DNA of 64,000 nucleotides from an uncultured Gemmatimonadales bacterium (lineage in GTDB: Bacteria > Gemmatimonadota > Gemmatimonadetes > Gemmatimonadales > GWC2-71-9), in contig CAWCVB010000007.1 in NCBI GenBank assembly GCA_963798915.1, positions 143,640 to 207,639 of the forward strand, written 5' to 3'. The notes under the pieces were generated by a model. That model did no database searches and was not told the origin of the DNA. It saw only the letters and a program-made list of their open reading frames with translations. The translations under genes and the position numbers were made by a program. Position 1 is the stretch's first letter, and every line of letters starts with the position of its first letter. Positions 1 to 64,000 of the stretch are shown piece by piece.

Positions 1-90
1 CAGCCCCTTGGGGACGACATCGGACTCGATGTCGGTGACGAAGCCGTACTTGTAGGCCCGGTTGACCAGGGTTTCGACCGGCGAACTCAT
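1..90 (-). CDS. sufB: Fe-S cluster assembly protein SufB, N-terminus (runs off the window edge)
   Basis: Minus strand reads MSSPVETLVNRAYKYGFVTDIESDVVPKGL, the typical SufB N-terminal YKYGFxTD motif; ATG overlaps the stop of the upstream regulator (ATGA). Confidence 0.85.
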   Translation of the reverse strand, partial: MSSPVETLVNRAYKYGFVTDIESDVVPKGL

Positions 91-782
91 GTGTGCTCCT
101 GATCCGTGACCGCCGCATCGGCCGGCGGCCGGAAGCGGACGGTGTATTGGCACGCGCCATCACCGCTCAACAGGTGCTGGCGGCGCTCGATCGTGCCGCC
201 CAGCGTCCGCTCGAGGAAGCGTTCCTCGGCAGCGCAGATCTCGGGAAACCGCTCCGACACCGCACGCAGGGCGCAATGATGCTCGGTAAGTGACCCACAG
301 CAGAATGTCGCGGCACCTTCGGCCATGTACCCCTCAGCCGTCCGAGCCGCCGCGACGATGGCCATCCGCTCCGGCGGCCCGGCGTTCCGGAGCGCCGGCG
401 CCAGCCGACCGGCCTGGCTCTCGAACTGCGATTCGATGAACTGCACCGCGGCAGGCCGGCCCACGGTGGCCACCAGATGCTCCAGCAGCTGGGTCAGCGT
501 TTCCTTATAGCGCTCAGGGAAGAGCGCCTCACCCGCCGCTGTCAGGTGGTAGGCGTGACCCGGCGCTCCCACCCGGCCCGACGGGTTGCGAGCCCAATCC
601 ACTGTCCCCGCCGCCTCGAGTTCCTTGAGATGGTGGCGGATGGCATTCATGGAAAGCCCCAGCCGGCGGGCCAGTTCCTTGGCCTCCAGGCCCGGCGTAC
701 GCTTGAGCTCCACGACCACCGCTCCCCTCGGCCCCTTGAAGCCGGCGGGAAGCTGGTCGGTGAGCAGATCAGGTGAGGCCAT
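87..782 (-). CDS. SufR-like / ArsR-type HTH transcriptional regulator of the suf operon
   Basis: HTH (ELARRLGLSMNAIRHHLKELE), G(R/A)P-x-Y-x-LT wing, C-terminal Cys (HHC, EIC, GACQY); coupled to sufB; start taken at MASPDLL. Confidence 0.85.
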   Translation of the reverse strand: MASPDLLTDQLPAGFKGPRGAVVVELKRTPGLEAKELARRLGLSMNAIRHHLKELEAAGTVDWARNPSGRVGAPGHAYHLTAAGEALFPERYKETLTQLLEHLVATVGRPAAVQFIESQFESQAGRLAPALRNAGPPERMAIVAAARTAEGYMAEGAATFCCGSLTEHHCALRAVSERFPEICAAEERFLERTLGGTIERRQHLLSGDGACQYTVRFRPPADAAVTDQEHT

Positions 783-882
783 AGACGCGGAATGGTAACT
801 GCAAAAGTCGGGATTCGCAAGGTTCGTCGGGTGGAATTGGTGTGAATTGTAAAGTGATATGGAGAAACGGGTTAGAGGTCTT

Positions 883-1040
883 CGGTCGTCCGTCATCGGT
901 CGTGGACGGCTCTGAGCTCAATTGCCCTGGCGGAGCAAAAGGCCCGAAACTTCGACTGAGCCATGCCCCTTCGGTCGCTGCGCTCCCGCAGGCTGACACG
1001 TTGACGACCGATGACCGATGACCGACGACCGTTGACCGTT
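883..1040. repeat. Opposed heptamer tandem repeats (CGGTC[GA]T, then A[CT]GACCG) enclosing a palindromic element
   Basis: 883-909 cggtcgt/ccgtcat units are reverse-complementary to 1004-1040 acgaccg/atgaccg/ttgaccg units. Confidence 0.75.
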
Positions 1041-1066
1041 CTCCCTCCATTCCCGATCTTCTTCCC

Positions 1067-1640
1067 ATGACCATCCACCGCATCCGCCTCCTGGGCGACC
1101 CTATCCTCCGTGCCCTCTGCGAGCCCATCGAGAAGCCCTCGTCAGCCGCCATTCGGGTAATTCTGGACGACATGCGCGAGACCCTGCGGGATTGGCAGAG
1201 CCGCTTTGGCAGCGGCCGGGCCATCGCAGCGCCCCAGATCGGGGCGCCAGTGCGGATGGTCTACGCCGAGATGGAAAAGCCCTGGGTGCTCATCAACCCC
1301 GAGATTGTGGACATTGGCAACGAGGACTTCAGCGTCTGGGACGACTGCTTCTCGTTTCCCAATCTGCTGGTCCGGGTCTCACGTGCCTACCGGCTCCGGG
1401 TGCGCTACCAGGACCAGAAGGGTGCGTGGCATGAGGATGACCTGGAAGGGCGACCGGGCCGAGCTGGTGCAGCACGAACTCGACCACCTGGACGGCGTCC
1501 TGACCGTGGACCGGCCGCACGGCCTGGATCCCTTCTGTCTCAGGGAGGAATGGAACCGGCTCCACGCGGCAAGCGGGCGCTATGGTCCGCCGGAACCGCG
1601 AACCGGCATCTATGCGACGCCGTTGACAGGGCTGTTGTGA
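1067..1640 (+). CDS. def: Peptide deformylase with divergent motifs; one frameshift near 1450
   Basis: GDPILR, AIAAPQIG, INPEI, DDCFSFP in ORF 1067..; QHELDHLDG metal motif in the shifted frame ending at 1640; extra G in gaagggcgac. Confidence 0.85.
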
Positions 1641-1642
1641 GG

Positions 1643-1686
1643 CGGCTGGACGGCTAGACGGCTAGACGGCTAGACGGCTGGACGGC
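1643..1686. repeat. Octamer tandem repeat (CGGCT[AG]GA) x5-6
   Basis: cggctggacggctagacggctagacggctagacggctggacggc directly after the def stop. Confidence 0.9.
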
Positions 1687-1729
1687 AAGTTGCCCAGTTT
1701 CTGCTCCCAAACACCAGCTCGCTCGCCCA

Positions 1730-3349
1730 CTAGCTCTCTCGCCCATTCGCCGTCTCCTCCGGCATCGCCGCCTGGTTGCCATCCCTCAGCGCGTTGTAAT
1801 GCGGCGACATGATCTCGACCCCCGCTTCGTTGAACTTGTCCTGGATGTTCTGGTGCAGCTCGGCATAGATCGCAGCCATCCGCGCCGGCTTGTGGGTGTA
1901 GGCGTTGATCTCGTACTGCACGTAGAAATCATCCAGCGCCGTCTGCAGCACAAACGGCTTGGGTGTGTCAACGAGGTCGGTCGTGGCCGTGGCCGCGGCA
2001 CAGAGCAGCTCGTGCACCTGCCGCCAGGGCGCGTCGTAACCGATGGTCACGGTGGTGTGCAGGATCAGCCCGTCCTCGTGCGCCGCCGTGGTGTAGTTGA
2101 TGATATGGCTGCCCAGCACCATGCCGTTGGGAATGGTCACTTCCACGTTCTTGATGGTCCGCACCCTCGTAACCAGCAGCGTACGTTCCAGTACGTCGCC
2201 CGTCGTATCCGAGATCCGGACCCGGTCGCCCACCTCGAATGCCCGGGCGTAGGTCAGCACTACCCCCGACACCACATTGGCAATCGCCGAGCTCGAGCCC
2301 AGTGAAAAGAGCACGCCGAGGAAGATGGAGATGCCCTTGAATGCATCGCTGTGCGCGCCCGGCAGATAGGGGAACAGCACCACCGCCGCGAACGCCAGCA
2401 TCAGGAAGCGAACGATCTTGAAGGTCGGCTCGGCCCACTCGCGGTGGAACCCCGTCAGTGTCACCGCGCCGGTCCGCAGCGCACGGAACACCAGGTGCAC
2501 CACCTTGATCGCGTAGCGCAGCGCCAGGATGATGATGCCGATGTAGAACAGGTTGGGCAGGTACGTCACCAGTGCCTGCCAGAGCTGCGCCAGCGGTGCC
2601 AGCACGTACCAGGTCATGCGGGGCGCGTATTGCTGGGTCCAGGGGAAGAAGCTGAGCACCAGCGGAATGAAGAAATACAGCAGCACGACCGTGAGTACGA
2701 TCCGTGCCACTCGCGCGGCGGCAATCAGCAGGTTGGTGAGCCGTGTCGACGACATCAGCACCAGCCGCTGGACCCTGAGCGCCGGTATCCGGGTGCCGCG
2801 CCAGCTTTCCAGCGTCCGGTAGATGCGGGGAAACAGAAGCTTGAAGAGCCAGAGCAGAAGGACCAGCAGGAGAATGGCGCCACCGGCGTAGGCCGCGTCC
2901 ACCAGCAGCCCTTCGAAGCTAAACTTTTCGACCGCGCCGGCGAGCGTGCCCGAGATCCGGCTGGCGTAGCGTTGCGCCGCCTGTTCCGTCGTGAGATGAA
3001 GCGGGACAGCATCCGCGGGCATCACCGTCATGATGATGCTGTCACCCAGCGCCAATATTGAACCGTTGGTTCCTGTCCGCACCGTCACCGAGTCGAACAG
3101 ATCCCCTGTGCGTATGTAGCGATCCAGGCGGGCCGAAATGGCGGCCGCACGATCTTCCGCGCTGAATGCGCCCAGCCGCCCATAGAGCTTGAACAGGGTA
3201 TCGCCCATGACGACAACGCCAGCACCCACCGGTGCCGGAGCCAGACTGTCAGCGGCGACAGAATCCTGCGCCCTGGCGGCGCCGGGAACGCCGGCGACCA
3301 AGGCGAGCCAGACCAGGATCGTGCCGGGGCGTCCGATGCGGAGGCTCAA
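1730..3349 (-). CDS. Mechanosensitive ion channel (MscS family) with N-terminal periplasmic domain
   Basis: Multiple TM helices, SSSAIANVVSG, FEVGDRVRI, TIPNG, VTIGYD, FNEAGVEIMSPHY; probable TTG start overlapping the upstream stop. Confidence 0.9.
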   Translation of the reverse strand: MSLRIGRPGTILVWLALVAGVPGAARAQDSVAADSLAPAPVGAGVVVMGDTLFKLYGRLGAFSAEDRAAAISARLDRYIRTGDLFDSVTVRTGTNGSILALGDSIIMTVMPADAVPLHLTTEQAAQRYASRISGTLAGAVEKFSFEGLLVDAAYAGGAILLLVLLLWLFKLLFPRIYRTLESWRGTRIPALRVQRLVLMSSTRLTNLLIAAARVARIVLTVVLLYFFIPLVLSFFPWTQQYAPRMTWYVLAPLAQLWQALVTYLPNLFYIGIIILALRYAIKVVHLVFRALRTGAVTLTGFHREWAEPTFKIVRFLMLAFAAVVLFPYLPGAHSDAFKGISIFLGVLFSLGSSSAIANVVSGVVLTYARAFEVGDRVRISDTTGDVLERTLLVTRVRTIKNVEVTIPNGMVLGSHIINYTTAAHEDGLILHTTVTIGYDAPWRQVHELLCAAATATTDLVDTPKPFVLQTALDDFYVQYEINAYTHKPARMAAIYAELHQNIQDKFNEAGVEIMSPHYNALRDGNQAAMPEETANGRES

Positions 3350-3912
3350 CCCTCCATGTCCTGCGGCAAGGGGTTGCCCGGCCGCTCGCCATCCCAGAAG
3401 ACGCTGACGATCCACCATCGGTGACCGTCCCAGAAAAGCTGAATCGAATTGATGCCGCGCTGGAATGGGGTGGTCTCATCCCGGCGGAAGCTCGCATAGG
3501 AACTGAAGACGTGGGCGATGTTGCCGTAGCGCTCGACGTGGTTCACCAGCGACTGCTCGCGGAACCCGAGCGCCTGCAGCAGCGAATCAGCGGCCTGCTG
3601 ATACTGCTCCGCGGTAAAGATGCGCCGGTGACAGTGGCCGGCCGAGTCGCAACCGGTCGGGATGAACTGCACCGCGGGATCCAGCAGCGAATAGAACCGG
3701 GCCCACTGCCTGGGCTGGCCCACCGGCCCGCTGATGGTCTGATAGAGCGCGGAGACGATTGAATCGACGGTAGCGACATCGGTGGAAACCGCAGGCGGCT
3801 GGGCGGTCGTCGCGGTATCGCGCGTGACCTGGGCCTGGGCCGACGCGGTGGTTGCCAGCGTCACCACGATCGCCATCACGACGATTGCTGTTGAGCGTAT
3901 CAGCGCTCTCAT
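3346..3912 (-). CDS. Secreted NTF2/SnoaL-like hypothetical protein
   Basis: Signal peptide ending ASAQA; DSIVSALYQTISGP, ERYGNIAHVFSSY, RGINSIQL..RWWIVSVFWD. Confidence 0.75.
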   Translation of the reverse strand: MRALIRSTAIVVMAIVVTLATTASAQAQVTRDTATTAQPPAVSTDVATVDSIVSALYQTISGPVGQPRQWARFYSLLDPAVQFIPTGCDSAGHCHRRIFTAEQYQQAADSLLQALGFREQSLVNHVERYGNIAHVFSSYASFRRDETTPFQRGINSIQLFWDGHRWWIVSVFWDGERPGNPLPQDMEG

Positions 3913-4009
3913 CTCGGATAGCCTCCGCTTGCGAATCAGTATGAATGGACGGCGCGCGCCACCGAGGAAAAGCTACGGCTGGATCCGGATCCAGACCATG
4001 CCCGTCCTG

Positions 4010-6062
4010 TCAAAACCATCGCCCCAGTCGCACGAACAGCAGTTCCCGGTCGCCGGTGAAGCCCAGCTCGACCCGCACCGGTCCCACCGGCGTGTCGGCG
4101 CCGACGCCACCCCGGATGCCGGTGTGCCAGCCGCCGCTACCGAGCAGCGCCCCGCCCGTCGCTGAGCGGCCAACCATGCCGTCCACCCGCACATGCAGCG
4201 GTCCGACCACCGGGTAGGCGAGTGCCAGGCCAGCCAGGGCTTCCCGGTCTCCTCGCAGTTCGCCGATGTGCAGCCCGGCAAAGCCGTCGTCGCCGCCCAG
4301 CACGAGGGTGTGCTGCAACGGAAGATCCTCGCCCGCGCCGAGGCGAACATGAGGATTGAGGTCCAGCGCGCCAAGGGGAATGACCGGGGACAGATCCACG
4401 CTCAGGCGCTTGAACTCCTGGTTCCAGGTGGCATTGATCGTGACGTCTCGGGTTCCGTTCCGGTTCAGATGCGTGAGTTCGAACTCGGCACCCAGCGCAT
4501 CGGCCGTGCTGCGGTCATCGTTTCTCCACCAGAGCGCCGAGCCGCTCAGGGTCGTCGTCCAGCTTCGGAAGAAGGTGCGTTCAGCACCGAGCAGCGCTTC
4601 CGCCTCCCGGGTCCGGTCGATGCCGATCTGTTCGCCCATCGCATCGAAGCGGCGGATATGCTCGAAGCCTACCCTGACGGTTGCTCGGGGCACCACCAGC
4701 TGACCCAGCAGCTCGCGCTGCTTCTGCAGTCCCAGGACGAGGTCCTTCTGGAGGTTGCCGACTTCGCCCAGGATGCTCGCCGCCGCACCGCCAGGCAGGG
4801 AACGATCCACGGCACCAGCCCAGAACCTGCCGCCCATGTCATTGTCATATGCCGCGCCCAGCGCTGCGACCCTCACGGGCCCGCGTTCAGGGACCACGTG
4901 CAGCTGGACGCTGTCGCCCTGGCCCGCTGGATGCAGCCAGAGGGCGGTAAACCGATCCGAGGCCCCCAGCTTGAGGAGACGTGAACGGAGCCGGTCGGCA
5001 TCGAGGGCGTCGCTGCCGGCGAGGCCCAGCAGCGTCGCGACGTCGGTGGCCTTGTGCCGGGCGGTGTCCTCGACTGTGATGCCCGTCAGCACCGACGGTT
5101 CCGCGATGCGCGGCACCGTGCCAGTGGGCGGACAGGTCATGGCCGGCAGGACCGTGTCGGCCGCGAGCCGTCCGCGCAGGATCAATGCGTTCACCCGCCA
5201 GGGTGTGAAGTCCAGGCTGCGAAAGCCAGCCACGTTCGGGCGGACGTAGATGTCGTTCATCGCCCAGCGAATCGAGCGGCTGCTCGAAGAGGTAGCCCAG
5301 CATCCGCTCCGCCAGCGTCACCGGCGAAAAGAAATTGAGTGAATCGGGCGCCCGCTCGGTTGCATCGGCCACGATCAGCCGCTCGGCGCCCGCCGCGCGC
5401 GCGATGGCGATCGGCACGTTGGCGCTGAGGCCGCCGTCAGCCAGAAACTGTCGGCCGAACTGTTCGGGCGGAAAGATGAAGGGGATCGCTATGCTGGCGC
5501 GCACCGCCTGCGCCAGATCCCCGTGCGAAAGCACCACGGGCCGGTGGGTGCCGAGGTCGGTGGCGACGATGAGCAGCGGAATCGGGAGCCGACTGAAGTC
5601 GCCCCGCGCAATCAGGTTGCCGCGCAGCATCGCAGCGTCGAGCAGGGCGTTGGCCTCAGGCTCGTGGACGGCGGGATTCTGCAGGTTGAAGCCATGGTCA
5701 CCCTGCTCCCAGACGAGCAGCGGTTGCAGCTGTCCCAACGCGCGGGGCGCCCGCGGATCGAAAGTGCCGAACAAGGTCCCGATCGGAAAGGCGCGCGCCA
5801 GCGAGTCGATGGTGGAGGCGGGATAGCCGCTGGCATACATGGCGCCGACGGCCGCACCCATGCTGCTGCCGACGATCAGGTCGGGGCGGATGCCCAGGCT
5901 GTCCAGCGTGCGCAGCAGTCCGATATGCGTCAGCCCCTTGGCGCCGCCGCCGGACAGCACCAGTGCCGTGCGCGGGGCGGCGCACTGCTGTGCGGCCGCG
6001 GTGCGCGCAGCCGCCAGCGTAAGCAGCACAAGGGAGAGAGACCGGACCCGGAAGTTCCGCAT
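4010..6062 (-). CDS. Patatin-like phospholipase fused to Omp85/BamA-type beta-barrel (PlpD-like); frameshift near 5262
   Basis: Signal peptide, GGGAKG, GSSMG and DGG patatin motifs in ORF ..6062; C-terminal frame 4010..5260 ends [11 protein letters not shown]...VRLGRWF (outer-membrane barrel terminus). Confidence 0.85.
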
Positions 6063-6171
6063 GGCGCCGAAAGCTAATCAGCCCCTTGCGCGGCATTGGG
6101 CACGTTGCAATTCTTGGCTCACGCGAAACGCTCGCGCCCCCTTTGTCTTCCCTGCTGGAGGTACCGCCGCA

Positions 6172-6435
6172 ATGCCGTACGTGATCACCGAGGCCTGTAT
6201 TGGCGTGAAGGACCGGGCCTGTGTGGATGTCTGTCCGGTGGACTGCATCTACGAAGGGGAAGATCAGCTGTACATCCACCCCGATGAGTGCATTGATTGC
6301 GGCGCATGCGAACCGGAGTGCCCGGTGACGGCAATCTTCCCGGAGGAGGATGTGCCGCCTACCCTCACGTCGTTCATCGAGAAGAATCGCGAGATCTTCA
6401 ACAGCGACGCGCCGCCGGGGAGGCCGGAGAGGTAG
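6172..6435 (+). CDS. fdxA: Ferredoxin (FdxA-type, dicluster)
   Basis: [25 protein letters not shown]...[21 protein letters not shown] upstream. Confidence 0.92.
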
Positions 6436-6454
6436 GCGGACAGGCGGAGAGTGA

Positions 6455-6489
6455 GTCGACGGTCGACGGTCGACGGTCGACGGTCGACG
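6455..6489. repeat. Heptamer tandem repeat (GTCGACG) x5
   Basis: Five perfect copies downstream of the ferredoxin; each unit contains the palindrome GTCGAC. Confidence 0.95.
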
Positions 6490-6502
6490 AAGCTCGCTTG
6501 AT

Positions 6503-6620
6503 CGTCACCCCGGTGCAAACCGGGGCCCATGAGGGACTCGGACACGGCAACTACGCACGGGTGGACCCTCATGGATTCCCCGTCATTCCCGCGAAAGCGG
6601 GAAGTTCTCGGGAATGACGG
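6503..6620. repeat. REP-like nested palindromic element between convergent genes
   Basis: ccccggt-gcaa-accgggg; ccatgaggg...ccctcatgg; ccgtcattcccg...cgggaatgacgg with inner ttcccgc-gaaa-gcgggaa. Confidence 0.75.
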
Positions 6621-6671
6621 TTCGACGACAACCTGCCCGTCTCGCCCGCCCTGCCCATCTCGCCCGTCCTG

Positions 6672-7886
6672 CTAATCCCCCAACGACGGCAGACTCCGCA
6701 GAAAATCCGCCAGCAATTTCGTGGTCGCCACCGGTTGCTCCACCGAGACGATATGGCCGGCGCCGTGGATCACCTCCAGGCGGGCGCCGGCAATGGCCGC
6801 GGCCATGCGGTGCGCCGAGGCGGGTGGCGTAATGCGGTCATGCTCGCCCACCGCCACCAGCGCGGGAAGCTCGAGCGACTCCAGTAGTGCAGTGCTGTCG
6901 GCCCGGTCGCGCATCGCCGCCAGCGCACCGACGATGCCTGGCACGGGCGTGGCGAGAATGATCCGTTCGACCTGGTGCCAGGGCTCTCCCACCTGATCGG
7001 CCGTCTCACGGGCAAAGAGTTTCGGAAGCATGGCTGCCGCCACCGCGCCTGCACCGGTGTCCCGCGCGGCCTGCGCCGCCGCATCGCGCGAGCGCCGGCC
7101 TTCGGGTGAATCGCTCTCGGCCCGCGTGTCCATCAGAATCAGGGCGCGCACCCGCCCGGGATGACGGCGCAGGAATTCGAACGCGATGTAGCCGCCCATG
7201 GACAGCCCGCACAGCACCACTTCCTCGACGCCCAGCGAATCCAGCAGCGCCGCCAGGTCCTCGGCGTACGTGGTCATGCTGTAGCCCAGGTCGGGCGCGT
7301 CGGAGCGCCCCATGCCGCGGAGATCCGGGGCAATGCGTCGCCATCCGTCCAGATGCTCGAGCTGGTGGCGCCAGATGCTCCGGTCCAGCGGATAGCCATG
7401 GATGAACAGGATGGCCGGTCCCTCTCCCGCCACGTCCACGGCCAGACCCACGCCATTGACCGTGATCCGACGCACCGCTTCCCCATCCGGCGTCTCTTCC
7501 AGCAGGCCGGCGATCACGTCCGGCACCGGCGCTGGCCTGCCGTTGCCGCCCAGGCAGACGAAGACGAATTCGGCCGTGGCGGCAAGCGCATCGTCGCTCA
7601 GCCGGCGGGCGCTCTGGCGCAGCGTGAAGCTGGTGCGTCCCAGATGCGTCAGCGTCTGTTGGAAGCGGAGCTGGTCGCCAGGGAAGACCTGGGCGAGGTA
7701 ATCCACCGAGGCATGCCGAACGGCCGGCCACACGCCCGCGCGCTGGAAGACATCCAGGCCGGGGCCCGCCAGAAACACATCCCACCGTGCGCGCTCGAAC
7801 AGGACCAGAAAGGCGGCCTGGTTCAGGTGACCATACGAATCGCACTGGTCGGGATAGACGGTGACGTCGATCTCAGGAAGGGACAT
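6672..7886 (-). CDS. Hotdog acyl-CoA thioesterase fused to alpha/beta hydrolase
   Basis: N-terminal DSYGHLN 4HBT-type motif; C-terminal HGYP, DLRGMG, GLSMGG nucleophile elbow, GEHD, AGH. Confidence 0.88.
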   Translation of the reverse strand: MSLPEIDVTVYPDQCDSYGHLNQAAFLVLFERARWDVFLAGPGLDVFQRAGVWPAVRHASVDYLAQVFPGDQLRFQQTLTHLGRTSFTLRQSARRLSDDALAATAEFVFVCLGGNGRPAPVPDVIAGLLEETPDGEAVRRITVNGVGLAVDVAGEGPAILFIHGYPLDRSIWRHQLEHLDGWRRIAPDLRGMGRSDAPDLGYSMTTYAEDLAALLDSLGVEEVVLCGLSMGGYIAFEFLRRHPGRVRALILMDTRAESDSPEGRRSRDAAAQAARDTGAGAVAAAMLPKLFARETADQVGEPWHQVERIILATPVPGIVGALAAMRDRADSTALLESLELPALVAVGEHDRITPPASAHRMAAAIAGARLEVIHGAGHIVSVEQPVATTKLLADFLRSLPSLGD

Positions 7887-7904
7887 GGATGGAGCTTACG
7901 CTCC

Positions 7905-8038
7905 AGGCGGCCAGGCGGCTAGACGGTTGGACGGCTGGACGGCTGGATGGTTAGGTTCCATCATCGTGCGCACCTGGCCGCCCGAGCGTCCGGCCGTCCG
8001 ACGCTCTAGCCGTCTAACCATCCAGCCATCCAGCCGCC
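7905..8038. repeat. Opposed octamer tandem repeats between divergent genes (long hairpin)
   Basis: cggctaga/cggttgga/cggctgga units followed by complementary tctagccg/tccagcca units. Confidence 0.8.
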
Positions 8039-8039
8039 C

Positions 8040-8213
8040 ATGCCAGACACCGACTATATCCGACACGCCGCCAAGTTGGCGCGCCAGGCGCAGATGCAGG
8101 CCGCCATGGGTGAGACGCCAACCCTGGACGCCGATTTCTTCAAGACGCTGGCCAAGGCGCTGGATGAGATGGCGCAGGGATTGGAACAGGTCGCCAGACG
8201 GGCGCGCGAGTGA
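8040..8213 (+). CDS. Small helical hypothetical protein (57 aa) coupled to rnd
   Basis: MPDTDYIRHAAKLARQAQMQAAMGETPTLDADFFKTLAKALDEMAQGLEQVARRARE*; host-like codons; stop overlaps the rnd GTG (GTGA); below the ORF-track cut-off. Confidence 0.7.
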   Translation: MPDTDYIRHAAKLARQAQMQAAMGETPTLDADFFKTLAKALDEMAQGLEQVARRARE

Positions 8214-9373
8214 CCGGGCGCCAGCCCCGTCCGCTCCGCGACATGACGTTCGTCCACTCCGATGCGGGGTTGGCGGCCTGGCTGGCCGACGCCCAGGATG
8301 CCGCACTGCTGGCGCTCGACACGGAAGCCGCCAGCTTCCACCGGTACGAGGACAAGGTCTACCTGCTCCAGCTGTCCACCCGCGAGCGCACGGCCGTGGT
8401 GGACCCTCTCGCCGTCAGCAGTCTGGACGCCATCGGCGACCTGCTGGCCGATCCGGCGGTGGAATCGGTGTTCCATGATGCCGACTATGACCTTCGGCTG
8501 CTGGCCCGCCAGTTCGGGTACAAGTGCACCAGTCTCTTTGACACGCGGGTGGCGGCCCAGCTGCTCAATGAGCCCGGGATCGGGCTGGCGGCACTGCTCG
8601 AGAAATACCTGGGCGTGAAGCTGGACAAGCGCTTCCAGCGGGCCGACTGGTCGGCTCGGCCCCTGAGCGACGACATGCTGAGATATGCCGCCTCGGACAC
8701 CGATTATCTACCGGAGTTGCGAGACATACTCCGTGACGAGCTTGTGGCCCGAAAGCGCCTGCACTGGGCGGAGGAGGAGTTCGCCCTGCTGACCGAAGTG
8801 CGCTGGCCGGATGCCGAGGGCATGGAACCGGGTTGGCTGCGGATGAAGGGCGCCAAGGTGCTCAAGCCGCGCATGTTGGCCGTCCTGGCCGAACTCTGGA
8901 CTTGGCGCGATGAGGAAGCCAGACGGCTGGACCGCGCGCCCTTCCGGATCATGAACAACGAGCCGATGATGACCATGGCCAAGGAGCCGCCGGCAAGCCT
9001 GGATGAGCTGGCCAAGGTCAAGGGCGTGGGGCGCGACATTGCCGCCAAGCGCGGCGCCGAGATCATGCGAGCCATCCAGCGGGCGCTGGCCATTCCCGAG
9101 TCGCAGTTGCCGCGCCGGGAGCGCCTGCCCCGGCGCCCACCAGATCCTGAACAGGACGCCCGGCTCGAACGCCTCAAGGCGGTTCGCAACGAAGCAGCCA
9201 CGACCATTGGGCTCGCGCCGGGCGTGCTCTGTCCCAACGGAATCCTGGAAGGCGTTGCACGGCTGGAGCCGGCCACCAGCGAAGAGCTGCTGGAGGTGCC
9301 CGGAATCCGGCGATGGCAGGTGGAGGAAATCGGGAAACAGCTGCTGCGGAGTGTTGCCGCTAAAACCCCATGA
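8210..9373 (+). CDS. rnd: Ribonuclease D (DEDDy exonuclease + HRDC domains)
   Basis: ALDTE, FHDADYD, FDTRVAAQ, ADWSARPL, YAASD, two HRDC-like segments. Confidence 0.93.
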   Translation: MTGRQPRPLRDMTFVHSDAGLAAWLADAQDAALLALDTEAASFHRYEDKVYLLQLSTRERTAVVDPLAVSSLDAIGDLLADPAVESVFHDADYDLRLLARQFGYKCTSLFDTRVAAQLLNEPGIGLAALLEKYLGVKLDKRFQRADWSARPLSDDMLRYAASDTDYLPELRDILRDELVARKRLHWAEEEFALLTEVRWPDAEGMEPGWLRMKGAKVLKPRMLAVLAELWTWRDEEARRLDRAPFRIMNNEPMMTMAKEPPASLDELAKVKGVGRDIAAKRGAEIMRAIQRALAIPESQLPRRERLPRRPPDPEQDARLERLKAVRNEAATTIGLAPGVLCPNGILEGVARLEPATSEELLEVPGIRRWQVEEIGKQLLRSVAAKTP

Positions 9374-9671
9374 AGGCCTTGACACGCGGGTCCATGCGCT
9401 CAGGCGTCCAGTAGGGTTCCCAGACCAGCTCGACCTCGACCCGATCAACCCCCTCGAGATCGTTAACCACGTTGCGCACGTCTTCCATGATCTGCCCACC
9501 GGCGGGGCAGCCGGGTGACGTCAGGGTCATCCTGACGATCACGTCGGCATCCACGCCGGCAGTCTCGTTCACGATGACATCGTAAATCAATCCGATATCC
9601 ACGATGTTGAGGCCCAGCTCGGGGTCCTTCACGCCGCGGAGCGCCTTGCGGATGGTGTCAGCTTCGATCAT
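9360..9671 (-). CDS. Metal-sulfur cluster assembly factor (DUF59/SufT-like)
   Basis: VKDPELGLNIVDIGLIY, MTLTSPGCP, VWEPYWTPERM. Confidence 0.93.
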   Translation of the reverse strand: MIEADTIRKALRGVKDPELGLNIVDIGLIYDVIVNETAGVDADVIVRMTLTSPGCPAGGQIMEDVRNVVNDLEGVDRVEVELVWEPYWTPERMDPRVKAFMGF

Positions 9672-9724
9672 GAATGGAATATAGCGCGGCGGATGGCCTG
9701 CGGACCGCCCGTACAGATCCTGCG

Positions 9725-10888
9725 TCACGAATCTCGGGTTACGAGTTTCGCATCCTGGGCGGGCATCGCCCGGGCCACGGCATCTGCCACAGCCGAGCGC
9801 ACTTGGGCCATCGCGCGCAGCGAATGTCGGGCACGCGGGTCGAAACTCCGGTTGGCCAGGAAGATCACGAAAACATCGCGCGCCGGATCCACCCACATTT
9901 CGGTACCGGTCCAGCCGGTGTGCCCATACGCCGTCGAACTGAGCAGGCGGCCATAGACCGACGTTCCTTCGTAGGTGGGATCGGGAGAATCCCAGCCGAG
10001 GAGCCGGGAGCCTGACACGCTGGTACCGGTCAGGAACTCGTGCACCGTGGACGCCTTGACCCACATGGTACTGTCATCCAGCGCGCCGTCCCGAAGCCAG
10101 GTCTGGGCAAACCGCGCCAGGTCGGAAGCGGTGGCAAAGAGACCTGCATGGCCCGAGACGCCCTCGAGCATCTGCGCGTTCTGGTCATTCGGCACGCCGG
10201 CGACGACTTCACCCTTGAGGAACGAGCTGGGCGCGATCCGAGCCAGCAGCGAGTGCGGTGGCCGGAACATCGTCTGTGCCATGCCCAGCGGATCGAAGAC
10301 TTGCTGGCTGAGCACCGAGTCGAGCGGCATGCCCGAGGCAGATTCCAGCACCAGGCCCAGGAGAATCCCGTTCAGGTCACTGTAGACCGGGCTGGTGCCG
10401 GGAGCCTGCCGAAGGGTCGCGGCAGTGACCTGGGCCAGCGCTTCGCTCCGGCTGGTGGCCGTGCGGTAGAGCGGCAGGAACGGGGGCAGCCCACTGGTAT
10501 GCAGGAGCAGCATCTTCACCGTCACCGAGTCCCGAAGCCCACCGCTGAACTCGGGCACGTACTGCGCAACCGGCGCATTCAGATCCAGCACGCCCTGGTC
10601 CACCATGCGAAGCGCCGCGCCGGCCGCAATCACCTTGGTGAGCGAGGCGAGATCCCACAGCGTGGAGTCGGCGCGCGGGCGGGGCGACGAGCTGCTCCAG
10701 GTGTAGTGCCCGAATCGCGCCGAATGCAGAATGCGGTCATGCGTGCCGATTACCACCACAGCGCCGGGAAACACGCCGCGCTGAATGCCGAAGCGGACCG
10801 CCTTGTCCACCGCAGAAAAATCGCGCGTGGGACCGGTTGGGCCGCCGAAGCCAGTGGCGGCAGCGACGAGGAGCAGCGAGGTGATCAT
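9725..10888 (-). CDS. Serine hydrolase, beta-lactamase class C-like family
   Basis: Signal peptide; LASLTK (SxxK), LLLHTSGL, YSD, GHAGLF, GHTGWTG. Confidence 0.92.
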   Translation of the reverse strand: MITSLLLVAAATGFGGPTGPTRDFSAVDKAVRFGIQRGVFPGAVVVIGTHDRILHSARFGHYTWSSSSPRPRADSTLWDLASLTKVIAAGAALRMVDQGVLDLNAPVAQYVPEFSGGLRDSVTVKMLLLHTSGLPPFLPLYRTATSRSEALAQVTAATLRQAPGTSPVYSDLNGILLGLVLESASGMPLDSVLSQQVFDPLGMAQTMFRPPHSLLARIAPSSFLKGEVVAGVPNDQNAQMLEGVSGHAGLFATASDLARFAQTWLRDGALDDSTMWVKASTVHEFLTGTSVSGSRLLGWDSPDPTYEGTSVYGRLLSSTAYGHTGWTGTEMWVDPARDVFVIFLANRSFDPRARHSLRAMAQVRSAVADAVARAMPAQDAKLVTRDS

Positions 10889-11682
10889 TGGCCGCCCGCC
10901 GAATCGGAAATGGGACCGACGGGCAGGGCGTACAGCAGTTGTGCCGTGGCTCGGTCGCGATCGGTGAGCGCACCGACTCGCGTGGCCGGGAACATCACGT
11001 CCGCCGAATCGGCCGAGTGGGGCAGGCCGATGGCGTGGCCGGTCTCATGTACCGCCACAGCAAAGAGGGAGGCGTCCGGCAACCGGACGCCCGTCTGGGT
11101 ATGGATGGCCAGCGACACCGAGGCCCGGCGCACCCGCCCAACGCGATCCCACGTGAGATCGGTCTGGCCGGCACGGTCATAAGGAAAGCGGTCGATCCAC
11201 CGGAAGACGATGTCGGCCATGGTGGTGTCACTGATCAGCTCGAACCGCACTCCGGAGCCGGAGGTGGACCAGAGGTCGAGGGCGCGATGCACAAAACTGG
11301 TCATGCGGGGCTTGTAGCCGGCCACGTCACCATCGACGATGGCGACCCGCAGCGGCAGGCCCGCGCGGTCGGGCCAGCGCCGGACCACCGAGTCGGTAGA
11401 AGCAAGCAGGGAGTCGAGGTAGGTGGACATCCCGGCCCGGGCGATCTGCTGGCGGGCCGCAAGCCGGGCCAGCCGATCAATCGTGGGCGTGGCCGCCGGG
11501 CCCGCGGCCGGCCGGGCGACCCGGACAGGCGCGGCAGCCGTACGGGCCCCGGACGCCCCGACCATCGTGGCAGGCGCCACGGGCTGCGGGGTGTCGCGCG
11601 GCTCACGCAGGTGCTGCACGCGGTCCACGAGGACGATAATTGCAAGTCCCAGTGTGAGAAGCGGCAAGGCGAATCGTTTCAT
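10885..11682 (-). CDS. Matrixin-family (M10) zinc metalloprotease
   Basis: HETGHAIGLPH (HExxHxxGxxH), Met-turn DVMFP, N-terminal hydrophobic anchor. Confidence 0.9.
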   Translation of the reverse strand: MKRFALPLLTLGLAIIVLVDRVQHLREPRDTPQPVAPATMVGASGARTAAAPVRVARPAAGPAATPTIDRLARLAARQQIARAGMSTYLDSLLASTDSVVRRWPDRAGLPLRVAIVDGDVAGYKPRMTSFVHRALDLWSTSGSGVRFELISDTTMADIVFRWIDRFPYDRAGQTDLTWDRVGRVRRASVSLAIHTQTGVRLPDASLFAVAVHETGHAIGLPHSADSADVMFPATRVGALTDRDRATAQLLYALPVGPISDSAGGQ

Positions 11683-11825
11683 GGCGTCCGGGTAAAGTCT
11701 CCCGCAGGTAATGCAAGGGCCGGGCCGCTCGGGTGGCGCGCCGGGGCGACGCTGCCTAACATTGGCCCCGGCGGTTCCACGGCGCCAGCCGCAGCCCTTT
11801 CAGCAAGGAGCAGGTTCCGATCGTG

Positions 11826-14147
11826 ATGGGTTGGTTTGCGCGGGCCCTGGTCCGCTGGCGCTGGGCTGTCCTCGGCGCGTGGATCCTCATCGGCGCGGTG
11901 GCCGCGATCCGCGCCCCGGCCACCCCCAAACTGCTCAACGTGCGGGGTGGCAGCAACAAGCTGACCGAGGCGGCGCTCGCCGATCGCGCGCTGAAGACCC
12001 GTTTCGCCGAGTCGCTGAGCGACTTCTTTGCCCTCACGCTCGAAGGGCCGGCCCCGTTCGACAGCGGCCGGCCTCGCATGGTGCTGGACAGCATCTCCAG
12101 CGCGCTGGCCCGCCAGCCGTACATCCGCAGCGTCGTCTCCTGGCCGCTGACGCACGATTCCACGTTCATCAGCAGCGATCACCGGGCCACGTTTCTGGTG
12201 CTCGCACTCACGGTGACCGAGAGCGACACGGTCGCCAACCTGGTGACGCCGGTGCGGTCGGTGATTGCCGCGACGCTGCGCACTTTTCATGACAGCGACC
12301 AATATACGGCACACGTCACCGGCCGCTCGCCACTCGACCTCGACGTGCGCAAGGTTTCCACCGAGGACAGCAAGACCGGCGAGGCGCGGCTGCTGCCGCT
12401 GACGCTGGTGGTGCTCATCCTCGCATTCGGCGCACTGGTGGCGGCCGGCCTGCCACTGGTGATTGGCTTCCTGGCCATCGCTGTCTCGCTCACGATCATC
12501 GGGCTGCTCACCAGGATTACGCCCATGTCCATCTTCGTCCTCAACATGACGACGATGATCGGGCTGGGCGTGGGCATTGACTACTCGCTCCTGGTGGTGA
12601 CGCGCTTCCGGGAAGAACTGCGGCGTGGCCACCGGCGTCGGGAAGCGGCGGTCAATACGGTGCGGACCGCAGGCAGCGCCGTGGTGACATCCGGCATGAC
12701 CGTCGTGGTGGGGTTTGCGGCACTCCTGTTCACACCACTGATCGAGACCCGGAGCGTCGGCCTGGGCGGACTCGTGGTGGTCGCCGTTGCAGTGCTGCTG
12801 TCGATTACGCTCCTCCCTGCCCTCCTGGCCATCATGGGCCGCGACATCGATCGTCCCCGGTGGCTGGCGCGGCGACTCACGTGGTATCACTCGCCGCGCG
12901 CCTGGGAAAAGTGGGCGCGCTCGCTGGCTCGCCACCCGCTCCGCGCCCTCTCCATGGGCGGGCTCGCGATTGCGGTGCTCACCACACCACTGCTCTTCAT
13001 TCGAATCGGCCTGCCGGCCCGCAACTGGTGGCCCTCGGCGACCGAAGCCGGCCGTGGGCTGGAGACGCTCACGCGCATGGGTGTGGCGGGCTACATCCAA
13101 CCAGTCCGGGTGGTGGTGGAGCTGCCGCCTGGCGGGAATGCGGTGAGCGCTGCCTCGCTTCGGGGCATGATGGCGCTCCGGGATTCATTCCAGGCCGACC
13201 CCCGCGTGCGTGAGGTCCGCAGCCTGGTGAACATCGGCGGCCGTCAATCCATTCTCGAGCTGTCAGCCTTGTACAGCGAGCTGGACAGCGCGCGCGCCGA
13301 GTATGGCGAGTTTGTCAATGCGTACCTGAGCCGTGACAGCCGGGTGGCGCTGATGGATCTCATCCCTGCCGATACCACCTCGCTCACCAGTACCCAGGAA
13401 CTGGTGCGCCGGGTGCGGGACATTGTGGCCCACCCGCCGAAGCAGCTCCGCACTGCCACGATCAGGGTGGGCGGCTACTCGGCGAGTGCGCTGGATTTTC
13501 AGGATGACCTGATGGCGCGCTTCCCGCTCATTGTCCTCCTGGTCCTCGGCGCCACCGGCGTGATGCTGGCGATTGCCTTCCGGTCGGTGCTGGTGCCGCT
13601 CAAGGCCATCATCATGAACAGTCTCTCGGTGGGCGCCACGTTCGGGCTCATCGTGCTGGTGTTCCAATACGGCCTCGGCGCCCGGATCCTGGGGCTCTCC
13701 GGCGCCACGTCGGCCATCTTCGTCGTGGTACCGGTGCTGGTCTTTGCCGTGGTCTTCGGCCTCAGCATGGATTACGAAGTGTTCCTGCTGAGCCGCATCA
13801 AGGAAGCGTTTGACCGCACCGGCCGGAACGACGAAGCAACCATGGAAGGCGTCGCCGCCACGGCGAGCGTCATCACCTCCGCCGCGCTCATCATGATCAT
13901 GGTGTTCGGGGTGTTTGCCTTTGCGCGAGTGCTGGTCATGCAGTTCCTGGGCTTTGGGCTGGCGGTGGCGGTGCTGCTGGATGCGACCATCATCCGGATG
14001 GTGCTGGTGCCGTCCTTCATGCACCTGGCCGGACGATGGAACTGGTGGCCGGGGGTGCGGAAGGCCGACAGCCGGGAAGACGGCAAAACGGGAAGACCGA
14101 TTGCTCCAGATCTTCCCGCCGTCCCAACGTCCCGCCCTTCCGACTGA
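11826..14147 (+). CDS. MMPL family RND transporter
   Basis: Two repeats of TM bundles, GLGVGIDYSLL and GLSMDYEVFLLSRIKE, LDATIIRMVLVP, WNWWP. Confidence 0.95.
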   Translation: MGWFARALVRWRWAVLGAWILIGAVAAIRAPATPKLLNVRGGSNKLTEAALADRALKTRFAESLSDFFALTLEGPAPFDSGRPRMVLDSISSALARQPYIRSVVSWPLTHDSTFISSDHRATFLVLALTVTESDTVANLVTPVRSVIAATLRTFHDSDQYTAHVTGRSPLDLDVRKVSTEDSKTGEARLLPLTLVVLILAFGALVAAGLPLVIGFLAIAVSLTIIGLLTRITPMSIFVLNMTTMIGLGVGIDYSLLVVTRFREELRRGHRRREAAVNTVRTAGSAVVTSGMTVVVGFAALLFTPLIETRSVGLGGLVVVAVAVLLSITLLPALLAIMGRDIDRPRWLARRLTWYHSPRAWEKWARSLARHPLRALSMGGLAIAVLTTPLLFIRIGLPARNWWPSATEAGRGLETLTRMGVAGYIQPVRVVVELPPGGNAVSAASLRGMMALRDSFQADPRVREVRSLVNIGGRQSILELSALYSELDSARAEYGEFVNAYLSRDSRVALMDLIPADTTSLTSTQELVRRVRDIVAHPPKQLRTATIRVGGYSASALDFQDDLMARFPLIVLLVLGATGVMLAIAFRSVLVPLKAIIMNSLSVGATFGLIVLVFQYGLGARILGLSGATSAIFVVVPVLVFAVVFGLSMDYEVFLLSRIKEAFDRTGRNDEATMEGVAATASVITSAALIMIMVFGVFAFARVLVMQFLGFGLAVAVLLDATIIRMVLVPSFMHLAGRWNWWPGVRKADSREDGKTGRPIAPDLPAVPTSRPSD

Positions 14148-14163
14148 CTTCCGGTCTGTCCGT

Positions 14164-14628
14164 CTACCTGATCGCCCCCATGACGCCGCGGACCATCCAG
14201 ATCAGCCCGACGGTCAGCAGCGTCAGCAGGACCACTACTATCACGACTTCGGCGATACCGGCCGCGCGGTACAGGCCGATCCGCTCCCGGTCGGCGCGGG
14301 CGGCCGCACGCCGGGCCTCGATTCTGGAGATGGCAGGCGACGAGACCGGTGTGCTGCCTTCGGGCGACAGGGATGGAAACCCCTCGGGCGAGCGTCGTAC
14401 GCTGCCGAGAACGAGGCGATCTTCCGGAGGCCGAAAGCCCATCCGTTCGTTCCACGCTGATACGATGCCAGAGTGATTGCGCACCGGCTGCCACGCCTGC
14501 CTGGCGTAGTCGAACACGTAGTCGTCCACGTCCAAATGGCCCGCCTCGAGCGCATCGAGCAGCGAATCGAGCGTGAGCCAGGGGGTTTCGACGCCGGCGG
14601 AATTGCTGGTCAGGAACGGGACGGGCAC
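14164..14628 (-). CDS. Hypothetical membrane protein with GYF_2/DUF4339-like N-terminal domain
   Basis: LTLDSLLDALEAGHL..DDYVF....AWQPV pattern; single C-terminal TM helix; GTG start. Confidence 0.6.
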   Translation of the reverse strand: MPVPFLTSNSAGVETPWLTLDSLLDALEAGHLDVDDYVFDYARQAWQPVRNHSGIVSAWNERMGFRPPEDRLVLGSVRRSPEGFPSLSPEGSTPVSSPAISRIEARRAAARADRERIGLYRAAGIAEVVIVVVLLTLLTVGLIWMVRGVMGAIR

Positions 14629-14704
14629 GCCTGCCGCCTCTCAAGAGGTTGCCTGCAACATTCATCCAATCGCCGATACCCGCAATAGCGGTGGGCAGCG
14701 GGAC

Positions 14705-15964
14705 TCAGAAGAAGTCTGCGGTGCCTGACCCGAATCGAGGATTGACCACGTTATTGAAGATCGAGCCGAAGCTGTAGCTGAAGCCGGCCGAGAGGAAGTA
14801 GCGGTAGTCGGTGGCAAGCTCCTGCTGCTGGAGGAGAATCTCCTCGGGGGTCAGGCCCTGGGCCGGCAGGTAGAGCTGGTCCCGGACGCGCGAAATGCTG
14901 CCGTCCAGCTCCAGCGAGAGTCCCTTGAGCAATCGCACCTGGAGGTCCGTGGAGAACCGCACCGAATTGCGAGCGAGGTCATGAAGATACTGTCTCGCTC
15001 GGAGCCGGAAGCCGGCCGATCCCCATGGCTGGGTGGCATCAAGTTCGGCCTCCAGCGAATGCTCCAGCAGCGTCTGCCGGAGCTTCTGGTAGATGGTCAC
15101 TTCATCGTAGCGGAAGTAATCGGCGCCCAGCTGGTACCGGATGGTGAGAAGCCGGCCCGCCGAGGCACTGTAGGGAAACACGTCGTACTCGACACCGAGC
15201 GCACCGCGGAGGCCCAGCCGGCGGTTGCTGTAGCTGGACCGGCTGGCGGCCACGGCCGCGCCGATGCCCCAGTGCGGCCCCATAGTCCTCACGACTGATG
15301 CTTCGGCGCCGTATTCCCGCTGCGTGCTGCTGACCGTCTCGGTGCTGTCCAGGTCAAAGGAGTTCTTCTCATAACTCCCATCCAGCGACAACGAGAGCTT
15401 GAGCGCGTCGGTGTTGCGGTTGGCGGAGACACTGCCTTCGAGGTCGGTGCTCTTCTGGTGCGACTCTCCCTCGAGGCGCGTCTGCCCGTCAACGCGGAAG
15501 ACCCAGAAATTCCACGGATCCTGGGCCGGCGTCGTCTCGGCGGTGCTGTCGAGCGCCGGGCCGCGATAGCTGATCACCAGGTCCCGGCCAATGGGCGACC
15601 GGGCGACGAAGCGTACCAGCCCCAGCTTGAAGGTCCGGGCCAATCCCTCCCGCACCTGATCATCGGTCGCATCCTGGGGCGCAAACCACGAGAGCGAGTC
15701 CCGGGTGGCGGCAAAGGCATGTCGACCAATGAAGACCGCGGCATAGGCCGCGCCGCCACCGCCGGTTCGCTGGCGGGTGACCAGGATGTGCACATCGGCG
15801 TCCTGGGGCGAGCGGACATAGTCCACAAAGGTGATCTGGCGAACGAAGTAATCGTCGTCGCAGTGGAAGTGCTGGCAGTCGAGGTAGACCCGGATCGGTG
15901 AGACCTGCGCGGCCGCCGTGGCCGGCAGCAAAAGCAGCAGGAACAACAGCAGCGACCGCGCCAT
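14705..15964 (-). CDS. Outer-membrane beta-barrel hypothetical protein
   Basis: Signal peptide MARSLLLFLLLLLPATAAA; amphipathic beta-strands; C-terminal FSYSFGSIFNNVVNPRF. Confidence 0.75.
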   Translation of the reverse strand: MARSLLLFLLLLLPATAAAQVSPIRVYLDCQHFHCDDDYFVRQITFVDYVRSPQDADVHILVTRQRTGGGGAAYAAVFIGRHAFAATRDSLSWFAPQDATDDQVREGLARTFKLGLVRFVARSPIGRDLVISYRGPALDSTAETTPAQDPWNFWVFRVDGQTRLEGESHQKSTDLEGSVSANRNTDALKLSLSLDGSYEKNSFDLDSTETVSSTQREYGAEASVVRTMGPHWGIGAAVAASRSSYSNRRLGLRGALGVEYDVFPYSASAGRLLTIRYQLGADYFRYDEVTIYQKLRQTLLEHSLEAELDATQPWGSAGFRLRARQYLHDLARNSVRFSTDLQVRLLKGLSLELDGSISRVRDQLYLPAQGLTPEEILLQQQELATDYRYFLSAGFSYSFGSIFNNVVNPRFGSGTADFF

Positions 15965-15965
15965 G

Positions 15966-18743
15966 TCAGCCCAGACCCTTGGCATCGAGCCAGTTGCTTC
16001 CCACTCCCATTTCCACCACCAGCGGAACCTCGAGCTGTGCCGCGCCCTCCATGTGCTCGCGCACGACGGCCTGGACATGGTCGAGTTCGGCCGGCGGAAC
16101 CTCGAGGACGAGTTCGTCGTGCACCTGCAGCAGCAGGCGGCTTTCCAGGCGCTCGTCCCGCAGCACCCGGTGGATTTCGATCATGGCCAGCTTGATCAGG
16201 TCGGCCGCCGAGCCCTGCAGGGGGGAGTTCTGGGCAGTGCGCTCACCGTAGGAGCGAATGTTGAAGTTGCGGTCGCGCACTTCCGGGACGTAGCGCCGGC
16301 GGCCGGAGAGCGTTTCCACGTATCCCTTGTCCCGGGCCAGCTCGACCTGCCCATCGAGAAAATCGCGGACGCCGCGGAACCTGGTGAAGTAGCTGCGGAT
16401 GAACTCGCGGGCTTCCTCCTGGGTGATGCCCAGCTGGCGCGAGAGCGCAAACGGCCCCTGGCCGTAAATGGTGGCAAAGTTGATGGTCTTGGCGCGGGCC
16501 CGCATGTCGGGGGTCACCGCATCGGCCGGCACGCCGAAGATCACCGCAGCGGTCTGGCGGTGGATGTCCCCGCCCTGGCGGAACGCCTCGATGAAGGCCG
16601 GATCGCGCGAGAGGTGCGCCATGAGCCGCAACTCGATCTGCGAGTAGTCGGCCACCAGGAACTGCCATCCTTCGCGCGGAATGAAGCCGCGCCGGATGGC
16701 GGCTCCGCGGGGTGTGCGCACCGGAATATTCTGCAGATTGGGATCGGTGGAGCTCAGGCGCCCGGTGGCCGCGCCAGTCTGGTTGAAACTGGTGTGGATG
16801 CGGCCGGTCACCGGGTTGACCGAGGTCGGCAGGGTATCCACATAGGTGCTCTTGAGCTTCTGCAGTTCCCGGTAGTCCAGGATCCGCCGCGGCAGTGCGT
16901 GGCCCATCTCGGCGAGCTGCTCGAGCACGTCGGCGTCGGTGGACGGGCCGGTGCGGGTCTTCTTGAGCACCGGCAGCTGCTCCTTTTCGAACAGCACCGC
17001 GGCGAGCTGGCGCGGCGAATTGATGTTGAGGTCCTCACCCGCGATCGCGGCGATATCGGCCTCGATGATCGCGAGTTCGGTGCTCAGCTCGGCCGAGAGC
17101 TGCTGGAAGAGTGGCACGTCGACACGAATACCTTCCCATTCCATGTCGGCCAGGACCGGCACCAGCGGCATCTCGATCTCGTCCAGCACCTGGGTCATGC
17201 CGGTCGACTCGAGTGTGGGCGCAAAGAAGTCTCGCAGCGCCAGCACCGTGGTGCTGTCGGCGCCGCAGTAATCGGCGGCCACCTCGACCGTGACGCAGGC
17301 AAAGGGAATTTCCGACTTCCCCTTCCCCACCAGCTCCTTGTAGGTCCGCATGGTGACGCCCAGATGTTCGAGCGCCAGGTTGTCGATCCCGTGCGAGCGG
17401 CGGCCGGGATCGAGCACAAAGCTCGTCAGCATCGAGTCGTAGGTCACGCCGCGCACCGTGATGCCGGCGCGGCGGAGCACCTCGATGTCGTACTTGGTGT
17501 TGTGGCCGGCCTTGGCCACGGCGGGGTCGGTGAGCAGCGCACGAACGCCGGCAAGTTTCGGGTCCGTGATCGGCGGCAGGTTGCAGACCGCGTCCGGCGC
17601 GGCGAGATCGCCCTCCAGCGCACGGTGCCCGAACGGCAGGTACCACGCTTCGGTCGGGCTGATGGCAAACGAGAGGCCAATCAGTTCGGCATCGCGAGGC
17701 TGGAGCGATGAGGTCTCGGTGTCGAAGGCGATGATCGGCGCGGCACGGAGCCGCTCGACCAGGGGCGGGAGTTCGGCCGCGTCGGTCACCACGCCCACCA
17801 CGCGGGTCGGCTCCGCGGCGTGCGCCACCGATGCCGGCACGGTGGCGCCCGATTCGGCCTCGGTGAAGCGCCGCACCAGTGAGTAGAACTCCAGTTCGCT
17901 GAGGAGCGGCAGCAGCGCCGCCACGTCAGGATCTTCCATCTCCATGGCGCGGAGGTCGAACTCGACCGGCACGTCGCGCATGATGGTGACCAGCTCCTGC
18001 GACAGCCGGGCATTGTCGGCATTGGCCAGCAGCGCCTCGCGGGGCCGCTTGCCGGAGATCTCGCCGGCATGGGCCAGGATCTCTTCCAGGTTGCCGTACT
18101 GCTGCAGCAGCTTCTGCGCGGTCTTCTCGCCCACGCCCTTCACGCCCGGCACGTTGTCGCTGGTGTCGCCCACCAGCGCCAGGAAATCGATGACCTGCCC
18201 AGGCGGCACGCCCAGGCGCTCGGAGGCGTTGGACTCGTCCACCCAGGTCTCATCCACGCCGGCCGGTCCGCCCCGCCCGGGGTTCAGCAGCGCGATGCCC
18301 GGGCCGATGAGCTGGTAAAAATCCTTGTCGCCCGAGACAATGACCGCGTCCACCTGGTACTCGGGCATGGCGCGCGCAGCGAGCGTGCCGATCACGTCAT
18401 CGGCTTCGTAGCCCGGCACCCCGACCAGGGGAATGCGGAACGCGGCAAGCAGCTGGGTGATGCGGCGGAGCGCGCTATCGAAGTCGGCCTGCAGTTCGTC
18501 GTCCAGCTTGTCGCGGGTGGACTTGTACTCGGCGTACCGCTGCTCGCGGAATGAGGTCCCCATGTCGTGGACCCAGGCGAGGTAGTCGGGCTTGTATTTC
18601 TCCCGCAGGCGGAGCAGGAAGTTCACCACACCCCAGACGGCGGACGTATTCTCGCCCCGCGCCGTGCGGAGCGGCCGCGCGATCATGGCAAAGAAGGCAC
18701 GGTAGATGAGGGCGTAGCCGTCGATGAGGTAGAGGCGGGGCAT
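15966..18743 (-). CDS. polA: DNA polymerase I
   Basis: LIDGYALIYRAF 5'-3' exo, GYEADD, GDTSDNVPGVKGVG, AFDTET 3'-5' exo, TGRLSSTDPNLQNIP, ADYSQIELR, KTINFATIYG, QVHDELV. Confidence 0.99.
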   Translation of the reverse strand: MPRLYLIDGYALIYRAFFAMIARPLRTARGENTSAVWGVVNFLLRLREKYKPDYLAWVHDMGTSFREQRYAEYKSTRDKLDDELQADFDSALRRITQLLAAFRIPLVGVPGYEADDVIGTLAARAMPEYQVDAVIVSGDKDFYQLIGPGIALLNPGRGGPAGVDETWVDESNASERLGVPPGQVIDFLALVGDTSDNVPGVKGVGEKTAQKLLQQYGNLEEILAHAGEISGKRPREALLANADNARLSQELVTIMRDVPVEFDLRAMEMEDPDVAALLPLLSELEFYSLVRRFTEAESGATVPASVAHAAEPTRVVGVVTDAAELPPLVERLRAAPIIAFDTETSSLQPRDAELIGLSFAISPTEAWYLPFGHRALEGDLAAPDAVCNLPPITDPKLAGVRALLTDPAVAKAGHNTKYDIEVLRRAGITVRGVTYDSMLTSFVLDPGRRSHGIDNLALEHLGVTMRTYKELVGKGKSEIPFACVTVEVAADYCGADSTTVLALRDFFAPTLESTGMTQVLDEIEMPLVPVLADMEWEGIRVDVPLFQQLSAELSTELAIIEADIAAIAGEDLNINSPRQLAAVLFEKEQLPVLKKTRTGPSTDADVLEQLAEMGHALPRRILDYRELQKLKSTYVDTLPTSVNPVTGRIHTSFNQTGAATGRLSSTDPNLQNIPVRTPRGAAIRRGFIPREGWQFLVADYSQIELRLMAHLSRDPAFIEAFRQGGDIHRQTAAVIFGVPADAVTPDMRARAKTINFATIYGQGPFALSRQLGITQEEAREFIRSYFTRFRGVRDFLDGQVELARDKGYVETLSGRRRYVPEVRDRNFNIRSYGERTAQNSPLQGSAADLIKLAMIEIHRVLRDERLESRLLLQVHDELVLEVPPAELDHVQAVVREHMEGAAQLEVPLVVEMGVGSNWLDAKGLG

Positions 18744-18829
18744 GGGGGAAGATAAGTCGGCGAGACGGCAAGTCGGCCAGCCGGCAAGTGCGTCGAAGGC
18801 AAGAACCAGCCGTCCAGCCGTCTCGCCGA

Positions 18830-20173
18830 CTAGTTCCCGGTCCTCCGCAGCCGCGACAGCACCCGCTGGAAGTCGGCCCGCGAACTGGGATCGAGCCGGT
18901 AGCGGCCGAAGCCGTTCTCGTCGACGAAATAGAGCGCCAGGCGCAGGTTGGTATAGACCCATTCGATGATCCGGCCACCGACTGCGCCCGGCTGGGTTTC
19001 ATAGGTCTCGTCCGGTTCCCCGAAGGCCACGTACACTTCGCCCCGGTCGGTGCGCCATCCATCAACGCCTTCGGAGCGGAACCGCTGGTTGGCAATGGCG
19101 ATGCGCGTGAAGTAGGCGTTGATCGCCTCGTTCTCGGAGGTGTTGGGATCGGGATCGGTCTCGTGCCAGAAGTTCACCCACATGGCCGGGCGCTCGGCGG
19201 CGGGTGCCTTGCGGATGGAGTCGATGGCGGCCTGGCGGCCGAAGTAGCGCAGCAGGTCCGCCATGTTCTCGTAGTTGGCCACCACCCACGCGTGGGAGAA
19301 CGCCACCAGTGCCGTCGTGGTCTTGGCGCTGTCGCCCTGGCCGACGCTCAGAGTGAGCGGACCCAGTGCGGTGCTGTCGGGATACAGCTTGAGCACCTGG
19401 CCTTCCACCGGGCGCCCGCCCTCGAATGACACCGATCCGGAGAAGATCACGCTGTCCGCTTCGTTCCGCATGGTGACCGGCAAGGTCTCGGGTCCGGGAA
19501 AGTTGTACCCCTCGATATAGGCCAGCAGGCTGTCACCACCGAACAGCACCGAGCCGCGCGGATTGAGCACCAGCGAGAGCGTATCCTCCAGACTTCCCCG
19601 CCCTCGCACCGCGTACACCAGCAGCGGCGCCGTGATGCTCCCTGCCCCGTAGCTCGGCACTTCCTGGGCCTGCTCCACCTTGCCGCTGTTCCCGGTGGCT
19701 GGGTCGCGGAGCGTCGCCTGCAGCGTGTACTGCCCGGGCGGCAGCAGGAAGGTTTGCTGGAACAGCAGACTTTCATCGGAGCGCTGGGTCTCCTTGAAGG
19801 AACCGACGCGGACTGTTTCCTGCCGGTTGATGGCCACCGGCGCCGCGCCCGCACGCGTGAAGCCCAGGTCCACCTGGTACCGGGCCACGAAACCATTGGC
19901 TTCGCGCTGGAAGCCGAGGACGCTGTTCTGGAGCGAGATGCCGACCACGGCAATGGTGGAGTCGTGGGCGCCGGCGGCATAGGCCACGCTGCCGACCCAC
20001 TGCAGCGGGCCGGTGGACGAGAGCCGTCCGATGCGGCGGTAGAAGGTCTGGGTATCGAGCAAGTCCGACAGCGTTTGCGAAGTGGACTTGGGCTCGGGTT
20101 CAGTGCCGACGCGCTTCCAGCTGCCACAGGCGGCGGTGGCAACGAGCACGGCAACGAGCGCGAGACGGCGCAT
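18830..20173 (-). CDS. GWxTD domain-containing lipoprotein
   Basis: Lipobox ATAAC; FWHETDPDPNTSENE, ANQRF, GWRTDRGEVYVAFGEPD. Confidence 0.92.
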   Translation of the reverse strand: MRRLALVAVLVATAACGSWKRVGTEPEPKSTSQTLSDLLDTQTFYRRIGRLSSTGPLQWVGSVAYAAGAHDSTIAVVGISLQNSVLGFQREANGFVARYQVDLGFTRAGAAPVAINRQETVRVGSFKETQRSDESLLFQQTFLLPPGQYTLQATLRDPATGNSGKVEQAQEVPSYGAGSITAPLLVYAVRGRGSLEDTLSLVLNPRGSVLFGGDSLLAYIEGYNFPGPETLPVTMRNEADSVIFSGSVSFEGGRPVEGQVLKLYPDSTALGPLTLSVGQGDSAKTTTALVAFSHAWVVANYENMADLLRYFGRQAAIDSIRKAPAAERPAMWVNFWHETDPDPNTSENEAINAYFTRIAIANQRFRSEGVDGWRTDRGEVYVAFGEPDETYETQPGAVGGRIIEWVYTNLRLALYFVDENGFGRYRLDPSSRADFQRVLSRLRRTGN

Positions 20174-20207
20174 GAGTAAGGCTCCGTTGAAGTGTCAGAT
20201 CACTGCT

Positions 20208-20280
20208 GGCCGACGGTCGACAGTCGTCGGTCGTCAACTGCATCGTCAACCGTTGACCGTTGACCGTTGACCGTCGACTG
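20208..20280. repeat. Opposed heptamer repeats (hairpin) in a divergent intergenic region
   Basis: gacggtcgacagtcgtcggtcgtcaac followed by (accgttg)x3 accgtcgactg. Confidence 0.8.
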
Positions 20281-20319
20281 CTTGCTGCTCCCTCTCAAAA
20301 CCACTAGCTTGGCAGGCCG

Positions 20320-21210
20320 ATGCCCAGTGACAATCATCTCGGCCGCACTGTTGCGGGTTACCGCCTCGTCAAGCACATCGGCGAGGGGGGAACCGCCACG
20401 GTCTATCGTGCCGAGCACCCGGACCGCGGGCTGGCGGCGGTGAAGGTGCTGCGGCCGCGGCTGGCCCAGGATCCGGTGGCCATCAAGCGCTTCCTCCGCG
20501 AGGCGGAATACGGGAAGCGGGTGGTCCATCCCAAGATCGTCCGAACCTTCGATTATGGCGAGGCCGACGGGATCCACTTCCTTGCGCTCGAGTGGGCGGA
20601 GGGCGAGCCGCTGGCCAACTTCGTGCAGCGGGCGGGCCATGTCGCGCCGACCGTGGCGGCCACGATCGTCGAGCAGATCGGCGGGGCCCTGGGAGCGGCA
20701 CACAAGGCCGGCATCATCCACCGGGACCTCAAGCCGGCCAACATCATGTACAACCCGGCGACCCAGGAAGCCAAGCTCCTGGACTTTGGCATTGCCAGGG
20801 ACGCCGAAGTCAGCCCTGAGGAGCGGCTCACCCGGGCGGGATTCTTTGTGGGGACGCTTCAGTACGTCGCACCAGAGACACTTTCGGGTGAACTGGTGGG
20901 CGAACAGGCCGATGTGTACAGTCTTGCAACGATCGCCTACTACCTGCTGACCGGGGCACTGCCGTTCACCGGCCGCAACCCACGTGAGTTGTTCCAGCAA
21001 CTACTACAAGAAGAAGCGCTGCCACTGAACCAGGCGGTGAAGGGCATGAAGTTCAGCCCGGCCGTCGAGGCAGCGGTCATGAAGGGGCTGGCCCGGGACC
21101 GGGCCCAGCGCTACCAGACGGTGGACGCCTTCACTGTGGCCTTCTGCGCGGCGGCCCGGGACGAGAAGAAGAAGGGCGGGTTCCTCACCTCGCTCTTCGG
21201 CCGGAGCTGA
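20320..21210 (+). CDS. Hanks-type Ser/Thr protein kinase (kinase domain only)
   Basis: GEGGTATV, AVKVL, HRDLKPAN, DFG, GTLQYVAPE, ADVYSL; no TM segment. Confidence 0.95.
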   Translation: MPSDNHLGRTVAGYRLVKHIGEGGTATVYRAEHPDRGLAAVKVLRPRLAQDPVAIKRFLREAEYGKRVVHPKIVRTFDYGEADGIHFLALEWAEGEPLANFVQRAGHVAPTVAATIVEQIGGALGAAHKAGIIHRDLKPANIMYNPATQEAKLLDFGIARDAEVSPEERLTRAGFFVGTLQYVAPETLSGELVGEQADVYSLATIAYYLLTGALPFTGRNPRELFQQLLQEEALPLNQAVKGMKFSPAVEAAVMKGLARDRAQRYQTVDAFTVAFCAAARDEKKKGGFLTSLFGRS

Positions 21211-21771
21211 TGGGGCTCGAGCGGGACCGGGCCAGACTTCGGGCGCTCCTGCTGGAGCGGAGCGTCAAGCGGGGCGATTTCACCCTGGCCTCGGGCCAGC
21301 ACTCCTCCTATTACATCGACTGCCGTCTCACCACCATGAGCGCCGAGGGGCAGGGGCTCATCGGGAAGCTGGGGCTGGCGGCCATACGCGATCGCGGCTG
21401 GGTGCCGGACGCCGTTGGCGGCCTCACCATGGGCGCGGATCCGGTGGCCTACGCCATTGCGGCAGCAAGTTTTGGCAGCCCGCCGATAATTGATGCCTTC
21501 AGCGTGCGGAAAAGCGCCAAGGAGCACGGCACTGGCCGGCTGATCGAGGGGAACTTCGGCCCAGGGATCGCGGGTCGTGGTGATCGAGGACGTGATCACC
21601 TCGGGCGGCTCGGCGCTCAGGGCGATCGATGCGGTTCGGGATCAGGGCGGGGAAGTGCTGGGGCTGCTGGCGGTGGTGGACCGGGAGGGGGACGGGAGGG
21701 GGAGGGTAGAAGCGGCGAATGTGTCGGTCGTGGTGCTGGAGACGGCGAGAGGGTTGGGGATTGGGGGTTAG
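21210..21771 (+). CDS. pyrE: Orotate phosphoribosyltransferase; frameshift near 21560
   Basis: FTLASGQHSSYYIDCR, GGLTMGADP, RKSAKEHG, then VVIEDVITSGGS PRPP motif and VVDRE in the shifted frame. Confidence 0.93.
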
Positions 21772-21797
21772 GGGTTGGGGGTTGGGGGTTGGGGGTT
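21751..21797. repeat. G-rich heptamer tandem repeat (TTGGGGG-type)
   Basis: gggttggggattgggggttaggggttgggggttgggggttgggggtt overlapping the pyrE stop. Confidence 0.85.
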
Positions 21798-21898
21798 GCG
21801 TCATTGCGAGGAGCGCCCATCGGGAGCGACGAAGCAATCGGGTCGCTTGCGGAACGGGTGCGCTTCCGAACTGCAGTCGACACTCCGCAACAGCGAAT

Positions 21899-21940
21899 CA
21901 CGAGAAACACGAAAGTCACGAAACTCACGAAAGCACGGAA
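21899..21940. repeat. Nonamer repeat (CACGAAANN) x~5
   Basis: cacgagaaa cacgaaagt cacgaaact cacgaaag cacggaa; inverted counterpart at ~23044-23080. Confidence 0.75.
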
Positions 21941-22186
21941 CTGATACGCGCAGGCAACCGCCATCCGTGACGCGGCACATTGCAGACCGGCGAAGTTGTC
22001 TATTTCGGCTGCACGTAGGACGCTATTTCCAGGATGATGCCGACCCCGATTGGCTGTCAGTGTAGCTTCGTCAGCGTACGCACTGGGCGGTTCAGGCCTT
22101 CCGAGCTTGCGTGACTCCGTGCGATATTGCCCTGTCCCGCCGATGACCAAGCGACCAGCAATTACCTCTCGTTTGGTGGAGGTGCC

Positions 22187-22993
22187 ATGCGTGCACGTCG
22201 TGGGGTGATTCTGGCTCCAGTTGTGATCGCCGCGATGGCAGCGGCATGCGACTCCACCGCGCCCGCCAAGGGCACCCATCTTTCCGGCGTGATCACCGAA
22301 CTCGGCAAGATCCCGGCTCCGCCAATGGATGTGAAAGTCCGCATCTGGCGATCCGGGAATCCATCGGCCGAGGACGCCGCAATCCTCCTGACGGACGCGA
22401 ATGGCGCATTTGCCGTGGATCTGGCTGCGGTTGAACCGCCCGAGCTGGACAGCGTTCGCGTCATGGCAACGCGCTACGATTGTGAAGGAAATCGGGTGAC
22501 GGGAGTCACAGTGCGTCGCGCAGACATCGCCGGAGCCAGGTCCATCACCATGCCCAGGATCAACCTGAATTTCGAGCTGGCTACGCCAGATGTGGCCAAT
22601 GGGGCTGCCGTCTGTGCGGCCATTCCCCGGCGAACGGCCACGCTCGAGATCGATGACATGGCCCGTCTCGCGATCTGGATCGATGACATCAGTGATTCAG
22701 TCCGCGGCCGCTGGCGCGCAAACCACTCCGCCTCCATTGGTGATGACTTCGGCTATTTCAGCGGCTATGAAGCAGTGAATGCCGGCATTTCAGAGCTGCA
22801 TCTCCATCTTCGGCCCACCGAACCGGCATCGTGCACCGGCCTCGATCTTGTCATTCCCACCGTGGCCGACGGCAGTGCCGAGATGGATGTCGCGACCCTG
22901 AGTGGAGGCGGCAGCTGTTCGCTGCCGGACGGACCCATCAGGTTCTTCAAGGGTGCGAGTCTGTCCGAGGTCCAGCCCCCGCTTCTCATGTAA
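22187..22993 (+). CDS. Hypothetical lipoprotein
   Basis: GGAGG RBS; MRARRGVILAPVVIAAMAAAC lipoprotein signal. Confidence 0.7.
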   Translation: MRARRGVILAPVVIAAMAAACDSTAPAKGTHLSGVITELGKIPAPPMDVKVRIWRSGNPSAEDAAILLTDANGAFAVDLAAVEPPELDSVRVMATRYDCEGNRVTGVTVRRADIAGARSITMPRINLNFELATPDVANGAAVCAAIPRRTATLEIDDMARLAIWIDDISDSVRGRWRANHSASIGDDFGYFSGYEAVNAGISELHLHLRPTEPASCTGLDLVIPTVADGSAEMDVATLSGGGSCSLPDGPIRFFKGASLSEVQPPLLM

Positions 22994-23137
22994 GCACAAT
23001 CCAGTAACCAAAATCCAGGCATCGGAATCCTCCGGGCCTTCGATTTCTTGTACCTTTCGTGATTTCGTGTGCCCTTTGTCATGACCTCGTAATACCGCTG
23101 TTCCATCCCTGCAAGCTGCATCTGCTATGCTGGGTTC

Positions 23138-23656
23138 ATGCGCCGAGCCCTGCCATTTGGTCCCCTCCAGTTTACAGCTCTCAGCGCGGGAGTGCTGACA
23201 GTAGTTCTGATTTGTGTCCTGATCACCGACGCAGGTGGCGTCTGGTGGGCGCTTCCATTTCCCCGCGAACTCGCCATGTATCGCCTGGAGCATGCGGCCA
23301 ACTACTTCGCTTTTGGTGGCTGTGCGTATGCGCCAGCTCAGTCGTGGCAGCTCCTCCGCGAACAGCCGAATGCCACCGAGCTGTTTGACAGCGTCGCCAC
23401 CCACGCCGACTCGGCGGCGGGGCAGGTGATGGCGTTGGCCGGGCTGATCGTGGCCTCAGGAAGCGAGACTCAGGGCACAAGACACATGACCCGTATTGCT
23501 GATTCCGCCATACAGCTTCAAGAGATTCGGGTCATCCACGGCTACTGGCCGGATAGTCGCACGGATACATTGTCGCTGTCACAGATGCTGGCACCATCGC
23601 TCCTGGATTCGGTCATCGCGTTGCTGATGCAACCTCCGTGGACTCCTGAATGCTAG
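23138..23656 (+). CDS. Hypothetical membrane-anchored protein
   Basis: 172-aa ORF with an N-terminal hydrophobic helix; no recognised motif. Confidence 0.5.
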   Translation: MRRALPFGPLQFTALSAGVLTVVLICVLITDAGGVWWALPFPRELAMYRLEHAANYFAFGGCAYAPAQSWQLLREQPNATELFDSVATHADSAAGQVMALAGLIVASGSETQGTRHMTRIADSAIQLQEIRVIHGYWPDSRTDTLSLSQMLAPSLLDSVIALLMQPPWTPEC

Positions 23657-23798
23657 GAGATCGCAACCGGAGCACTGGACGTACTTGCCCGCGACCCGCC
23701 CTGAATCGAACCTGCTCGCACAATTTGGATCCATACACGCCGCCGCCGCATTCTAGCTTCGGACACGCGCTGGCCCGTGGAGCACGGGCCAACGACAC

Positions 23799-23828
23799 TT
23801 GACATGATGGTAACTGTAACGTTACCAT
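23799..23828 (+). promoter_or_regulatory. Sigma70-like promoter overlapped by an inverted-repeat operator of the TA operon
   Basis: TTGACA (23799-23804), 18 bp, TACCAT (23823-23828); IR ATGGTAAC-N6-GTTACCAT (23807-23828). Confidence 0.8.
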
Positions 23829-23841
23829 TGCAGAGGCGGGT

Positions 23842-24207
23842 ATGGAGCTCCGGGAGTACATCCGGCCGGATGGCTCGAACCCGTACCGGCGCTGGTTCGA
23901 TAGGCTGAGCGCACCCGCCGCTGCCAAGGTCGCCATCGCGACCATGCGACTGAGCCAGGGAAATACCTCGCATGTGAAATGGTTCGATGGTATCGGCGAG
24001 TACGTGGTTGACTGGGGTCCTGGGTACCGTATCTATCTGGCGCAGGATGGCCACGATCTGATCATCCTGTACGGCGGCGGGATCAAGAAGCGCCAGCAGC
24101 GGGACATCGCAAAGGCCAAGACTCTCCACAGCGAATACAAGGCTCGTAACGCGGCAAAGCAAGCAGGCGGACGGAAGCAGAGACGCAAGTCACCCCGACG
24201 GAGATGA
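23842..24207 (+). CDS. Type II toxin, RelE/ParE superfamily (addiction module killer, HigB-like)
   Basis: GSNPYRRWFDRL, RLSQGN, GIGEYVVDWGPGYRIYLAQDG..LIILYGGGIK. Confidence 0.9.
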   Translation: MELREYIRPDGSNPYRRWFDRLSAPAAAKVAIATMRLSQGNTSHVKWFDGIGEYVVDWGPGYRIYLAQDGHDLIILYGGGIKKRQQRDIAKAKTLHSEYKARNAAKQAGGRKQRRKSPRRR

Positions 24208-24213
24208 GGCCAG

Positions 24214-24537
24214 ATGGCACTCACTCGCGACTTCAAACACACCGTCGCCTCCCGGCTCGCAAGGGATCCGGCCTTCGCCAAGGCGTTGCTCAATGAGGCC
24301 GCCACGCTCTTTCTCAACGGCGAGCCCGAGACTGCGCGGCTCACCTTGCGTGAACTGGTCAATGCAACCCTGGGCTTCGAAGAGCTCGCGACGTTGACGG
24401 ACACGCCAAGCAAGAGCCTGCACCGGATGCTGTCTGATCGGGGGAACCCGAGCATGGACAATCTGGCGGCTATCTTCAACGCGCTCCGCCAGCAACTCAA
24501 GATCGATCTTCGCGCCAAGGCGGTTTCGGCCGCATGA
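24214..24537 (+). CDS. Cognate HTH antitoxin (addiction module antidote)
   Basis: MALTRDFK..RDPAFAKALLNEA, GFEELA...KSLHRMLSDRGNP; downstream of the toxin. Confidence 0.9.
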   Translation: MALTRDFKHTVASRLARDPAFAKALLNEAATLFLNGEPETARLTLRELVNATLGFEELATLTDTPSKSLHRMLSDRGNPSMDNLAAIFNALRQQLKIDLRAKAVSAA

Positions 24538-24685
24538 GTGCCGCCGACAGTCGTCACACGTCCAATCCCCTCTCCATCGCCACCCGCTTTTGTATCGGGA
24601 CTGCCCGACCACTGGCCCAGCACGAGCGGGAGAATCTCGATCCGCCGGCTCCACATCTTCCGACCTGCGGGGGCTCGCAAACCCG

Positions 24686-25226
24686 ACCTTTCTCGCCGAG
24701 GCGATCCTCTTTGGCCTCGATGGCGTACTCGTGGACTCCCGGCGCTGCATTGAGCAGGTCTGGCGGGATTGGGCCGGGCGGAATTCGATGGACGCCGACA
24801 CCATCATCCGAGTCGCCCACGGCAGGCGCACCAGCGACACGCTGCGCGAGGTGGCGCCGGAACTGACATTGCGGCGGAAGTTGCCGAACTGGATCGCATC
24901 GAAGCAACTGAGCGTCGCGGTGTCGAGCCGGTGCCCGGCGCCCTGAAGCTTCTCGATTCCATTCCTTGTCGGCCGGCTATCTCGAAGCTGCCCGCCGCCT
25001 CGGGGTGGATCCTTCAAGGTGCGCAGTTGTCGAGGACGCCCCTGCCGGCATCGCTGCCGGCAATGCGGCGGGAATGTTTGTCCTTGGCATGGAGGGCACC
25101 TGCCCGACCTACACCCTGGCCAGTGCGAACTGCGTCCTCGCCATGCTGGGCAAGCTCCACTGCAGCGTCAGTGCAGCTCGATGGCTTGAGCTCGATTTTG
25201 GCCAGGAGCCGCCCCATGCAGATTGA
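24686..25226 (+). pseudogene. HAD-superfamily sugar phosphatase (YfbT-like) pseudogene
   Basis: AILFGLDGVLVDS (catalytic Asp replaced by Gly), AHGRRT, PVPGA and VVEDAPAGIAAG spread over three frames; central VTS..GKP segment missing. Confidence 0.8.
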
Positions 25227-25261
25227 GAGCCTCTCACGAAGAGCGACTGCAGGGGCAGGGC

Positions 25262-25352
25262 TCGACCCGCAACCCTCGACCCTTGACCCGCGACCCGCGA
25301 CCCGCGACCCGCGACCCGCGACCCTCGACCCTCGACCCTCGACCCTCGACCA
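25262..25352. repeat. Heptamer tandem repeat (CGACCC[TG]) x~13
   Basis: Continuous cgacccg/cgaccct units immediately before the TfoX start. Confidence 0.92.
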
Positions 25353-25357
25353 CCAAC

Positions 25358-25690
25358 ATGCCCGTCTCCCCGTCCTTCCGCACCTACGTCCTCGAGCAAC
25401 TCTCGCGCGTGACGCCCAATGTGCGCTCCCGCAGCATGTTCGGCGGCGTCGGCATCTACGGCGGCGACCTGTTCTTTGCCCTGATCGACGACGACCTGGT
25501 CTACTTCAAGGTGGACGACACCAACCGGCCTGATTTCGAGGCTCGCGGGATGGAGCCCTTCCGGCCCGGCGGGCCCGACGGCGAGGCGATGCAGTACTAC
25601 CAGCTGCCGGCGGAACTGCTGGAGGACAGCGAGGAGCTGGAGATCTGGGTGGAACGGGCATTGGCAGTGGCTCGGCGAAAACGGAAGTGA
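25358..25690 (+). CDS. TfoX/Sxy N-terminal domain protein
   Basis: VLEQL...RSMFGGVGIY...FALI...YFKVDD..R..FE..GMEPF...YYQLP. Confidence 0.9.
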   Translation: MPVSPSFRTYVLEQLSRVTPNVRSRSMFGGVGIYGGDLFFALIDDDLVYFKVDDTNRPDFEARGMEPFRPGGPDGEAMQYYQLPAELLEDSEELEIWVERALAVARRKRK

Positions 25691-25774
25691 TTCGGGAGCA
25701 CGGAAATTCGTCGGTCGTCATGTGCTGCTGATGACTGACGACCGAAGACGGACGACGCTTTCTGACAGGACCGC

Positions 25775-28297
25775 CTACGACGCCACCGCCACCTGCTCCA
25801 GGGTCTGCCGCACGGTGGCCGCCAGTTCATTGCGATCGAAGGGTTTCTGCAGAAAGGGGTAGCGCCCGTCGCTGATGCCGCGGCGCAAGGCGTCATCGTC
25901 GGTGTAGCCCGACATGAGCACCACCTTGATGCCAGGGCGCAGCGAGGCAACCTGGCGCGCCACCTCGCCGCCGGCCAGATTCGGCATCACGGCATCGGTC
26001 AACAGCAGGTCAATCGCGCCATCATACGTGGCCGCCACTCGGACGCCGCCCACACCATCGGACGCTTCAAGCACGCGATAGCCATGGTGCTGCAGGATCC
26101 GCCGGGTGCCTCGCCGGACGGCGTCGTCGTCTTCCACCAGCAGAATTGTCTCGGTACCGTCAAGCCGCTCGCACTGCCCCCTGGCCAGCCTTGCACCCGT
26201 TGCCGGAGCTGACCTGACAGTAGGCAGCGTCACGATGAAGGTCGAGCCTCGACCTGGCGTCGTCTCGACCGAAAGCTCACCACCGAACTGCGCCACGATA
26301 CCGTGCGCCGTCGAGAGACCAAGTCCGGTGCCCTTGCCCCGCTTCTTGGTCGTAAAGAACGGCTCGAACACCCGGGTCAGGATCTCCGGCGGAATGCCGG
26401 TCCCCGTGTCCCGCGCCGTCAAGATCACGTAGCTCTGGCCGGTCGCCTCGTTCACTCCCAGCGCCGTACTGAGCGTGAAGGTGCCGCCCGCGGGCATGGC
26501 GTCGCCGGCGTTGAGGGCCAGATTCAGCAGCACCTGCTGAAGCTGCGAGGCATCGGCGCACACGTAAGCCAGCTGCGGGCATAGCACGGTACGGATTTCA
26601 ATGTCCTCGCGCATGACGCGCCGGATCAGCGATGCAGATTCGCGGACGGCCGCGTTCAGGTCCAGCGTCTCCGTCTGGACCACCTGTTGCCGGCTGAACG
26701 CCAGCAGCTGCGCCGTGAGTCCGGCCGCCGCCTCGCAGACCCGGCGTGTCTCGCGAACCTCCGCCATGGCCGTCGCATTCCCGGCGCACTCCTCGGCGAG
26801 GAGATCGCACGATCCGATGGCCACGGTCAGCATGTTGTTAAAGTCGTGGGCAATGCCGCCGGCCAGCATGCCGACCGCTTGCATCTTCTGCGCCTGCACC
26901 AGGCGCGCCTCCAGTTCCCGCTGCTCGGTGATGTCGGCGATGACACCAAGCGAGATGGGTGATGCCGCGCCAGGGCGGGGCACCGAGCGGCAGGTGGCGC
27001 GGACACACCGCACCTCTCCGCCGCCCTGCTGAACGCGATACTCGAGACTGAACGCCTCCTGGTTGGTCACCAGGGCATCGAAGGCTGATTCCAGCGCCGG
27101 TCGGTCGTCCGGCAGCGCAGCGCCCAGAAGCCCACCCAGCGAAGGTTCGTGCGTATCCGGGTCGTAACCCAGAATCCGATGGAGCTCCGGGGTCCAGGTC
27201 ATCCGGCCGCTGTCAGCATCCCAGGTCCAGCTCCCCATCCGTCCCAATGCCTGCGCTTCGGCCAGCAGTGCCCGCGATGCGGCGGAATCGCGCTGGCTGC
27301 GAGCCAGCATGCTACGGCGAGTGATTGCGACCAGCAGGACCAGAACCAGCCCCGCAAGCAGCGTCGCCTGAAGTTCCGAGGCCAGATGCTGGTAGTATCC
27401 GGCCAGCACTTCCGCTTCGCCGATCGAGCGCACCATCCCCCAGGAGGTGCCGGGAACATGCCTGACCGCTGCCAGCACCCGGCGGCCCTCAGCGTCTCTG
27501 AAGAGGTCGGTACTGTCCTGGCCACTGGTGGCGAGCTGGCTGGCCGGCGAGGCCGAGTCCCAGGGCTCATGCAGGCTGAACGGCGCCGCCGCCGGATAGA
27601 CCGAACCGCTGATCACGACAAGTTCATCGCCGATTCGGCCGATCAGGCGGCTCTGCCCGGTCTCGCTTCCCGGCAACTCGATGGGCAGGCGCGGCAGGAG
27701 GGTGACGTTGAGATCGGTCCGCAGGATCACGGCGCCCAACGTTCTGGCCAGCGGCCCGGCGACGGGGGCAGCGAAAGCCACCGTGGCATGGCCGTGCTCG
27801 TCGCGGAACGGTCCGACCATGACACTGGCGCCCGACTGGACGACCGTGCGGGCCGCGGTGCGCTCAGCCTCCGCTAACGACGTGCCAGCCGCGCCGGCAT
27901 GCGCGACGGTCGCCCCGTTCGCGTCCACCACCCACGCGTCCTCGTAGCCATAGCGGGCCCGCACGCTCTCAAGACTGCTGGTGACACGGGCTCGAACTCT
28001 GGCTGACCCCAGCCTGTCGGGCGAGTCGGCCAGCTCCGTGACGTTGTTGCCGGCCACTGCCGCATCCGAACGGCGCTCGACCAGCCAGTACTCGACGTTG
28101 GCCGCCGCCTGGCCGGCATTGGAGGAAAGAACCTGGCGCAGGCCCCCGAAAGCGTTGCGGTAGAGATATTTCGCGCGGAAGATGCCGCCGGCCACAAGGG
28201 CCGCCACAAGGGCGGCGGCCCCAAGCCAGAAAAGCGGCCCGGAATTCCAGGCAGCTTCGGGCCGTGATCTCGTCATCTGCCAAGGTCGTGGCGACAT
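25775..28297 (-). CDS. Hybrid sensor histidine kinase/response regulator (Cache-like, PAS, HisKA, HATPase, REC)
   Basis: Two TMs, GSWTWD PAS, AGGIAHDFNNML, NLALNAGDAM, DTGTG, FEPFFTTK..GKGTGLGL, LLVEDD..LLTDAVMP..LQKPF; start uncertain. Confidence 0.93.
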   Translation of the reverse strand: MSPRPWQMTRSRPEAAWNSGPLFWLGAAALVAALVAGGIFRAKYLYRNAFGGLRQVLSSNAGQAAANVEYWLVERRSDAAVAGNNVTELADSPDRLGSARVRARVTSSLESVRARYGYEDAWVVDANGATVAHAGAAGTSLAEAERTAARTVVQSGASVMVGPFRDEHGHATVAFAAPVAGPLARTLGAVILRTDLNVTLLPRLPIELPGSETGQSRLIGRIGDELVVISGSVYPAAAPFSLHEPWDSASPASQLATSGQDSTDLFRDAEGRRVLAAVRHVPGTSWGMVRSIGEAEVLAGYYQHLASELQATLLAGLVLVLLVAITRRSMLARSQRDSAASRALLAEAQALGRMGSWTWDADSGRMTWTPELHRILGYDPDTHEPSLGGLLGAALPDDRPALESAFDALVTNQEAFSLEYRVQQGGGEVRCVRATCRSVPRPGAASPISLGVIADITEQRELEARLVQAQKMQAVGMLAGGIAHDFNNMLTVAIGSCDLLAEECAGNATAMAEVRETRRVCEAAAGLTAQLLAFSRQQVVQTETLDLNAAVRESASLIRRVMREDIEIRTVLCPQLAYVCADASQLQQVLLNLALNAGDAMPAGGTFTLSTALGVNEATGQSYVILTARDTGTGIPPEILTRVFEPFFTTKKRGKGTGLGLSTAHGIVAQFGGELSVETTPGRGSTFIVTLPTVRSAPATGARLARGQCERLDGTETILLVEDDDAVRRGTRRILQHHGYRVLEASDGVGGVRVAATYDGAIDLLLTDAVMPNLAGGEVARQVASLRPGIKVVLMSGYTDDDALRRGISDGRYPFLQKPFDRNELAATVRQTLEQVAVAS

Positions 28298-28432
28298 GCC
28301 GGACGCAGCCCTGCCTCTGAGTGATTGTGGGGGAAGTAGAGATGCGGAAGGCAGGTCCTGTGCCAATCGGCGACTGGCAGGTCCCGCCGCGCAGGCCTTG
28401 CGGTCCGAGGGCGAGATCCGGTGCCATCGGAA

Positions 28433-28520
28433 TTCACCGCGAAGACGCAGAGGACACGGAGACAGACGATGGACTTTCCTCGCCCTGACGCTGCGACCTC
28501 TGCGCCTCCGCGATAGATTC
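28433..28520. repeat. Opposed short repeats forming a hairpin (CGCAGAG../CTCTGCG..)
   Basis: caccgcgaagacgcagaggacacggaga ... ctgcgacctctgcgcctccgcg. Confidence 0.6.
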
Positions 28521-28563
28521 CAGAAATCCGCAGCTACGCGTATCGCCATCACCAGAGGTAATC

Positions 28564-30828
28564 ATGCACCGGTCGGCTGTAGCGTCCCTTGCCTTGGCTG
28601 CGCTCGTTTTCTTCCCCCTGCCGGCCGACCCGCCGCTCCGTGGGTTCACGGCGGCGTCATCTCGGGCCGAACGGGAACTTGAAGCCACTTTCCGTGCGAT
28701 TCCCGACCCGGCCCGCCTCCGCGCCGACGACAGTCTGCTGGCCGCCTTTCCGCACCATGTGGGCACGCCACGTGACTCGGCGAACGCCGCCTGGATTGCG
28801 GAGCAGTTCAGGAGCTACGGCTGGGATGTATCCATCGAGCGGTTCGAGGTGCTCTTCCCGACGCCACTGGAGCGCAAGGTGGAATTGGTGGCGCCGACCC
28901 GCTTCGTGGCCAAGCTCCAGGAACCGCCGGTTCCCTCTGACCCCACCAGTGCACAGCAGGACCAGCAGCTTCCCACCTACAACGCCTATAGTGGCGACGG
29001 CGACGTCACCGCGCCGCTGGTCTATGTGAACTACGGTGTGCCCTCCGACTACGACGAACTCGCCCGGCACGGCATTGACGTGAAGGGAAAGATCGTGATT
29101 GCGCGCTACGGCGGGGCCTGGCGCGGCATCAAGCCGAAGGTGGCGGCGGAGCACGGCGCCGTCGGCTGCCTGATCTACTCCGACCCGCGGCAGGATGGCT
29201 ACGGCGGGGGCGCCGTCTTTCCCGAAGGACCGATGCGCCCCGCCAACGGAGTGCAGCGGGGCAGCGTGATGGACATGCCGGTCTATCCCGGCGATCCGCT
29301 CACGCCGGGCGTGGGCGCCACCAGGAATGCCAAGCGCCTCAAGGTTTCCGAGGCCGCCACAATCATGAAGATCCCGGTGCTGCCGCTCTCCTATGCCGAT
29401 GCGCAGCCGCTGCTCGAGTCGCTCGAGGGACCGGTGGTGCCGGGCGACTGGCGCGGCGGTCTTCCCATTACCTATCGCTTCGGCGGCAGCGGACCGGCGC
29501 GGGTCCATCTGGCGGTCAAGTCGGACTGGAGTCTCCATCCGCTGTTCGACGTGATTGCCCGGCTTGCCGGCAGCAGCGAAGCCGATCAGTGGGTCGTGCG
29601 CGGCAATCATCATGATGCCTGGGTCAACGGCGCTGAAGATCCCATCTCCGGGCTGGTCACCGAACTGGAAGAAGCGCGCGCGCTGGGTCAGCTCTACAAG
29701 AACGGCTGGCGTCCGAAGCGGACCATCGTCTACGCCGCCTGGGATGGTGAGGAACCCGCGCTGCTTGGCAGCACCGAATGGGCCGAGACGCACGCCGAGG
29801 CGCTGCGGCAACATGCGGTGGCCTACATCAACACCGATGGCAACGGCCGCGGCTTCCTGGGCATGTCAGGATCGCACTCGCTGGAGCATTTCATCAACGA
29901 CGTGGCGCGGGAGATCAAGGATCCGGAGACGGGCCTCAGCGTGTGGGAGCGCCGCAAGGCCCGCACCATCGAACGGGGCGATGCCGACGAGCGGAAGGCG
30001 GCCCGGAGCGGCGGCGACCTTCCCATCGGGGCCCTGGGCTCCGGCTCCGACTACACGCCCTTCCTGCAGCACCTGGGGGTTGCGTCGCTCAGTCTGGGTT
30101 ACGGCGGCGAGGACGATGGCGGCATCTATCATTCGATCTACGATGATTTTTACTGGTACAGCCATTTTTCCGATACCTCGTTTGTCTATGGCAGGGCGCT
30201 CTCGCAGACGGTGGGCACGGCGGTGCTGCGGCTTGCCAATGCGGATCTGCTGCCGTTCCGTTTCGAGAACCTGGGCACGACAGTCGAGAAGTACGCCAAG
30301 GAATTGCAGGACCTGCGGGACACGCGCGCCAAGGAAATCACCGAGCGCAACACCCAGATCAGCGAGGGCATTTTCAAGGCGACCAGTGATCCGCGCGACC
30401 CTACCCTCGCGCCGGAGGCGAAGACGCCGGCGCCTCACCTCAATTTTGCGCCATTGCTGAATGCGGTCGATTCGCTCACCGCGGCCGCCAGCCGCTATGA
30501 GACGGCCTACGACCGGTGGGCTGCCGATTCCGCATCCAGCCAGGACCTGGCCGCGATCAACCGCCGGCTGCTGCAGACCGAACAGCTTCTTACGTCGGAG
30601 AGCGGCCTCCCCCGGCGGCCATGGTACCGTCACCTGCTCTATGCGCCAGGGTTCTATACCGGCTACGGCGTGAAGACGATGCCCGGCGTGCGGGAGGCGA
30701 TCGAACAGGGCGAGTGGGATGCGATCGATGCGCAGATGCGCCGGCTGGCAGACGCGCTGACTCGCGAGGCCGCCGCGGTGAACGAGATAACGGTCATGCT
30801 GCGCGGAAACAGCGGAACCACGCGCTGA
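28564..30828 (+). CDS. M28 peptidase, glutamate carboxypeptidase II / transferrin-receptor-like (PA + TFR dimer domains)
   Basis: YVNYG, GKIVIARYG, GNHHDAW, GAEDP, WDGEE, LGSGSDY, YHSIYD, RPWYRH.LYAPG. Confidence 0.95.
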   Translation: MHRSAVASLALAALVFFPLPADPPLRGFTAASSRAERELEATFRAIPDPARLRADDSLLAAFPHHVGTPRDSANAAWIAEQFRSYGWDVSIERFEVLFPTPLERKVELVAPTRFVAKLQEPPVPSDPTSAQQDQQLPTYNAYSGDGDVTAPLVYVNYGVPSDYDELARHGIDVKGKIVIARYGGAWRGIKPKVAAEHGAVGCLIYSDPRQDGYGGGAVFPEGPMRPANGVQRGSVMDMPVYPGDPLTPGVGATRNAKRLKVSEAATIMKIPVLPLSYADAQPLLESLEGPVVPGDWRGGLPITYRFGGSGPARVHLAVKSDWSLHPLFDVIARLAGSSEADQWVVRGNHHDAWVNGAEDPISGLVTELEEARALGQLYKNGWRPKRTIVYAAWDGEEPALLGSTEWAETHAEALRQHAVAYINTDGNGRGFLGMSGSHSLEHFINDVAREIKDPETGLSVWERRKARTIERGDADERKAARSGGDLPIGALGSGSDYTPFLQHLGVASLSLGYGGEDDGGIYHSIYDDFYWYSHFSDTSFVYGRALSQTVGTAVLRLANADLLPFRFENLGTTVEKYAKELQDLRDTRAKEITERNTQISEGIFKATSDPRDPTLAPEAKTPAPHLNFAPLLNAVDSLTAAASRYETAYDRWAADSASSQDLAAINRRLLQTEQLLTSESGLPRRPWYRHLLYAPGFYTGYGVKTMPGVREAIEQGEWDAIDAQMRRLADALTREAAAVNEITVMLRGNSGTTR

Positions 30829-30886
30829 GGTCTCGGCGCCGTTCCCCGTCCTGGCCGAGCGGCGCCGCGGCCCCTGCGGGAAATAG

Positions 30887-31330
30887 TTATCCGGCCACCG
30901 GCACGGCCGGGGTCAGTCCGATCCACCCCTTTGCCCTGGCCGTGCGGGCCAGCATCAGCAGCGCGATCGCGATCAGGAGGCAGAGTCCCTGCATGACCAG
31001 GTTACCGGTGCGGGCGCTCCCCGCCGCGCCGAACATGGCAACGTCCTCCACCACCAGGCCGACAAGAGACGCGACGAAAAACGGCACTGCCCAACCCTTG
31101 CGGATGACCAGAGCCAGGCTGCCGAGTGCACCTGCCCACACGGCGACGGCCATGCCCATCACGCCCCAGATCGGGAACCCGTTGAACATCGCCTGCTGCG
31201 CTTCAGGGAGCTGGGCAATCGCCTCGGGGCTCATGGTCACCATGGACAGATAGAAATAGCATCCCATCAGGTTCCACAGCAGGGCAAGAACCGCAACCGG
31301 CATGTACCACTTGGGCGTGGGCGTCATCAT
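30887..31330 (-). CDS. Hypothetical 4-TM membrane protein
   Basis: PKWY..VAVLALLWNLMG, P.W...AVAVWAGALG. Confidence 0.75.
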   Translation of the reverse strand: MMTPTPKWYMPVAVLALLWNLMGCYFYLSMVTMSPEAIAQLPEAQQAMFNGFPIWGVMGMAVAVWAGALGSLALVIRKGWAVPFFVASLVGLVVEDVAMFGAAGSARTGNLVMQGLCLLIAIALLMLARTARAKGWIGLTPAVPVAG

Positions 31331-31454
31331 TGCGCTCCGGTGAGGGGATGGACGGCCGGGTCAGGGCGGCACCGTGGCCGGCCACCAATGTACCTCGCGA
31401 CCGGGCACTGGGTGAGAGGCGCCCCGGCAGCGACCGCCCGGCGGCCGGTCGCCG

Positions 31455-32744
31455 CTACGAGAACCGGCGGAACATGGCCTGGATACGGGCGATCAGCGCC
31501 GCATCCACGCCGGCCTCCCTTGCCTCCGGTTCCCAGCGTTCCAGCGATGCTTCCACCTCTTCGATGATGACGGCGCCGGCCTTCGGAACGTCGAACGCGC
31601 GGCCCACGGCCAGCAGGTCATCACGGGTGAAATCGTCGTCCTTGCCGCGGGCGGTCATCTGGTGGGTCATGGCCCACGCGCCGCCGTAGGCAAAGGTCAT
31701 GTCAAAGGCGGGTGCCAGCCGCCACGCCCCGTCCGGTCCCATCAGGAAGGCGACGTTCTTGACGTGGTCGTCCTGGTTGCGGGCCATGATGTTGAAGACC
31801 ATCCGGCGATACGCCTGGTCTACCGACGGCTGTCCCATGCCCAGCAGGCGAATGGTGCGGAAGTAATCTTCGTAGGAGAGAACCTGCCTGACATTGTAGT
31901 CGGCGTGCTGAAGCCCACCCAGGCTGTGCATGTGAAGCCGAGTTCCCTCCTCGCGATCAAAGCGCCGGGTCATGAAATGGGCAAAGTTGCGCTCGCGGAG
32001 CAGGAAGGTGTCGGTCATCTCGATACCGGCCGCACCGGCCATCCGCGAATAGGCAAACTCGATGCGCCCATAGGGACCGGGGTTGAATTCCCTGGCCAGC
32101 ACGTGGCCTCCTGCTCCAGCGGACACGCCATCGAACTTGATGAGCCAGTGCTCATCATCTTTTCCCCTGGGCGCAAAGGCCGACTTCACTCGCTTTGCCT
32201 CGCGGTTCCACAGCACCAGCGCCTTGGCTCGCGCACCACCCGCCGAGGCGCCCAGCTGCATCATTTCGGGCAGCGCCACGTCCGGGTCGCCCTCGATCAC
32301 GCGACGCGCCTCCTCGACCAGCTTCGCAATGGCCAGCGCCTCGCCGGTATCACGATTCATCCGTCCCTCGAGCGGCGGCCGGAACTCCAGCGCACCCATG
32401 GCGCGGCTGCCGATGTAGAGCAGCTTCTGCACCGGACTCATGGCCGCGCCCGGTGTGCCACGCTGCTCGAAGTAGCGCCGGATCACGGCATTGCCGAAGG
32501 CATCGGGAAGACTGTCGGCCAGGAGACCGGGCAGGCCGGCGAATGATTCGGTGCGCCGCAGCTCGGGAAAGGAGACGGGGCCACGACGCGACAGGGGCAG
32601 GTGGATGGGCGAGACTTCCAGTCCCGAGCGCCGGAAGTCCTCGCTATACTCGAACACGATTCCGCCCGTGGGATCCTCGGCGACCGCGCCAAGCTCCTGG
32701 CCCCAGAGCAGGATGCTGGCGACGGCAAAGGGTGACTCAGCCAT
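31455..32744 (-). CDS. hipA: HipA-family toxin kinase
   Basis: N-terminal couple domain (GLPGLLADSLPDAFG), SAGGARAK P-loop, IKFD, RRFDR, RNQDDHVKN, LAPAFDM. Confidence 0.95.
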   Translation of the reverse strand: MAESPFAVASILLWGQELGAVAEDPTGGIVFEYSEDFRRSGLEVSPIHLPLSRRGPVSFPELRRTESFAGLPGLLADSLPDAFGNAVIRRYFEQRGTPGAAMSPVQKLLYIGSRAMGALEFRPPLEGRMNRDTGEALAIAKLVEEARRVIEGDPDVALPEMMQLGASAGGARAKALVLWNREAKRVKSAFAPRGKDDEHWLIKFDGVSAGAGGHVLAREFNPGPYGRIEFAYSRMAGAAGIEMTDTFLLRERNFAHFMTRRFDREEGTRLHMHSLGGLQHADYNVRQVLSYEDYFRTIRLLGMGQPSVDQAYRRMVFNIMARNQDDHVKNVAFLMGPDGAWRLAPAFDMTFAYGGAWAMTHQMTARGKDDDFTRDDLLAVGRAFDVPKAGAVIIEEVEASLERWEPEAREAGVDAALIARIQAMFRRFS

Positions 32745-33087
32745 CGGGCGACGCGCGGCGAGGCGTCCCGGCGCGCTGACGCTGGCGCCCGCGCAGCTTC
32801 ACCAGCTGCATGGGAGAGACGAGCGGGGCAGGGAGGAACGCATCAAGCGCCTCCAGCCGGCCCAGGGCACGAAGAATCTGGATGACCGTGGCCAGGGTCG
32901 GATTCTCGCCGGCCTCAGCCCGGGCAAGGGTCCGGACACTGATGCCAGCGGCGGCGGCGACGTCAGCCGCGGTACGGTTCTGCTGCAGCCGGTAGCGTTC
33001 GAGCCGGTGGCCGATCTCGGCGAGCGCTTCACTGGTGGTGGCCGTGGTGTCCATCGTGCCATCCAAGGTTCGGTGTACAAGAGACAT
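32737..33087 (-). CDS. XRE-family HTH antitoxin (HipB-like)
   Basis: IGHRLERYRLQQNRT..VAAAAGISVRTLARAE; overlaps the hipA start. Confidence 0.88.
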   Translation of the reverse strand: MSLVHRTLDGTMDTTATTSEALAEIGHRLERYRLQQNRTAADVAAAAGISVRTLARAEAGENPTLATVIQILRALGRLEALDAFLPAPLVSPMQLVKLRGRQRQRAGTPRRASPDG

Positions 33088-33237
33088 ATATGTCTTGTTA
33101 CATGTTATTATGTAGCTACCTCGTCAGATATGTCCTATTATAGCGTCGAAAACAGATGGAATCAAGCTAAGTAAACGTTAAGCTGCAATATATGCCCTTT
33201 TGACTGTTCTAGTAGCGTTAAGACGACATATACGTCC
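33082..33237. promoter_or_regulatory. AT-rich hipBA upstream region with four related putative operator boxes
   Basis: Perfect palindrome AGACATATATGTCT (33082-33095); related 10-mers start at 33086, 33126, 33188 and 33228. Confidence 0.6.
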
Positions 33238-33371
33238 AGTACCAGATACTGATGGCATCTGGCCCTGAAGCCAGCTCGAAAGCCATGTCGAGAACCGCCG
33301 GCCAGTTCCGACTTCTCATGCAGGCGTCAATCCCGCCGCCTGCTTGAGACCCGAACTCGAGGAGATCCACC

Positions 33372-33428
33372 ATGCGTTTCATGCTGATGATGAACGTGCC
33401 CAGGGGCACCGGCGACTACCAGATCGGC
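33372..33428 (+). pseudogene. N-terminal remnant of a YciI/DGPF-family gene
   Basis: GGAG RBS, MRFMLMMNVPRGTGDYQI, then a break into a 9-mer repeat (ggcaggacg). Confidence 0.5.
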
Positions 33429-33562
33429 GGCTCGGCAGGACGGGCAGGACGGCCGAGGCGGGCAAGATGGGCGGGCTCAACCACGCGCGTCATTGCGAGC
33501 CACCCCTTGCCAAATCTACTTTACCATGCAAAGTTAATTCCGGAACCTGGCACGAGGGGATC

Positions 33563-33964
33563 ATGACTGCCGTCGAGAAGTATTTCTTCAGTCCTGTCTA
33601 TTTCCCGCGGTCCACCTGGGACGTGGTCCGCTGGTGGGAATCCCGCCGCCTGCTGTTCAACGCCTCGGTGGGGGGAGCGGGGCTCCTCACCATTGCCATT
33701 CTTCAGCTTTTCGCCGCGCTGCCGCCCACCTTTCCGTACTTTGGGGTGCCGTGGGGTGCGGTGGCGGTCTACGGCATTCTCGCGAACGTCTTCTACACGC
33801 TGGGCGCTCCGGCCGACCTCCTGATCCGCCATCTCTTCGGGCCGCGCGCCGCCGTGGCCGGCCCCACGCTCTTCCGCTACGGATTTGTCTTCTCCCTGGG
33901 GCTCACCCTGCTGCCGGTCTGCTTCGGGGTGATGTTCTGGCTGCTGAGGCTGGTGGCGTGGTAG
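33563..33964 (+). CDS. Hypothetical membrane protein
   Basis: VVRWWESRRLLFN, ANVFYTLG, 3 TM helices; GAGG RBS. Confidence 0.75.
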   Translation: MTAVEKYFFSPVYFPRSTWDVVRWWESRRLLFNASVGGAGLLTIAILQLFAALPPTFPYFGVPWGAVAVYGILANVFYTLGAPADLLIRHLFGPRAAVAGPTLFRYGFVFSLGLTLLPVCFGVMFWLLRLVAW

Positions 33965-34013
33965 GTTAGGGGACTTGGTTCTCGACCCTGCCACCCTCGA
34001 CCCTCGACCCTCC

Positions 34014-34403
34014 ATGAAATACATGCTCCTGGTCTACATCGACCATGACCTCCTCGATGCCCTGCCGGCCGGCCAGTTCGACGGCATGATGCGCGACTGC
34101 CTCTCGCATGCGGACGCACTGAAGCACCGGGGGCAGCTGATCGAGTCGCAGATGCTGGAAGACGCGCCCGGCGCGCGCGCCGTCCGGGTCCGGAACGGCA
34201 AGCTCACCACCACCGACGGCCCCTTTGCCGAGACCAAGGAAGTGCTCGGCGGGTTCAACCTGATCGAGGCCGCGGACATGGCCGAGGCGACCCGGATGGC
34301 GGTGGAGAACTTTCCGTGGGCCAGTGTCGGCTGCATTGAAGTGCGGCCGGTGCGGGACATCGGGGCGGTGGCCGAGCGGGTAGGGTGGCGGGCGACGGCC
34401 TGA
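34014..34403 (+). CDS. YciI family (DGPFAETKE) protein
   Basis: MKYMLLVY...TTDGPFAETKEVLGGF...IEVRPV; preceded by a cgaccct heptamer repeat (33981-34012). Confidence 0.93.
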   Translation: MKYMLLVYIDHDLLDALPAGQFDGMMRDCLSHADALKHRGQLIESQMLEDAPGARAVRVRNGKLTTTDGPFAETKEVLGGFNLIEAADMAEATRMAVENFPWASVGCIEVRPVRDIGAVAERVGWRATA

Positions 34404-34603
34404 GTGCACTGACTATTCGATTTCACGCGCGCAGCATTTGATTGCCCCGCGAATTGTGCAAAGTCGCCGCGTTCGCTATGGAGTTCCCGGCTTCACCCAC
34501 TTCGCGGGTGATTGCCAGGCCCTCAAGCGCAACCAGCGTGCTGTTTCGAAAGGGATGCCGCAGCTTCAACCAGACACCTCAACGAAGACCTCGGTGGCTA
34601 TTC

Positions 34604-35409
34604 ATGACACGTTTGGGCCTTGGCCAGTTTCTGGGAGAGCGCGGCCGTTCCGCCACGGCGGGCGGATTTACTCTTGTGGAGATGCATGACACCCCGAGCG
34701 TGCCGGTACCGCGACATACCCACGAGGACCCACACTTCCTGGTCGTGCTGAGTGGCCATTATGACACGCGGCGATGAACATCCGCGGCCGGGCTGCTTCG
34801 GGAACGGTCCTTTTCAATCCGGCGGGTACCACTCACCAGGACCATTTTGTCACCTCGGCCGGTCGTTTCCTCACCCTGTCGATCGATCCGGAGCGCGCCA
34901 GGTTCCTGCGCGAGGTAACGCGGCATTCGCTGGAAGGCGATTCCATCGCCCTGAAGCAGCCGCGGGCTCGCTGGCTCGGCCGGCGGCTCAACGAGGAGCT
35001 CGGCGTGTCCGATCTCTTCCACCCTCGTGCTCGAGGGGTTGGCGCTCGAGCTCATCGGACAGGCCACGCGCGAGACGAGTACTGGCCGTGCCCGCCCTGG
35101 TTGGCTCGTCCGGGCGGCCGAACTGTTGACCGATCGTTGCGGCGAAGCCATCACTGTCGCAGAGATTGCGGGTATCGTCGGGGTTCATCCATGGCACCTC
35201 ACGCGCTGCTTCCGGGAGGCGTACGGCTGCACGCCCGGGCAGTACCAGCGCCAGTGCCGGGCCGACATGGCCTTGGCGCTTCTCAGGGATACCCGCCTCT
35301 CCCTCTCCGAAATCGCCCTCCGCTGCGGTTTCGCGGACCAGACTCAGTCACAAGGAGCTTCCGCAAGACCCTCGGCATTACGCCCGGAAGGTGCCGTTCT
35401 GCATATTGA
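34604..35409 (+). CDS. AraC-family regulator (cupin + HTH) with ~3 frameshifts (pseudogene or assembly error)
   Basis: VPRHTHEDPHF, FNPAGTTHQD, PGWL..AAELL, GVHPWHLTRCFR, LSEIALRCGFADQ, TRSFRKTLGITPG across frames. Confidence 0.8.
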
Positions 35410-35508
35410 GGCTGGTTGCTGGCAAGACGAATCCCCGACGCTTTCGTAGCTTGCGTATGCGCCGAGCCATCCTGGCCAGCGCATTCTGCACTGTGGAGGG
35501 AAGGACCG

Positions 35509-36474
35509 ATGCGGAGCCGGCGCGATTTCCTGACGACCCTGGCGTGGACCACGGGCGGTCTGCTGCTGTCGAACGCGTGCCACGGAATGCCGGGAACCCA
35601 AACCGTTCCGGCCCCGGACTGGGGTCAATCGGCGGCGGACCCGGAGATCGCCCTTACGCGTGTCACATTCCCGTCCGGCAGCGACACGGTGCCGGCGTTC
35701 TTCTCCCGGCCGAAGGCTCGGGGCCGCCACCCGGCCGTCATCGTGCTGCATGCCAACTGGCTGGTTGAGCCTTACATCCCCGATACCACCGCGTTGCTGG
35801 CCCGGGCCGGATTCGTCGGCCTCGCGATTGACCTCTTCCACATGTTCCCGCCGGTGGCATCCTGGGAGGAGGCGGAGCAGGTTCCCGGAAGGGTCATGCA
35901 GGACGCTTTGGACAAGGAGTTCACCGAGCCCCGGATGATCCGGAACATCAGTTCGGGTATCGACTATCTCCGCCGCCAGCCGTTCGTAGCCGACGGAGGC
36001 GTCGCCATCCTCGGCTTCTGCGGTGGCGGCTGGAATGCACTGCTCGCCGGCGCCCAGCTCGCCGACATCGCGGCCGTGATCGCCTTCTACGCGCCGCTCA
36101 CGATCAGCGATCCACAGCACCGGGCGCCGCAGGATCTGGTCGAATACATGCAGATGCCAATTCTCTTCCATCAGGCGCTCAAGGATCCGTTCGTGAAGCC
36201 GGCCGACGTGGATCGCTTCGAGGCGATGGTCCGGAAGGACGGCACGCCGTTCACGCGGTACCAGTATGACGCATTCCACGGCTTCTTCGCCTTCAACCGG
36301 GTACCGGAGTTCAACGCGAAGGACGCGACTCTGGCCTGGCAGCGAACGGTGCCCTTTCTGCGTCGGTACGCCGGCGCGCCGCTTAAGCACCGCGCTCTGG
36401 CACCGTCGCGCGACGCATTGGGAATGGCGGCTGACCGGTCGGAGCATACCGTGCTTCACGCCGGGCACACCTGA
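35509..36474 (+). CDS. Tat-exported dienelactone hydrolase family protein
   Basis: SRRDFL Tat motif; GFCGGG nucleophile, HQALKD, AFHGF. Confidence 0.9.
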   Translation: MRSRRDFLTTLAWTTGGLLLSNACHGMPGTQTVPAPDWGQSAADPEIALTRVTFPSGSDTVPAFFSRPKARGRHPAVIVLHANWLVEPYIPDTTALLARAGFVGLAIDLFHMFPPVASWEEAEQVPGRVMQDALDKEFTEPRMIRNISSGIDYLRRQPFVADGGVAILGFCGGGWNALLAGAQLADIAAVIAFYAPLTISDPQHRAPQDLVEYMQMPILFHQALKDPFVKPADVDRFEAMVRKDGTPFTRYQYDAFHGFFAFNRVPEFNAKDATLAWQRTVPFLRRYAGAPLKHRALAPSRDALGMAADRSEHTVLHAGHT

Positions 36475-36575
36475 GCTGTGGGCAGCGAGGCGTGGCGCGC
36501 AGCGACCGGGTGCTCGCGTGCCTCACCACCTGCCGGCGGACGGGGCGGCCGTCAGGTAGATAGAGAGGTGAAAGC

Positions 36576-37052
36576 GTGCACGTCAGCGAGATCATGCGGC
36601 TGGAGGAGCAGCTTCGGCTCACGCTCGAGGGCGAGGCCTGGCACGGCCCTCCTGTCCTCGAAATCCTGGCAGGAGTCTCGGCGGAGCAAGCCAGCAGCCA
36701 TCCCATTCCGGGTGCCCACAGCATCTGGGAGCTGGTCCTGCACATCGCCAGCGATTATGGGCTGGTGCTGCGCCGAATATCTGGAGACGGACACCCGCTC
36801 ACGCCGGACGAGAGCTGGCCTCCCTGTCCGCCGGCGACAGCCGACCACTGGCAGCAGGCGGTGGAAGCGCTCCGGCAGTCCAATCAGCAGCTCCGGGATG
36901 CGGTGCGCGCCTTTCCAGCCGAGCGGCTCGACCAGCCGCTGGTGCCCGAGGTCCCGTACACCGCGTACACGCAGTTCATCGGGGTGACCCAGCACAACCT
37001 GTATCATGCCGGCCAGATCGCGCTGCTGAAGCGAGCGCTGGCCGCCACCTGA
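36576..37052 (+). CDS. DinB family protein
   Basis: GEAWHGP, HSIWELVLHI, QHNLYHAGQIALLK. Confidence 0.92.
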   Translation: MHVSEIMRLEEQLRLTLEGEAWHGPPVLEILAGVSAEQASSHPIPGAHSIWELVLHIASDYGLVLRRISGDGHPLTPDESWPPCPPATADHWQQAVEALRQSNQQLRDAVRAFPAERLDQPLVPEVPYTAYTQFIGVTQHNLYHAGQIALLKRALAAT

Positions 37053-37227
37053 ACCGCAGCACCGTCTGCGGGAGGATTTCCTGACTCACCTCTGCGGCTC
37101 CCGCTTCCCCGCGTCCCTTGCGAGGTGCGGTTGCGACTGGTTGTCTCGAGAGAATGCAGCGTGCCCGCCCGGCGGCCCTCGGCTTCGCACCACTTCGCCG
37201 GCGGGGCGACGTCCTTGCGCTAAGTAT

Positions 37228-37695
37228 GTGACTTTCTACTTCGCTGCGGGACTTCTTGTCGCTGGGTGCTCACGGCCACCTCTGACGCTGACACCAGCTC
37301 CTTGCGGGTCAGCGGTCGTTGCGGACTCCGGATGGCCGAGCGTGCAGCTACCCGCACAAGCCGGATGGATCCGGCTTCCACCTTCGTACCGGCCGTATCC
37401 GAAGGATGACAGGACGAGTCTTGCGTGGATCGATCCGGGTCGGGGCTCCATTGTTCTTCAGCGCAGGCGTGAGCCAATGCAGCTGGGGAACGATGGCCTC
37501 ATGTGCCACTTTCGCTCGGGTATGTTTGACATCCATCTCGTCACAAGTGTCTCGTACAGCGATCCGGCCCCCGGATACGTAACCGTCGCCCAGTGGGAGC
37601 GCCGACCCGGCGAATGGCTCTCACTTCTTGGCACCGCGCAGGACAGAGTCACGCAGGCGGAGCAGGTGGCCGCCATCTATTCGTTGACTCTGTAG
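37228..37695 (+). CDS. Hypothetical lipoprotein (start uncertain)
   Basis: FYFAAGLLVAGC lipobox. Confidence 0.5.
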   Translation: MTFYFAAGLLVAGCSRPPLTLTPAPCGSAVVADSGWPSVQLPAQAGWIRLPPSYRPYPKDDRTSLAWIDPGRGSIVLQRRREPMQLGNDGLMCHFRSGMFDIHLVTSVSYSDPAPGYVTVAQWERRPGEWLSLLGTAQDRVTQAEQVAAIYSLTL

Positions 37696-37812
37696 GCAGC
37701 CACTCGCGACGGACGGGCCGGATGCGCTACGTGGCCGGCATCATTAGCCGGCGACCGCAGCCGGCGACCGCGCACCGCCAGCTGAGACGCAGGTCGTACG
37801 TTAGTCCACCAA

Positions 37813-38343
37813 ATGGAGGGCGTGCCATTCGTGCGCATCCAGGTCGACTCCGAGCCGGATGAGTCCGTGCGGGGTTGCGTGGCCATCGCTCAGTCGGTCT
37901 CGCATCCGGGCCGGGGACTCCTCCTGTTCTTCGCGCTCTACGGTGCCGTGCTGCTCAGCGCCTACTCCTTGACGCCCAGGACGCCAGTCCAGACGGTGTT
38001 CATCGCCTTCGGGGCCATCTTCTCGACCTACTACATCGTTCGCCTTGAGGGCTTGTCCCGGCTGCGCCGCCTCACTCGCCGTGACCCGCACGCCAACGAG
38101 ACCACCTTCATCGAGTTGACCGCTCACGGAGTACACACCTGGTGCGAGCATATTGATGCGCGCTACCCGTGGACCGATTTCGCCAGGGTCTCGGAAAACG
38201 CGGAGTTCTTCCTGTTTGCGCGCTCGTCTGGTTCGGGGACGGTCACTCCGAAGCGTGTGGTCACGGGACCGCTGGAGCTGGAGCTGCGTCAATGCGTCGC
38301 GGAATGGTGGGGCGAGATTCAGAGGCTGCCACGCTGGTGTTGA
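37813..38343 (+). CDS. YcxB-like membrane protein
   Basis: Two TMs followed by LTAHGV...YPWTDF..VSENAEFFLF....TPKR. Confidence 0.65.
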   Translation: MEGVPFVRIQVDSEPDESVRGCVAIAQSVSHPGRGLLLFFALYGAVLLSAYSLTPRTPVQTVFIAFGAIFSTYYIVRLEGLSRLRRLTRRDPHANETTFIELTAHGVHTWCEHIDARYPWTDFARVSENAEFFLFARSSGSGTVTPKRVVTGPLELELRQCVAEWWGEIQRLPRWC

Positions 38344-38502
38344 ACGTGGCGTCTCGCTTGCGGACCCGTTTTCATCGTGCTACTTGTCGTACAGGAAGAC
38401 TTCCACGACCGGGGTCGACCGGTTCCAGCTGGGCTAGCATTGGCGGCAGAACGTGAAACGTCAGGCGACACTTTCGCCCTCGCGCGCATCAGGAGGAAGC
38501 GT

Positions 38503-38931
38503 ATGACGGCAGGTCCTGACCTCACTGCTCCGCCAGTTCGCATCATGTCAGCCGTCCCCACTTTTCTGGTGCCTGATGTTGCTGCGACGGCGCGGTGGTA
38601 CGCGGAGCACCTTGGCTTCCATACCGCGGGGCATTCGCCCGACCATGAACCGTATGTCCACGCCAGCGTCCAGCGAGGCGGGGCCGAGATCATGTTCCTC
38701 GGCCTCGCAGGCTACCAGAAGCCCGATCTCGCCAAGCTGCGGCCGGCTGGTCTATGGGACGCGTACATCCGCTTGGAGGGGGTACGCACCGTGTACGAAG
38801 TGATCGCTGACCGGTCGTTCATACGGATGCCACTCACGAAGCAGTCGTATGGCGACTGGGAGTTCGAGGTCCGCGATCCCAATGGGTACATCCTCGTCTT
38901 CGGCGGCGATGCCGATGCGAGGTCCCGGTGA
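38503..38931 (+). CDS. VOC/glyoxalase (bleomycin-resistance) family protein
   Basis: AGGAGG RBS; PTFLVPDVAATARWY...LGF, YGDWEFEVRDPNGYILVFG. Confidence 0.9.
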   Translation: MTAGPDLTAPPVRIMSAVPTFLVPDVAATARWYAEHLGFHTAGHSPDHEPYVHASVQRGGAEIMFLGLAGYQKPDLAKLRPAGLWDAYIRLEGVRTVYEVIADRSFIRMPLTKQSYGDWEFEVRDPNGYILVFGGDADARSR

Positions 38932-39055
38932 GTGCCAAGCGATTTCGTTGAGCTACCGGTCGATCGAGGAGCGGATTCCGGCGGAGCATGCCCGCTTCAC
39001 GGCACTCCCGAAGCGCAATTCGTCAGCTGGACGCCAACCGACCTCTGCAGATAAC

Positions 39056-39094
39056 AAAACGCCCGGCCGGGTGCGTCAGCACCCGACCGGGTCG
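39056..39094 (-). terminator. Rho-independent terminator of the cold-shock gene
   Basis: Minus strand: cgacccggtcgggtgc-tgac-gcacccggccgggcg followed by tttt. Confidence 0.75.
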
Positions 39095-39131
39095 CAATGT
39101 GAAGGTGGAACGACGACCGGGACTGCGCTGA

Positions 39132-39344
39132 TCAGGCGCTGGTCTTGGTGACGTTTTCCGCCGCGGGGCCCTTCTGGCCCTGCACCACGTCAAATTCCAC
39201 CCGCTCGCCCTCGGCCAGGCTCTTGAAGCCCTCGGCCTGAATCGCCGAATGATGGACGAAGCAATCCTTCTGTCCGTCTTCGGGGGTGATGAAGCCGAAG
39301 CCCTTGGCGTCATTGAACCATTTCACTGTGCCGGTGGTACGCAT
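39132..39344 (-). CDS. Cold-shock protein (CspA family)
   Basis: [54 protein letters not shown]. Confidence 0.98.
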
Positions 39345-39738
39345 TGCATTACTCCTCATTGGTGTTGCGGCATCGGCGTGCGGCAAGGCCGGACGGACCG
39401 ACGACGCGTGCTCGTGACATTGCCTCACGAAAGGCTGCGGCTGCTCAGTCAGCATGCAAAAAGGGCCCCGGCGTATCTCCCGGGACCCTCGCAGCTCCTT
39501 GGATTTAGCATCGCGCCTTCGGCGCGACTGTCGCAGCCCTTAAGATACCCTCATGGCGAGCGTTTCACAAGGAGCGCAGCCATGGACCGGGAGAATGCGC
39601 ATGCAACACCGGGTATCGCCTGAGTGACACCGCCGCGTCCTAGCTCAACGAGTCCGCCGTCGGCCGGGGGATCCGGCGGAGTGGCATTGCACGGGATGAG
39701 CTGTCTGTCACCACCAAGCGGTGGACCAGGGAGATGGG

Positions 39739-39902
39739 CTGCAGCTGGATTATGTCGACTGTTGCTGATGCTTCAGCCATTCGGCGACGTGTACGGCGAG
39801 TGGCGCGCGATGGAAGAGTTGTAGCGTGCGGGCAAGGCCAGGGCGATTGGCATCGCCAACTTTCATCCCGACCGCATCATGGACCTCATGCTGCACAATG
39901 AA
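39739..39902 (+). pseudogene. Internal fragment of an aldo/keto reductase (2,5-DKG reductase-like)
   Basis: [53 protein letters not shown] with a frameshift and an in-frame TAG at 39822. Confidence 0.8.
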
Positions 39903-40034
39903 CGATGTGCTTGAGTTCGGCGATCCGGACCCTCGCAAGGTTTCCGTCTTGCTCTTGACATGCCGTGATGATACGGCAAGCTCTGGGGATTCAATACCAA
40001 GCTGCTGTTGGATGCTCCGGGATTACGCCGAAAC

Positions 40035-40420
40035 TCACGGGCGCCGGGCCGGCGTCTGCCACAAAACCTCCCGCACCATCCAGACTTCTCCGTACTTCGC
40101 GAGCAGCAGGTAGTCCGTGCCCCATGAGGCCACGACCTTGGCGCTGGCCGTCTGATCCTGAACGTCAAAAACGGTCACCTCGCGCGGCGCATCGGGCGGG
40201 GCGAACATCCTGCGCTCCCTCACGCTTCTGGTGTAAGCGATCGCCTCGGACCACGACATGGCCTCGCCGAGGTAGCGTGTCGAGTCGGACGACCACCAGA
40301 ACCCGAATTTTTGCAGGTCGGGGCTGACGCTGCGGCGGAGCCGGTTCTCGTCGCCCTGATAGAAGCCCTCGACGTAATCCAGGACCGCCCGCCGCATCCC
40401 GCCTCCGCATTCGTCGGGTA
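40035..40420 (-). pseudogene. NTF2-like (lumazine-binding-2 type) gene with disrupted or missing 5' end
   Basis: RRAVLDYVEGFYQGD, DQTASAKVVASWGTDYLLLAKY..W...VLWQ; no in-frame signal peptide upstream. Confidence 0.65.
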
Positions 40421-40483
40421 GATGCACCGCCCGAGACGAGCGAGCCCGACCTCGGCACCGAGCGCGTTGCGGAATCGAGCCGT

Positions 40484-40538
40484 CGTCACTTGCCAAGTGA
40501 CGCCAGCGTGACAGCAGCGTCACGGGCGCCCGTATCCT
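40484..40538 (+). promoter_or_regulatory. Putative SARP/BTAD operator, copy 1, with candidate -10 (TATCCT)
   Basis: T[CG]AC cores at 40486, 40498, 40509 and 40520; 31/41 nt identical to 50009-50049; TATCCT 8 bp after the last repeat. Confidence 0.7.
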
Positions 40539-40575
40539 GCGCTGGGTAGCACGCCGCCGAGGAGGTCGAAGCAAG

Positions 40576-43500
40576 GTGACCCAATTCATGCACAGCAGGG
40601 CTATCCTCGCGACCGCGCTGATGGGCGCGCTCGTCGCCGCCGAAGGCTGCAATCGCACGTCAGGCGCGTCGGCGAGCGACCGAACGGCCATGGCGCTCGA
40701 GCAATGCGATCCGGCCCGCTACATCCCCTGCATTCCGCAGGTCGCCTTTCTTTCCGTCCCCCTTCATGATGCCGGTCTCTATCTCACCTACTCGAGCCAG
40801 TGGGCGCCCGGCGTGTCGGGCCATCGTCCGTGGGACGTCGGCTCGCTGGGACTCGGTGGCTGGTCCATCAATCCCATTCAGCGCTATGACACCGCCCAAC
40901 GGGTGCTCTTCAGCGGCGACGGGTCCTGGCGCATCGCGAGCAGCGTGCGACTTCCGTCGGATGAGCGAGTCGTTCCCAGCTACGACGGAGCACTCGCCTA
41001 CGTCTTCGATCCCGCTGGCCGCCATGTGCGCACCATGGACGGCCACCTCGGCACCGTGCTGCTTCACATCGAGTACGACGCTGTTGGCCGTCTGACCAGC
41101 ATCGACGGATCGCTCGACGGCGCTCCGGCGCACCTGTCGGTCCAGCGCGCACCCGACGGCACGGCGCGCGCCCTCGCGGGTACGGATGGCGGCACGACGT
41201 CGCTCACGATGGAGCCGCGTGGCCGGCTGACAGCAGTCACCAACCCCGCTGGCGCCACCACGCGTATCGACTGGGATGAGGGCGGACACGTCGTCTCGCA
41301 GACGGATCCGCTGGGCGGGGTTGCGCACTACAGCTACGATAACTCGGGACGAGTCGTCTCTTACGTCGACGCGGACAGCGTCGCGCAACGATTCGAGCGG
41401 CACGAATCGAGCAAGAGCCTCGAGATCCGTGTATCGACCACCCTCGGCCGACACTGGACGTATCGCGGGGAGCTTCTGGACGGCGCGATCCGCCGCACGT
41501 TCATCGATCGGGACGGTTCGATGAGCACCGAAACCGTCGACCCACGTGGCGCGCGTGTGATCAAGCTCGCCGACGGAACGAGCTACAGCGTCGGCGCGCT
41601 GGCGCATCCAGTCTGGAGCATGTCGGCGCCGATCTTGACACCCGTGGTGCAATCCCGCCCCGACGGAGTCACAGCCCGGCGCGAGGTGAAGTACGCGCTC
41701 CAGCCGCAGCGTGGTCTTCCCTACATGCTCGCGGGATCTGTCACCACCGTTATCAACGGTCGCGCGTGGAGGCAAGACTTCGATCCTCTCAGACGCACGG
41801 TAGTGCTGGTCGGCCCCGCCGGGCGTCGCACGCTCATCACGTACGATTCCGCAGGCCGTGTGCTGAGCCACTCGGCGCCAGGCAGACCGCCGGCGGCGTA
41901 TGCGTACGACGCCGCCGGGCGGATGGTGAGCGAGACCATCGGGGCGGGTCAACTCGCCCGCACCACCCGCTACGTCTACGACGCGAACACCGGCCGGATC
42001 ACTACCACCCTTCCCGACGGTGTCGTCGAGCACGCGACCGTCGACAAAGCTGGACATATGGTGCAGGCGTCCGCCGGAGACGGCTCGACGGCGATTGCAG
42101 CCTATGACGGTGGCGATCGGCTCATCCAGCTCCAACCCGCCGGAGGGGTGAGCTTCACCCTGGGCTCGAGCCCCGGCGGTCGGCCCACCGCGTTCGTGCC
42201 ACCTGTCGTGCCGGGTGATTCGTCCATTGAGTCGCGCTCCTACGATCCCGATGGACAACTGACGCGGATTGTCGGATCGGGTGGGCGCGCCGTGATGCTT
42301 TCGTACGATGACGCGGGACGGGTGAAGCGCTGGAGCTTCGATCAGGGCACGCGAACCATTTTCTACGACCCGCGAACCGGCGCGACAACTCGGGCCACGG
42401 ATCCGAGCGGCGTGACCACCACCTACGGTTACGCGGGCGACCTCGCCGATCGCCTGACCTGGTCCGGGCCAATTGCTGGTTCGGTCGGCGTCACACTCGA
42501 TGCGAACGGACGTCCCGCGGCCGAAGCGGTGAACGGGGCGGACACGCTGCGCTTCGCCTACGACGGATCGGGCTTGCTCACGAGGGTCGGACCGCTGACG
42601 CTTACGCGCGACTCCGCGAGTGGGCTGGTCACGGCGACGAAGCTCGGGGTGGTCGAGACCCGGCAGACATTCGACGCGAACGGATCGCTCATGCGCGCAA
42701 CGACGACCGTGCGTGGCGACGTGGTGTTCGAGCTGCGCTACACACGCGATGTGCTCGGACGAATCGCGAGCGTCAGTCAGACGACCGGCCACGGGAAGCC
42801 GTCGCGTACCGCCTACGCGTACGATGCGGCCGGTCGGTTATCTGCCGTTCGGGAGAACGGCCGACCGGCGGAGAGCGAGGGCTATGATCCGGCCGGGAAT
42901 CGTGTCGCGGTGAACCGCCCGAGCGCCACCTTAAAGGCCGCCTACGACGATCGCGATCGCGCGATGACGTGGGGCTCGCGTCACTACTCATGGTCGCCCG
43001 ACGGCAGCCTGACTCGGGTCATCGAGGATGCGAGCGCGACGTCGTTCACCTACGACGACTTCGGCGCGCTTCGCACGGCCACGCTTCCCGACGGGCGGGA
43101 GGTCAGCTATCTCGTTGATGCCGACGGGCGTCGTGTGGGCCGCCGGGTCGGGCGGAACATCGTCGCGGGATATCTCTATCGGCTGGATGGCTTCGTCGCC
43201 GCGGAAACAGATCCGAAAGGCAGGGTGGTCTCGCGATTCGGCTACGATGATCTGGGCCATCTCGCGCTGGTGGAGCGTGGCGGCATTGCGTACCGCGTGA
43301 TAACAGATGCGGTGGGGAGCCCACTCCTGGTCATCGATTCGCGGAATGGCAACATTGCCGAGGCGATGGCGTACAGCCCGTGGGGACGCATGATGCAGGA
43401 CACGGCGCCGGGGTTCACTCCGTTCGGGTTCGCGGGCGGATTGCGGGATCCGGACACCGACCTGCTCCGCATGGGAGCACGCGACTACGAGCCAGCGACG

Positions 43501-45789
43501 GGGCGCTGGACGGCGGCCGATCCCCTGCGATTCGCCGGCGGCGATGCGAACTTGTACCGCTATGCGGCGGGCGATCCGGTCAACCGAGTCGATCCACGCG
43601 GAATGTGTATTTCGCTGAAGGAGGTGGACATCGCCATAACTCGCGGCTTGGCGTCTCACTTACCGGAGATGAAGGGGGAAAACGACCTGTGTCCTGACGC
43701 AGCGATCGGCACACTCACGAATCCCGCGACGCCGCAGAACAACAATCCACCTCCACCTGGCGATCCGCCGGCGGCGGGGAACCCACCAGGGAACGGCAGT
43801 CCCTTCGATTGGGGATGCAAGGGAACTATATGCGTGGGTCCGGACGGTCTGGGCTGCGAGTTCGGAAGCTGTCACAAGAACCCGTTCGGATTCACCTGCG
43901 ACGCGGTGTATTGCCACGGGCCAGGCAATGAGTGGTGTTTCTACTGCTCCATGGGCGACCCTCATCTGCAAGCTGGAAACGGCGCTCGCTTCGACCTTCA
44001 GGCCGCCGGCGAATTCCTGATGGTGACCTCGCGCGATGGCGACCACGTCGTTCAGGCGCGGCAGGAGCCGTATGTCCAGGGAGCTCCGGTAACGGTCAAC
44101 AGCGCCGTCGCCGCCAATCTGAGCGGCGATCACGTGGGCGTCTACGCCACCGAACCTGATTTCCTGCTGGTGAATGGCGTACCCGTCCGGCAGCTCGATA
44201 TCGAGAGACGCTTGCCGCACGGCGACTCGATCGAGCGCCACGGTGGTCTTGTGATCCTCCGCTGGCGCGACGGCAGTCGACTGACCGTCAGCCGCGTCGT
44301 GAGAAGCTTGAATTACGCTTTCGTTCCCGGCCCGGGTGTCGGACCGCTGCGCGGCCTGCTTGGCGGAGCCGGCATCGACTCGCCGCACACGCTCACCAGC
44401 CGCGATGGCGCTGTCCTCCGACTCTCCGATCCCACCTTCGGGAAGAAGCTCTATCAGCAGGTCGGCAACAGCTGGCGGATCAGGCAATCCGAGTCGCTGT
44501 TCCACTACTGGCCCGGCGAAAGCACCGCGACCTTCACGAACGTGAGCTTCCCAGCCAAGCTGGTGACGGCCGCCTCGCTCTCCGCTGCGGTGCGGTCGAA
44601 GGCTGAAGCGATCTGTCGCGCCGTGGGCGTGCACACTCGGCCCGTGCTCGACGACTGCATTCTGGACGTCGGGATCACCGACCTGCCCGCCTTCGCCGCG
44701 GCATCGGTCGCCTTGGCGGCGAGCTTACCTCCGCGTCGCGCGCCGTCCGCCACCGCGTCGTCCTCGATCGCATCGCCCTCCAGCGCATTCGCCATCACGC
44801 TCGGCGATTCCGTATCTCCGAATCATCCAGCCAGGGGCGCGGGGATCATCTTGCATGCCGGGGAGAAGCAGTCGTATGCGTTTTCCGCCCCTGCGGGAAC
44901 GAGCATCTTCGTCGAGGTTGGGCCGTGTCAGGGCGCGACGCCCACATTCGAGGTGCTCGCACCGGACAGCACGCCGCTCGGCGGCACCTTCGGTTGCACC
45001 GGGTTCGGTCCGGTGCGCCTCTCCGCTGCCGGCGTTCATCGCATCGTCGTCGCCACCCTTGACACGGGAATGGTCCGCTACCGCCTTACCCTTCGCATCG
45101 CGCCGTTCGACCAGTACGCGATCCGCATCGGTGACACGGTCTCTCCCGACCATCCCGCTCCCGGTGCAGGCATCATCACCAGCCCCGGGCAGAAACAGTC
45201 CTATGCATTCGCCGGCGTGGCGGGCCAGGCCGTGTATGTGGGAGTCGGCCCGTGCGAGGGCGCCAACCCGAGCTTCGACCTCCGCGCGCCGGACGACAAA
45301 TTGCTCGGGGGCGTAATCGGCAACTGTCACGCCGATATCGGCCGGCAGGTCCTGCCCGTGACGGGCACATACCACATCGTCGCAAGCACGGTCAACAAGA
45401 CCGATGTCTCACGCTACAGCTTCTTTGTGCACACCGTTCCCGGCGATCAGCATTTCCCGGTGCGACTGCCGATCACCGTCTCTCTCGATGGTCCGGCTGC
45501 CGGATCCGGGCGCATGCGCACACAGGGGGTTCAGCAGTTCTACGACTTCAGCGCCAGCCCTGGGACGGTGGTCCATGTCGAGAGTCGCTGCAATCCGGCG
45601 TGCTCACATCTGGCGGTCCGGGTGACCCGAGCGGGCGACACTGGCGAAGGCCAGTTTCTCGATCTGAATTATCTCAGACACGATTGGACGTTGCCGCCGG
45701 GCGGCAACTACACGATCCAAGTGCGCTCGACCGGGTTCACTGGTACATACGGCTTCACGGCGTCGCCGGCTGTGACGCGGCGTCGCTGA
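40576..45789 (+). CDS. Secreted teneurin-like RHS/YD-repeat protein with Cys-rich, VWD (GDPH) and 3 PPC-like C-terminal domains
   Basis: Signal or lipoprotein-like N-terminus; many YDxxGR repeats; RHS core PFGFAGGLRDPDT...RDYEPATGRWTAADP...NLYRY...DPVNRVDPRG; GDPHL..G..FDLQAAGEF; three GAGI.....Q.Y.F repeats. Confidence 0.92.
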   Translation: MTQFMHSRAILATALMGALVAAEGCNRTSGASASDRTAMALEQCDPARYIPCIPQVAFLSVPLHDAGLYLTYSSQWAPGVSGHRPWDVGSLGLGGWSINPIQRYDTAQRVLFSGDGSWRIASSVRLPSDERVVPSYDGALAYVFDPAGRHVRTMDGHLGTVLLHIEYDAVGRLTSIDGSLDGAPAHLSVQRAPDGTARALAGTDGGTTSLTMEPRGRLTAVTNPAGATTRIDWDEGGHVVSQTDPLGGVAHYSYDNSGRVVSYVDADSVAQRFERHESSKSLEIRVSTTLGRHWTYRGELLDGAIRRTFIDRDGSMSTETVDPRGARVIKLADGTSYSVGALAHPVWSMSAPILTPVVQSRPDGVTARREVKYALQPQRGLPYMLAGSVTTVINGRAWRQDFDPLRRTVVLVGPAGRRTLITYDSAGRVLSHSAPGRPPAAYAYDAAGRMVSETIGAGQLARTTRYVYDANTGRITTTLPDGVVEHATVDKAGHMVQASAGDGSTAIAAYDGGDRLIQLQPAGGVSFTLGSSPGGRPTAFVPPVVPGDSSIESRSYDPDGQLTRIVGSGGRAVMLSYDDAGRVKRWSFDQGTRTIFYDPRTGATTRATDPSGVTTTYGYAGDLADRLTWSGPIAGSVGVTLDANGRPAAEAVNGADTLRFAYDGSGLLTRVGPLTLTRDSASGLVTATKLGVVETRQTFDANGSLMRATTTVRGDVVFELRYTRDVLGRIASVSQTTGHGKPSRTAYAYDAAGRLSAVRENGRPAESEGYDPAGNRVAVNRPSATLKAAYDDRDRAMTWGSRHYSWSPDGSLTRVIEDASATSFTYDDFGALRTATLPDGREVSYLVDADGRRVGRRVGRNIVAGYLYRLDGFVAAETDPKGRVVSRFGYDDLGHLALVERGGIAYRVITDAVGSPLLVIDSRNGNIAEAMAYSPWGRMMQDTAPGFTPFGFAGGLRDPDTDLLRMGARDYEPATGRWTAADPLRFAGGDANLYRYAAGDPVNRVDPRGMCISLKEVDIAITRGLASHLPEMKGENDLCPDAAIGTLTNPATPQNNNPPPPGDPPAAGNPPGNGSPFDWGCKGTICVGPDGLGCEFGSCHKNPFGFTCDAVYCHGPGNEWCFYCSMGDPHLQAGNGARFDLQAAGEFLMVTSRDGDHVVQARQEPYVQGAPVTVNSAVAANLSGDHVGVYATEPDFLLVNGVPVRQLDIERRLPHGDSIERHGGLVILRWRDGSRLTVSRVVRSLNYAFVPGPGVGPLRGLLGGAGIDSPHTLTSRDGAVLRLSDPTFGKKLYQQVGNSWRIRQSESLFHYWPGESTATFTNVSFPAKLVTAASLSAAVRSKAEAICRAVGVHTRPVLDDCILDVGITDLPAFAAASVALAASLPPRRAPSATASSSIASPSSAFAITLGDSVSPNHPARGAGIILHAGEKQSYAFSAPAGTSIFVEVGPCQGATPTFEVLAPDSTPLGGTFGCTGFGPVRLSAAGVHRIVVATLDTGMVRYRLTLRIAPFDQYAIRIGDTVSPDHPAPGAGIITSPGQKQSYAFAGVAGQAVYVGVGPCEGANPSFDLRAPDDKLLGGVIGNCHADIGRQVLPVTGTYHIVASTVNKTDVSRYSFFVHTVPGDQHFPVRLPITVSLDGPAAGSGRMRTQGVQQFYDFSASPGTVVHVESRCNPACSHLAVRVTRAGDTGEGQFLDLNYLRHDWTLPPGGNYTIQVRSTGFTGTYGFTASPAVTRRR

Positions 45790-45916
45790 CGCGTTCCACA
45801 GGGTTTCCCGCGCGCGCGAGCCGCAACCCGGAGTAAAACCCATGAGGTGGCCGATGCGGACAGAGTCAATTGCACTCCAACCAGGAGTTGCGTGCGCGGA
45901 CAGTGCCCTCCGATAT

Positions 45917-46990
45917 ATGCGCGGGCATCGCGGGCTGGCACTGGTGCTGCTTTGTCTCGTGGCGGCGGCATGCACGGGCAGGACACGAGACCGCGCCTCG
46001 GGGCAGGCCGTCGCGTTGCAAGGGAAAGGCGACGCGACACGTGACGACCCCTGCTCGCTGCTCGACGTGAGCGACGTTGCTGCGGCCATTGGCCCACTGG
46101 CGGGACCGCCGTATCGCGGCGACCCAAACCCCGATCCCTCGAGCGACGTGTGCCGATACGAGACAAATGATTACCGCCGCATTCAGCTCTCTGTGGATTG
46201 GACGGGCGGCGCGATGGCGATGAAGATGGTGGCCCTCGGCCGGCGCCTCGGGGACAAGGCGCTCCAGGCGGAGACACAGACTGGTATCGTTCTCAAGGCG
46301 GGCGATACGCTGCGCGGCGACTGGGATCAAATTGCCTTGTCGCCAGCCTCCTGCTGCTCACTCGACGCGCTCCGGGGCGACGCGGACGTGCAGCTCGACT
46401 GGACGGGGACGCGCCTGACCATCGCCGCCGCGGGCGCGCTGCTCAATTCGGCCATCAGGCGGCTGAACCATCGGCTGGCGATTGACGGCACGGCCGGCGA
46501 AGCAGCGGCGAAGCAGCGTTGGGCGGCAATGGCGCAAGACAGCGCGCTCGACGCATGCGGGCTCGTCTCCCAGCAGGACGCCGAGGCGATTATCGGAACC
46601 CCGCTCTCGGTGCCGCCGGACCATGGGTCGGCGCAAGAGGGCCCGCGCCGCACGTCCTGCTATTATCGCACGCCGATGCCGAACGCGCCGAACGCGGCAT
46701 TCGTGTACGAGATCGACCTGAAGGAGTGGAGCGATGCGCACGCGAAGTTCGCGGAGGACGAGTTCGTCATCAACGGCGCCGTGGGCGGGATCCGACGTCA
46801 GTGGTCGGGCGGCGACTCCACCACGCCCGCCGAGGCCCCCGAACCGCCGGGCCCCTGGGACGAGATCGGGTCCTCCGTGAGTGGGGGTTACCAGGCGGTC
46901 AAGGGCCCGCTGCTGCTGGCGGTGTCCACCAACGGAGATCATACCAGAGCACGGGCGCTTCTGGCCAAGGCAGTCAGCGCATTGCAATGA
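45917..46990 (+). CDS. Lipoprotein with two Cys-motif (DUF3558-like) domains
   Basis: LLCLVAAAC lipobox; DPCSLLDVSDVAAAIG..CRY and DACGLVSQQDAEAIIG..CYY. Confidence 0.75.
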   Translation: MRGHRGLALVLLCLVAAACTGRTRDRASGQAVALQGKGDATRDDPCSLLDVSDVAAAIGPLAGPPYRGDPNPDPSSDVCRYETNDYRRIQLSVDWTGGAMAMKMVALGRRLGDKALQAETQTGIVLKAGDTLRGDWDQIALSPASCCSLDALRGDADVQLDWTGTRLTIAAAGALLNSAIRRLNHRLAIDGTAGEAAAKQRWAAMAQDSALDACGLVSQQDAEAIIGTPLSVPPDHGSAQEGPRRTSCYYRTPMPNAPNAAFVYEIDLKEWSDAHAKFAEDEFVINGAVGGIRRQWSGGDSTTPAEAPEPPGPWDEIGSSVSGGYQAVKGPLLLAVSTNGDHTRARALLAKAVSALQ

Positions 46991-47001
46991 AAAGTCTCTG
47001 A

Positions 47002-49950
47002 TTAGCCGCCTGTCCTACGTGCGCGGGCCTGCTTGAGCGCTGCGACGCGACGCTGGATTGCTTCGATGCGCGGGCGGAACTCGGGATCGGCCGAGCGCCA
47101 CGCGGAAAGGACGCGCTGGTAATGAACGAGCGCGCTGTCCGGCTCGGCGGCGCGCTCGAACGCCTCGCCAAGGACGGCGTGCAGATCGGTGTAGGTGAGA
47201 TAATAGTTCGACGCCTCGATCGGACCGCGCAGCGGCGCGCGGAGCACCGGAATGGCGTCACGCGGCCTTCCCTCGGCCAGGAGTGCCTTCCCCAACTCGA
47301 GATTCACCCGGCTGTATCCCTCGATCGGCGCAACGAATGCCCGGCGGAACTCTCGCTCCGCATCGGCTGTCCGACCCCGGGCTGCGACGAGGAGCCCGCG
47401 CACGTAGTGCTGAAGCACCTGGTCGCGGAAATACGCGCTGTGCGGAGCCCATGAGGCGAGGCTGTCGGCGAGCGCTCCCAATCGTGCCGTGTCTCCGGCC
47501 GCGGCGAGCGCTGTGGCTGCCTGTGTGGTCATCCAGATTTGATGGCGCGCGACGAGCCCCGGCGCGTCGGCGGTAAACGTCGGCGACGATCGCCATCTGT
47601 AATTGCCGATTGAGTCGAACAATGCTGCAGCTTCATGAAAGCGGCCCATCTCGAACATCACTTGCGCCACGGCAACGGCGTCGAGCGACCTGGGGGTGTT
47701 GAAGCTGGGTAGCTCGCCTTCGGTGGTTCGTACCATGCGCTCCGCGGTCGCGAGCGCATCGCGCAGGCGCCCCTGGTTCCGCAGACTGATCACGAGCCAC
47801 CACAGCGCTTCGCCGCGCTTGGCCGGGTTCCCGTTCTGTGCCCGATCCGCCAGCATCCGATCCGCGACGGCGAACTCCCCCGAGCGGACGGCGATCAGGA
47901 CGCGGGGCATCACCGCATCGTATCCGCTGGGAGCGACGCGTTCGGCGCGTTGCTCCGCGGTGAGCGCGCTATCGTACCGTTCCTCCCGCCCGAGTATCGA
48001 TGTCAATGCCCACCATGCCGCCACCGCGTTGGGTTGCATGCGCGTCCAATCGCGCGCCGTTCGTTCAGCGGCTGCCACGGAATCCGCGGACAGGTACGTC
48101 GCGAGGAGCATGTACAGGGCGTCGCACGCGCGGCACCAGGGACTGCGGCCGATGAGGCTCAGCGAATCCAGGCGAACCGCACGACGGAGATGTGGCAGCG
48201 CGCCGAGAAAATCGCCGCTCCAGGATCTTGCGCGACCGAGCGCCAGTTCGCTGCCCGGCTCGTCCGGGTACCGCGTGACGAGTGATTCCGCGATGGCGAG
48301 TTGCGCCGGATCATTCGTGGTGTAAGCCCACGTCTGCCGAATGATCACGCGTTCACGATCGGACACTCGGTCGGCGAGGCGGAGGGCGAGCGCGAGATCG
48401 CGGCGCGAGGCGGGTCCGTCGTTCGCGACCTCGCCAAGCCCGGCGTAGTAGGCGGTCATCGCGAAGCTCGAATCCTCGGCGAGGGCCGCATGAAAGAGAT
48501 GGACGGCGGCCTGCACGTCGCTCTGATAGAACCGGCGGAGCCCTTCCTCGTACAGGCGCCGCGCGGCCAGCGATGTCGTCGTGACGCCGGCCAGCGGTTG
48601 CACCGGCGCGCGGAGACCGAACTCGGCCGCCACCTGCGCCGTGGCGCGATCCGCGAGCTCGAACACCGTGCTCGCGTCGAACGAATGGGTCCGACCCGCC
48701 GCGCCCGTGGCGAGTTGGACATGGCGCAGTTCGAGCCGGAGTGTATGATCGGGAGCGCGAGAGAGCACGGCCTCGAGGAGCTCGTCGGCACCGGCACGCC
48801 GCGCGGCGTCCGAGATTGCCGACGGCGTCTCCTCGCGCACGCCAAGCTGGCCCAGCAAGTCATAGATCCTGGCATGGCTCACGACGCGCAGCCCGGGAAC
48901 GCGCGCCAGATCGGTCGCCAGCAAATCGGCGAACGTCCGCACGCTCGACCCCGTATCCGCGCCGCTTGGATCCTGAATCCATCCGACCGCCACCACGGGC
49001 GACGAGGGCCTGCCGTGGGTCCACGTTGCCACCGCCGCGATCATGAGTGTGGCCGCGATGATCGCTCCCGCCACGTACGAGCCGCGACGCAACCACGCGC
49101 GTCGCGATGCTCCGTGCGTCGCGAGCTCCGGTCCGTCGGGCAAAGCCTCGGGTGACACCGCGGGCCCGGCAGTGTCTTCCCCTCTGGCAGTGCTTGCCGA
49201 TGAGGGCGCAGCCGCGGGTGATGTGGACGCTCGCTTCCTCACCGCCTCGAGCATCGATCGCGTTTCCGCCGAGGGCTCGACGTCGAACTCCGCTTTGAGT
49301 CGGTGCGCGAACTCCGTGTACACGCGCAGTGCGCCGTACCGGTCGCCTTGAGTGTCCAAAACTGCCACCAGGCGACGGAGCAATTGCTCGTCGTCCGGAG
49401 CGAGTTGGCTGGCGTAGCGCATCCAGTGCGCCACCTCGCTCGCGCGACCTCGGCGCTCGTTCGCGTCGGCGAGCTTCGTTGCCGCGTCAATCGCCCGATG
49501 CAAGAGTTCCGCACGCGTCGTATCGATCCAGTGGTCAAATTCCGGCGCCACGTCGGTGATGTGGAATCCGGGGAGGAATCCGCCCCGGTATAGCACCAGT
49601 GCGTCCTCGAATCGACTCTGGTCGAGCAACTCCCTGAACGCGCACACGTCGCACCGGAGGGCGTCAAGGGCGAGCCCGATCTCTTCTCCCCCGCGATTGA
49701 CGACAACGTGCTCGCCTATCGAGCGGCGTAAAAAGTAGAGCGACTGCCGCAGTGCCTGACGTGCCTGCGCCTGGCTGAACTCTGGCCAGAAGAGCGCGAA
49801 CAACTGGTCGCGGCGCTGAAAGCCGCGCGCGGATTCCACCGCGAGATAGCTCAGCAGCGCCAGTCGTTTCGGCTGGGCGAGCACGGGTCGCAGCTCGCGG
49901 CCGTCGGTTCCCCGCAGCGCGAGCGTGCCCAACATGTCGAGGTGAATCAT
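47002..49950 (-). CDS. Membrane-anchored SARP/BTAD transcriptional regulator with TolB-N-like and TPR extracytoplasmic region
   Basis: QPKRLALLSYLA, RDQLFALFWPE, ALRQSLYFLRR, CDVCAF, LYRGGFLPG, EPSAET; TM helix YVAGAIIAATLMIAAVATW; TTSLAARRLYEEG and TPR-like helices. Confidence 0.9.
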   Translation of the reverse strand: MIHLDMLGTLALRGTDGRELRPVLAQPKRLALLSYLAVESARGFQRRDQLFALFWPEFSQAQARQALRQSLYFLRRSIGEHVVVNRGGEEIGLALDALRCDVCAFRELLDQSRFEDALVLYRGGFLPGFHITDVAPEFDHWIDTTRAELLHRAIDAATKLADANERRGRASEVAHWMRYASQLAPDDEQLLRRLVAVLDTQGDRYGALRVYTEFAHRLKAEFDVEPSAETRSMLEAVRKRASTSPAAAPSSASTARGEDTAGPAVSPEALPDGPELATHGASRRAWLRRGSYVAGAIIAATLMIAAVATWTHGRPSSPVVAVGWIQDPSGADTGSSVRTFADLLATDLARVPGLRVVSHARIYDLLGQLGVREETPSAISDAARRAGADELLEAVLSRAPDHTLRLELRHVQLATGAAGRTHSFDASTVFELADRATAQVAAEFGLRAPVQPLAGVTTTSLAARRLYEEGLRRFYQSDVQAAVHLFHAALAEDSSFAMTAYYAGLGEVANDGPASRRDLALALRLADRVSDRERVIIRQTWAYTTNDPAQLAIAESLVTRYPDEPGSELALGRARSWSGDFLGALPHLRRAVRLDSLSLIGRSPWCRACDALYMLLATYLSADSVAAAERTARDWTRMQPNAVAAWWALTSILGREERYDSALTAEQRAERVAPSGYDAVMPRVLIAVRSGEFAVADRMLADRAQNGNPAKRGEALWWLVISLRNQGRLRDALATAERMVRTTEGELPSFNTPRSLDAVAVAQVMFEMGRFHEAAALFDSIGNYRWRSSPTFTADAPGLVARHQIWMTTQAATALAAAGDTARLGALADSLASWAPHSAYFRDQVLQHYVRGLLVAARGRTADAEREFRRAFVAPIEGYSRVNLELGKALLAEGRPRDAIPVLRAPLRGPIEASNYYLTYTDLHAVLGEAFERAAEPDSALVHYQRVLSAWRSADPEFRPRIEAIQRRVAALKQARARRTGG

Positions 49951-50008
49951 GAGGACTCTCTTACGGACGGCCACTCTCGTCCTGGCGCCCAATGTTACGT
50001 TCGCGGCC

Positions 50009-50064
50009 CATCACCCGGCAAGTGACGGCGGCGTCACGCCGGCGTCACGCCGCGCGCGCAGTGT
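50009..50064 (+). promoter_or_regulatory. Putative SARP/BTAD operator, copy 2
   Basis: T[CG]AC cores at 50011, 50023, 50034 and 50045 (same 12/11/11 spacing as copy 1); between the regulator and the divergent secreted-protein gene. Confidence 0.7.
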
Positions 50065-50220
50065 GACGGGATTGTTCCCTGACGGCGCCAGCGCCGCCGA
50101 ATGCCTGCCAGGTTGACATGGCGATCCCGGCCCGGCCATCCTGTCGAGAGCCCCCGAAACGGCGCTTGGATCTCCCTGGTCCTTCTTCCTCACCCTCACC
50201 CATCACCCGGCGGAGTCCCA

Positions 50221-50709
50221 ATGAATGCGCTACGACGCAGTGCCCTATCGCTCTCAGCTTCCCTCGCCCTATGCGCCACCGCAGCGGCCCAGGCTCCCGC
50301 CGGTGACGCGTGCAGCCTCCTCACCACCGACGAAGTCGGTGCGGTCCTCGGCGTCAAGGTATCGCGGCAACCAGTTGCCAGCAGCAAGACATCCTGCACC
50401 TTCACTCCGGGCAGCGATCACAGCCTGGCAGCCCGCATGGTCACGGTCACGCTGACGCCGCTGAAGGTGTTCGAAGCCACGAAGCAGTCGTACCGTGAGA
50501 TGACGCCGGAGCCCGCGAGCGGCATCGGCGACGAGGCCCATTATCAGAAACTGGCGACAAAGCATCTGAAGGCCATTTCCCTGTATGTTCGGAAGGGCGC
50601 CGGAGCATTCGTGCTGCGGGTCAACCCCGGACGTGCCGGCAAGGAAACCGACGCGCAAGTAGAAGCGATGGAGAAGACCCTGGGGCAACAAGCCGCCGCG
50701 CGGCTCTAG
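50221..50709 (+). CDS. Secreted Cys-motif (DUF3558-like) protein
   Basis: Signal peptide ending AAAQA; DACSLLTTDEVGAVLG...SCTF...SGIGDEAHY; GGAG RBS. Confidence 0.75.
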   Translation: MNALRRSALSLSASLALCATAAAQAPAGDACSLLTTDEVGAVLGVKVSRQPVASSKTSCTFTPGSDHSLAARMVTVTLTPLKVFEATKQSYREMTPEPASGIGDEAHYQKLATKHLKAISLYVRKGAGAFVLRVNPGRAGKETDAQVEAMEKTLGQQAAARL

Positions 50710-50768
50710 TCCAGGTGTTCTGCCGGATCACTCGTTTCGGATCCCGCTGGCGACGGGCTCCCGGACCG

Positions 50769-50870
50769 ATCGCGATCGTGGGCCGGATACCGGACGCGTT
50801 TCGCCACCAGCAGCGGGGACCAACCGATGTGCTGATCATGCACCGGGAGCTCTCACCCGACACCACCTGA
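50769..50870 (+). pseudogene. C-terminal remnant of a GNAT acetyltransferase
   Basis: IAIVGRIPDAFRHQQRGPTDVLIMHREL..* resembles the GNAT C-terminal G.IP.AFRH...G.D..IM.R motif; no upstream part. Confidence 0.6.
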
Positions 50871-50964
50871 GACGCGCTTGCGGTGAAACCCCGATGTCCA
50901 TGCCACCTGCGTACGGCTCATCCAAGCCCCGCTGCTCGCGAGGGGCGGGCAACACGCCGAATGG

Positions 50965-52629
50965 TCACTCGGCGCGATAGCTCTCGTCCCAGCGCAGGAT
51001 CCTGTACTCCGGATCCAGCACGACAGCCTCGGCCCTGTCCGCAAATGGCAGCCGGAAATGGCTCTCCCCGCTATCCAGATGGACGACCCGATCCATGGTG
51101 GTTGCGGCGGTGCCGCCCTGGATGCGCACGTCAATGTCGAGCACGAATGGCTCGCCGGCCTGGGTTTGCCGCACGACGATATCCATGCTGTCGCCGACCT
51201 GCTTCCAGGAAGTCTCGAACCGCGGGGCCCCGGTGCGGTCGAGCCACTGCCGAAAGAAGGCCTCGAGATGCCGGTCCGGTGCGGCGGCAGTCACGAACGC
51301 CCGGAAGGCCGATAGCGTGGAGGCACGGTCACGGTACGTGGCCAGGTAGCTCCGCAGGATCGCGAAGAATGGCTCATCGCCCAGTTGTTCCCGCAGCATC
51401 TGGTAGATCCAGGCTCCCTTCGAATCGACCACGATCCGCTTGGCGATACCGTTCAGGTCATCCATCACCGCGATCGGCACGCTGTCAGCGCCCCGGCGGA
51501 TGACTTCGAAATAGCCCCTGGCACTTTGCAGCGGGATATAGCCCTGGCGCGAGAACCGCAGGAAATGCCGCGCGGAATCAGGGCCCAGCATCTCCTCCAA
51601 TGCGATGACCGCACCGTACTGGGCAATGGATTCCGAGAGAAACGCGGATCCCGGCCCTTCCGATGAAACGAGATTCCCCCAGTACCCATGAGCACTCTCG
51701 TGGGCCAGCAGCGGAATGTTGGCAGAGGCCACGTCAAAGTTTTCTGCCTTGGCCATCATGAAGCCCTGCTCGGAGCTCGCCAGGAAACCCGGCGCCCGTT
51801 CCGGCACTTCGGCGATCGAGTAGCTGCTGGTCGGGTAGGGTCCGAACCGCTTCTCGAGGGCCAGCAGGATGTGCGACAGGGCATCGGCCTGGCGCAGCGC
51901 GATTGAATCCGGCACGGTCAGCAGGTAGAGCCTGACCGGCGTGGCGCCGGCCTCGCTGCGAATCACCCGGTAGGGACCGGCGGCAAAGGACCGCGCCAGT
52001 GGGATCTCGGTCCGCCACTCCTGAATCACGCTGCTGCCTGCCGTGTCGTTCCGGACCAGGGAGCCATTCGACACCGCCGACCAGCCCGGCGGCAGGCGGA
52101 AGCGAGTGCTTCCGGGCGCGGGCGCGGCCTCGCCCAAGCTGATGCCCGCGACGGGCCGTGGCAGCGGATACCACCCGGTGACCCATGAGGCGAGCATCAC
52201 GTCGGAGCCCAGCGTGAACTGCTGCATGTTGGCGAGGCGACTGGACGCGTAGGCCCGGATTCGCACCCGGGCTTGCCGGGTGGCTCCCGCGCCGGGCAGC
52301 CGGATCGTGACGTAGCGAAGCGGCCTGCCGGGTATCGTGCCATTCAATGCCGTGACGGTTCCCGCGTCGGTGGAGACCGAATCGAACGCCATCGAGGTGT
52401 CACGGGAGTTCACCAGGAGACTGATCCGGTCGGACCGGGCATGGTCCTGCAGGGAGACCACGAGTCCGGCCGCCACCGTGAAACGTGCTTCCTTCGGTTG
52501 GAGCGTGACGTCGAGGTCCAGCGAGTCCAGATGCCAGCCGGTCCCGGTGGTGTCCGGCTCCTGGGCCGGAAGGTGGGTAACCGTCGCGGCAGCAAGCACG
52601 AGCGCCACCATTCCGGAAATGCCATTCAC
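50965..52629 (-). CDS. Secreted M1-family aminopeptidase
   Basis: Signal peptide; AVSNG, FGPYP, AHESAHGYWG-x-LSESIAQY (HExxH-x18-E), KGAWIYQMLR, FFRQWL. Confidence 0.88.
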   Translation of the reverse strand: MNGISGMVALVLAAATVTHLPAQEPDTTGTGWHLDSLDLDVTLQPKEARFTVAAGLVVSLQDHARSDRISLLVNSRDTSMAFDSVSTDAGTVTALNGTIPGRPLRYVTIRLPGAGATRQARVRIRAYASSRLANMQQFTLGSDVMLASWVTGWYPLPRPVAGISLGEAAPAPGSTRFRLPPGWSAVSNGSLVRNDTAGSSVIQEWRTEIPLARSFAAGPYRVIRSEAGATPVRLYLLTVPDSIALRQADALSHILLALEKRFGPYPTSSYSIAEVPERAPGFLASSEQGFMMAKAENFDVASANIPLLAHESAHGYWGNLVSSEGPGSAFLSESIAQYGAVIALEEMLGPDSARHFLRFSRQGYIPLQSARGYFEVIRRGADSVPIAVMDDLNGIAKRIVVDSKGAWIYQMLREQLGDEPFFAILRSYLATYRDRASTLSAFRAFVTAAAPDRHLEAFFRQWLDRTGAPRFETSWKQVGDSMDIVVRQTQAGEPFVLDIDVRIQGGTAATTMDRVVHLDSGESHFRLPFADRAEAVVLDPEYRILRWDESYRAE

Positions 52630-53579
52630 AGGGAACCTGCCTTGAATACGGGAAGTGGTTCCGCCAGCGCCACCCAGCCTTCCGCAAGGGCCACGGCGGC
52701 CAGCTCGGCCTGGTCGAATACATATCGGAGTTCGAAGACATGGGGATTGGCGCGGACCTCGTCGGTCAGGGCGGCCCAGGCCCTGGGAGGGAAGAGGTGG
52801 GGAGCCGAGCGGCCGGAGCGGCGTGGCGCAAGGCGGTTCGGATCCGAGGCAACCTTGGCGCGAACGACCGGTGATTCAGCGTCGAAAAGCGCCGTCAGGT
52901 CCGCCGCCACGGCGGCGGCCGTATTCGCATCGGATTCGCATACCCAGAGACTGGGGCGGTCGGCAAAAACATCCCGCAGCACCGGATCAGGATGGATCGT
53001 GACAAAACGGACCGACGCCAGCCGGCGTGGCCAGAGGCGGCGGAAATCGTTGTAGTGGAAATAGGTGGCCACCACGGTGCCGGCGGGCGGCTCTCCATCT
53101 TCGAGCGACCAGGGGATGGCTTCGAGCTGATAACGGGCCGAGAGTTCGGCCGCATGGGAACGGGACTGCCAGCGCGAGCACTCGACGACGTGGACCTGCG
53201 GGTTTGTGCTGGCCTCCTTTCGGCGGAGGGCCAAGGTCAGCTCCGCCACCGAAAGTCCATGCTCGCGGGCCTCACCCAGCACCCGGTCGACGAACCCGGC
53301 CTGCCACTGTTTCCGGGTGTGCGGCGATCCCCCTCCATCGCTCGCTCTTGCCACCCGGGTGCCGCGCACCCCGCGATGGGATTCCAGCAGCCCTTCCCGG
53401 GCCAGCGAGGTATAGGCGTGGCGCACAGTGTGGACGTTGACACCCCAGGCCTCGGCGGCCTCCCGGAGCGGTGTCAGGGCGTCCCCCTGGCGCAATCTGC
53501 CGGACCGGATGGCCGCACGGATGGATTCCGCCAACTGGTGGTAGAGGGGGACCGGGCTGTTCGGGTCGATGGCCGGCAC
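52626..53579 (-). CDS. GntR-family transcriptional regulator
   Basis: PVPLYHQLAESIR..I.SG.L..GD.L..LRE.A..WGVNVHTVRHAY..L..EG; GTG start with GAGGAG RBS; coupled to the aminopeptidase. Confidence 0.9.
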   Translation of the reverse strand: MPAIDPNSPVPLYHQLAESIRAAIRSGRLRQGDALTPLREAAEAWGVNVHTVRHAYTSLAREGLLESHRGVRGTRVARASDGGGSPHTRKQWQAGFVDRVLGEAREHGLSVAELTLALRRKEASTNPQVHVVECSRWQSRSHAAELSARYQLEAIPWSLEDGEPPAGTVVATYFHYNDFRRLWPRRLASVRFVTIHPDPVLRDVFADRPSLWVCESDANTAAAVAADLTALFDAESPVVRAKVASDPNRLAPRRSGRSAPHLFPPRAWAALTDEVRANPHVFELRYVFDQAELAAVALAEGWVALAEPLPVFKAGSL

Positions 53580-53597
53580 GGGCTCCTCGCTTTGTTC

Positions 53598-53618
53598 TGA
53601 TGTTCTATAACTTCATCA
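53598..53618. promoter_or_regulatory. Candidate GntR autoregulatory operator
   Basis: TGATG-ttctataactt-CATCA inverted repeat just upstream of the gntR RBS. Confidence 0.5.
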
Positions 53619-54028
53619 CTTACGGCGGGTTGGGGGAGCGAGTTTCAGGGGAGCGTCGGCAGGTTCGCTTGCGCAAGCGCCGACCCGCGAGGGTCTTGTC
53701 GTGGATCTGATAGAGGACGCAGGCCGATGGGCACCATGCTGCGTGGCCTTTGTGAAGAATGGACGACGCATCCGCACGGGTTGGTTCAGGGCGAATGCTC
53801 CGCCGTCAGAAGGCGGGACCTGCTCAGGACCTCAGCGCCGCGCTGCAACAGCCAGTGCAGTGCGGGCAAGGAGCATGAGGGCCGGGCCACGCCATGTGAG
53901 GGTCGCCGAAGCGCGCCGCTGCAGCAGAGCCTTATGGGAATTCACGTCCATCACGAGTATCGTAGTACGGCGGAAACGGTGCGCACTAGTTGCGGCGAAT
54001 GAGACACCACTTTTCCAGGAGTTTCCAC

Positions 54029-54409
54029 ATGGCCACCTCCGATGCAGATGAAGGAGCCGATACGCTTGCCGCGGTCGAGCGCTTCAATGCTGCGTTCAAT
54101 CGCCATGATGTGGACGCCATCATGGCGGCGATGACCGATGACTGCATCTTCGAGAGCACTCGGCCGGTGCCGGATGGCGAACGCCTCGAAGGACAGGCGC
54201 GCGTACGCGCGTTCTGGGAAGAGTTCTTCCGACGATCGCCCGAGGCACAGTTCGAAACAGAGGAAGTTTTCGCGGCCGGGAATCGCTGTGTGGTGCGGTG
54301 GATCTATCGTTGGGTGAGGGACGGCGTTGCGGGACGGGTCCGGGGAGTGGACCTGTTCCGGGTCCGAGAGGGAAGAGTGGCCGAGAAGCTTTCCTATGTG
54401 AAAGGCTGA
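54029..54409 (+). CDS. SnoaL-like / NTF2 family protein
   Basis: VERFNAAFNRHDVDAIM..MTDDCIFE, RGVDLFRVREGRVAEKLSYVKG; AGGAG RBS. Confidence 0.9.
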   Translation: MATSDADEGADTLAAVERFNAAFNRHDVDAIMAAMTDDCIFESTRPVPDGERLEGQARVRAFWEEFFRRSPEAQFETEEVFAAGNRCVVRWIYRWVRDGVAGRVRGVDLFRVREGRVAEKLSYVKG

Positions 54410-54536
54410 AGACGGACGCCTGTCTCGGGCGACTCGACGCAGGCGCCTGACAGCATCCCTTCGCTCCAGCGGGGGGCCATCGCAGCCGCGAGGGCGGCGC
54501 CCGCCATGCATGAGGCGGCCTAACGGGGAGATCGAC

Positions 54537-55031
54537 ATGGAGCCTGAGAGCGTTCTTGCCGTCATCGCGGGAGTTGCGTCGACGTTCATAGGCTTCACGG
54601 GCGTCATCTTTGCCGTCGGCCGTTCCTCGCGCGATGGTTGGAGCGCAGCGGAGCGTACGGCGCTCCTCAACCTGTTGATACCCTCGGTGGTCGTGCTCTT
54701 TCTCGCATTCATCCCGATTGTGGCCTCCACGGGTATCCACTCTCAGGCGCTGATCTGGCGTGGCGCCAATGCATGCCTGGCTGTCATTCATTTGGCGCTC
54801 GTCACCACCGCGTTGCGAGCGGCCTGGAAGTCGACACTCCTCGAGCCGGTGCCGCTCCGCTTGTTCCTGATCCCCGGCGGCTACGCCAGTGGCATCATCA
54901 GCGCGGTTGTTGCCCTTGGTCACTGGCCGCAGTTCGCCGTGATGGCATTCGTGGCCGGCCTGGTATGGAGTCTTCTTGTGGCCGCCGTCCAATTTGTGAT
55001 GCTGATCGTTCCCCGTCCCGTCGCCGCCTGA
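54537..55031 (+). CDS. Hypothetical membrane protein (~5 TM)
   Basis: IAGVASTFIGFTGVI, hydrophobic throughout; GGAG RBS. Confidence 0.7.
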   Translation: MEPESVLAVIAGVASTFIGFTGVIFAVGRSSRDGWSAAERTALLNLLIPSVVVLFLAFIPIVASTGIHSQALIWRGANACLAVIHLALVTTALRAAWKSTLLEPVPLRLFLIPGGYASGIISAVVALGHWPQFAVMAFVAGLVWSLLVAAVQFVMLIVPRPVAA

Positions 55032-55106
55032 GCCACGCCGTGCTGCCCGCTCACCATCACGCAATGACAATCGCGCGGATCTGCCGCGTGAGGAGAGGAG
55101 CCAGAG

Positions 55107-55637
55107 ATGGCCAGGCTCGTGTTCGGGATGAACCAGTCCCTGGATGGCTACGTCGACCATACGGCGTTTGCGCCAGGCCCAACGCTCTTCCGCCACTTCA
55201 TCGAGCAGGTTCAGGGACTCGCGGGCAGTGTGTACGGTCGCCAGATGTACGAAGTCATGCGGTACTGGGATGACGACCATCCTGAATGGAGCGCGGACGA
55301 GCAGGCCTTTGCGGCGGCGTGGCGGAAGCAGCCGAAATGGGTCGTCTCCCGCTCGTTGACGTCCGTCGGTCCCAACGCGACGCTTGTTGCGGATGATCTC
55401 GAGGGCGCGATCCGTGAGCTGAAGGCCGAGCGCGACGGGGAGATCGAGGTTGCCGGCCCGGTGCTGGCGCAGAGTCTCACCGACCTTGGCCTGATCGACG
55501 AGTATCGGATCTACCTCCACCCGGTGGTGCTTGGTCACGGCAACCCCTATTTCGCGGGGCCCCGGCCGCCGCTCCGCCTTCTGGCATATGACCGGATGGA
55601 CGAGGATGTGCTCAGGCTCGTCTATGTTCCTGCCTAG
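55107..55637 (+). CDS. Dihydrofolate reductase family (RibD C-terminal) protein
   Basis: MNQSLDGYV, YGRQMYE, PKWVVSRSL, GLIDEYRIYLHPVVLGHG.PYF. Confidence 0.92.
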   Translation: MARLVFGMNQSLDGYVDHTAFAPGPTLFRHFIEQVQGLAGSVYGRQMYEVMRYWDDDHPEWSADEQAFAAAWRKQPKWVVSRSLTSVGPNATLVADDLEGAIRELKAERDGEIEVAGPVLAQSLTDLGLIDEYRIYLHPVVLGHGNPYFAGPRPPLRLLAYDRMDEDVLRLVYVPA

Positions 55638-55973
55638 ACTGCGGTGAGGAATGCGGGGTTCGGGTGTTCGCCAGCTCCGCGCGCCGTCGCCCTGTATGTT
55701 GCCGGATCCGTTAGCCGGATCCGTTAGGTCGAGTACTGGTTCGAGCCGACGGATGTCGATTGAGACGAGCTCACGCAAGCCCATGGCAGTACCGTACTGA
55801 CGACGGACCTTTTCGAACTCCGCAAGAGCGCCTTCGCGTGTGAGCGCAGTATAGAGACAGGCGTATTCGCCGAGGCGGTTCCATCGCCCGTGGGAGTACT
55901 TCCAGATCTTGCCGAGGTGGAGGGGAGCCGCGCCTGCAGGGATGTGTCGCCAGACGCGGCCGGCGAACAGCAT
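55634..55973 (-). pseudogene. RES-domain toxin, frameshifted by a 13-bp tandem duplication and truncated
   Basis: GRWNR, CLYTAL, ALAE, VLDLTDP; (gccggatccgtta)x2 at 55701-55726; even the corrected frame stops at 55634, before the conserved C-terminal Ser region. Confidence 0.8.
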
Positions 55974-56347
55974 CAGAGGAAGGCGCCGCTGTCTGCATTC
56001 GCGAGAGTCGTCACGACTTCATCGATTCGGCCGTCGACGACCAGCCGAAGTGCTGTGCGCCCACGGAACGCCGGGAGCGGCTCATGCAGCCAAGCCTGCG
56101 TCCGCTCAAGATCATCGCCGAACACGGACTGGAGTGCGTGCGCCAGCTGGAGTAGCTGAGTTGCGGCCGCCACGTGCCTGCTACTCGGGCGATGCCGCGC
56201 CTCGCGCCACCTGACCACCGATCGGGCGGATGCGCCAAGAGCACCCCCGACCTCCGCATCGGTCAGCTCAAGTTCGTCCGTCGCCCATTCGACCGCGCGG
56301 CGCACTTGCCGGAGTTCGGCTTTGGTGCGCGGGGACTCAGTAGCCAT
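55973..56347 (-). CDS. Xre/MbcA/ParS-type antitoxin
   Basis: HTH (GASARSVVRW), VFGDD....AWLHEP.PAFRGRT.L; coupled to the RES gene. Confidence 0.88.
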   Translation of the reverse strand: MATESPRTKAELRQVRRAVEWATDELELTDAEVGGALGASARSVVRWREARHRPSSRHVAAATQLLQLAHALQSVFGDDLERTQAWLHEPLPAFRGRTALRLVVDGRIDEVVTTLANADSGAFL

Positions 56348-56531
56348 GATATCCCTCTGTCCAGTAGCTTGTCGTATGATATGTCCACACGTTTGTCATG
56401 TCAATGAGCTAGTCGGCCCTCTTCCGTAACCAATTACTCTGCAGCGGTTTACGGAGGCCAAAATGGCCGATTCCACCTCGCTCGCCGATGATGTTCGTCA
56501 GCAAATCAGGCCAGCAACCCACGAGGGCACC

Positions 56532-58669
56532 ATGCCCCACCCCACTCGGTTCACCCGCTCCTCCCTGCTCCTGACCCTTGCCATGGCGACAGGCGCCGCG
56601 GGCCTCGCCGCCCAGGCACCGGCGCCGGCGCTCGCCGCCCGTGTCACCATCTATCGCGACAGCTTCGGGATTCCCCACGTCTTCGGCGAGACCGATGCCG
56701 CCACCACCTTCGGCTTTGGCTATGCCCAGGCGGAGGACGGCTTCCCTCGGCTCGAGGACAACTACATCCGCGCGCTGGGCCGGCGGTCTGAAGTGGAGGG
56801 CGAGGCGGGGTTCACCGATGACTGGCTCAACCGGCTGCTCCGGATCCCGGCGCTGGCCCGAGCCGAGTATGGCCGGATGGCGCCGCATGAGCGGGAGCTG
56901 GTGGACGGCTTTGCGGCGGGCATCAACTACTGGATAGCTCGACATCCGGAGACGAATCCGCGGCTGCTTCATCACATTGAGCCGTGGTATCCGCTGGCCT
57001 TCATCCGCTACCTCTATTTCCAGCAGGGATTCGTCTTCAGTGCCGGGCTCCGGCGCGACGAACTCGCCGGCGCCTCCCACGACAGCACCTTCTCCGCCCA
57101 GACCGGCTCCAACGGCTTTGTGATCGGGCCGTCCAGGAGCGCCACCGGTCACGCCATGCTGGTGATCAATCCGCACCTGTCCTACTTCGGGCCGGGACAG
57201 GTCTACGAGGGCCACGTTCACAGCGCCAGCGGCTGGAACTTCACCGGCTACACCCGGTTCGGTTTCCCCATGCCCTACGTGGGGCACAGCGAGGCCATCG
57301 GCTGGGTCAGCACCGACAACGCTGCGGACCTGGCCGATCTCTGGGCCGAGACCTTTGACGATCCCAATGATCCGCTGGCGTATCGCTACGGCGATGGTCA
57401 CCGCCGCGCCGTACAGTGGACCGACACCGTGCTGGTGCTGGGCGACAGCGGCATGGCGCGGCGCGTGGTAACACTCAGGCGCACCCATCATGGTCCGCTG
57501 GTCGCTGTTCGTGACGGCCATCCACTGGCGCTCGGCATGGCGCACCTGGGCGATGACGGCTGGCTGGGGGAGTGGTATGCCATGACGCGGGCGCGGACGA
57601 TGGCCCAGCTCAGGCAGGCGATGCGGCCGCTGGCGATGCTCTTCGGAAATGTGATGGGTGCCGACACTGCGGGGCACATCTGGTACCTCTATAATGGTGC
57701 GGTGCCCCGCCGCGACCCGCGCTTCGACTGGCAGCAGCCGGTGGATGGCAGCGACCCCGCCACCGAATGGCGCGGCTATCACGGCATTGACGAACTGCCG
57801 GAACTCCTGGACCCGGCGTCGGGGTGGATGCAGAACAACAACACCACCCCGTTCCTGCTCACTGATCGCGGCAACCCCGATTCAGCGGCCTTCGCGCCCT
57901 ACATGGTCACCGAGGGCGACAACATGCGGGGCGCCGCCGTCAGGCACCTCCTGGCCGGCCACCCGCGCTTCACCTGGGAGGAGTGGGTTCATGCCGCGTT
58001 CGACACCCGGGTGCAGTTTGCCGATTCACTCCTGCCGGGGCTGCTCGCATCAGTGCGGCGGGCGGGTGGCGGCTCCGCCGAGCGTACCGAAGCGCTGCGC
58101 CTGCTCGAGCAGTGGGACCATCGCACCGATACCAACTCGGTGGCCGTGACACTGCTGTCGCGCATGGGGAAATCGGCTGGGGAGATTGCCGGAGGATCGG
58201 CAGAGCGATCCTACTGTGATGGCGGCCGAGCTCGACTCCACCCTGGCGGCACTTCAGAACGGGACTGGGGCACCTGGCAGGTGCCCTGGGGCCGAATCAA
58301 CCGCCTCCAGCGGATTGACGATCTCGAACCATCCGCAGGTTTTCGGGATGACCGAGCGAGCGTAGCGGTGCCTGGCGTGCCCGGCTGGCTGGGGCGCGGT
58401 GTTCACCATCTATGCACGCCTCGGCCGACGGCCAGCGGAGCAGCTATGGCGTCGCCGGCGGCACCTATGTTAGTGCGGTGGAGTTCGGGCCCACGGTCAG
58501 GGCGGTGGCGGTGCATGTGTTCGGGGCGTCGGACAATCCCTCTTCGCCGCACTACTTCGACCAGGCGCCGCTCTTTGCGCGGGGCGAGATGCGGCCGTCC
58601 TGGCTTGCGCTGGACGAGATCCGCGCGCACCTACAGCGGGCGTATAATCCGGGGGAGGAGGGGCGGTAG
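56532..58669 (+). CDS. Penicillin acylase family (S45 Ntn hydrolase), secreted; frameshifts in the 3' part
   Basis: Signal peptide; RDSFGIPHV, GYAQAED, GSNGFVIGPSRS (beta-chain Ser), INPH, HHGP; C-terminus YVSAVEFG..HYFDQA in another frame. Confidence 0.9.
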
Positions 58670-58851
58670 GGAGCGTCTTGCACAGGCCTAGGCGCGATGT
58701 GATGCATTTCACCCTCGCCGCCAATACTGTTCCACTTCCGATCTCTTGAGCAAGCGCTTTGAGCCTGAATGCCTCGACTCGCGTCGCGGCGGGGTCAGCT
58801 ATCTCACCACCCTTCTAGTTCATCGTCGATTGCGAGCGACCCAGAGGGCCG

Positions 58852-60081
58852 TTGTCGCGAATGTCGGGTGATTACTCTTCACACGGAGGGACCGTGCCTT
58901 CCGATTCCATCCTTGATGGGCAACTTTTGGTTCGCTTGGATCTTGGTCCTAGCCCATTGCAAAACGACGCCTTCGCCTGGGATCGGGCGAATTTCGCACA
59001 CCTTATCAATCAACTTCTGATCTATGATCGGGTGCTGATTCCCACATACGATCTAGGGATTGTTCCGGCGCTGCTTCAGTGGATTGGTCTCGAAGCTTTG
59101 CGAGACCTCATTGCCGATGGATCAATCTGTTTCGTACGGTACCATGGACAGATCGGATATGCTGGCAATGGCAACGGGATAAGCATCTTCCGAATAGCTC
59201 CAGACGATGAGCGACCGTTCGAAGCGTGGTGGCAGGAAGCCGTGTTTAGGGAAACTCCTATCGCGATTGAGCAACAACTTATCAATCAGCGACTGAGCCT
59301 TTCGTCCCAAGAGCGGAGCGACCTTGTCCGCGCCGTGGTCGCCTCCACAATTGAACCGACTTACAGCAATGAGGAGTTTATTAGGCATGTGGTGAACGAG
59401 TCTTATCGCGATATTGTCACGTCTCCGCAGCTCCGGGCGTCGCTCCGCTCGCACTATAAGCTCTCAGACTCGCCAGTTGATGTCGCACGATTGCCAGATG
59501 TCGGACCAGCTGAGTTGCGGGTCTTGGCCGCAGGACACGTGGGCGATGGCCCGCAGCTGGTAGTGCGGGTCGCTGAAGTGAACTACCAAGTCCTGATCTG
59601 CTCAGTGACAGGAGGGCCCGACTTTCATGCGGGAGAGGGTACTCAGGACCTGCTGATCGGCAAGGCTCTGCGTGCTGGATTAAGGCTGGATGCAGCTGAT
59701 CAGTTCGCTAAAATCCTGCAACTCAATGACTTACCAGATGTTGGCGCTGCCGTCGCAGCCGATGAGATCCCACTCGCCAGGTGGTTGGCCATGCGCTCAA
59801 GCACAGCCGCTGTTGACTTTCGGCGATGGCTGCAGACAGTCTCACTAGAGGATGATGACTCGATAATACGTGCTCTGCTGCAATCACTCCGAGAGGAACC
59901 GCGATCCTCACGACTGCCAGTTCGCTTGTTACGCCTAGTCGCTACCTCACTGGCCGGAATGATGGGACCAGGCACTGGCATAGTTAGCGCAGCCGTTGAC
60001 TCATTATTCGTGGATCGTTGGTTGAATGGGTATTCCCCTCGAGTAATACTGGACCAAGTTAACGTATTACGGACGGACTAA
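58852..60081 (+). CDS. Hypothetical protein in the lower-GC island (start uncertain)
   Basis: 409-aa ORF with atypical codon usage; LLIYDRVLIP; C-terminal hydrophobic LVATSLAGMMGPGTGIVSAAVDS. Confidence 0.7.
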   Translation: MSRMSGDYSSHGGTVPSDSILDGQLLVRLDLGPSPLQNDAFAWDRANFAHLINQLLIYDRVLIPTYDLGIVPALLQWIGLEALRDLIADGSICFVRYHGQIGYAGNGNGISIFRIAPDDERPFEAWWQEAVFRETPIAIEQQLINQRLSLSSQERSDLVRAVVASTIEPTYSNEEFIRHVVNESYRDIVTSPQLRASLRSHYKLSDSPVDVARLPDVGPAELRVLAAGHVGDGPQLVVRVAEVNYQVLICSVTGGPDFHAGEGTQDLLIGKALRAGLRLDAADQFAKILQLNDLPDVGAAVAADEIPLARWLAMRSSTAAVDFRRWLQTVSLEDDDSIIRALLQSLREEPRSSRLPVRLLRLVATSLAGMMGPGTGIVSAAVDSLFVDRWLNGYSPRVILDQVNVLRTD

Positions 60082-60230
60082 TAGACGGCGCCTCCTAGGC
60101 AGCTGGTGCGCACAAGCATAATCTCGGTTGACTAGCAAAAGGGGCGCCGAGCACCAAGACTATCGCATCTCCTTCTCAAAGCCTCACGGCACTCGTTATG
60201 CGCCAGTACAAGCGTTGAGGTAGATGATCT

Positions 60231-61637
60231 GTGCCGCGAACCCACTTTGCTCCACCACCATTGAGCGAGGCCGCCCACATCGATGTCTGCCTCCTGGGCG
60301 AGCTCGCGGTCGCACGCCTTCGGCAATTAGCAAATGGACGTCACCGTATCCCAGAGATCGTGGACTTGCGTCTTGTCTTTTCTGACGATGAGACGGCGCT
60401 CCGATATGAAGAAGTGCGGCAGCGCAACGCGCAAGCCGTCGGATTCCGAAATGACGGCATTCAGGCATTCACTAATCTTGCCGAAGTCGTGCCTGCAGTG
60501 CTACGACTCCAGGCTGAAGGCCACTTTCCGGAGCCTTCTGTCACTGATTCCGCTGGGCGCCAAATCGTTGATTTGCCTTTAGATAAGATAATTCGCAGTG
60601 CCGTACAATTTCTGGTTAATGCTGTATACGAGTACCTCAACGAGCGGGGTCATTATACGTTCGAGCCAGCGTCTTTTGCTGAGGTATTTGTTCGCAGCCA
60701 GACCAGACGATCACGCACTCATCTGCAGGTCCGCGCAATCGCGCCTCTCGCCAACTTCACGTCCGATGGCAGTGTCGACTTTGGTGATGGAACGCGCATC
60801 GAGCACTTGTCGGGAAGCGAAAAGACGCAAATCTGGAAGGATGAGTACCTAGAGAAGGCATTCACTGCGACTGAAGTTGCTTCATGCAATTTCGCGATCA
60901 CTGCTGAGGAATTGCGGCCACGTCTCCACAGAGAAGGCGATATTCCTTTTCGCTTCAAGCGGGTAATCATGGCACTTCGGCTCTTGCAGTCAGGAAGAGT
61001 GTCCGCCCCGGCAACCGTGTACGTGGACCAGCCGCCTAGCAATCTGGGCGGGATGACCTCAACTACACACCTTAAAGACATTCTAAACGTCCATCTTTTC
61101 GAAGGTGGCAAATATTGCCTCAAGACTCACGATAATCAGGCGCTGGTTGCGCTATACAACAAGCTCGGGGCCTTGGAGGCCCGTCAACGCGACTACGGAC
61201 AATTTGGATTGTGCCTCCGACGATTTAGCCAGTCCTACGAGCGCGCCTATGCGGAGGATCGCTTAATCGATCTCACTGTCGCTCTTGAGGGTTCACTCTT
61301 GGCCGCTATTGCAGGTGAGTTGAAGTATCGGGTGGCGCTCCGAGGAGCCACCTTACTGCGCGACCGAGCGGCTCCCGAAGCAACCTTTCGCCTTCTGAAA
61401 GCGCTCTACGACATCCGCAGTACAATTGCTCATAATGGCGAGACATTGGACAGAATTAATCATGCAATCTTCAAGGAAATCGACCGACATCGCTTTCCCG
61501 CCGCAGTGGAGACTTGTGTTCGGGCAGTTTTGATCGCCTTCTTGGACCGTATCTTTATGGGCGAGTCCATAGCTGACGTTGCCGCTGGCTTAGACGCGGA
61601 GGTGCTCGCCGCCCTGCGGCCAAGCGAAGCGAGATAG
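60231..61637 (+). CDS. HEPN-domain protein (ApeA-like HEPN), start uncertain
   Basis: DRLIDLTVALEG, ELKYRVALRGA, LYDIRSTIAHNG (Rx4H). Confidence 0.8.
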   Translation: MPRTHFAPPPLSEAAHIDVCLLGELAVARLRQLANGRHRIPEIVDLRLVFSDDETALRYEEVRQRNAQAVGFRNDGIQAFTNLAEVVPAVLRLQAEGHFPEPSVTDSAGRQIVDLPLDKIIRSAVQFLVNAVYEYLNERGHYTFEPASFAEVFVRSQTRRSRTHLQVRAIAPLANFTSDGSVDFGDGTRIEHLSGSEKTQIWKDEYLEKAFTATEVASCNFAITAEELRPRLHREGDIPFRFKRVIMALRLLQSGRVSAPATVYVDQPPSNLGGMTSTTHLKDILNVHLFEGGKYCLKTHDNQALVALYNKLGALEARQRDYGQFGLCLRRFSQSYERAYAEDRLIDLTVALEGSLLAAIAGELKYRVALRGATLLRDRAAPEATFRLLKALYDIRSTIAHNGETLDRINHAIFKEIDRHRFPAAVETCVRAVLIAFLDRIFMGESIADVAAGLDAEVLAALRPSEAR

Positions 61638-61720
61638 CGGACGCAAGTCGTGCTTGCGGCACGTCAATATCCCTTGGCGAGTAGACGAAGCTCGCCCAGG
61701 CACCGCTCTCTTGTGCGCTA

Positions 61721-62803
61721 TTAAGGAGTGCCGGCGCGCCGATTCATGGCCAGTTGAGAAAGGGCGAGTGTTATCATGCCGTCATCAAACAGCGCTTGCT
61801 TGCGGCGCGCGGCACTCTTACCCGTTGACCACTTGGCGAGTGCATTCCGAATTCCGTCCACGGTTGGAGCCGCATCTTCTTCGGAAATGAGCCAATCAAC
61901 GGTGGCTAGGAGCTCCATTCCGTAAGGCGACTCAAAGCCGTCGATAATAGCTGTAGCTGTCTCGAGCGCAGGCTTGTAGAGCTGTGCTTCGGACGTCGCA
62001 AGATACTCCTCTAGATCCGGACGCTTGTTGTCCTCAAACCAGATCGCATCCAGAGGTCCGGCATCGCTTAAACGCTTTTCGCAATGTAGATAACTACCGT
62101 CCAAGCCATTAAGCAGGTGCCGCAACCGGTCCGCGTACGGGCCATAACGATTCGCGCTAAAGCGGAGATCTAGCGGATCGGGCAAACGCTGAGCGTCAAT
62201 CGTTCGGTGCAAGAACCAAGCGAGCTTCTGCACCTCAAGATTGCTGCATTCCAAGCCCAAAACTGAATAGCGTCGCACAAGTTCAGCGATCAGTGCTCGC
62301 GCCGGGGTGAGTGTCTCCACGCCTTCGCGCTTAGGAGCGTTCTGATATTGTCCCGTCGGCTCGTAAACAAGGAACTCGACATCCGGCAATTTCGCAGCCG
62401 CAGCTTCGATCTCCTTCCGCACATGGGCCCATTCCAGCCCGCCGTTGCCACAGCCGAGCGGGGGGACTGCGATGGATTTGATTTCGTGGCCCTCGACCAC
62501 GCGCACGAGATCGACCAACCCGGAGCGGATCCACTCAAGCCGGGACGGCTGCCGCCAATGCTTCTTCGTCGGGAAATTGATAATCCAGCGTGGCCCCAAG
62601 AGCGAGGAATTAGCGGTGAGGAGCATATGACCGACTCGCACCTTGCCGGCCTTAGCAGCCTCCGAATAAATCCGCGTATTCTCCGGAAACGCCTCGCGGA
62701 ACATCAACGCGATGCCCTTACCCATCACACCGACCTCATTCACGGTGTTGACGATGGCTTCAGAAGGCGCATCCAGGAGATTGCCTGATGTATATCGAAT
62801 CAT
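61721..62803 (-). CDS. darG: Macrodomain antitoxin DarG (DNA ADP-ribosyl glycohydrolase)
   Basis: GNLL..AIVNTVN.VGVMGKGIA, IINFPTKKHW, PPLGCGNGGL, VQKLAWFL, YGPYA, GFESPYGMELLATV. Confidence 0.95.
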   Translation of the reverse strand: MIRYTSGNLLDAPSEAIVNTVNEVGVMGKGIALMFREAFPENTRIYSEAAKAGKVRVGHMLLTANSSLLGPRWIINFPTKKHWRQPSRLEWIRSGLVDLVRVVEGHEIKSIAVPPLGCGNGGLEWAHVRKEIEAAAAKLPDVEFLVYEPTGQYQNAPKREGVETLTPARALIAELVRRYSVLGLECSNLEVQKLAWFLHRTIDAQRLPDPLDLRFSANRYGPYADRLRHLLNGLDGSYLHCEKRLSDAGPLDAIWFEDNKRPDLEEYLATSEAQLYKPALETATAIIDGFESPYGMELLATVDWLISEEDAAPTVDGIRNALAKWSTGKSAARRKQALFDDGMITLALSQLAMNRRAGTP

Positions 62804-63439
62804 ACGAAGTAGCAGTTAGGGCGTGCCAGAATTTCTGTACCGCACCCCGCCGAAGCAGCTAGGCCCTTCAGCTTCGAGCACTGCTGGGCGCCGTAGCACA
62901 ATACGCAAGTGAGTGCGCTGACGGGCAGGTGCTGGTAGACCAAAGCTTCAGCTTGATATCGTTCGAACTTTCCAGGATCATTCGAATCGCGCTTAAAATC
63001 CCGCGCCTGCAAAATTTCCCAATCGATCAGCTCCAGCCCGCCCAAGCTGTTCGCAAACTTTGCAGTCCGCAAATAAGCATGTCGGTCCGTAAGCACGAAT
63101 TTGACACCCGATTTGTTCAAATCGTGCAGGCACGCAACCAGAATGACGATATCGGGCATCGGCGTTCGCGTCAACCCATTATATCCGGTCTTGATATTCA
63201 AGAGCATGGGCGAATACGGAGTGAAGTAGAACGGGATGTAGTCACTTAGTGTACCTCCGGGTGCACCGGCACACTCCTTGTGTGTCGCTTGCTGATTAGG
63301 TCGGGGTTCCCGATATCCCGGTAATTAGGATCACAAGTCTTCGAATTGCGACAGTGAAGACCATGCGCCAGATCCAATCTACGTTATCAATATGAGTGAT
63401 CCGAAAGATCCAACCTTTCTCGGAATCTAGTGTAATCAT
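62800..63439 (-). CDS. darT: DNA ADP-ribosyltransferase toxin DarT (DarT2 type); two apparent frameshifts at ~63370 and ~63285
   Basis: IFRITHIDN, HGLHCRN, IGNPDLI.KR, GGTLSDYIPFYFTPYSPMLLNIKTG, YQAEALV; stop overlaps the darG start. Confidence 0.9.
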
Positions 63440-63595
63440 CCGAATTGTCGGCCCCGTGCAAGTTGCATCCGCATCTCAATACTCGCCAATATGGGCCCGA
63501 CCGCGCTGGCCCGGTCGGGCTTGTTGGTTCGCCACCTCAGGTCGCCCCGCAACGGGCAGAGACTTTGGAATATAAATACAGCCGACGATCGCTGC

Positions 63596-64000
63596 CTACG
63601 CCACCCTCACGGCCCTCCCATACCTCCTGTCCCCATCCAGCGTGGCCTCGCCCAGCAACGCCAGTGTCTCCAAGTGCCGAGCCACGAGCTTGACGTCCGC
63701 CTTGGTAAACAGCGCCGCGGCTTCCTCCGGCGTCACCGACCCACGCGACAGCACGGCTCCGACCGCCGCCAGCTGGTCCACGGCCTTGGCCGGCCAGGGC
63801 TCCAGAGCCGCCACCGTCTCCTCAGCGGCCACCGGCCGCTCCAGCTTGAGCGCCGCTTCCGGCAAATCCCGCCCAAACCGGGGGATCTGATACTCCGGCC
63901 TGAGCCACCGGACCACCCCACGCTTCTCCTCCTCCACCCGCTCGTCATGCAGCGCCACCAGCCGCTCCAGGATCTCTTCCCGCTCCATGGGCCAGGGCCT
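63596..64000 (-). CDS. C-terminus of MmeI-like (type IIG/IIL) restriction-modification DNA methyltransferase (partial)
   Basis: [31 protein letters not shown]...PWP....DQ...V..HLETL..LG, typical of the C-terminal tail of this family. Confidence 0.75.

Follow-up and report, generated by a model that had tools for sequence, protein, structure and literature searches.

The RHS proteins closest to the one described here are the T6SS Rhs effectors, TcB-TcC of the Tc toxins and WapA, all of which combine a YD shell with an Rhs-associated core and DPxGL-type aspartates, features that recur in the present protein; WapA, moreover, leaves the cell by Sec-type export, as is predicted here. Teneurins share the YD shell and carry a C-terminal ABD and Tox-GHH outside it, and the D assemblies of mucins and VWF form a further point of comparison. 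With respect to regulation, the PHO boxes of Streptomyces coelicolor are described as 11-nt direct repeat units, those of afsS, pstS and phoRP being bound by AfsR, and in the AfsR/PhoP pair a SARP head and an OmpR/PhoB-type regulator share overlapping units (PMC6988585). SARP protomers are reported to sit next to one another on repeats that overlap the -35 element; by the rule given for SARPs, direct repeats are spaced at 11 or 22 bp and the 3' one lies 8 bp from the -10 element (PMC10936776). In the SigM/ESX-4 regulon of M. abscessus, small exported DUF3558 proteins are reported to be co-expressed with secreted effector-like proteins (PMC13491425). A search of a paper collection found no description of RHS proteins with VWD domains or of transmembrane SARP-TPR regulators in Gemmatimonadetes; a 2025 paper applies the words "the first bacterial example" of vWD to another protein (PMC12419801).

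The locus analysed here lies in a 64,000-nt stretch of DNA (the window) from a soil bacterium whose genome of 3.3 Mb is 84.8% complete. ORF coordinates on the window bear out the gene order put forward by an earlier, sequence-only reading: an RHS gene (plus strand, 40576-45789; 1737 aa from a GTG start at 40576), the lipoprotein gene P0002 (plus strand, ORF 45842-46990; likely start 45917, lipobox LVAAAC), the regulator gene P0003 (minus strand, ORF 47002-49992; likely ATG 49950) and the secreted-protein gene P0004 (plus strand, ORF 50101-50709; likely ATG 50221, in agreement with relatives of 150-184 aa). The gene remnants that the same reading had placed on both sides were not recovered, as the upstream neighbour is an intact Lumazine_bd_2 gene (minus strand, 40035-40397) and nothing was recognised in positions 50710-50964 beyond P0004. 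From three congeners the boundaries of an island around the block could not be fixed; the flanking M1 peptidase was not found in any of them, and the Lumazine_bd_2 gene was found in one only, at 35% identity. A promoter and terminator consensus scan gave no signal exceeding that of shuffled sequences.

P0003 (minus strand, 47002..49950) is predicted to be a SARP of N-in, C-out topology, with its head inside the cell, one TM helix and a TolB-N-like/TPR region outside. The wHTH+BTAD head (about 49183-49950) is matched by PF03704 (BTAD) at E 5e-17, and a profile of 20 N-terminal heads matches EmbR (2fez) at E 6.7e-14 over positions 5-255 and AfsR (8hvr, 8jke and 8k60) at E of about 1e-11, profile matches over wHTH and BTAD that confirm the SARP/BTAD identity proposed earlier; phmmer searches of the single P0003 head and sensor region against PDB sequences returned TPR or noise matches only. 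The TM helix (49021-49077) was read from the sequence as a hydrophobic 19-mer at residues 306-324, with RR and basic residues on its N side, and the TPR matches lie beyond it at 47104-48561 (minus strand, residues 478-963). As had been suggested, this predicted topology resembles that of ToxR and CadC, with a cytoplasmic winged-helix head, a single TM helix and a periplasmic sensor region; unlike in those proteins, the head is of the wHTH+BTAD (SARP) type, and the likeness proposed for the sensor is one of topology. AfsR is a cytoplasmic, kinase-controlled SARP-NOD-TPR protein of an actinomycete, whereas P0003 has no NOD, passes the membrane once, holds its TPR outside and belongs to a host that appears to be one of the Gemmatimonadaceae, a family in which these regulators are greatly expanded. 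The likeness to AfsR/PhoP lies in a SARP head that stands beside predicted sites of the pst/phoB-promoter type.

The periodic motif that had been claimed ahead of both plus-strand units is present as two arrays, 77% identical across 39 nt. Site A (40485..40523; GTCAC-12-GTGAC-11-GTGAC-11-GTCAC) lies within the 178 bp that separate the divergent Lumazine_bd_2 (minus) and RHS (plus) genes, and site B (50010..50048; ATCAC-12-GTGAC-11-GTCAC-11-GTCAC) between the divergently oriented regulator and P0004 genes, whose ATGs stand at 49950 and 50221 respectively. A fifth GTGAC is found near site B at 50063-50067, and TAACAT follows on the minus strand 12 nt after site B. For site A, a candidate -10 element read from the sequence, TATCCT (plus strand, 40533..40538), stands 9 nt past the last unit, a geometry that fits the SARP rule, and GAGGAGG at 40560-40566 precedes the RHS start. 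The 12-bp step of both arrays faces the minus-strand genes, which suits the regulator promoter and not the RHS promoter. Because both arrays occupy divergent intergenic regions with a SARP-like geometry, the RHS operon and the regulator/P0004 pair are likely to be regulated together, P0004 being the weakest target because site B lies 173 nt from its start.

The claim that this motif is private holds for its strict form, GTSAC-N6-GTSAC-N6-GTSAC, which occurs at sites A and B only, both within the window and across the 84.8%-complete genome; it fails for relaxed GT(G/T)AC arrays, which also occupy promoters of the phosphate regulon. Units of this type, phased at 11 or 22 bp, are found at the porin-pstS (GTGAC-11-GTGAC-19-GTTAC-11-GTGAC-22-GTGAC) and PAP2/GT4 promoters of the host and at pstS and phoB-like genes of relatives; in a random control, only 37 of 20000 windows of 150 nt contained two GTNAC units at a distance of 11 or 22 bp. 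A relaxed chain scan of the host genome, in which GTSAC occurs 7894 times, returned four chains, as compared with 0-2 when six control pentamers of about the same frequency were used. The third of these chains lies between PAP2 (minus) and GT4 (plus), 1.2 kb from a PhoR/PhoB-like pair, the PhoB-like regulator of the host scoring 245.7 bits, which is below the NCBIfam PhoB cut-off of 296.2; one of the relaxed chains, at C5:223580, may be due to chance. A one-mismatch match at C14:25583, between pstS and the next gene, was rejected as a 7-nt-period inverted repeat and not a phased array. Like PHO boxes, sites A and B are 11-nt direct-repeat arrays with the core of the genome's own pst promoter. 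Their 12-11-11 layout and 77% identity are missing from the pst and PAP2/GT4 arrays, and no sequence feature was found that separates the arrays of the block from those of phosphate genes.

The strict pattern yields 15 sites in 11 of 170 genomes of relatives, versus one for a reversed-pattern control. Two of the sites are at pstS (a duplicate sequence in one genome, G416), one is located 52 nt before a PhoB-like gene, one beside a phoB orthologue, one ahead of the C14 cluster's fn3 orthologue, one before a PAP2 gene, and three immediately upstream of SARP-TM regulator genes. In 28 relatives, the overall density of GTSAC upstream of pstS is hardly raised (4.4 versus 3.6 per kb), and chains of at least two units were returned by script in 2 of the 28, most pstS genes following a porin gene and hence having their true promoter outside the scan; the GTTAC-inclusive arrays of relatives L242, L245, L246 and L268 were read by eye.

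On the basis of these arrays, PhoB is predicted to bind with a likelihood no lower than that of the SARP regulator, and is on balance the likeliest binder; the reading that is tentatively preferred, with a confidence just short of even, is that the block would be a cell-envelope module under common regulation that forms part of the phosphate-starvation response and not a private sense-and-respond circuit. The self-contained module that the sequence-only reading had envisaged is not supported: the same unit and phasing occur at phosphate promoters of the host, namely porin-pstS and PAP2/GT4. The regulator, for its part, accompanies none of the 24 other RHS-VWD loci. Under phosphate limitation, PhoB~P would bind sites A and B and turn on RHS-P0002 together with the regulator gene, and possibly P0004; the SARP head, a homologue of PhoB's DNA-binding domain with the same repeat geometry, would probably bind the same arrays and add an extracytoplasmic input in the manner of AfsR at Streptomyces PHO boxes. 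We know of no precedent for a role of an RHS adhesin in phosphate starvation.

It is unlikely, albeit a serious possibility, that the arrays are instead a private operator of the adjacent SARP regulator, by which an outside signal received via the TPR region would be passed to the regulator itself, P0004 and RHS-P0002, the PhoB arrays being merely similar. The head confirmed by profile, the 12-11-11 layout common to both sites and the end of site A 9 nt before TATCCT, as compared with the 8 bp of the SARP rule (PMC10936776), all agree with such an operator. Moreover, three other regulator genes (L225, L228 and L239) are preceded at 46-160 bp by GTSAC arrays of similar layout, their products ranking first, fourth and fifth of 33 in wHTH identity to P0003, and an 11/11 direct 5-mer triple precedes 3 of 30 other members of the regulator family versus 7 of 20000 random windows; other paralogues each have an array unit of their own (GTCCC, GTCCG, TCACC). 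Since three of the five regulators closest to P0003 in the wHTH carry GTSAC arrays at their own promoters and the other paralogues carry different units, SARP autoregulation is favoured, which counts against the phosphate reading. However, no BTAD regulator or motif was found at any of the 24 other RHS-VWD loci, the loci of the 29 closest full-length regulator homologues contain neither the motif nor the small proteins, the same pentamer and phasing recur at porin-pstS, PAP2/GT4, pstS and phoB-like promoters, and the two classes of array could not be told apart by any feature found.

Of the RHS gene, the N-terminal 1010 codons (plus strand, 40576..43605) encode a signal peptide with Cys25, the YD/RHS shell and, at aa 933-1010, the Rhs-associated core. 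The shell-forming RHS/YD repeats are matched by PF05593 (E 1.4e-40) and TIGR01643 (E 4.8e-40), the core by TIGR03696 (74.7 bits versus a cut-off of 32.5), and aa 692-982 by the teneurin YD-shell profile PF25023 (TEN_YD-shell; 80.9 bits, cut-off 50); D982 and D1006, the aspartates of DPxGL-type autoproteolysis, are kept in 32 of 32 sequences. The protein is thus predicted to be exported via its signal peptide, may be a lipoprotein, and is predicted to build a YD shell that keeps the two aspartates of C-terminal self-cleavage. As had been claimed for PAAR and VgrG, neither these nor a T6SS sheath gene was found: PAAR is lacking within the RHS protein, and PF05488 (PAAR) and PF05943 (VipB) were not found in the 84.8%-complete host genome.

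Behind the core follows a tail of 727 aa that is shared by 52 other RHS protein clusters. It begins with a Pro-rich linker predicted to be disordered and Cys-rich beta-hairpins (aa 1011-1122; plus strand, 43606..43941), which are the least conserved regions of the protein, at 27% and 37% mean identity; continues with a VWD and helical C8-like assembly (aa 1123-1383; plus strand, 43942..44724); and ends in three beta-sandwich domains of about 110 aa each (aa 1402-1731; plus strand, 44779..45768) that are PPC, collagen-binding or CUB-like, PF04151 being present on some homologues in this region. Mean identity to 31 orthologues is 55% for VWD/C8 versus 54% for the core. The GDPH motif (43954-43965; aa 1127-1130) is complete in 23 of 32 sequences, and its His is kept in all 32. 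In a predicted structure of the tail (pLDDT 81.8), Foldseek matched MUC2 (6tm2_C, E 2.5e-9), MUC5AC D3 (8qsp_A, E 7.3e-8, TM 0.52 to target), VWF (7pmv_B) and the ColG CBD (5iku), the matches to MUC2, MUC5AC, MUC5B and VWF extending over about 280-335 columns. The RHS-VWD assignment proposed earlier is therefore upheld by fold (Foldseek E 1e-8 to 1e-9), by GDPH and by PF00094 (VWD), a precomputed match of 12 of the 52 RHS homologues and of many non-RHS proteins matching the same region; Pfam, on the other hand, gives no VWD on the window's RHS protein, even at E up to 5. A Pfam search of the tail alone gave nothing useful, and phmmer against PDB sequences returned TPR or noise matches only. 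Unlike in mucins and VWF, the assembly here follows an RHS shell within one protein, no TIL/E modules were identified, and any cleavage at GDPH is putative.

Conserved like the shell and with VWD-C8-like and PPC/CUB-like folds, the tail looks, as modelled, like an adhesin-like module and not a polymorphic toxin tip, which agrees with the earlier idea of adhesion rather than toxicity. The variable toxin tip behind a conserved core that marks polymorphic RHS toxins was not found; instead, the tail is conserved, folded and Cys-rich. As in teneurins, the C-terminal part is large and folded and is probably placed outside the shell, where it serves binding; unlike teneurins, the protein is bacterial and predicted to be Sec-exported, keeps the self-cleavage aspartates, and has VWD/C8-like and three beta-sandwich domains in place of ABD and Tox-GHH.

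The two small proteins are, from their relatives and modelled fold, predicted to be exported members of the DUF3558 superfamily with a PknH-sensor/Tsi3-like fold. P0002 (45917..46990, plus strand) is a lipoprotein of two DUF3558-like modules, with D-x-C-x-L motifs at 46046 and 46550, and P0004 (50221..50709, plus strand; 162 aa) is a secreted protein of one such module with conserved Cys31 and Cys59. The shared Cys domain attributed to them is weak in pairwise comparison (BLASTP E 0.079, near noise; hhalign probability was 46% when the P0004 family was compared with P0002 as a single sequence), whereas the two family profiles agree (hhalign probability 95.6%, E 1e-8). DUF3558 is matched by 31 of 32 relatives of P0002 (E up to 0.01), and PF12079 is carried by 14 of 27 relatives of P0004; the PF12079 cut-off of 34.1 was not reached by P0004 (17.6 bits), and P0002 gave no match. 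The P0004 model (pLDDT 85.6) scored, in VIA, Z 9.7 to the PknH sensor (4esq), 9.7 to Dip2269 (3v7b) and 9.3 to the periplasmic immunity protein Tsi3 (4luq_C). Dip2269 is taken here to be a DUF3558 member. Unlike the M. abscessus proteins, which belong to an ESX context, those of the window accompany a Sec-exported RHS protein in a diderm, fall below the Pfam cut-off and form subfamilies of their own.

Regarding distribution, the four-gene synteny that had been suggested holds in one part only, as the regulator and the motif are found at none of the 24 other RHS-VWD loci and DUF3558-like genes, searched with an HMM built without window sequences, flank RHS-VWD in eight of them, always within 600 bp of the RHS gene. 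Generic RHS loci gave none (0 of 129; 1.79 Mb covered), and the DUF3558-like family specifically accompanies RHS-VWD genes across several phyla. A separate pairing, of DUF3558-like genes with the regulator family, is seen inside this bacterial family. In the host's own phylum, 400 other genomes contained no RHS-VWD orthologue and five partial, VWD-only matches.

This adjacency also bears on the possibility, which is quite improbable, that the locus encodes a polymorphic RHS toxin, with the tail, or the variable 118 residues between the two self-cleavage sites, as a toxin acting in the envelope of neighbours and P0002 and P0004 as periplasmic immunity proteins. The core is intact with both catalytic aspartates, at 8 of 24 loci small exported genes directly adjoin RHS-VWD, conservation is lowest in the linker and Cys-rich stretch, and P0004 has a fold like that of Tsi3, a periplasmic T6SS immunity protein. 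Nevertheless, no enzymatic, pore-forming or toxin domain was found in the tail (Pfam, PDB sequence search, Foldseek), VWD/C8 is conserved like the shell whereas toxin tips vary, the likeness to Tsi3 is unspecific in that the fold matches the PknH sensor domain as well, and the 84.8%-complete genome yielded no PAAR or VipB; the adjoining small genes, unlike those of RHS toxin systems, are for exported and not cytoplasmic proteins. At about 660 residues, moreover, the folded Cys-rich tail is far larger than known enclosed cargo. That the repeat similarity is fortuitous or a leftover of local duplication with no regulatory role is extremely improbable. In its favour, GTSAC is fairly common and one relaxed chain may be chance; against it, none of 100 shuffles held a strict match, scrambled control pentamers gave no strict triple genome-wide, sites A and B occupy divergent intergenic regions within promoter distance, and arrays recur at regulator, pstS and phoB promoters of other genera.

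In the preferred phosphate-starvation reading, the disulfide-rich tail would stand outside the shell as in teneurins, or be released, and would bind a surface or polymer, and the DUF3558 proteins may act as periplasmic keepers or partners of the tail. A joint reading, which is rather improbable as a whole, would go further: RHS-VWD proteins would correspond in bacteria to teneurins, with a YD shell, exported via Sec, that shows or frees a mucin-type VWD-C8/PPC adhesive module; two self-cleavages, at the RHS aspartyl site and at GDPH, would release the variable, Cys-rich 118 residues between them as the true cargo; the DUF3558 proteins would be its dedicated periplasmic keepers; and Pho-type boxes would switch the locus on at phosphate hunger, with the membrane SARP reading an outside signal and competing or cooperating with PhoB.

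RHS proteins have been studied almost only as carriers of variable toxins, and here a subfamily with a conserved, adhesin-like tail is described that is widespread in soil bacteria, namely Acidobacteriota, Chloroflexota, Gammaproteobacteria and Gemmatimonadota. It has a specific exported partner family, DUF3558, which is known also from mycobacterial ESX systems. A membrane-anchored SARP beside Pho-box-type arrays provides a concrete case in a phylum whose regulation is essentially unstudied; if it is true that PhoB and the SARP head share sites, cross-talk of the AfsR-PhoP type would reach far beyond actinomycetes.

Six-frame open reading frames and Pfam matches bear out the gene order proposed in the sequence-only reading: the RHS gene (40576-45789, plus strand, 1737 aa) is followed by the lipoprotein gene P0002 (plus strand, open frame 45842-46990), whose product carries the lipoprotein signal LVAAAC from a likely start at 45917, then by the membrane SARP regulator gene P0003 (minus strand, open frame 47002-49992 of 996 codons, likely ATG at 49950), and finally by P0004 (plus strand, open frame 50101-50709), where a signal peptide starts at ATG 50221 to give 162 aa, a length agreeing with relatives. 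The gene remnants said to bound this block were not found; its upstream neighbour, a Lumazine_bd_2 gene (40035-40397, minus strand), is intact. Just ahead of the block, at 39132-39335 (minus strand), sits a cold-shock domain gene, and open frames at 39249-40327 have no family match. The G+C content of 63-69% across the region reveals no compositional break. The RHS-VWD gene, P0002, a close P0003 and the flanking peptidase are all missing from the three congeners, so the whole neighbourhood is accessory.

The repeat reported before both plus-strand units is real. Site A (40485-40523) reads GTCAC-12-GTGAC-11-GTGAC-11-GTCAC in the divergent region between the Lumazine_bd_2 and RHS genes, and site B (50010-50048) reads ATCAC-12-GTGAC-11-GTCAC-11-GTCAC in the divergent region between the regulator gene and P0004, with 77% identity between the two across 39 nt. 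The strict pattern GTSAC-N6-GTSAC-N6-GTSAC occurs only at these two sites, both in the window (0 of 100 shuffles) and in the whole genome (3.3 Mb, 17 contigs, 84.8% complete), in which scrambled control pentamers form no strict triple. Promoter geometry fits as well: TATCCT lies 9 nt past the last unit of site A and is followed by GAGGAGG and the GTG start of the RHS gene, and on the minus strand TAACAT lies 12 nt past the ATCAC unit of site B, ahead of the regulator gene. A common array that co-regulates the RHS operon with the regulator/P0004 region is well supported, with P0004, 173 nt away, as the putative weakest target of site B.

In its strict form the motif is rare; GTSAC-type arrays of looser form also occur at phosphate genes of the same genome. 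A scan for at least three GTSAC units at 10-12 bp spacing returned four chains, namely sites A and B, one on contig C5 that is probably fortuitous, and one on contig C14, against 0-2 chains for each of six control pentamers with comparable counts. The C14 chain, with five perfect and two near GTSAC units in about 75 bp, occupies the 116-bp divergent region between a PAP2 phosphatase gene (minus strand) and a GT4 glycosyltransferase gene (plus strand), at 3737-3852 of locus L223 (C14:30500-38000). These genes belong to a phosphate-regulon cluster at about C14:24500-38000, which comprises porin-pstS, an fn3 protein, PAP2, GT4, a PhoR/PnpS-like kinase and a PhoB-like regulator whose best NCBIfam match is PhoB (245.7 bits, below the 296.2 cut-off). 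Upstream of the porin-like frame of the porin-pstS operon stands GTGAC-11-GTGAC-19-GTTAC-11-GTGAC-22-GTGAC; of 20000 random 150-nt windows of the genome, just 37 contain so much as one GTNAC pair with 11- or 22-bp spacing. Between pstS and the next gene (C14:25540-25700), three GTCACGG copies face CCGTGAC copies; this inverted repeat, with its 7-nt period, is probably an intercistronic hairpin rather than a phased operator.

Of 170 other genomes of the family, 11 contain the strict pattern, at 15 sites in all, against one for a reversed control. Three of these sites precede SARP-TM regulator genes by 46-160 bp (L225, L228, L239), two precede pstS (one duplicated sequence, G416), and single sites are found 52 nt ahead of a PhoB-like gene (L226), beside a phoB orthologue on its 3' side (L237), before an orthologue of the C14 fn3 gene (L232) and before a PAP2 gene (L236); the remaining six adjoin other genes or genes without recognised identity. 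Contig C2 of genome G442 bears two strict arrays 13.6 kb apart, at 23068 and 36697 (L234, L239), and a membrane SARP gene lies 160 bp downstream of one of the two, a layout that recalls the window. Across 28 pstS loci, GTSAC density is barely raised (4.4 vs 3.6 per kb), and at most of them the pstS promoter is out of view because pstS mostly follows a porin gene; where pstS has its own upstream region, GT[GCT]AC units at 11- or 22-bp steps can be seen by eye (L240, L242, L245, L246, L263, L268). In PMC6988585, Streptomyces PHO boxes are described as 11-nt direct-repeat units with a GTTCACC core, and the SARP protein AfsR is described as competing with PhoP for the PHO boxes of afsS, pstS and phoRP.

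Given the same core and phasing at the pst promoter of its own genome and at pho genes in relatives, sites A and B are most likely a PhoB-type box, probably shared by the SARP head, although this reading is held tentatively, at somewhat under even odds. Next in rank, and rather unlikely, comes the private circuit originally proposed, in which the adjacent regulator itself uses both sites. In its favour, the regulator is adjacent, the 12-11-11 layout is common to sites A and B, the three regulators marked by GTSAC in relatives are the 1st, 4th and 5th of 33 when ordered by wHTH identity to P0003, and the family has a habit of placing paralogue-specific arrays at its own promoters; however, a circuit private to the block is at odds with the recurrence of the phased core at pst and pho genes, which favours the PhoB-type box.

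The RHS protein has RHS/YD repeats, matches the teneurin YD shell and carries its Rhs-associated core at aa 933-1010; in its 727-aa tail Pfam recognises no domain. A tail-only search returned 92 proteins, which include RHS proteins of 52 other clusters, 1448-2007 aa long and sharing this tail (PF00094, VWD, on 12 and PF04151, PPC, on one); source names of the relatives include Terriglobales, 'Acidoferrales', Gammaproteobacteria, Limnocylindrales and Pseudonocardiales MAGs, and no orthologue was found in 400 other sampled genomes of the window's own phylum. The AlphaFold model of the tail (pLDDT 81.8) resolves into four parts, namely a disordered stretch of 66 residues, hairpins rich in Cys, a beta-rich domain with helices that Foldseek relates to the D assemblies of MUC2, MUC5AC, MUC5B and VWF (E 1e-8 to 1e-9), and a set of three beta-sandwiches similar to collagen-binding (ColG) and CUB domains. 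Among 32 aligned orthologues, two self-cleavage aspartates and the GDPH histidine are invariant, with the full GDPH in 23. Mean identity to the window protein is 55% for VWD/C8 and 54% for the shell, hence equal conservation, and falls to 44% for the PPC part, 37% for the Cys-rich piece and 27% for the linker, the last two being the most variable. A polymorphic toxin tip would show the reverse. Neither PAAR nor a T6SS sheath gene was found in the 84.8% complete genome. Two further RHS-repeat genes lie on contigs C6 (about 8900-11000) and C11 (about 86200-87900), with open frames of 1527 aa and 817-841 aa. Literature searches turned up no account of RHS-VWD fusions.

The predicted synteny was examined at 24 other loci encoding RHS with this tail (14 from species genomes, 10 from JGI metagenomes) and did not hold for the regulator or the motif: tblastn (1e-2) detected nothing homologous to the regulator's head or its sensor region at any of the 24, and the single strict GTSAC motif among the 14 genome-derived loci is unrelated in place to the RHS gene. 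A neighbour HMM built from DUF3558-like neighbours without the window sequences (seeds from L015, L018, L021, L022 and L115; new matches in L056, L122 and L191) finds frames no more than 600 bp from the RHS gene in 8 of 24 RHS-VWD loci and in 0 of 129 other-RHS loci (1.79 Mb in total), which include a few truncated ones, such as L124, with the tail out of view. The same HMM matches both window proteins, P0004 (2.5e-17) and P0002 (5e-7). In acidobacterial loci the RHS-VWD gene is instead flanked by lipoproteins of a different conserved family, about 240 aa long (L013 6824-7555 and 9125-9841; L014 4950-5738 and 7846-8517; L017 5609-6502), with three invariant cysteines in alignment A4 and no Pfam match, and an OmpA/zinc-ribbon protein lies nearby. 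LuxR-type STAND regulators (AAA_16-TPR-GerE) lie near RHS-VWD in L021 (5997-8795, titled Chloroflexia) and L023 (730-3498, titled Saccharimonadales). The regulators attached to the RHS-VWD gene seem to differ between lineages.

The relatives of P0004 number 27, span 150-184 aa and share two invariant cysteines; DUF3558 is present on 14 of them. Its model (pLDDT 85.6) is closest to the PknH extracellular sensor 4esq (Z 9.7, rmsd 3.0, 129 aligned), with Dip2269 3v7b (Z 9.7), TiME 7cu8 (Z 9.5) and the periplasmic immunity protein Tsi3 4luq_C (Z 9.3) alongside; Foldseek alone gave no match below E 0.001. P0002 belongs to a two-module family of 269 representative clusters, with a DUF3558 match in 31 of 32 aligned members and Gemmatimonadota as the commonest phylum of its nearest clusters in the protein atlas. 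The two families match profile-to-profile (probability 95.6%, E 1e-8), and therefore the suggested paralogy of these Cys-motif proteins stands at superfamily level. DUF3558 proteins are tied to ESX-4 substrates in PMC13491425, where their function is given as unknown.

The regulator's proposed architecture agrees with the data: BTAD and TPRs are recognised by Pfam, a profile built on 20 head sequences of the family picks up EmbR over wHTH and BTAD (E 6.7e-14) as well as AfsR (E about 1e-11), and a hydrophobic 19-residue helix at residues 306-324 follows an RR pair, which places the TPR region, as predicted, outside the cell. Its relatives are named 'BTAD domain-containing putative transcriptional regulator [Gemmatimonadaceae]' or 'SARP family activator/TolB-like protein', and no description of membrane SARP-TPR regulators was found in the literature. 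At 1e-20 the head matches at least 389 clusters and occurs in 144 of 171 genomes of the bacterial family (three flagged unpublished), mostly as several paralogues each. Neither the GTSAC motif nor P0002/P0004-like genes were found within 1.5 kb at the 29 best full-length homologue loci. Starting from P0002-like loci in the bacterial family, 5 of 18 are divergent from, or in a divergon with, a membrane SARP regulator, each pairing involving a two-module DUF3558 lipoprotein (L210, L216, L217, L221, L222; five genomes, four genera). L221 and L222 show GTTAC-N6-GTAAC between the genes, plus a five-gene operon of exported proteins. Among 30 other regulator-family members, three (L095, L108 and G000 C2:172600-172689, with units GTCCC, TCACC and GTCCG) have a 5-mer in three direct copies at 11/11 bp immediately ahead of their own start codon, against a background of 7 in 20000 random windows, and these distinct arrays suggest paralogue-specific autoregulation in the membrane SARP family.

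Follow-up and report, generated by a model that had tools for sequence, protein, structure and literature searches.

A plug-only teneurin-type YD-shell protein with a large, putatively external C-terminal arm from an uncultured Gemmatimonadales bacterium

The window (the whole stretch of DNA analysed, 64,000 nucleotides from contig CAWCVB010000007.1) carries on its forward strand, at 40576..45789, an ORF of 1737 aa plus stop, with a GTG start and an alternative in-frame ATG at 40588. The host is a soil bacterium, represented by a metagenome-assembled draft genome of 17 contigs (84.8% complete). The strings picked out in the initial annotation of this DNA all lie in the frame of this ORF (IPQVAF... 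from residue 53, nt 40732; WDVGSL... from residue 86; VPSYDG... from residue 133), and nt 43602 falls in residue 1009, inside a DPRGM motif. From its N-terminus the protein consists of an anchor and a tether of ~20 aa, then a plug that is contiguous over ~80 aa, then a YD shell of three turns, with an Rhs aspartyl-autoprotease core as the next part. The first of these is a signal peptide extending up to Cys25 (…LVAAEGC; 40576..40650, + strand), recognized from the sequence as a probable lipoprotein anchor, with a lipobox that is atypical for the consensus (Glu at -2). A lipobox-like Cys behind a hydrophobic run was found by regular expression in 57 of the 74 N-terminally complete relatives; inspection by eye of the remaining 17 identified such a Cys in most of them and a hydrophobic anchor without Cys in about five. 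The protein is therefore probably membrane-anchored by a lipid, and SPII-type anchoring has likewise been reported for the teneurin-like proteins (TLPs) of Gram-negative phyla. The tether between the anchor and the plug (residues 26-43; 40651..40704, +) has a helix at residues 33-42 in the model and a length of 13-49 aa (median 20) in relatives.

The YD-repeat shell occupies residues 129-932 (40960..43371, +), as delimited by Pfam, the model and superposition. It matched TEN_YD-shell (PF25023) with 80.9 bits (cut-off 50), and RHS_repeat was also matched. The structure of the shell and N-terminal region was predicted from an alignment of 45 sequences, reduced from 111, with pLDDT mostly above 90 in the shell. 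The closest solved relative was the TLP of Bacillus inaquosorum (BiTLP, PDB 9ifo/9pt5; Raoelijaona et al. 2026, PMC13018210), with model residues 7-985 superposed on residues 706-2144 of the 9ifo chain, plug pieces included (VIA-align Z of 43.4, rmsd 2.1 Å, 949 residues, 27% identity). The metazoan teneurins (6fb3, 8fia) share the shell fold with Z values of 28-35 and an rmsd of about 3.1 Å over about 945 residues. A phmmer search of PDB sequences gave E values of 5.4e-93 for BiTLP, 1e-37 to 6e-26 for teneurins, 3.6e-31 for RhsA and 1.4e-4 for TccC2, and Foldseek TMq values were 0.80 for BiTLP, 0.69-0.78 for teneurins, 0.41-0.63 for T6SS Rhs proteins and about 0.35 for TcB-TcC. On these sequence and model comparisons the shell is of the teneurin type, as had been proposed from the sequence alone, and TLPs share this three-turn YD shell. 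A shell of the ordinary T6SS Rhs or TcB-TcC kind was also considered, and was ruled out by matches weaker than that of BiTLP in the PDB phmmer search, Foldseek and VIA-align. The T6SS Rhs effectors (RhsA 7q97, Tse5 8cp6, RhsP 8h8a/b, Tre23 7pq5) resemble it in the size of the YD shell, in the autoprotease of the Rhs core and in having a compact plug at the N-terminus, but they superpose less well (VIA rmsd 3.3-10 Å), are mounted on PAAR or VgrG and combine a small encapsulated toxin with an immunity gene. The TcB-TcC cocoons (4o9x, 4igl) have a YD cocoon and the same autoprotease, but the cocoon consists of four turns and two chains and is shut by a beta-propeller.

The shell is followed by an Rhs-associated core at residues 933-1010 (43372..43605, +; TIGR03696, 74.7 bits, cut-off 32.5). 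R969, D982, D1006 and M1010 align residue by residue to R2103, D2116, D2140 and L2144 of BiTLP, and R969, D982, D1006 and G1009 are invariant in all 111 aligned sequences. Judging from the alignment, the autoprotease residues (R, D, D; PxxxxDPxG) are intact, as in TLPs, and cleavage is predicted behind M1010 (DPRGM|C). By contrast, metazoan teneurins have an inactive Rhs motif and an uncleaved chain.

Upstream of the shell lie two short segments corresponding to the teneurin plug, the sub-domain by which teneurins and bacterial TLPs close off the N-terminal mouth of their shell. Jackson et al. 2018 (PMC5851990) describe this sub-domain as a 44-aa insertion in the FN domain together with a 38-aa C-terminal extension, both inside the shell mouth. 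Plug piece 1 (residues 44-80; 40705..40815, +), defined by profile alignments and the model, contains C44…C52 and a beta-hairpin (…GLYLTYSS…), with model strands at residues 58-63 and 68-73 (pLDDT 82-90), and by sequence it corresponds to the stretch that teneurins and TLPs have inserted between FN strands 1 and 2. Plug piece 2 (residues 86-128; 40831..40959, +; WDVGSLGLGGWS…RYD…GDGSWR), defined by phmmer and profile alignments, is similarly assigned as the counterpart of the extension at the C-terminal end of the FN domain. The initial annotation had read segments 1 and 2 as shell strands; by their position in the described layout (PMC5851990), they are instead the two pieces of the plug. According to Günther et al. 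2022, the teneurin FN-plug is unlike both the RhsA plug and the Tc plug, and the cork-like plug of T6SS Rhs proteins is reported to be unrelated to it (PMC8765631). The teneurin plug can thus serve as a class marker, because it resembles neither of the other two.

The colinearity of these segments with those of teneurins was confirmed by profile searches. A profile of the family N-terminus, built from 87 sequences, matched all 20 of the full TLPs on which it was tested as two colinear pieces 95-160 aa apart, with scores of -0.4 to 13.9 bits for piece 1 and 13.5 to 39.7 bits for piece 2; the Cys-x8-Cys motif is part of the two-piece plug sequence shared with TLPs. The phmmer alignment with BiTLP placed residues 86-124 on 885-923 and residues 129-261 on 1264-1393. 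A profile of 11 sequences, run against all PDB sequences, retrieved BiTLP with an E value of 3.5e-10, aligned at piece 2 and the first shell strands, and fly Ten-m with one of 1.2e-5, with pieces at Ten-m residues 208-241, 320-361 and 733-774 that are colinear with those of our protein, as are the plug pieces of metazoan teneurins; segment 2 is significant alone, and segments 1 and 3 are weak but colinear. The correspondence of the three segments to teneurin segments, initially proposed without an alignment, was thus upheld, as was their joining by short loops. The two plug pieces are only about 10 residues apart, and the junction loop between them (residues 76-85; 40801..40830, +), located by profile alignments and a drop in pLDDT to 66, lies where TLPs have FN strands 2-7 (about 95-160 aa). 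The site of the NHL propeller of TLPs (about 340 aa) corresponds to residues about 124-131, at the end of plug piece 2. By comparison with TLPs and Ten-m, about 100 aa (the FN sandwich) and about 340 aa (the NHL propeller) are therefore gone from between the segments.

Pfam yielded no match to FN-plug_TEN1-4, TEN_NHL, NHL or TTR in the whole protein at E ≤ 0.01, or in its first 175 aa to FN-plug_TEN1-4 (PF24329), TEN_NHL (PF25021), NHL (PF01436) or TTR at E ≤ 1, and an identical scan detected FN-plug, NHL and TTR families in two TLPs used as controls. The protein also lacked matches to an FN profile made from the 20 TLPs and to a custom NHL profile, and no TEN_NHL match was obtained anywhere in the 84.8% complete host genome. 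The proposed lack of FN-plug and NHL propeller alike consequently held for the FN sandwich and the propeller, but not for the plug: on sequence and model, it has been retained, and the losses are confined to the FN sandwich and NHL. With its placement in the shell resting on superposition statistics, the plug alone would be enough to close the shell mouth. TLPs have been defined by an FN-plug, an NHL propeller and a YD shell adjacent in one frame (PMC13018210). FN and NHL are two domains so far taken to be constant, and an earlier survey search required all three domains, so plug-only forms could not be found. The TTR, TIP and BIG display domains of TLPs are likewise lacking here, and metazoan teneurins differ further in having TTR, EGF repeats and a type II transmembrane anchor.

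The plug-only protein is a member of a large family and not a singleton. No NHL or FN Pfam family was detected in 99 of the 120 clusters listed (90% identity level), with 39-61% identity to the protein, and the next 20 clusters among the matches listed were full TLPs with 34-38% identity. A contiguous plug was identified in 106 of the best 150 representatives (50% identity level), 52 of them with a complete shell, and the plug-only layout was also present in named genome records of several phyla. The origin of the gene in a draft metagenome raises the question of an artefact, through misassembly or internal deletion in a single metagenome-assembled genome; this is extremely improbable, given that the frame is open for 1737 codons, that the layout recurs in at least 99 clusters and in those named genomes, and that the junction loops are conserved in length.

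We investigated whether FN and NHL had been lost or had never been acquired, on the basis of two shell trees (73 and 96 rows) estimated by quick LG+G4 searches, with three rows of unknown type as the outgroup and animal teneurins left out. In the 73-row tree, the family with a large C-terminal part (CTD) was nested among full TLPs (supports of 96*, 97* and 84). Holding the family together with the outgroup cost 18.5 lnL (p-AU 0.338), such that a basal position was not rejected. In the 96-row tree, the large-CTD clade shared a basal polytomy with four further lineages of the plug-only type, and no plug, FN or NHL match was obtained for the row nearest the root (L028). At several points of this tree, plug-only rows paired with FN- or NHL-bearing rows (pair supports of 92-97) or fell inside their clades (enclosing-clade supports of 96-99); P0446 and P0462 were each paired with an FN-only protein (97*). 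At least eight state changes were required, and a single clade of all FN/NHL-bearing rows, a group named after the tree had been seen, was rejected (delta lnL 384, p-AU 3.8e-5). As full TLPs clearly enclose several of the other lineages with a plug only, we infer that FN and NHL are dispensable add-ons that were lost several times, and it is probable that the large-CTD clade lost them too. A 3-residue insertion was considered as a sister-group marker and rejected; it is common to the family and two TLPs (P0117 and L065), but is absent from the nearer sisters in the tree.

It is doubtful that the plug-only shell instead predates the insertion of FN and NHL and that this clade never had either. 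Such a history would accommodate the non-rejected basal position, the basal polytomy with its four plug-only lineages and the unmatched L028, and a contiguous plug is the simpler domain. It conflicts, however, with the nesting of the family in the 73-row tree, and loss is a demonstrated route, given that four or more further plug-only lineages lie within full TLPs or pair with an FN-bearing row; the pairings of P0446 and P0462 suggest that it was stepwise. Moreover, one FN strand precedes plug piece 1 in the described TLP layout (PMC5851990), an arrangement awkward to obtain by simple insertion. Of the two halves of the initial suggestion, a stripped-down or an ancestral-like shell, the first is the more probable in view of the other plug-only lineages, but the p-AU value and the basal polytomy are compatible with either in the large-CTD clade itself. 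The family and its plug-only and FN-only cousins show that the teneurin-type shell has no constant cap other than the 80-residue plug, and these proteins are minimal constructs provided by nature with which the contribution of FN and NHL can be probed.

The CTD behind M1010 comprises 727 aa. The initial annotation had recognized neither the large size of the family nor that this C-terminal part is the more unusual feature. It begins with a proline-rich linker (residues 1011-1076; 43606..43803, +) with no confident structure (pLDDT 22-26), the counterparts of which in 37 relatives are 14-126 aa long (median 74), with a proline fraction of 0.21, and continues with a cysteine-rich stretch (residues 1077-1124; 43804..43947, +; pLDDT 50-60), with 10 Cys residues from the cleavage site to GDPH. 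The following VWD-C8-like “D assembly” (residues about 1125-1388; 43948..44739, +), with G1127-D-P-H1130 at its start, was identified from structure matches to VWF and mucin D assemblies (Z 16-21.4, rmsd 3.1-3.3 Å, 224-236 residues) and to RGMB (Z 13.7), with Foldseek E values of about 1e-7. A literal GDPH regular expression undercounts the motif (13/57), and column counts were therefore used; among 47 aligned sequences these were G 45, D 28 / E 19, P 33 / T 12 and H 47. The D assembly is followed by three beta-sandwiches. The first (residues 1398-1509; 44767..45102, +) is PPC- or collagen-binding-domain-like, with structure matches to the ColH and ColG collagen-binding domains and collagenase PPC (Z 11.4-12.2, rmsd 2.1-2.5 Å, 92-100 residues). 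The second (residues 1518-1622; 45127..45441, +) is an internal repeat of the first, recognized by a repeated motif, and matched the ColG tandem s3a-s3b and a GOLD domain. The third (residues 1625-1733; 45448..45774, +) was delimited from model strands (pLDDT 79-95). The CTD model as a whole had a pLDDT of 85.7, and its PPC/collagen-binding-domain matches had Z values of 11-12.7. The protein itself has no Pfam VWD or PPC match at E ≤ 1. VWD was matched in 8 of 12 relatives (26.8-41.4 bits, cut-off 22.9) over nearly the whole profile, and in 3 of the 12 PPC scored above the cut-off, at the corresponding site near the C-terminus.

The CTD is not polymorphic but conserved, with 32-57% identity across 46 relatives, and has a median length of 655 aa in the family (at least 477 aa in 85/91). 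It was not found in 40 genomes related to the host (9 from its genus, 15 from its family and 16 from its order). The CTDs of the 20 TLPs, in contrast, are 113-193 aa long, about one fifth of this size; TLP CTDs are described as small (about 15 kDa), polymorphic and encapsulated, with a BiTLP cavity of about 44,000 Å3 (PMC13018210). The CTD would therefore lie outside the shell, because it is too large for such a cavity, its location being deduced from size only. After self-cleavage behind M1010 it would be displayed there, as is the C-terminal region of animal teneurins, the external domains of which (ABD and Tox-GHH) are unrelated to VWD-C8/PPC, and would act as a ligand- or cell-binding arm, a function that the modelled folds make probable but putative. 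If the CTD is a binding arm, the shell is a scaffold or anchor and not a toxin capsule. A conserved VWD-C8/PPC arm of 650-730 aa behind an intact autoprotease site is, in any case, hard to reconcile with encapsulation.

The intact autoprotease residues, the toxic CTDs described for TLPs (PMC13018210), the peptidase M91 “effector” domain on some bacterial VWD proteins and a lipoprotein gene at 45842-46990, starting 53 nt downstream of the ORF, would all fit an ordinary polymorphic Rhs toxin, in which the CTD is or contains a toxin freed by cleavage and an immunity gene, such as this neighbor, lies nearby. This is nevertheless very unlikely for a CTD that is conserved, about five times the size of those of TLPs and composed of extracellular-type binding folds. 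No toxin family was matched in Pfam or NCBIfam, and these databases yielded no match to a delivery module (PAAR, VgrG or TcB interface) either, the plug being preceded only by the signal peptide and tether. The lipoprotein was examined as a candidate partner or immunity protein and rejected: it had no Pfam match and no tblastn match in any of 76 related loci, and no neighboring gene was conserved across 11 loci, although immunity genes can be non-homologous. Taken together, the locus is best explained, with a probability that we put at roughly 0.6, as encoding a plug-only teneurin-class shell protein with an external arm, in which the shell is a scaffold and not a toxin capsule.

A C-terminal arm leaving an Rhs shell is known so far only from animal teneurins, and according to reviews nothing indicates that the C-terminus of bacterial TLPs leaves the shell (PMC6425310). 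The family offers a bacterial system in which to study the route of the chain out of an Rhs shell and a possible use of these shells as scaffolds. A bolder history, which we consider unlikely, would make the contiguous plug and shell the original teneurin superfold, with FN and NHL inserted later and a deep clade already routing a large C-terminal arm out of a bacterial Rhs shell; if true, the switch from capsule to scaffold was not an animal invention.

The VWD module has other contexts. Bacterial VWD proteins (from Micromonospora, Streptomyces, Myxococcota and others) are 28-40% identical to the CTD over 37-94% of its length and, like the eukaryotic D assemblies (VWF, MUC2, FCGBP and RGM), have a VWD beta-sandwich with a helical C8-like part behind it and G-D-P-H at the start of the domain. 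The module lies behind the Rhs cleavage site in our protein, whereas the other proteins carry it together with lectin, laminin-G, SBBP, LCCL or peptidase M91 domains, PPC also being among its fusion partners in bacteria. The N-terminal G|S cleavage site of TLPs also differs, with GS in 19 of 21 TLP motifs but R-Y in our protein and Ser in 2 of ~90 family motifs. The first 10 residues behind the C-terminal cleavage site are, however, similar to those of BiTLP.

The shell protein is encoded by a single open frame (40576-45789, forward strand; 1737 aa), in which residue 53 (nt 40732) is the start of the first string quoted by the initial annotation and residue 1009 (nt 43602) lies within the DPRGM motif closing the Rhs core. 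The only Pfam families matched at E ≤ 0.01 were RHS_repeat (E 1.4e-40) and, with 80.9 bits against a cut-off of 50, PF25023 (Teneurin YD-shell); residues 933-1010 additionally matched the NCBIfam entry for the Rhs-associated core (TIGR03696; 74.7 bits, cut-off 32.5). The search against all PDB sequences matched 32 distinct sequences, headed by both entries for the Bacillus inaquosorum teneurin-like protein (TLP), BiTLP (9pt5, E 5.4e-93, and 9ifo, 1.1e-90), followed by animal teneurins (1.1e-37 to 6e-26) with RhsA (3.6e-31) interspersed, by other T6SS Rhs proteins and, in last place, by TccC2 (1.4e-4). Residues 26-1076 were modelled from an alignment of 45 rows (mean pLDDT 86.6, pTM 0.83), with disorder limited to residues 1012-1076 and the first nine residues. 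In Foldseek, the top match was BiTLP (E 1.2e-75, TMq 0.80), ahead of teneurins (0.69-0.78), T6SS Rhs proteins (0.41-0.63) and TcB-TcC (about 0.35). VIA-align superposed 949 residues on BiTLP (Z 43.4, rmsd 2.1 Å; model 7-985 on chain 706-2144) and about 945 on teneurins (Z 28-35, about 3.1 Å); T6SS Rhs proteins reached comparable Z scores, but with fewer residues aligned or an rmsd of 3.3-10 Å. The proposal of a teneurin-type shell was thus upheld, because the best matches were to BiTLP, rather than to the ordinary Rhs or Tc shells named beforehand as the outcome that would speak against it.

The published limits of BiTLP (preprint) place the FN-plug at 673-928, the NHL propeller at 929-1255 and the YD shell at 1256-2139. 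Residues 86-124 of the protein aligned with BiTLP 885-923 and residues 129-261 with BiTLP 1264-1393, the entire NHL interval being passed over. A profile built from 87 N-termini of the family (this protein and its closest relatives with neither FN nor NHL) matched two colinear pieces in 20/20 full TLPs (those in which FN-plug and NHL accompany the YD shell): piece 1 (residues 44-80 here) right before the Pfam FN-plug match, and piece 2 (86-128) 95-160 aa beyond, right before NHL. An 11-row profile run against the PDB picked up BiTLP at E 3.5e-10 and, at E 1.2e-5, fly Ten-m, where the two pieces and the first shell strands (129 on) fell at 208-241, 320-361 and 733-774, with piece 2 alone significant and the other two weak, yet in order. 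The three-segment correspondence with teneurins proposed in the initial annotation is therefore correct. In the published description of the teneurin FN domain, 44 aa are inserted between strands 1 and 2 and the C-terminus is extended by 38 aa; these two parts jointly form a "plug" inside the shell mouth (Jackson et al. 2018, PMC5851990; PMC6425310). The first two segments agree with these plug parts in position and length, and the 9ifo superposition begins at chain residue 706 and leaves no more than 30 of the model's 979 residues unaligned. The protein therefore retains the plug as one uninterrupted domain (residues 44-128, about 80 in all), without the FN sandwich and NHL, so that the absence first read for FN-plug and NHL holds for FN and NHL, and not for the plug itself. 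The teneurin FN-plug is reported to be unlike both the RhsA and the Tc plugs (Günther et al. 2022, PMC8765631).

This "plug-only" layout is widespread. In a cluster search covering 5.8 billion proteins, the first 99 clusters listed after the query (39-61% identity) had no domains other than RHS_repeat and TEN_YD-shell, apart from VWD in 29/99 and PPC in 4/99, and the next 20 listed (34-38% identity) were full TLPs, in which TTR was present besides FN-plug and NHL. The plug-only layout was also present in named genome records from Terriglobales, Acidobacteriaceae, Chloroflexota (Limnocylindrales and others), Dormibacteraeota and, in one case, under the label Gammaproteobacteria. A profile of the plug and first shell strands, run against 1.84 billion representatives, gave 1846 matches at E ≤ 1e-3, 294 at ≤ 1e-10 and 42 at ≤ 1e-30. 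Re-annotation of the best 150 of these 1846 with purpose-built plug, FN, NHL and shell profiles identified 106 with a contiguous plug and neither FN nor NHL (52 with a complete shell), 5 with FN and no NHL (3 complete), 19 with FN and NHL (12 complete) and 20 partial sequences. The 52 complete plug-only proteins had post-shell lengths of 514-938 aa (41 proteins) or 84-213 aa (11 proteins). The published claim of an invariant superfold organisation rests on a search demanding all three domains; no NHL-less or FN-less form was described in the titles and abstract openings of the papers found. In two related loci (L002 and L006), the family gene is broken into two or three overlapping ORFs, which suggests a frameshift or faulty assembly.

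The initial annotation had left the choice between a stripped-down and an ancestral-like shell. In a first tree (73 shell sequences, IQ-TREE quick, LG+G4, SH-aLRT; with three rows lacking plug, FN and NHL as the root), the 22 rows of the family (support 100) were nested among full TLPs (supports 84, 97 and 96), which speaks against an origin before the FN and NHL insertions; such an origin receives some backing from the AU test, in which placement of the family beside the outgroup was not rejected (delta lnL 18.5, p 0.338). In a second tree (96 rows; further representatives added and 10 family rows left out), all large-CTD plug-only proteins (CTD, the part after the predicted cleavage site) grouped as a single 24-member clade (support 99) that included the family (12 rows, support 100); this clade shared a basal polytomy with two full-TLP pairs and four plug-only rows whose CTD is short. 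Elsewhere in this tree, plug-only lineages were firmly nested: L010 and L036 within another clade, of 12 rows and support 99, P0462 paired with FN-only P0491 and P0446 with FN-only P0447 (support 97 each), and those in the pairings P0437 with P0103 and L024 with P0495 (support 92 each). The tree requires at least eight state changes, and a single grouping of all 56 FN- or NHL-bearing rows, a group chosen after inspection of the tree, was rejected (delta lnL 384, p-AU 3.8e-5). We read the nested cases as repeated loss, because it is implausible that FN and NHL domains that are homologous were acquired independently at the same two positions. The two NHL-less, FN-bearing TLPs pairing with plug-only proteins suggest stepwise loss, apparently of NHL first and FN second. 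For the clade of the protein itself, we favour loss of FN and NHL (probability about 0.6) and consider an origin preceding the insertions unlikely. TLPs with FN and plug and without NHL (P0447, P0449, P0491 and L046:6296-10015) are about 1200-1280 aa long. A second plug-only group, from Acidobacteriaceae (L010:6191-10255, L036:6206-10213 and L038; about 1340 aa), has an additional N-terminal domain of about 250 aa without a Pfam match, keeps the GS cleavage motif and ends in a short C-terminal domain.

BiTLP is reported to cleave itself within plug piece 1, between G723 and S724, the Ser being conserved in TLPs (PMC13018210), and the motif C…GS[IV][IV].C was found in 19/21 TLP motif matches. 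Its family counterpart is CD[PL].G[YFL], with Ser occupying the cleavage position in 2 of some 90 motifs and this protein having R-Y; judging from these motifs, N-terminal cleavage has probably been lost in the family, which fits with the presence of an anchor alone upstream of the plug. Among the relatives, a lipobox-like Cys was recognised in 57/74 N-termini by regular expression and in most others by eye, about five having a Cys-less hydrophobic anchor, and the tether behind the anchor is 13-49 aa long. At the other end of the shell, R969, D982, D1006 and G1009 correspond residue by residue to BiTLP R2103, D2116, D2140 and G2143 and are invariant in 111/111 aligned sequences; from this alignment, self-cleavage would be expected behind M1010. 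Residues 1011-1020 (43606-43635) are similar to the first ten BiTLP residues after L2144, the HMMER alignment running across the site, and may be the conserved start of the released chain.

The CTD comprises 727 aa past M1010. The family median is 655 aa, with at least 477 aa in 85/91 members and the remaining six apparently truncated, as against 113-193 aa in 20 TLPs; identity across 46 relatives is 32-57%. The CTD model (pLDDT 85.7) comprises four parts: a Cys-rich piece of poor prediction quality; a VWD sandwich with a helical C8-like part, resembling the D assemblies of VWF, MUC2, MUC5AC and MUC5B (Z 16-21.4, 3.1-3.3 Å, 224-236 residues) and RGMB (Z 13.7); a beta-sandwich resembling clostridial collagen-binding domains and a collagenase PPC domain (Z 11.4-12.2); and two more beta-sandwiches of the same kind. 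Pfam gave no VWD or PPC match in the protein itself, and matched VWD above the cut-off in 8/12 and PPC in 3/12 relatives. The shorter CTD relatives are of two kinds, fragments of family members and bacterial "VWD domain-containing proteins", the latter being fusions with lectin, laminin-G, SBBP, LCCL, PPC or peptidase M91 domains. The VWD-C8 domain opens with GDPH (47 sequences: G 45; D 28, E 19; P 33, T 12; H 47), a motif reported to be cut between Asp and Pro in animal VWD domains (PMC10880436).

The BiTLP cavity is given as about 44,000 Å3, its authors tying the size of the TLP CTDs (about 15 kDa) to it (PMC13018210), and the capacities of the three-turn RhsA and four-turn Tc cocoons as about 15 and 30 kDa (PMC8765631). 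At about 80 kDa (estimated from 727 residues), the disulfide-rich, multi-domain arm is too large to fit inside the shell. The chain would leave through a proline-rich linker of variable length (14-126 aa, median 74, in 37 relatives; pLDDT 22-26 in the model), as the linker of teneurins likewise leads the chain out; reviews state that nothing indicates that bacterial TLP C-termini leave the shell (PMC6425310). The protein is most likely an envelope scaffold presenting a binding module, rather than a toxin capsule. Its combination of anchor, plug, shell, autoprotease and large, probably external VWD-C8/PPC arm is a new architectural variant in the teneurin-like Rhs class.

The host genome is a 3.3-Mb draft (17 contigs, 84.8% complete), with a DNA polymerase I 86% identical to a protein named Gemmatimonadales, a name borne by nearly all named matches. 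It contains one copy of the shell family; TEN_NHL was not found in this 84.8% complete genome, nor was the Pfam FN-plug family, which no control genome matched either. A search of 40 host relatives did not find the CTD, and the closest homologues among the clusters listed were named Terriglobales and Acidoferrales; the gene therefore looks accessory and was possibly transferred. No neighbour gene was conserved among 11 loci. Upstream, a Lumazine_bd_2 ORF (40035-40691, reverse strand) and the shell gene's 5' end share about 115 nt as listed, so the start codon of one or both probably lies further in. Downstream by 53 nt, a predicted lipoprotein of 382 aa with two similar halves (45842-46990, forward strand) had no Pfam match and no tblastn match in any of 76 related loci. 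The window also contains a HipA-like kinase toxin ORF (31455-32744, reverse strand; HipA_C, E 1.4e-45, plus a HipA N-terminal domain). From 58000 to 64000, G+C falls to 0.55-0.60, against about 0.65 elsewhere; this stretch, which includes a DarG antitoxin gene (61721-62803, reverse strand; NF048014, 417.8 bits, cut-off 250), may be a mobile or defence island. Finally, a 617-aa ORF (54120-55973, reverse strand) has a RES domain at its N-terminus (E 6.2e-6).

Follow-up and report, generated by a model that had tools for sequence, protein, structure and literature searches.

What does an RHS protein do with a C-terminal region that appears too large for its own shell? The question is raised by a single plus-strand ORF (40576..45789) in the window, the 64,000-nucleotide stretch of DNA from an uncultured Gemmatimonadales bacterium (GCA_963798915.1 CAWCVB010000007.1:143640-207639) that was analysed and that probably belongs to a member of the Gemmatimonadaceae. 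The ORF encodes P0001, a 1,737-residue RHS protein with a VWD tail. In order, P0001 has an RHS shell, a DPRG motif, a Pro/Asn tether, a segment with eight Cys, GDPH and a VWD domain, a reduced C8-like module and three beta-sandwich repeats, and a position script gives an even number of Cys in each module. The features are located as follows.

40588..40650, plus strand: signal peptide from the probable true start, an ATG at residue 5, ending in the lipobox-like AEGC (C25), from the translation
40705..43518, plus strand: YD/RHS shell, residues ~44-981, from Pfam, AF2 and Foldseek; opens with an 'LExCDPxxYIxC' plug region (C44, C52)
43372..43605, plus strand: RHS-associated core (TIGR03696) with autoprotease residues R969, D982 and D1006
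43606..43737, plus strand: post-core segment, residues 1011-1054, 4.6 kDa, with C1011 and C1039
43738..43809, plus strand: low-complexity tether rich in Pro, Asn and Gly, residues 1055-1078, from sequence
43810..43953, plus strand: Cys-hairpin module, residues 1079-1126, three Cx4C-x-GP-x-G units and a closing CxxC, 8 Cys
43954..43965, plus strand: GDPH motif, residues 1127-1130, on the first VWD strand; D1128-P1129 is a potential autocleavage bond
43954..44421, plus strand: VWD domain, residues 1127-~1282, from the family profile, Pfam matches of relatives and AF2/Foldseek
44437..44721, plus strand: helical C8-like module, residues 1288-1382, from profile alignment, AF2 helices and Foldseek
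44722..44781, plus strand: Ser/Ala/Pro linker, residues 1383-1402, from sequence; pLDDT <50 at tail residues 375-391
44782..45768, plus strand: three tandem beta-sandwich repeats, residues 1403-1508, 1511-1620 and 1625-1731, two Cys each

The only trafficking feature of P0001 is the signal peptide with its lipobox. The stop-to-stop start, GTG at 40576, overlaps a minus-strand ORF (40035-40691). Read from the ATG at residue 5, the signal peptide and AEGC mark P0001 as a probable Sec/SPII lipoprotein. This lipobox-like motif was read by eye; a regular-expression scan of the first 60 residues flagged such a motif in 38 of 57 relatives and left P0001 unflagged, several of the unflagged relatives being N-terminally truncated records. 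Only about 20 residues separate the lipobox Cys from the first conserved shell/plug motif, the plug region being conserved throughout the family, and in P0001 Pfam detects neither an NHL nor any other N-terminal domain. For the TIP domain, we know of no Pfam model. Genes for PAAR, VgrG, T6SS, TcA or T7SS components were not found among the 44 window ORFs scanned.

The shell matches RHS_repeat (PF05593, 1.4e-40) and TEN_YD-shell (PF25023, 8e-23), and is modelled by AF2 with a pLDDT of mostly 85-95 and a pTM of 0.81. Its top Foldseek match is the bacterial teneurin-like protein 9ifo_A (E=9e-70, TMq 0.74); teneurins give TMq values of 0.66-0.77, and T6SS Rhs proteins lower values of 0.44-0.60. 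As modelled, the shell resembles BiTLP and the teneurins most. The NCBIfam profile TIGR03696 aligns with residues 933-1010, directly ahead of the tail (74.7 bits, cut-off 32.5), and DPRG, which the initial annotation had placed at the end of the RHS core, indeed closes it at residues 1006-1009 (43591-43602), the profile match ending at residue 1010. The autoprotease residues (codons at 43480-43482 for R969, 43519-43521 for D982 and 43591-43593 for D1006) are intact, as self-cleavage of the core presupposes, and R969, D982, D1006 and G1009 are invariant in 49 of 49 family sequences, with P1007 retained in only 27 of the 49. In an alignment with BiTLP (9pt5/9ifo, E=9e-28), R969, D982, D1006 and M1010 fall on R2103, D2116, D2140 and L2144, and BiTLP is reported to be cut after L2144 of DPSGL (PMC13018210). 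By this analogy the RHS cut is predicted between M1010 and C1011 (43605/43606), not after G1009. The initially proposed cut after DPRG keeps its residues but would move by one position, and the tail of ~728 residues would become one of 727.

The teneurin-like proteins (TLPs; BiTLP, 9ifo/9pt5; Raoelijaona et al., Nat Commun 2026, PMC13018210) provide the best core-end sequence match and the best shell fold match, and share with P0001 the R/D/D autoprotease, the DPxG[L/M] site, a gene immediately downstream and, as described there, reliance on a Sec/SPII lipoprotein signal in place of a dedicated secretion system. TLPs have, however, an NHL propeller, whereas P0001 has no detected NHL or other N-terminal adhesion domain, and the CTDs described for TLPs are polymorphic toxins of ~15 kDa that the shell encloses completely, whereas that of P0001 is 76 kDa, conserved and made up of binding-type domains. 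The classical RHS/YD toxins (T6SS Rhs, Tc TcB-TcC, WapA) also have RHS repeats, an RHS-associated core and the autoprotease triad, and there too similarity drops abruptly right behind the cut site. Their fold match is weaker (TMq 0.32-0.60), P0001 lacks a PAAR, VgrG or TcA context and, unlike in these toxins, similarity among RHS-VWD proteins resumes past the variable segment in a co-diverging tail with no toxin domain; RHS polymorphic toxins are recognized by a small encapsulable CTD, and the tail of P0001 is not of this size.

GDPH lies exactly where it was first reported (43954-43965, position script), and the VWD-like domain said to follow it is supported by relatives, profiles and fold. 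On its own, P0001 gives only a sub-threshold match to PF00094 (E=0.12, 13.2 bits, cut-off 22.9) over profile positions 5-140 of 156. Among 35 relatives, however, 21 match PF00094 (E<=0.01), 7 match RGM_C and 2 match C8-3_MUC4; P0001 itself matches P0087 (E=4.5e-51) over the region of P0087 that Pfam calls VWD, and the family profile matches the VWDs of FCGBP (E=4e-26) and also VWF, MUC2 and MUC5B. The domain is modelled with a pLDDT of about 85-97. Foldseek aligns it with MUC2 D3 (6rbf_B, E=2.4e-8, TMt 0.50, rmsd 4.4, 282 columns) and, with a probability of 1.00, with the D assemblies of MUC2, MUC5AC (D3), VWF (D'D3) and FCGBP over 280-320 columns at a TMt of about 0.5. These alignments cover both the VWD and the C8 of mucin D assemblies. 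The C8-like module, modelled as helices at tail residues 279-373, has only two Cys, C1347 and C1361, in '...CRAVGVHTRPVLDDCILD', with the motif '...PVLDDCILDVG'. Both are invariant in A2, and in the profile alignment the family's 'pLLddCiLDVGvTg' aligns with 'pFLDDCVFDLCVTG' of FCGBP. As in the animal D assemblies (MUC2, MUC5AC, VWF, FCGBP) and RGM, a VWD is followed by a C8-like helical module, GDPH is on the first strand and a Cys stands three residues ahead of it. Unlike these assemblies, P0001 has only two Cys in VWD plus C8, no TIL/E modules, a Cx4C hairpin repeat preceding the VWD and a bacterial host.

The Ser/Ala linker described ahead of the repeats spans about residues 1375-1404, and the repeat starts given as 44788, 45115 and 45454 are all in frame, at residues 1405, 1514 and 1627. 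The first two repeats share 52 of 108 residues (z=41, 200 shuffles), and comparisons of the first (z=9.4) and second (z=8.2) with the third are also well above chance. All are modelled with a pLDDT of mostly 85-97. Foldseek matches them to the ColG tandem collagen-binding domain (5iku, E=2.6e-7) and to CUB domains of cubilin, neuropilin and PCPE-1, and PPC (PF04151) is matched in 6 of 24 and 6 of 35 relatives. Pfam, AF2 and Foldseek together point to a PPC/collagen-binding/CUB-like type for the annotated beta-sandwiches. A Pfam scan finds VWD and PPC in relatives; in P0001 the VWD stays below the cut-off and PF04151 is absent from the repeats at E<=10. The arrangement resembles that of secreted bacterial proteases with PPC/collagen-binding domains (ColG s3a-s3b) in having C-terminal tandem beta-sandwiches on a secreted protein, but P0001 has no protease domain, and CUB domains match about as well as ColG.

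The initial annotation treated the tail as the atypical cargo of one gene, a view that did not survive comparison with relatives. An RHS protein with the same tail is found in 51 of 59 near-length matches, P0001 included, and at least 50 other RHS-VWD proteins are present in Acidobacteriota, Chloroflexota, Gemmatimonadota and other soil MAGs. At the level of genome loci, the tail is on the RHS ORF in 27 of 48, with 8 further loci cut by contig ends; the 27 are from Acidobacteriota, Chloroflexota, Dormibacterota, Gemmatimonadota, Saccharimonadales and a gammaproteobacterial MAG. Core and tail diverge together, with pairwise identities correlated at r=0.82 (1128 pairs; means 53.6% for the core and 46.4% for the tail). 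The tail does not behave as a swapped tip. Pfam and NCBIfam contain no family for the tail at E<=1 and no matching toxin family, in line with the initial failure to recognize a toxin. Proteins other than RHS proteins also carry the VWD-PPC module, where it is accompanied by extracellular domains (fn3, Big, PKD, DUF11, TSP3 and filamin-type). A literature search found no description of an RHS shell with a VWD tail. Neither VWD nor von Willebrand is mentioned in the text of PMC13018210 or in 11 of its 12 supplementary files, and the sole mention of a bacterial vWD found is in 10.1101/2025.01.14.632903, where a myxobacterial protein is termed 'the first bacterial example'. Judged by its sequences, RHS-VWD is a conserved family of Sec-exported lipoproteins for which no description was found.

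The tail has a mass of 76.2 kDa and a computed volume of about 92,000 Å3. The BiTLP cavity is reported as 44,000 Å3, with typical CTDs of ~15 kDa (PMC13018210), a comparison that agrees with the initial view that the tail is too large to be encapsulated. Since the tail is about twice the size of such a cavity, the chain would have to leave the shell. According to the same source, this is what the uncleaved C-terminus of teneurins does, through an opening in the shell, and the BiTLP shell has no opening. We infer that the tail is external and that it binds rather than kills.

On balance, we lean towards a teneurin-like topology for RHS-VWD proteins, with an external VWD-PPC adhesion module in place of an encapsulated toxin. 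A teneurin/TLP-type YD shell with an intact aspartyl autoprotease would carry a short hypervariable post-core segment, followed by the low-complexity Pro/Asn/Gly tether and a disulfide-rich stalk of Cx4C hairpins, and the conserved 64-kDa module of VWD, reduced C8-like and three PPC/collagen-binding-like domains would be displayed outside the shell, where it may attach to a polymer of the matrix, to the cell envelope or to a cell next to it. Once cut after M1010, the tail would be retained solely by the ~45-65 residues at its start that sit inside the shell, and cleavage at the Asp-Pro bond of GDPH, possible in P0001, would be an optional, lineage-specific extra. Consistent with this topology, the shell is nearest to BiTLP and the teneurins, the C-terminus of teneurins being reported to exit (PMC13018210), 56 of 62 family members have a low-complexity tether (a 20-residue window with >=70% P/G/N/S/Q/T) in their inter-domain segment, and the module accompanies extracellular domains in non-RHS proteins. 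The lipoprotein export signal, the even Cys numbers and the lack of T6SS, VgrG and PAAR genes in the window point the same way. Metazoan teneurins share the YD-shell fold and, as described in PMC13018210, a large C-terminal region outside the shell that serves extracellular recognition. They differ in being type II membrane proteins that bear EGF and NHL domains, lack the protease motif and remain uncleaved, and their outside domains are ABD and Tox-GHH rather than VWD and PPC. Against an external adhesin, AF2 gives no confident structure for residues 983-1078, with or without the shell, the closest solved shell, BiTLP, is described as having no opening, and the Pfam matches of P0001's own VWD and PPC are sub-threshold or absent. 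An invariant triad with a hypervariable segment after the cut is, moreover, a hallmark of toxin-delivering RHS proteins, and a lipoprotein gene recurrently adjoins, as an immunity gene would.

Between core and VWD, the post-core segment is plausibly the only part that could stay in the shell. Its pLDDT is <50 whether it is modelled alone or with the shell, and the tether is disordered in both AF2 models. Across 66 close pairs, the whole inter-domain segment has a mean identity of 31.9%, versus 69.6% for the core and 62.0% for the tail; P0174 and P0180 have cores that are 91% identical and unrelated inter-domain segments. In P0001, the post-core segment has 44 residues of ordinary composition and no hydrophobic or enzymatic feature, and is followed by a Pro-rich stretch, the annotated Pro/Asn linker being recovered at residues 1049-1076. 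Hydrophobic, glycine-zipper-like segments occur at this position in the relatives P0164, P0182/3 and P0035. The eight-Cys segment (WGCKGTIC...WCFYC) is present as described, at C1081, C1086, C1094, C1099, C1108, C1113, C1121 and C1124, with Cx4C units beginning at C1081, C1094 and C1108. It adjoins the VWD with no linker, is modelled as beta-hairpins with a pLDDT of 55-73 with the VWD and 32-46 without it, and has no Pfam family or Atlas look-alike. The module is found in 32 of 49 relatives; family linkers have 0-5 units, and 20 of 62 have none. Because the number of units varies, the module directly abuts the VWD and model confidence is higher only with the VWD, it resembles a structural stalk more than a toxin that is set free.

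This evidence bears directly on a version of the mechanism first proposed, in which cleavage after M1010 and at D1128-P1129 would free a disulfide-rich peptide as the true cargo or effector, with the VWD-PPC part as an external anchor, possibly attached covalently through an Asp anhydride. The fragment has the expected size (C1011-D1128, 118 residues, 12.2 kDa, about 14,800 Å3) and would fit the 44,000 Å3 and ~15-kDa CTDs reported for BiTLP (PMC13018210). Both motifs are present in P0001, the RHS triad is invariant, the segment between the sites is hypervariable, and GDPH cleavage with a reactive anhydride is established, as reported in PMC8267560, for animal VWDs and ITIH3. At the GDPH site, however, 49 family members have GDPH (16), TDPH (1), GEPH (16), GDTH (15) or GDIH (1), with the His invariant and the Gly in 48, and the site has switched state at least 17 times across the core tree. 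With Asp-Pro in only 17 of the 49, GDPH cleavage cannot be the essential step of the family. The variable hairpin number is the pattern expected of a spacer, the hairpins adjoin the VWD and are modelled better with it, about half of the 118 residues are low-complexity Pro/Asn/Gly with no toxin family or look-alike found, and the cleaved VWD fragments of FCGBP are reported to stay associated (PMC8267560). Release of the peptide by two cleavages is weakened by these results, and we regard it as unlikely.

The genes downstream raise the possibility of a conflict system, and are as follows.

45842..46990, plus strand: P0002, lipoprotein gene with two DUF3558-like halves, probable start ATG 45917, DUF3558-like HMM E=1e-7
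47002..49992, minus strand: large BTAD+TPR (SARP-like) regulator, Pfam BTAD 4e-16 plus TPRs, between the two DUF3558-like genes
50101..50709, plus strand: second DUF3558-like lipoprotein gene, HMM E=5.5e-40, Pfam DUF3558 at 0.0053

The P0002 ORF begins 52 nt past the RHS stop, with no terminator-like site in the gap, and its product is a possible partner or immunity-like protein. Among the matches listed, 58 of 101 P0002 relatives carry a precomputed PF12079, and the seven with taxon names are from Gemmatimonadaceae/Gemmatimonadales MAGs. Within the window, the second gene is the closest homologue of the genes found immediately beside RHS-VWD genes in other loci, with tblastn matches at two loci (L013 and L005) directly adjoining their RHS-VWD genes. 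DUF3558-like lipoprotein genes directly adjoin RHS-VWD genes in Chloroflexota, Acidobacteriota, a gammaproteobacterial MAG and the present window. In Chloroflexia and Dormibacterota loci, RHS-VWD genes are preceded upstream by a large regulator of another kind, AAA_16-TPR-GerE.

In a conflict system, the post-core segment would be a shell-carried toxin acting on the envelope, targeted by VWD-PPC, with the DUF3558-type lipoprotein as immunity. Such a role would suit the hypervariability right behind an invariant cut site, seen at its clearest in P0174 and P0180, the glycine-zipper-like segments of the relatives named above, the small membrane-active peptide reported as the BiTLP CTD (PMC13018210), the presence of adjoining DUF3558-like genes in several phyla and the enrichment of DUF3558 genes beside secreted ESX-4 substrates reported for M. 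abscessus (PMC13491425). It is nevertheless improbable, as the unremarkable 44 residues of P0001 offer no toxin-like feature, fast evolution of disordered linkers needs no conflict, and DUF3558-like genes flank only 10 of 48 loci (a raw count), upstream or downstream with no fixed side.

A self-processing delivery device with an internal, rather than terminal, polymorphic cassette is a similarly doubtful explanation. After the cut behind M1010, the hypervariable segment of 60-250 residues would be kept in the cage, tethered to the external VWD-PPC 'handle'; the handle would meet a target surface, and pulling or, in some lineages, cleavage between the Asp and Pro of GDPH would extract or release the caged segment. 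If true, this would answer how surface-exposed YD shells with no secretion machine release their content, and would provide a bacterial precedent for the outside-shell C-terminus of teneurins and for GDPH-type VWDs.

Least probable is a structural or matrix protein whose shell has no delivery role and whose VWD-C8 multimerises as in mucins and VWF, cross-linking shell lipoproteins into a surface layer or biofilm matrix: the fold does match the D assemblies of polymer-forming mucins and VWF, acidobacterial loci have OmpA-family envelope proteins as neighbours and stalk repeats of variable copy number are typical of surface-layer spacers, but the Cys that form intermolecular disulfides in D3 assemblies are missing, with only two Cys in VWD plus C8, and an invariant protease triad would be superfluous.

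With the VWD-PPC module displayed outside the shell as an adhesin, the reading that we prefer, the RHS-VWD design may show how RHS/teneurin-type cages reach targets outside themselves.

Translation of the window gives a single long ORF on the forward strand (40576..45789; 1737 aa, protein P0001). Its stop-to-stop start, GTG 40576, overlaps the end of a convergent lumazine-binding ORF on the opposite strand (40035-40691), and the ATG at 40588 is therefore, on the sequence, the likelier start. From this ATG, the N-terminus reads MHSRAILATALMGALVAAEGC, a signal peptide in which Cys25 is lipobox-like. Position -2 of the lipobox, AEGC, is occupied by Glu, which is unusual. A lipobox-like motif was flagged by motif scan near the N-terminus of 38 of 57 relatives, followed by a conserved 'LALEECDPAGYIxC'. 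Pfam and NCBIfam recognise RHS repeats, a YD shell and an RHS-associated core (aa 933-1010) within the ORF, and no T6SS, VgrG or PAAR genes are present among the 44 window ORFs scanned. A coordinate script located all of the elements that the initial annotation had named, which are, on the forward strand:

aa 1006-1009 (nt 43591-43602), DPRG
between DPRG and GDPH, a Pro/Asn-rich stretch
aa 1081 to 1124, eight Cys
nt 43954-43965, GDPH
in the C8-like part, two Cys in '...CRAVGVHTRPVLDDCILD'
before the repeats, a Ser/Ala linker
starts at 44788, 45115 and 45454, three in-frame repeats (R1-R3)

The repeats are real, with R1 and R2 identical at 52 of 108 residues (z=41 against shuffles) and R3 more remote from the other two (z=8-9).

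The 728-aa tail beyond the core has no Pfam or NCBIfam family at E<=1, and a PDB sequence search with it returned nothing significant, so that identification of its VWD and PPC domains required relatives and profiles. An exhaustive search, made without a profile against 1.84 billion representatives, identified 3931 proteins at E<=1e-3, 592 of them at E<=1e-30. When Pfam was run on 24 of the best 150, PF00094 (VWD) covered the stretch that aligns with tail residues ~119-385 in 15, PF04151 (PPC) was present on the repeat region in 6, and RHS/YD-shell domains preceded the tail in 12. Within A1, a 35-row alignment built on the tail, VWD was matched by 21 rows, RGM_C by 7, PPC by 6 and mucin-4 C8-3 by 2; the window's own protein matched none of these four in that run, and its excised VWD segment scored below the cut-off (13.2 bits, E=0.12, profile positions 5-140 of 156). 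Compared with the PDB, the family profile finds FCGBP (E=4e-26), VWF, MUC2, MUC5B and MUC5AC, and its sequence 'pLLddCiLDVGvTg' aligns with the start of the FCGBP C8 module. An AlphaFold2 model of the tail, generated from A1 (mean pLDDT 81), has the following parts:

tail residues 1-66, disordered
tail residues 67-117, beta-hairpins (pLDDT 55-73)
tail residues 118-275, beta-sandwich
tail residues 279-373, helices
tail residues 375-391, disordered linker
tail residues 394-722, three confident beta-sandwiches

With Foldseek, the first folded block matches the MUC2 D assembly (6rbf_B, E=2.4e-8, TMt 0.50) and, over 280-320 columns, the D assemblies of MUC5AC, MUC5B, VWF and FCGBP, and the repeats match the ColG tandem collagen-binding domain and CUB proteins. 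The Pfam matches in relatives, the family profile and the AlphaFold2/Foldseek results agree on the VWD and beta-sandwich repeats first noticed in the sequence, and the order of the tail is therefore a Cys-hairpin stalk, VWD, a reduced C8 with two Cys, a linker and three PPC/CBD-like sandwiches. No toxin-like family or fold was found for it in the Pfam, NCBIfam, PDB, profile or Foldseek searches, as the initial annotation had it.

The tail is not the odd, one-off cargo that it had appeared to be. A near-length search returned 59 proteins, of which 51, the window's own counted, are RHS proteins of 1321-2007 aa with this tail. The named members bear no annotation more specific than 'RHS repeat-associated' or hypothetical protein, and they come from Acidoferrales, Terriglobales, Limnocylindrales and gammaproteobacterial MAGs. 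When one genome per GTDB species was scanned with a 9-row alignment, 48 loci were identified. The tail is on an RHS-type ORF in 27, in taxa that include Acidobacteriota, Chloroflexota, Dormibacterota, Gemmatimonadota and Saccharimonadales; eight loci are cut by contig ends, several are interrupted by frame shifts, and in the rest (for example, Nitrosovibrio, cyanobacteria and Myxococcales) the VWD module is present in non-RHS proteins. In seven long-read MAG loci (L003, L017, L030, L037, L038, L039, L045) the gene is split into overlapping ORFs in differing frames (in L003, RHS 6453-10064 and tail 9710-11812), probably through assembly frame errors rather than genuine gene splitting. The window protein is 30-62% identical to its relatives in the core and 32-57% in the tail. 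The possibility that the tail is a swapped polymorphic tip was rejected, as core and tail co-diverge (r=0.82 for pairwise identity over 1128 pairs).

The end of the core is most similar to that of BiTLP, a bacterial teneurin-like protein (TLP) (9pt5/9ifo, E=9e-28), and an AlphaFold2 model of aa 25-1130 (pTM 0.81) is closest in fold to BiTLP (Foldseek E=9e-70, TMq 0.74) and teneurins (TMq 0.66-0.77), with weaker matches to T6SS Rhs (0.44-0.60) and Tc BC components (0.32-0.42). Unlike a TLP in the strict sense, the RHS protein has no NHL propeller or other N-terminal domain detectable with Pfam. The BiTLP autoprotease residues are R2103, D2116 and D2140, with the cut after L2144 (PMC13018210); the equivalent R969, D982, D1006 and G1009 are invariant in 49 of 49 family sequences, and P1007 is retained in only 27. 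In BiTLP, the closed shell, of about 44,000 Å3, encloses a C-terminal domain (CTD) of 92 aa, the average TLP CTD is about 15 kDa, a size argued to be limited by the cavity, and in metazoan teneurins the uncleaved C-terminus is led outside via an opening in the shell (PMC13018210, 2026). The tail after M1010 is 76.2 kDa and would occupy about 92,000 Å3 at 1.21 Å3/Da, twice the BiTLP cavity, and so bears out the early suspicion that it is too large to be encapsulated. By analogy with BiTLP, we infer that the VWD-PPC part must lie outside the shell and that only the first few dozen tail residues could stay within it. Of the smaller pieces, C1011-D1128 comes to 12.2 kDa and aa 1011-1054, the non-repetitive post-core segment, to 4.6 kDa. 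Modelling with the shell adds no structure to the post-core segment (pLDDT <50 from aa 983 onward in the aa 25-1130 model).

The segment between the RHS cut and the GDPH motif is 65-253 aa long (median 125) with 0-14 Cys, and diverges far faster than its surroundings. In 66 close pairs (cores >=65% identical), mean identity is 69.6% in the core, 31.9% in this segment and 62.0% in the tail; P0174 and P0180 have cores that are 91% identical and unrelated segments. A Cx4C-x-GP-x-G hairpin repeat is common, with at least two Cx4C units in 32 of 49 tree rows and 0-5 units per linker over 62 linkers, 20 of which have none. Variants also include a 'PRFPDPW' type, and a low-complexity P/G/N/S/Q/T window (>=70%) is present in 56 of 62 members. 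In some relatives, very distant ones included (P0161, P0166, P0004, P0179, P0180, P0032, P0040), a ~130-aa Cys-poor domain ('GLNLQYIQG...NPS..P..DW.G.T') and long poly-Gly replace the Cys hairpins; this domain has no Pfam match in P0004 or P0032. Hydrophobic, glycine-zipper-like stretches follow the cut site in P0164, P0182/3 and P0035. The hairpin module of the window protein has no Pfam family, and aa 1010-1128 no usable look-alike in the ESM Atlas. No spacer separates the module from the VWD, and its model gains confidence when the VWD is included. We read the hairpin module as a putative rigid stalk and the Pro/Asn stretch as a tether. Two broader assignments were rejected. Cx4C-GPxG is upstream of the VWD in 0 of 24 non-RHS VWD proteins inspected, and so is not a general N-terminal part of bacterial VWDs, and a disulfide-loop 'stopper' after the cut (a Cys <=6 residues from the cut and a second Cys before the hairpin region) is present in only 23 of 62 proteins.

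The initial annotation had proposed that cuts at DPRG and GDPH could free a disulfide-rich peptide of ~118 aa, with the VWD and repeats as an external adhesin or covalent anchor. The RHS protease residues are invariant, and the scissile Asp-Pro bond, known from the VWDs of MUC2, MUC5AC, FCGBP and ITIH3 (PMC8267560, accessible part), is available in the window protein, although its variability indicates that it is dispensable for the family. In 49 members the position is GDPH in 16, TDPH in 1, GEPH in 16, GDTH in 15 and GDIH in 1, with an invariant H, and on a tree of the core its state changes at least 17 times, which argues against Asp-Pro cleavage as an essential step. The VWD and C8 of the window protein have two Cys only, both in the C8-like part, so that an inter-fragment disulfide, as in FCGBP, is not evident; by Cys parity, all of the tail modules can pair their Cys internally. 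Release of the peptide by double cleavage is, overall, improbable.

The genes around the RHS gene bear on a second alternative, a conflict system in which a small toxin is caged, VWD-PPC provides targeting and a DUF3558 lipoprotein confers immunity. The relevant genes, in the window and in loci with related tails, are:

45842-46990, forward, P0002, a lipoprotein gene with two DUF3558-like halves, 52 nt downstream of the RHS gene
47002-49992, reverse, a BTAD+TPR (SARP-like) STAND-like regulator adjoining the RHS-VWD/DUF3558 pair
50101-50709, forward, a second DUF3558-like gene, the best homologue of genes directly flanking RHS-VWD genes elsewhere
L005, 5631-6104, DUF3558-like, 5 nt downstream of the RHS-VWD gene
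L013, 6181-6666, DUF3558-like, directly flanking the RHS-VWD gene
L015, 5971-6609, DUF3558-like, 20 nt upstream of the RHS-VWD gene
L038, 5932-6597, DUF3558-like, 52 nt from the RHS-VWD gene
L022, 11341-11949, DUF3558-like, 126 nt from the RHS-VWD gene

There is no terminator-like site between the RHS gene and P0002. PF12079 is present on 58 of the 101 P0002 relatives listed. The seven for which a taxon is given are MAGs of Gemmatimonadaceae or Gemmatimonadales, which makes a Gemmatimonadaceae origin of the window probable. The DUF3558-like neighbours share a 'DPCxLLTxxEA..LG' motif after the lipobox and adjoin RHS-VWD genes, upstream or downstream, in Gemmatimonadota, Acidobacteriota, Chloroflexota and a gammaproteobacterial MAG. 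With tblastn against the 48 loci, only ORF 50101-50709 finds relatives (L005, L013), and none were found for P0002, the BTAD regulator, the lumazine-binding ORF, the glyoxalase or the M1 peptidase; genes that flank RHS-VWD in L017, L030 and L039, which are fragmented loci, are probably further counterparts of the 50101-50709 gene. The association of DUF3558-like with RHS-VWD genes is suggestive only. In M. abscessus, DUF3558 genes show enrichment next to ESX-4 substrates (PMC13491425, accessible part). A complex prediction for tail residues 66-728 (aa 1075-1737) with residues 60-382 of the downstream DUF3558-type lipoprotein, both supplied as alignments, scored 0.00 and speaks neither for nor against binding. 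Hypervariability of the inter-motif segment could mean either that a linker is under relaxed constraint or that conflict has diversified a small caged cargo. We consider a conflict system unlikely.

Genes for large STAND-like regulators are repeated neighbors. Besides that for the BTAD-TPR protein of the window, an AAA_16-TPR-GerE regulator gene, followed by one for a small SCO4226-like protein, is at RHS-VWD in 13 Chloroflexia, Dormibacterota and related loci (for example, L015 2814-5612, forward). In the Acidobacteriota loci L001-L009, the neighbors of RHS-VWD on either side are conserved OmpA-family proteins that carry CarboxypepD_reg and zinc-ribbon domains, duplicated ~240-aa proteins and a 456-aa protein with no Pfam family, a neighborhood unlike that in the window. 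Elsewhere in the window, a HipA-like kinase (HipA_C + Couple_hipA; 31455-32744, reverse) and the small ORF immediately upstream (32737-33087, reverse) are a possible HipBA toxin-antitoxin pair, and a 617-aa ORF (54120-55973, reverse) has a weak RES-domain match. From 58000 to 64000, GC drops from about 0.66 to 0.55-0.60; this region, with two ORFs that have no Pfam family (58852-60081, 60231-61637) and a Macro-domain protein (61721-62803, reverse), may be an acquired island.

The best-supported reading, and one that we narrowly favor as correct, is that this bacterial lipoprotein has a topology like that of teneurins. Its YD shell, whose autoprotease looks active, would be joined to a conserved VWD-C8-PPC3 binding module outside, presumably by way of the rapidly diverging segment, the flexible tether and the disulfide stalk. 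Less probable still than either the double cleavage or the conflict system is a role of the RHS-VWD protein in a matrix or in multimerisation. How surface TLPs release their content is stated to be unknown (PMC13018210); at its boldest, the topology could be that of a delivery device with a cassette inside and a handle outside, the caged segment being pulled out when the handle binds a target.

The literature searched, subscription sources aside, describes neither RHS-VWD proteins nor bacterial GDPH-type VWDs, the lipocone paper excepted, in the accessible part of which a myxobacterial protein is called 'the first bacterial example' of vWD; VWD is mentioned neither in the TLP paper (PMC13018210) nor in 11 of its 12 supplementary files. 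The protein combines a shell of the RHS/teneurin type with a conserved tail of adhesion type that could not be encapsulated. The accepted view of RHS/YD shells is that they cage small toxins. In this family, widespread among soil bacteria, cage and protease are retained, and a conserved 76-kDa module of mucin-type VWD-C8 and PPC is added, with a hypervariable segment between them. GDPH-type VWD domains, barely noted in bacteria, are thereby placed in an abundant prokaryotic context. If the tail is truly outside the shell, the teneurin topology would have its first counterpart in bacteria, with a bearing on where animal adhesion and mucin domains came from and on how cage proteins find and act on their targets.
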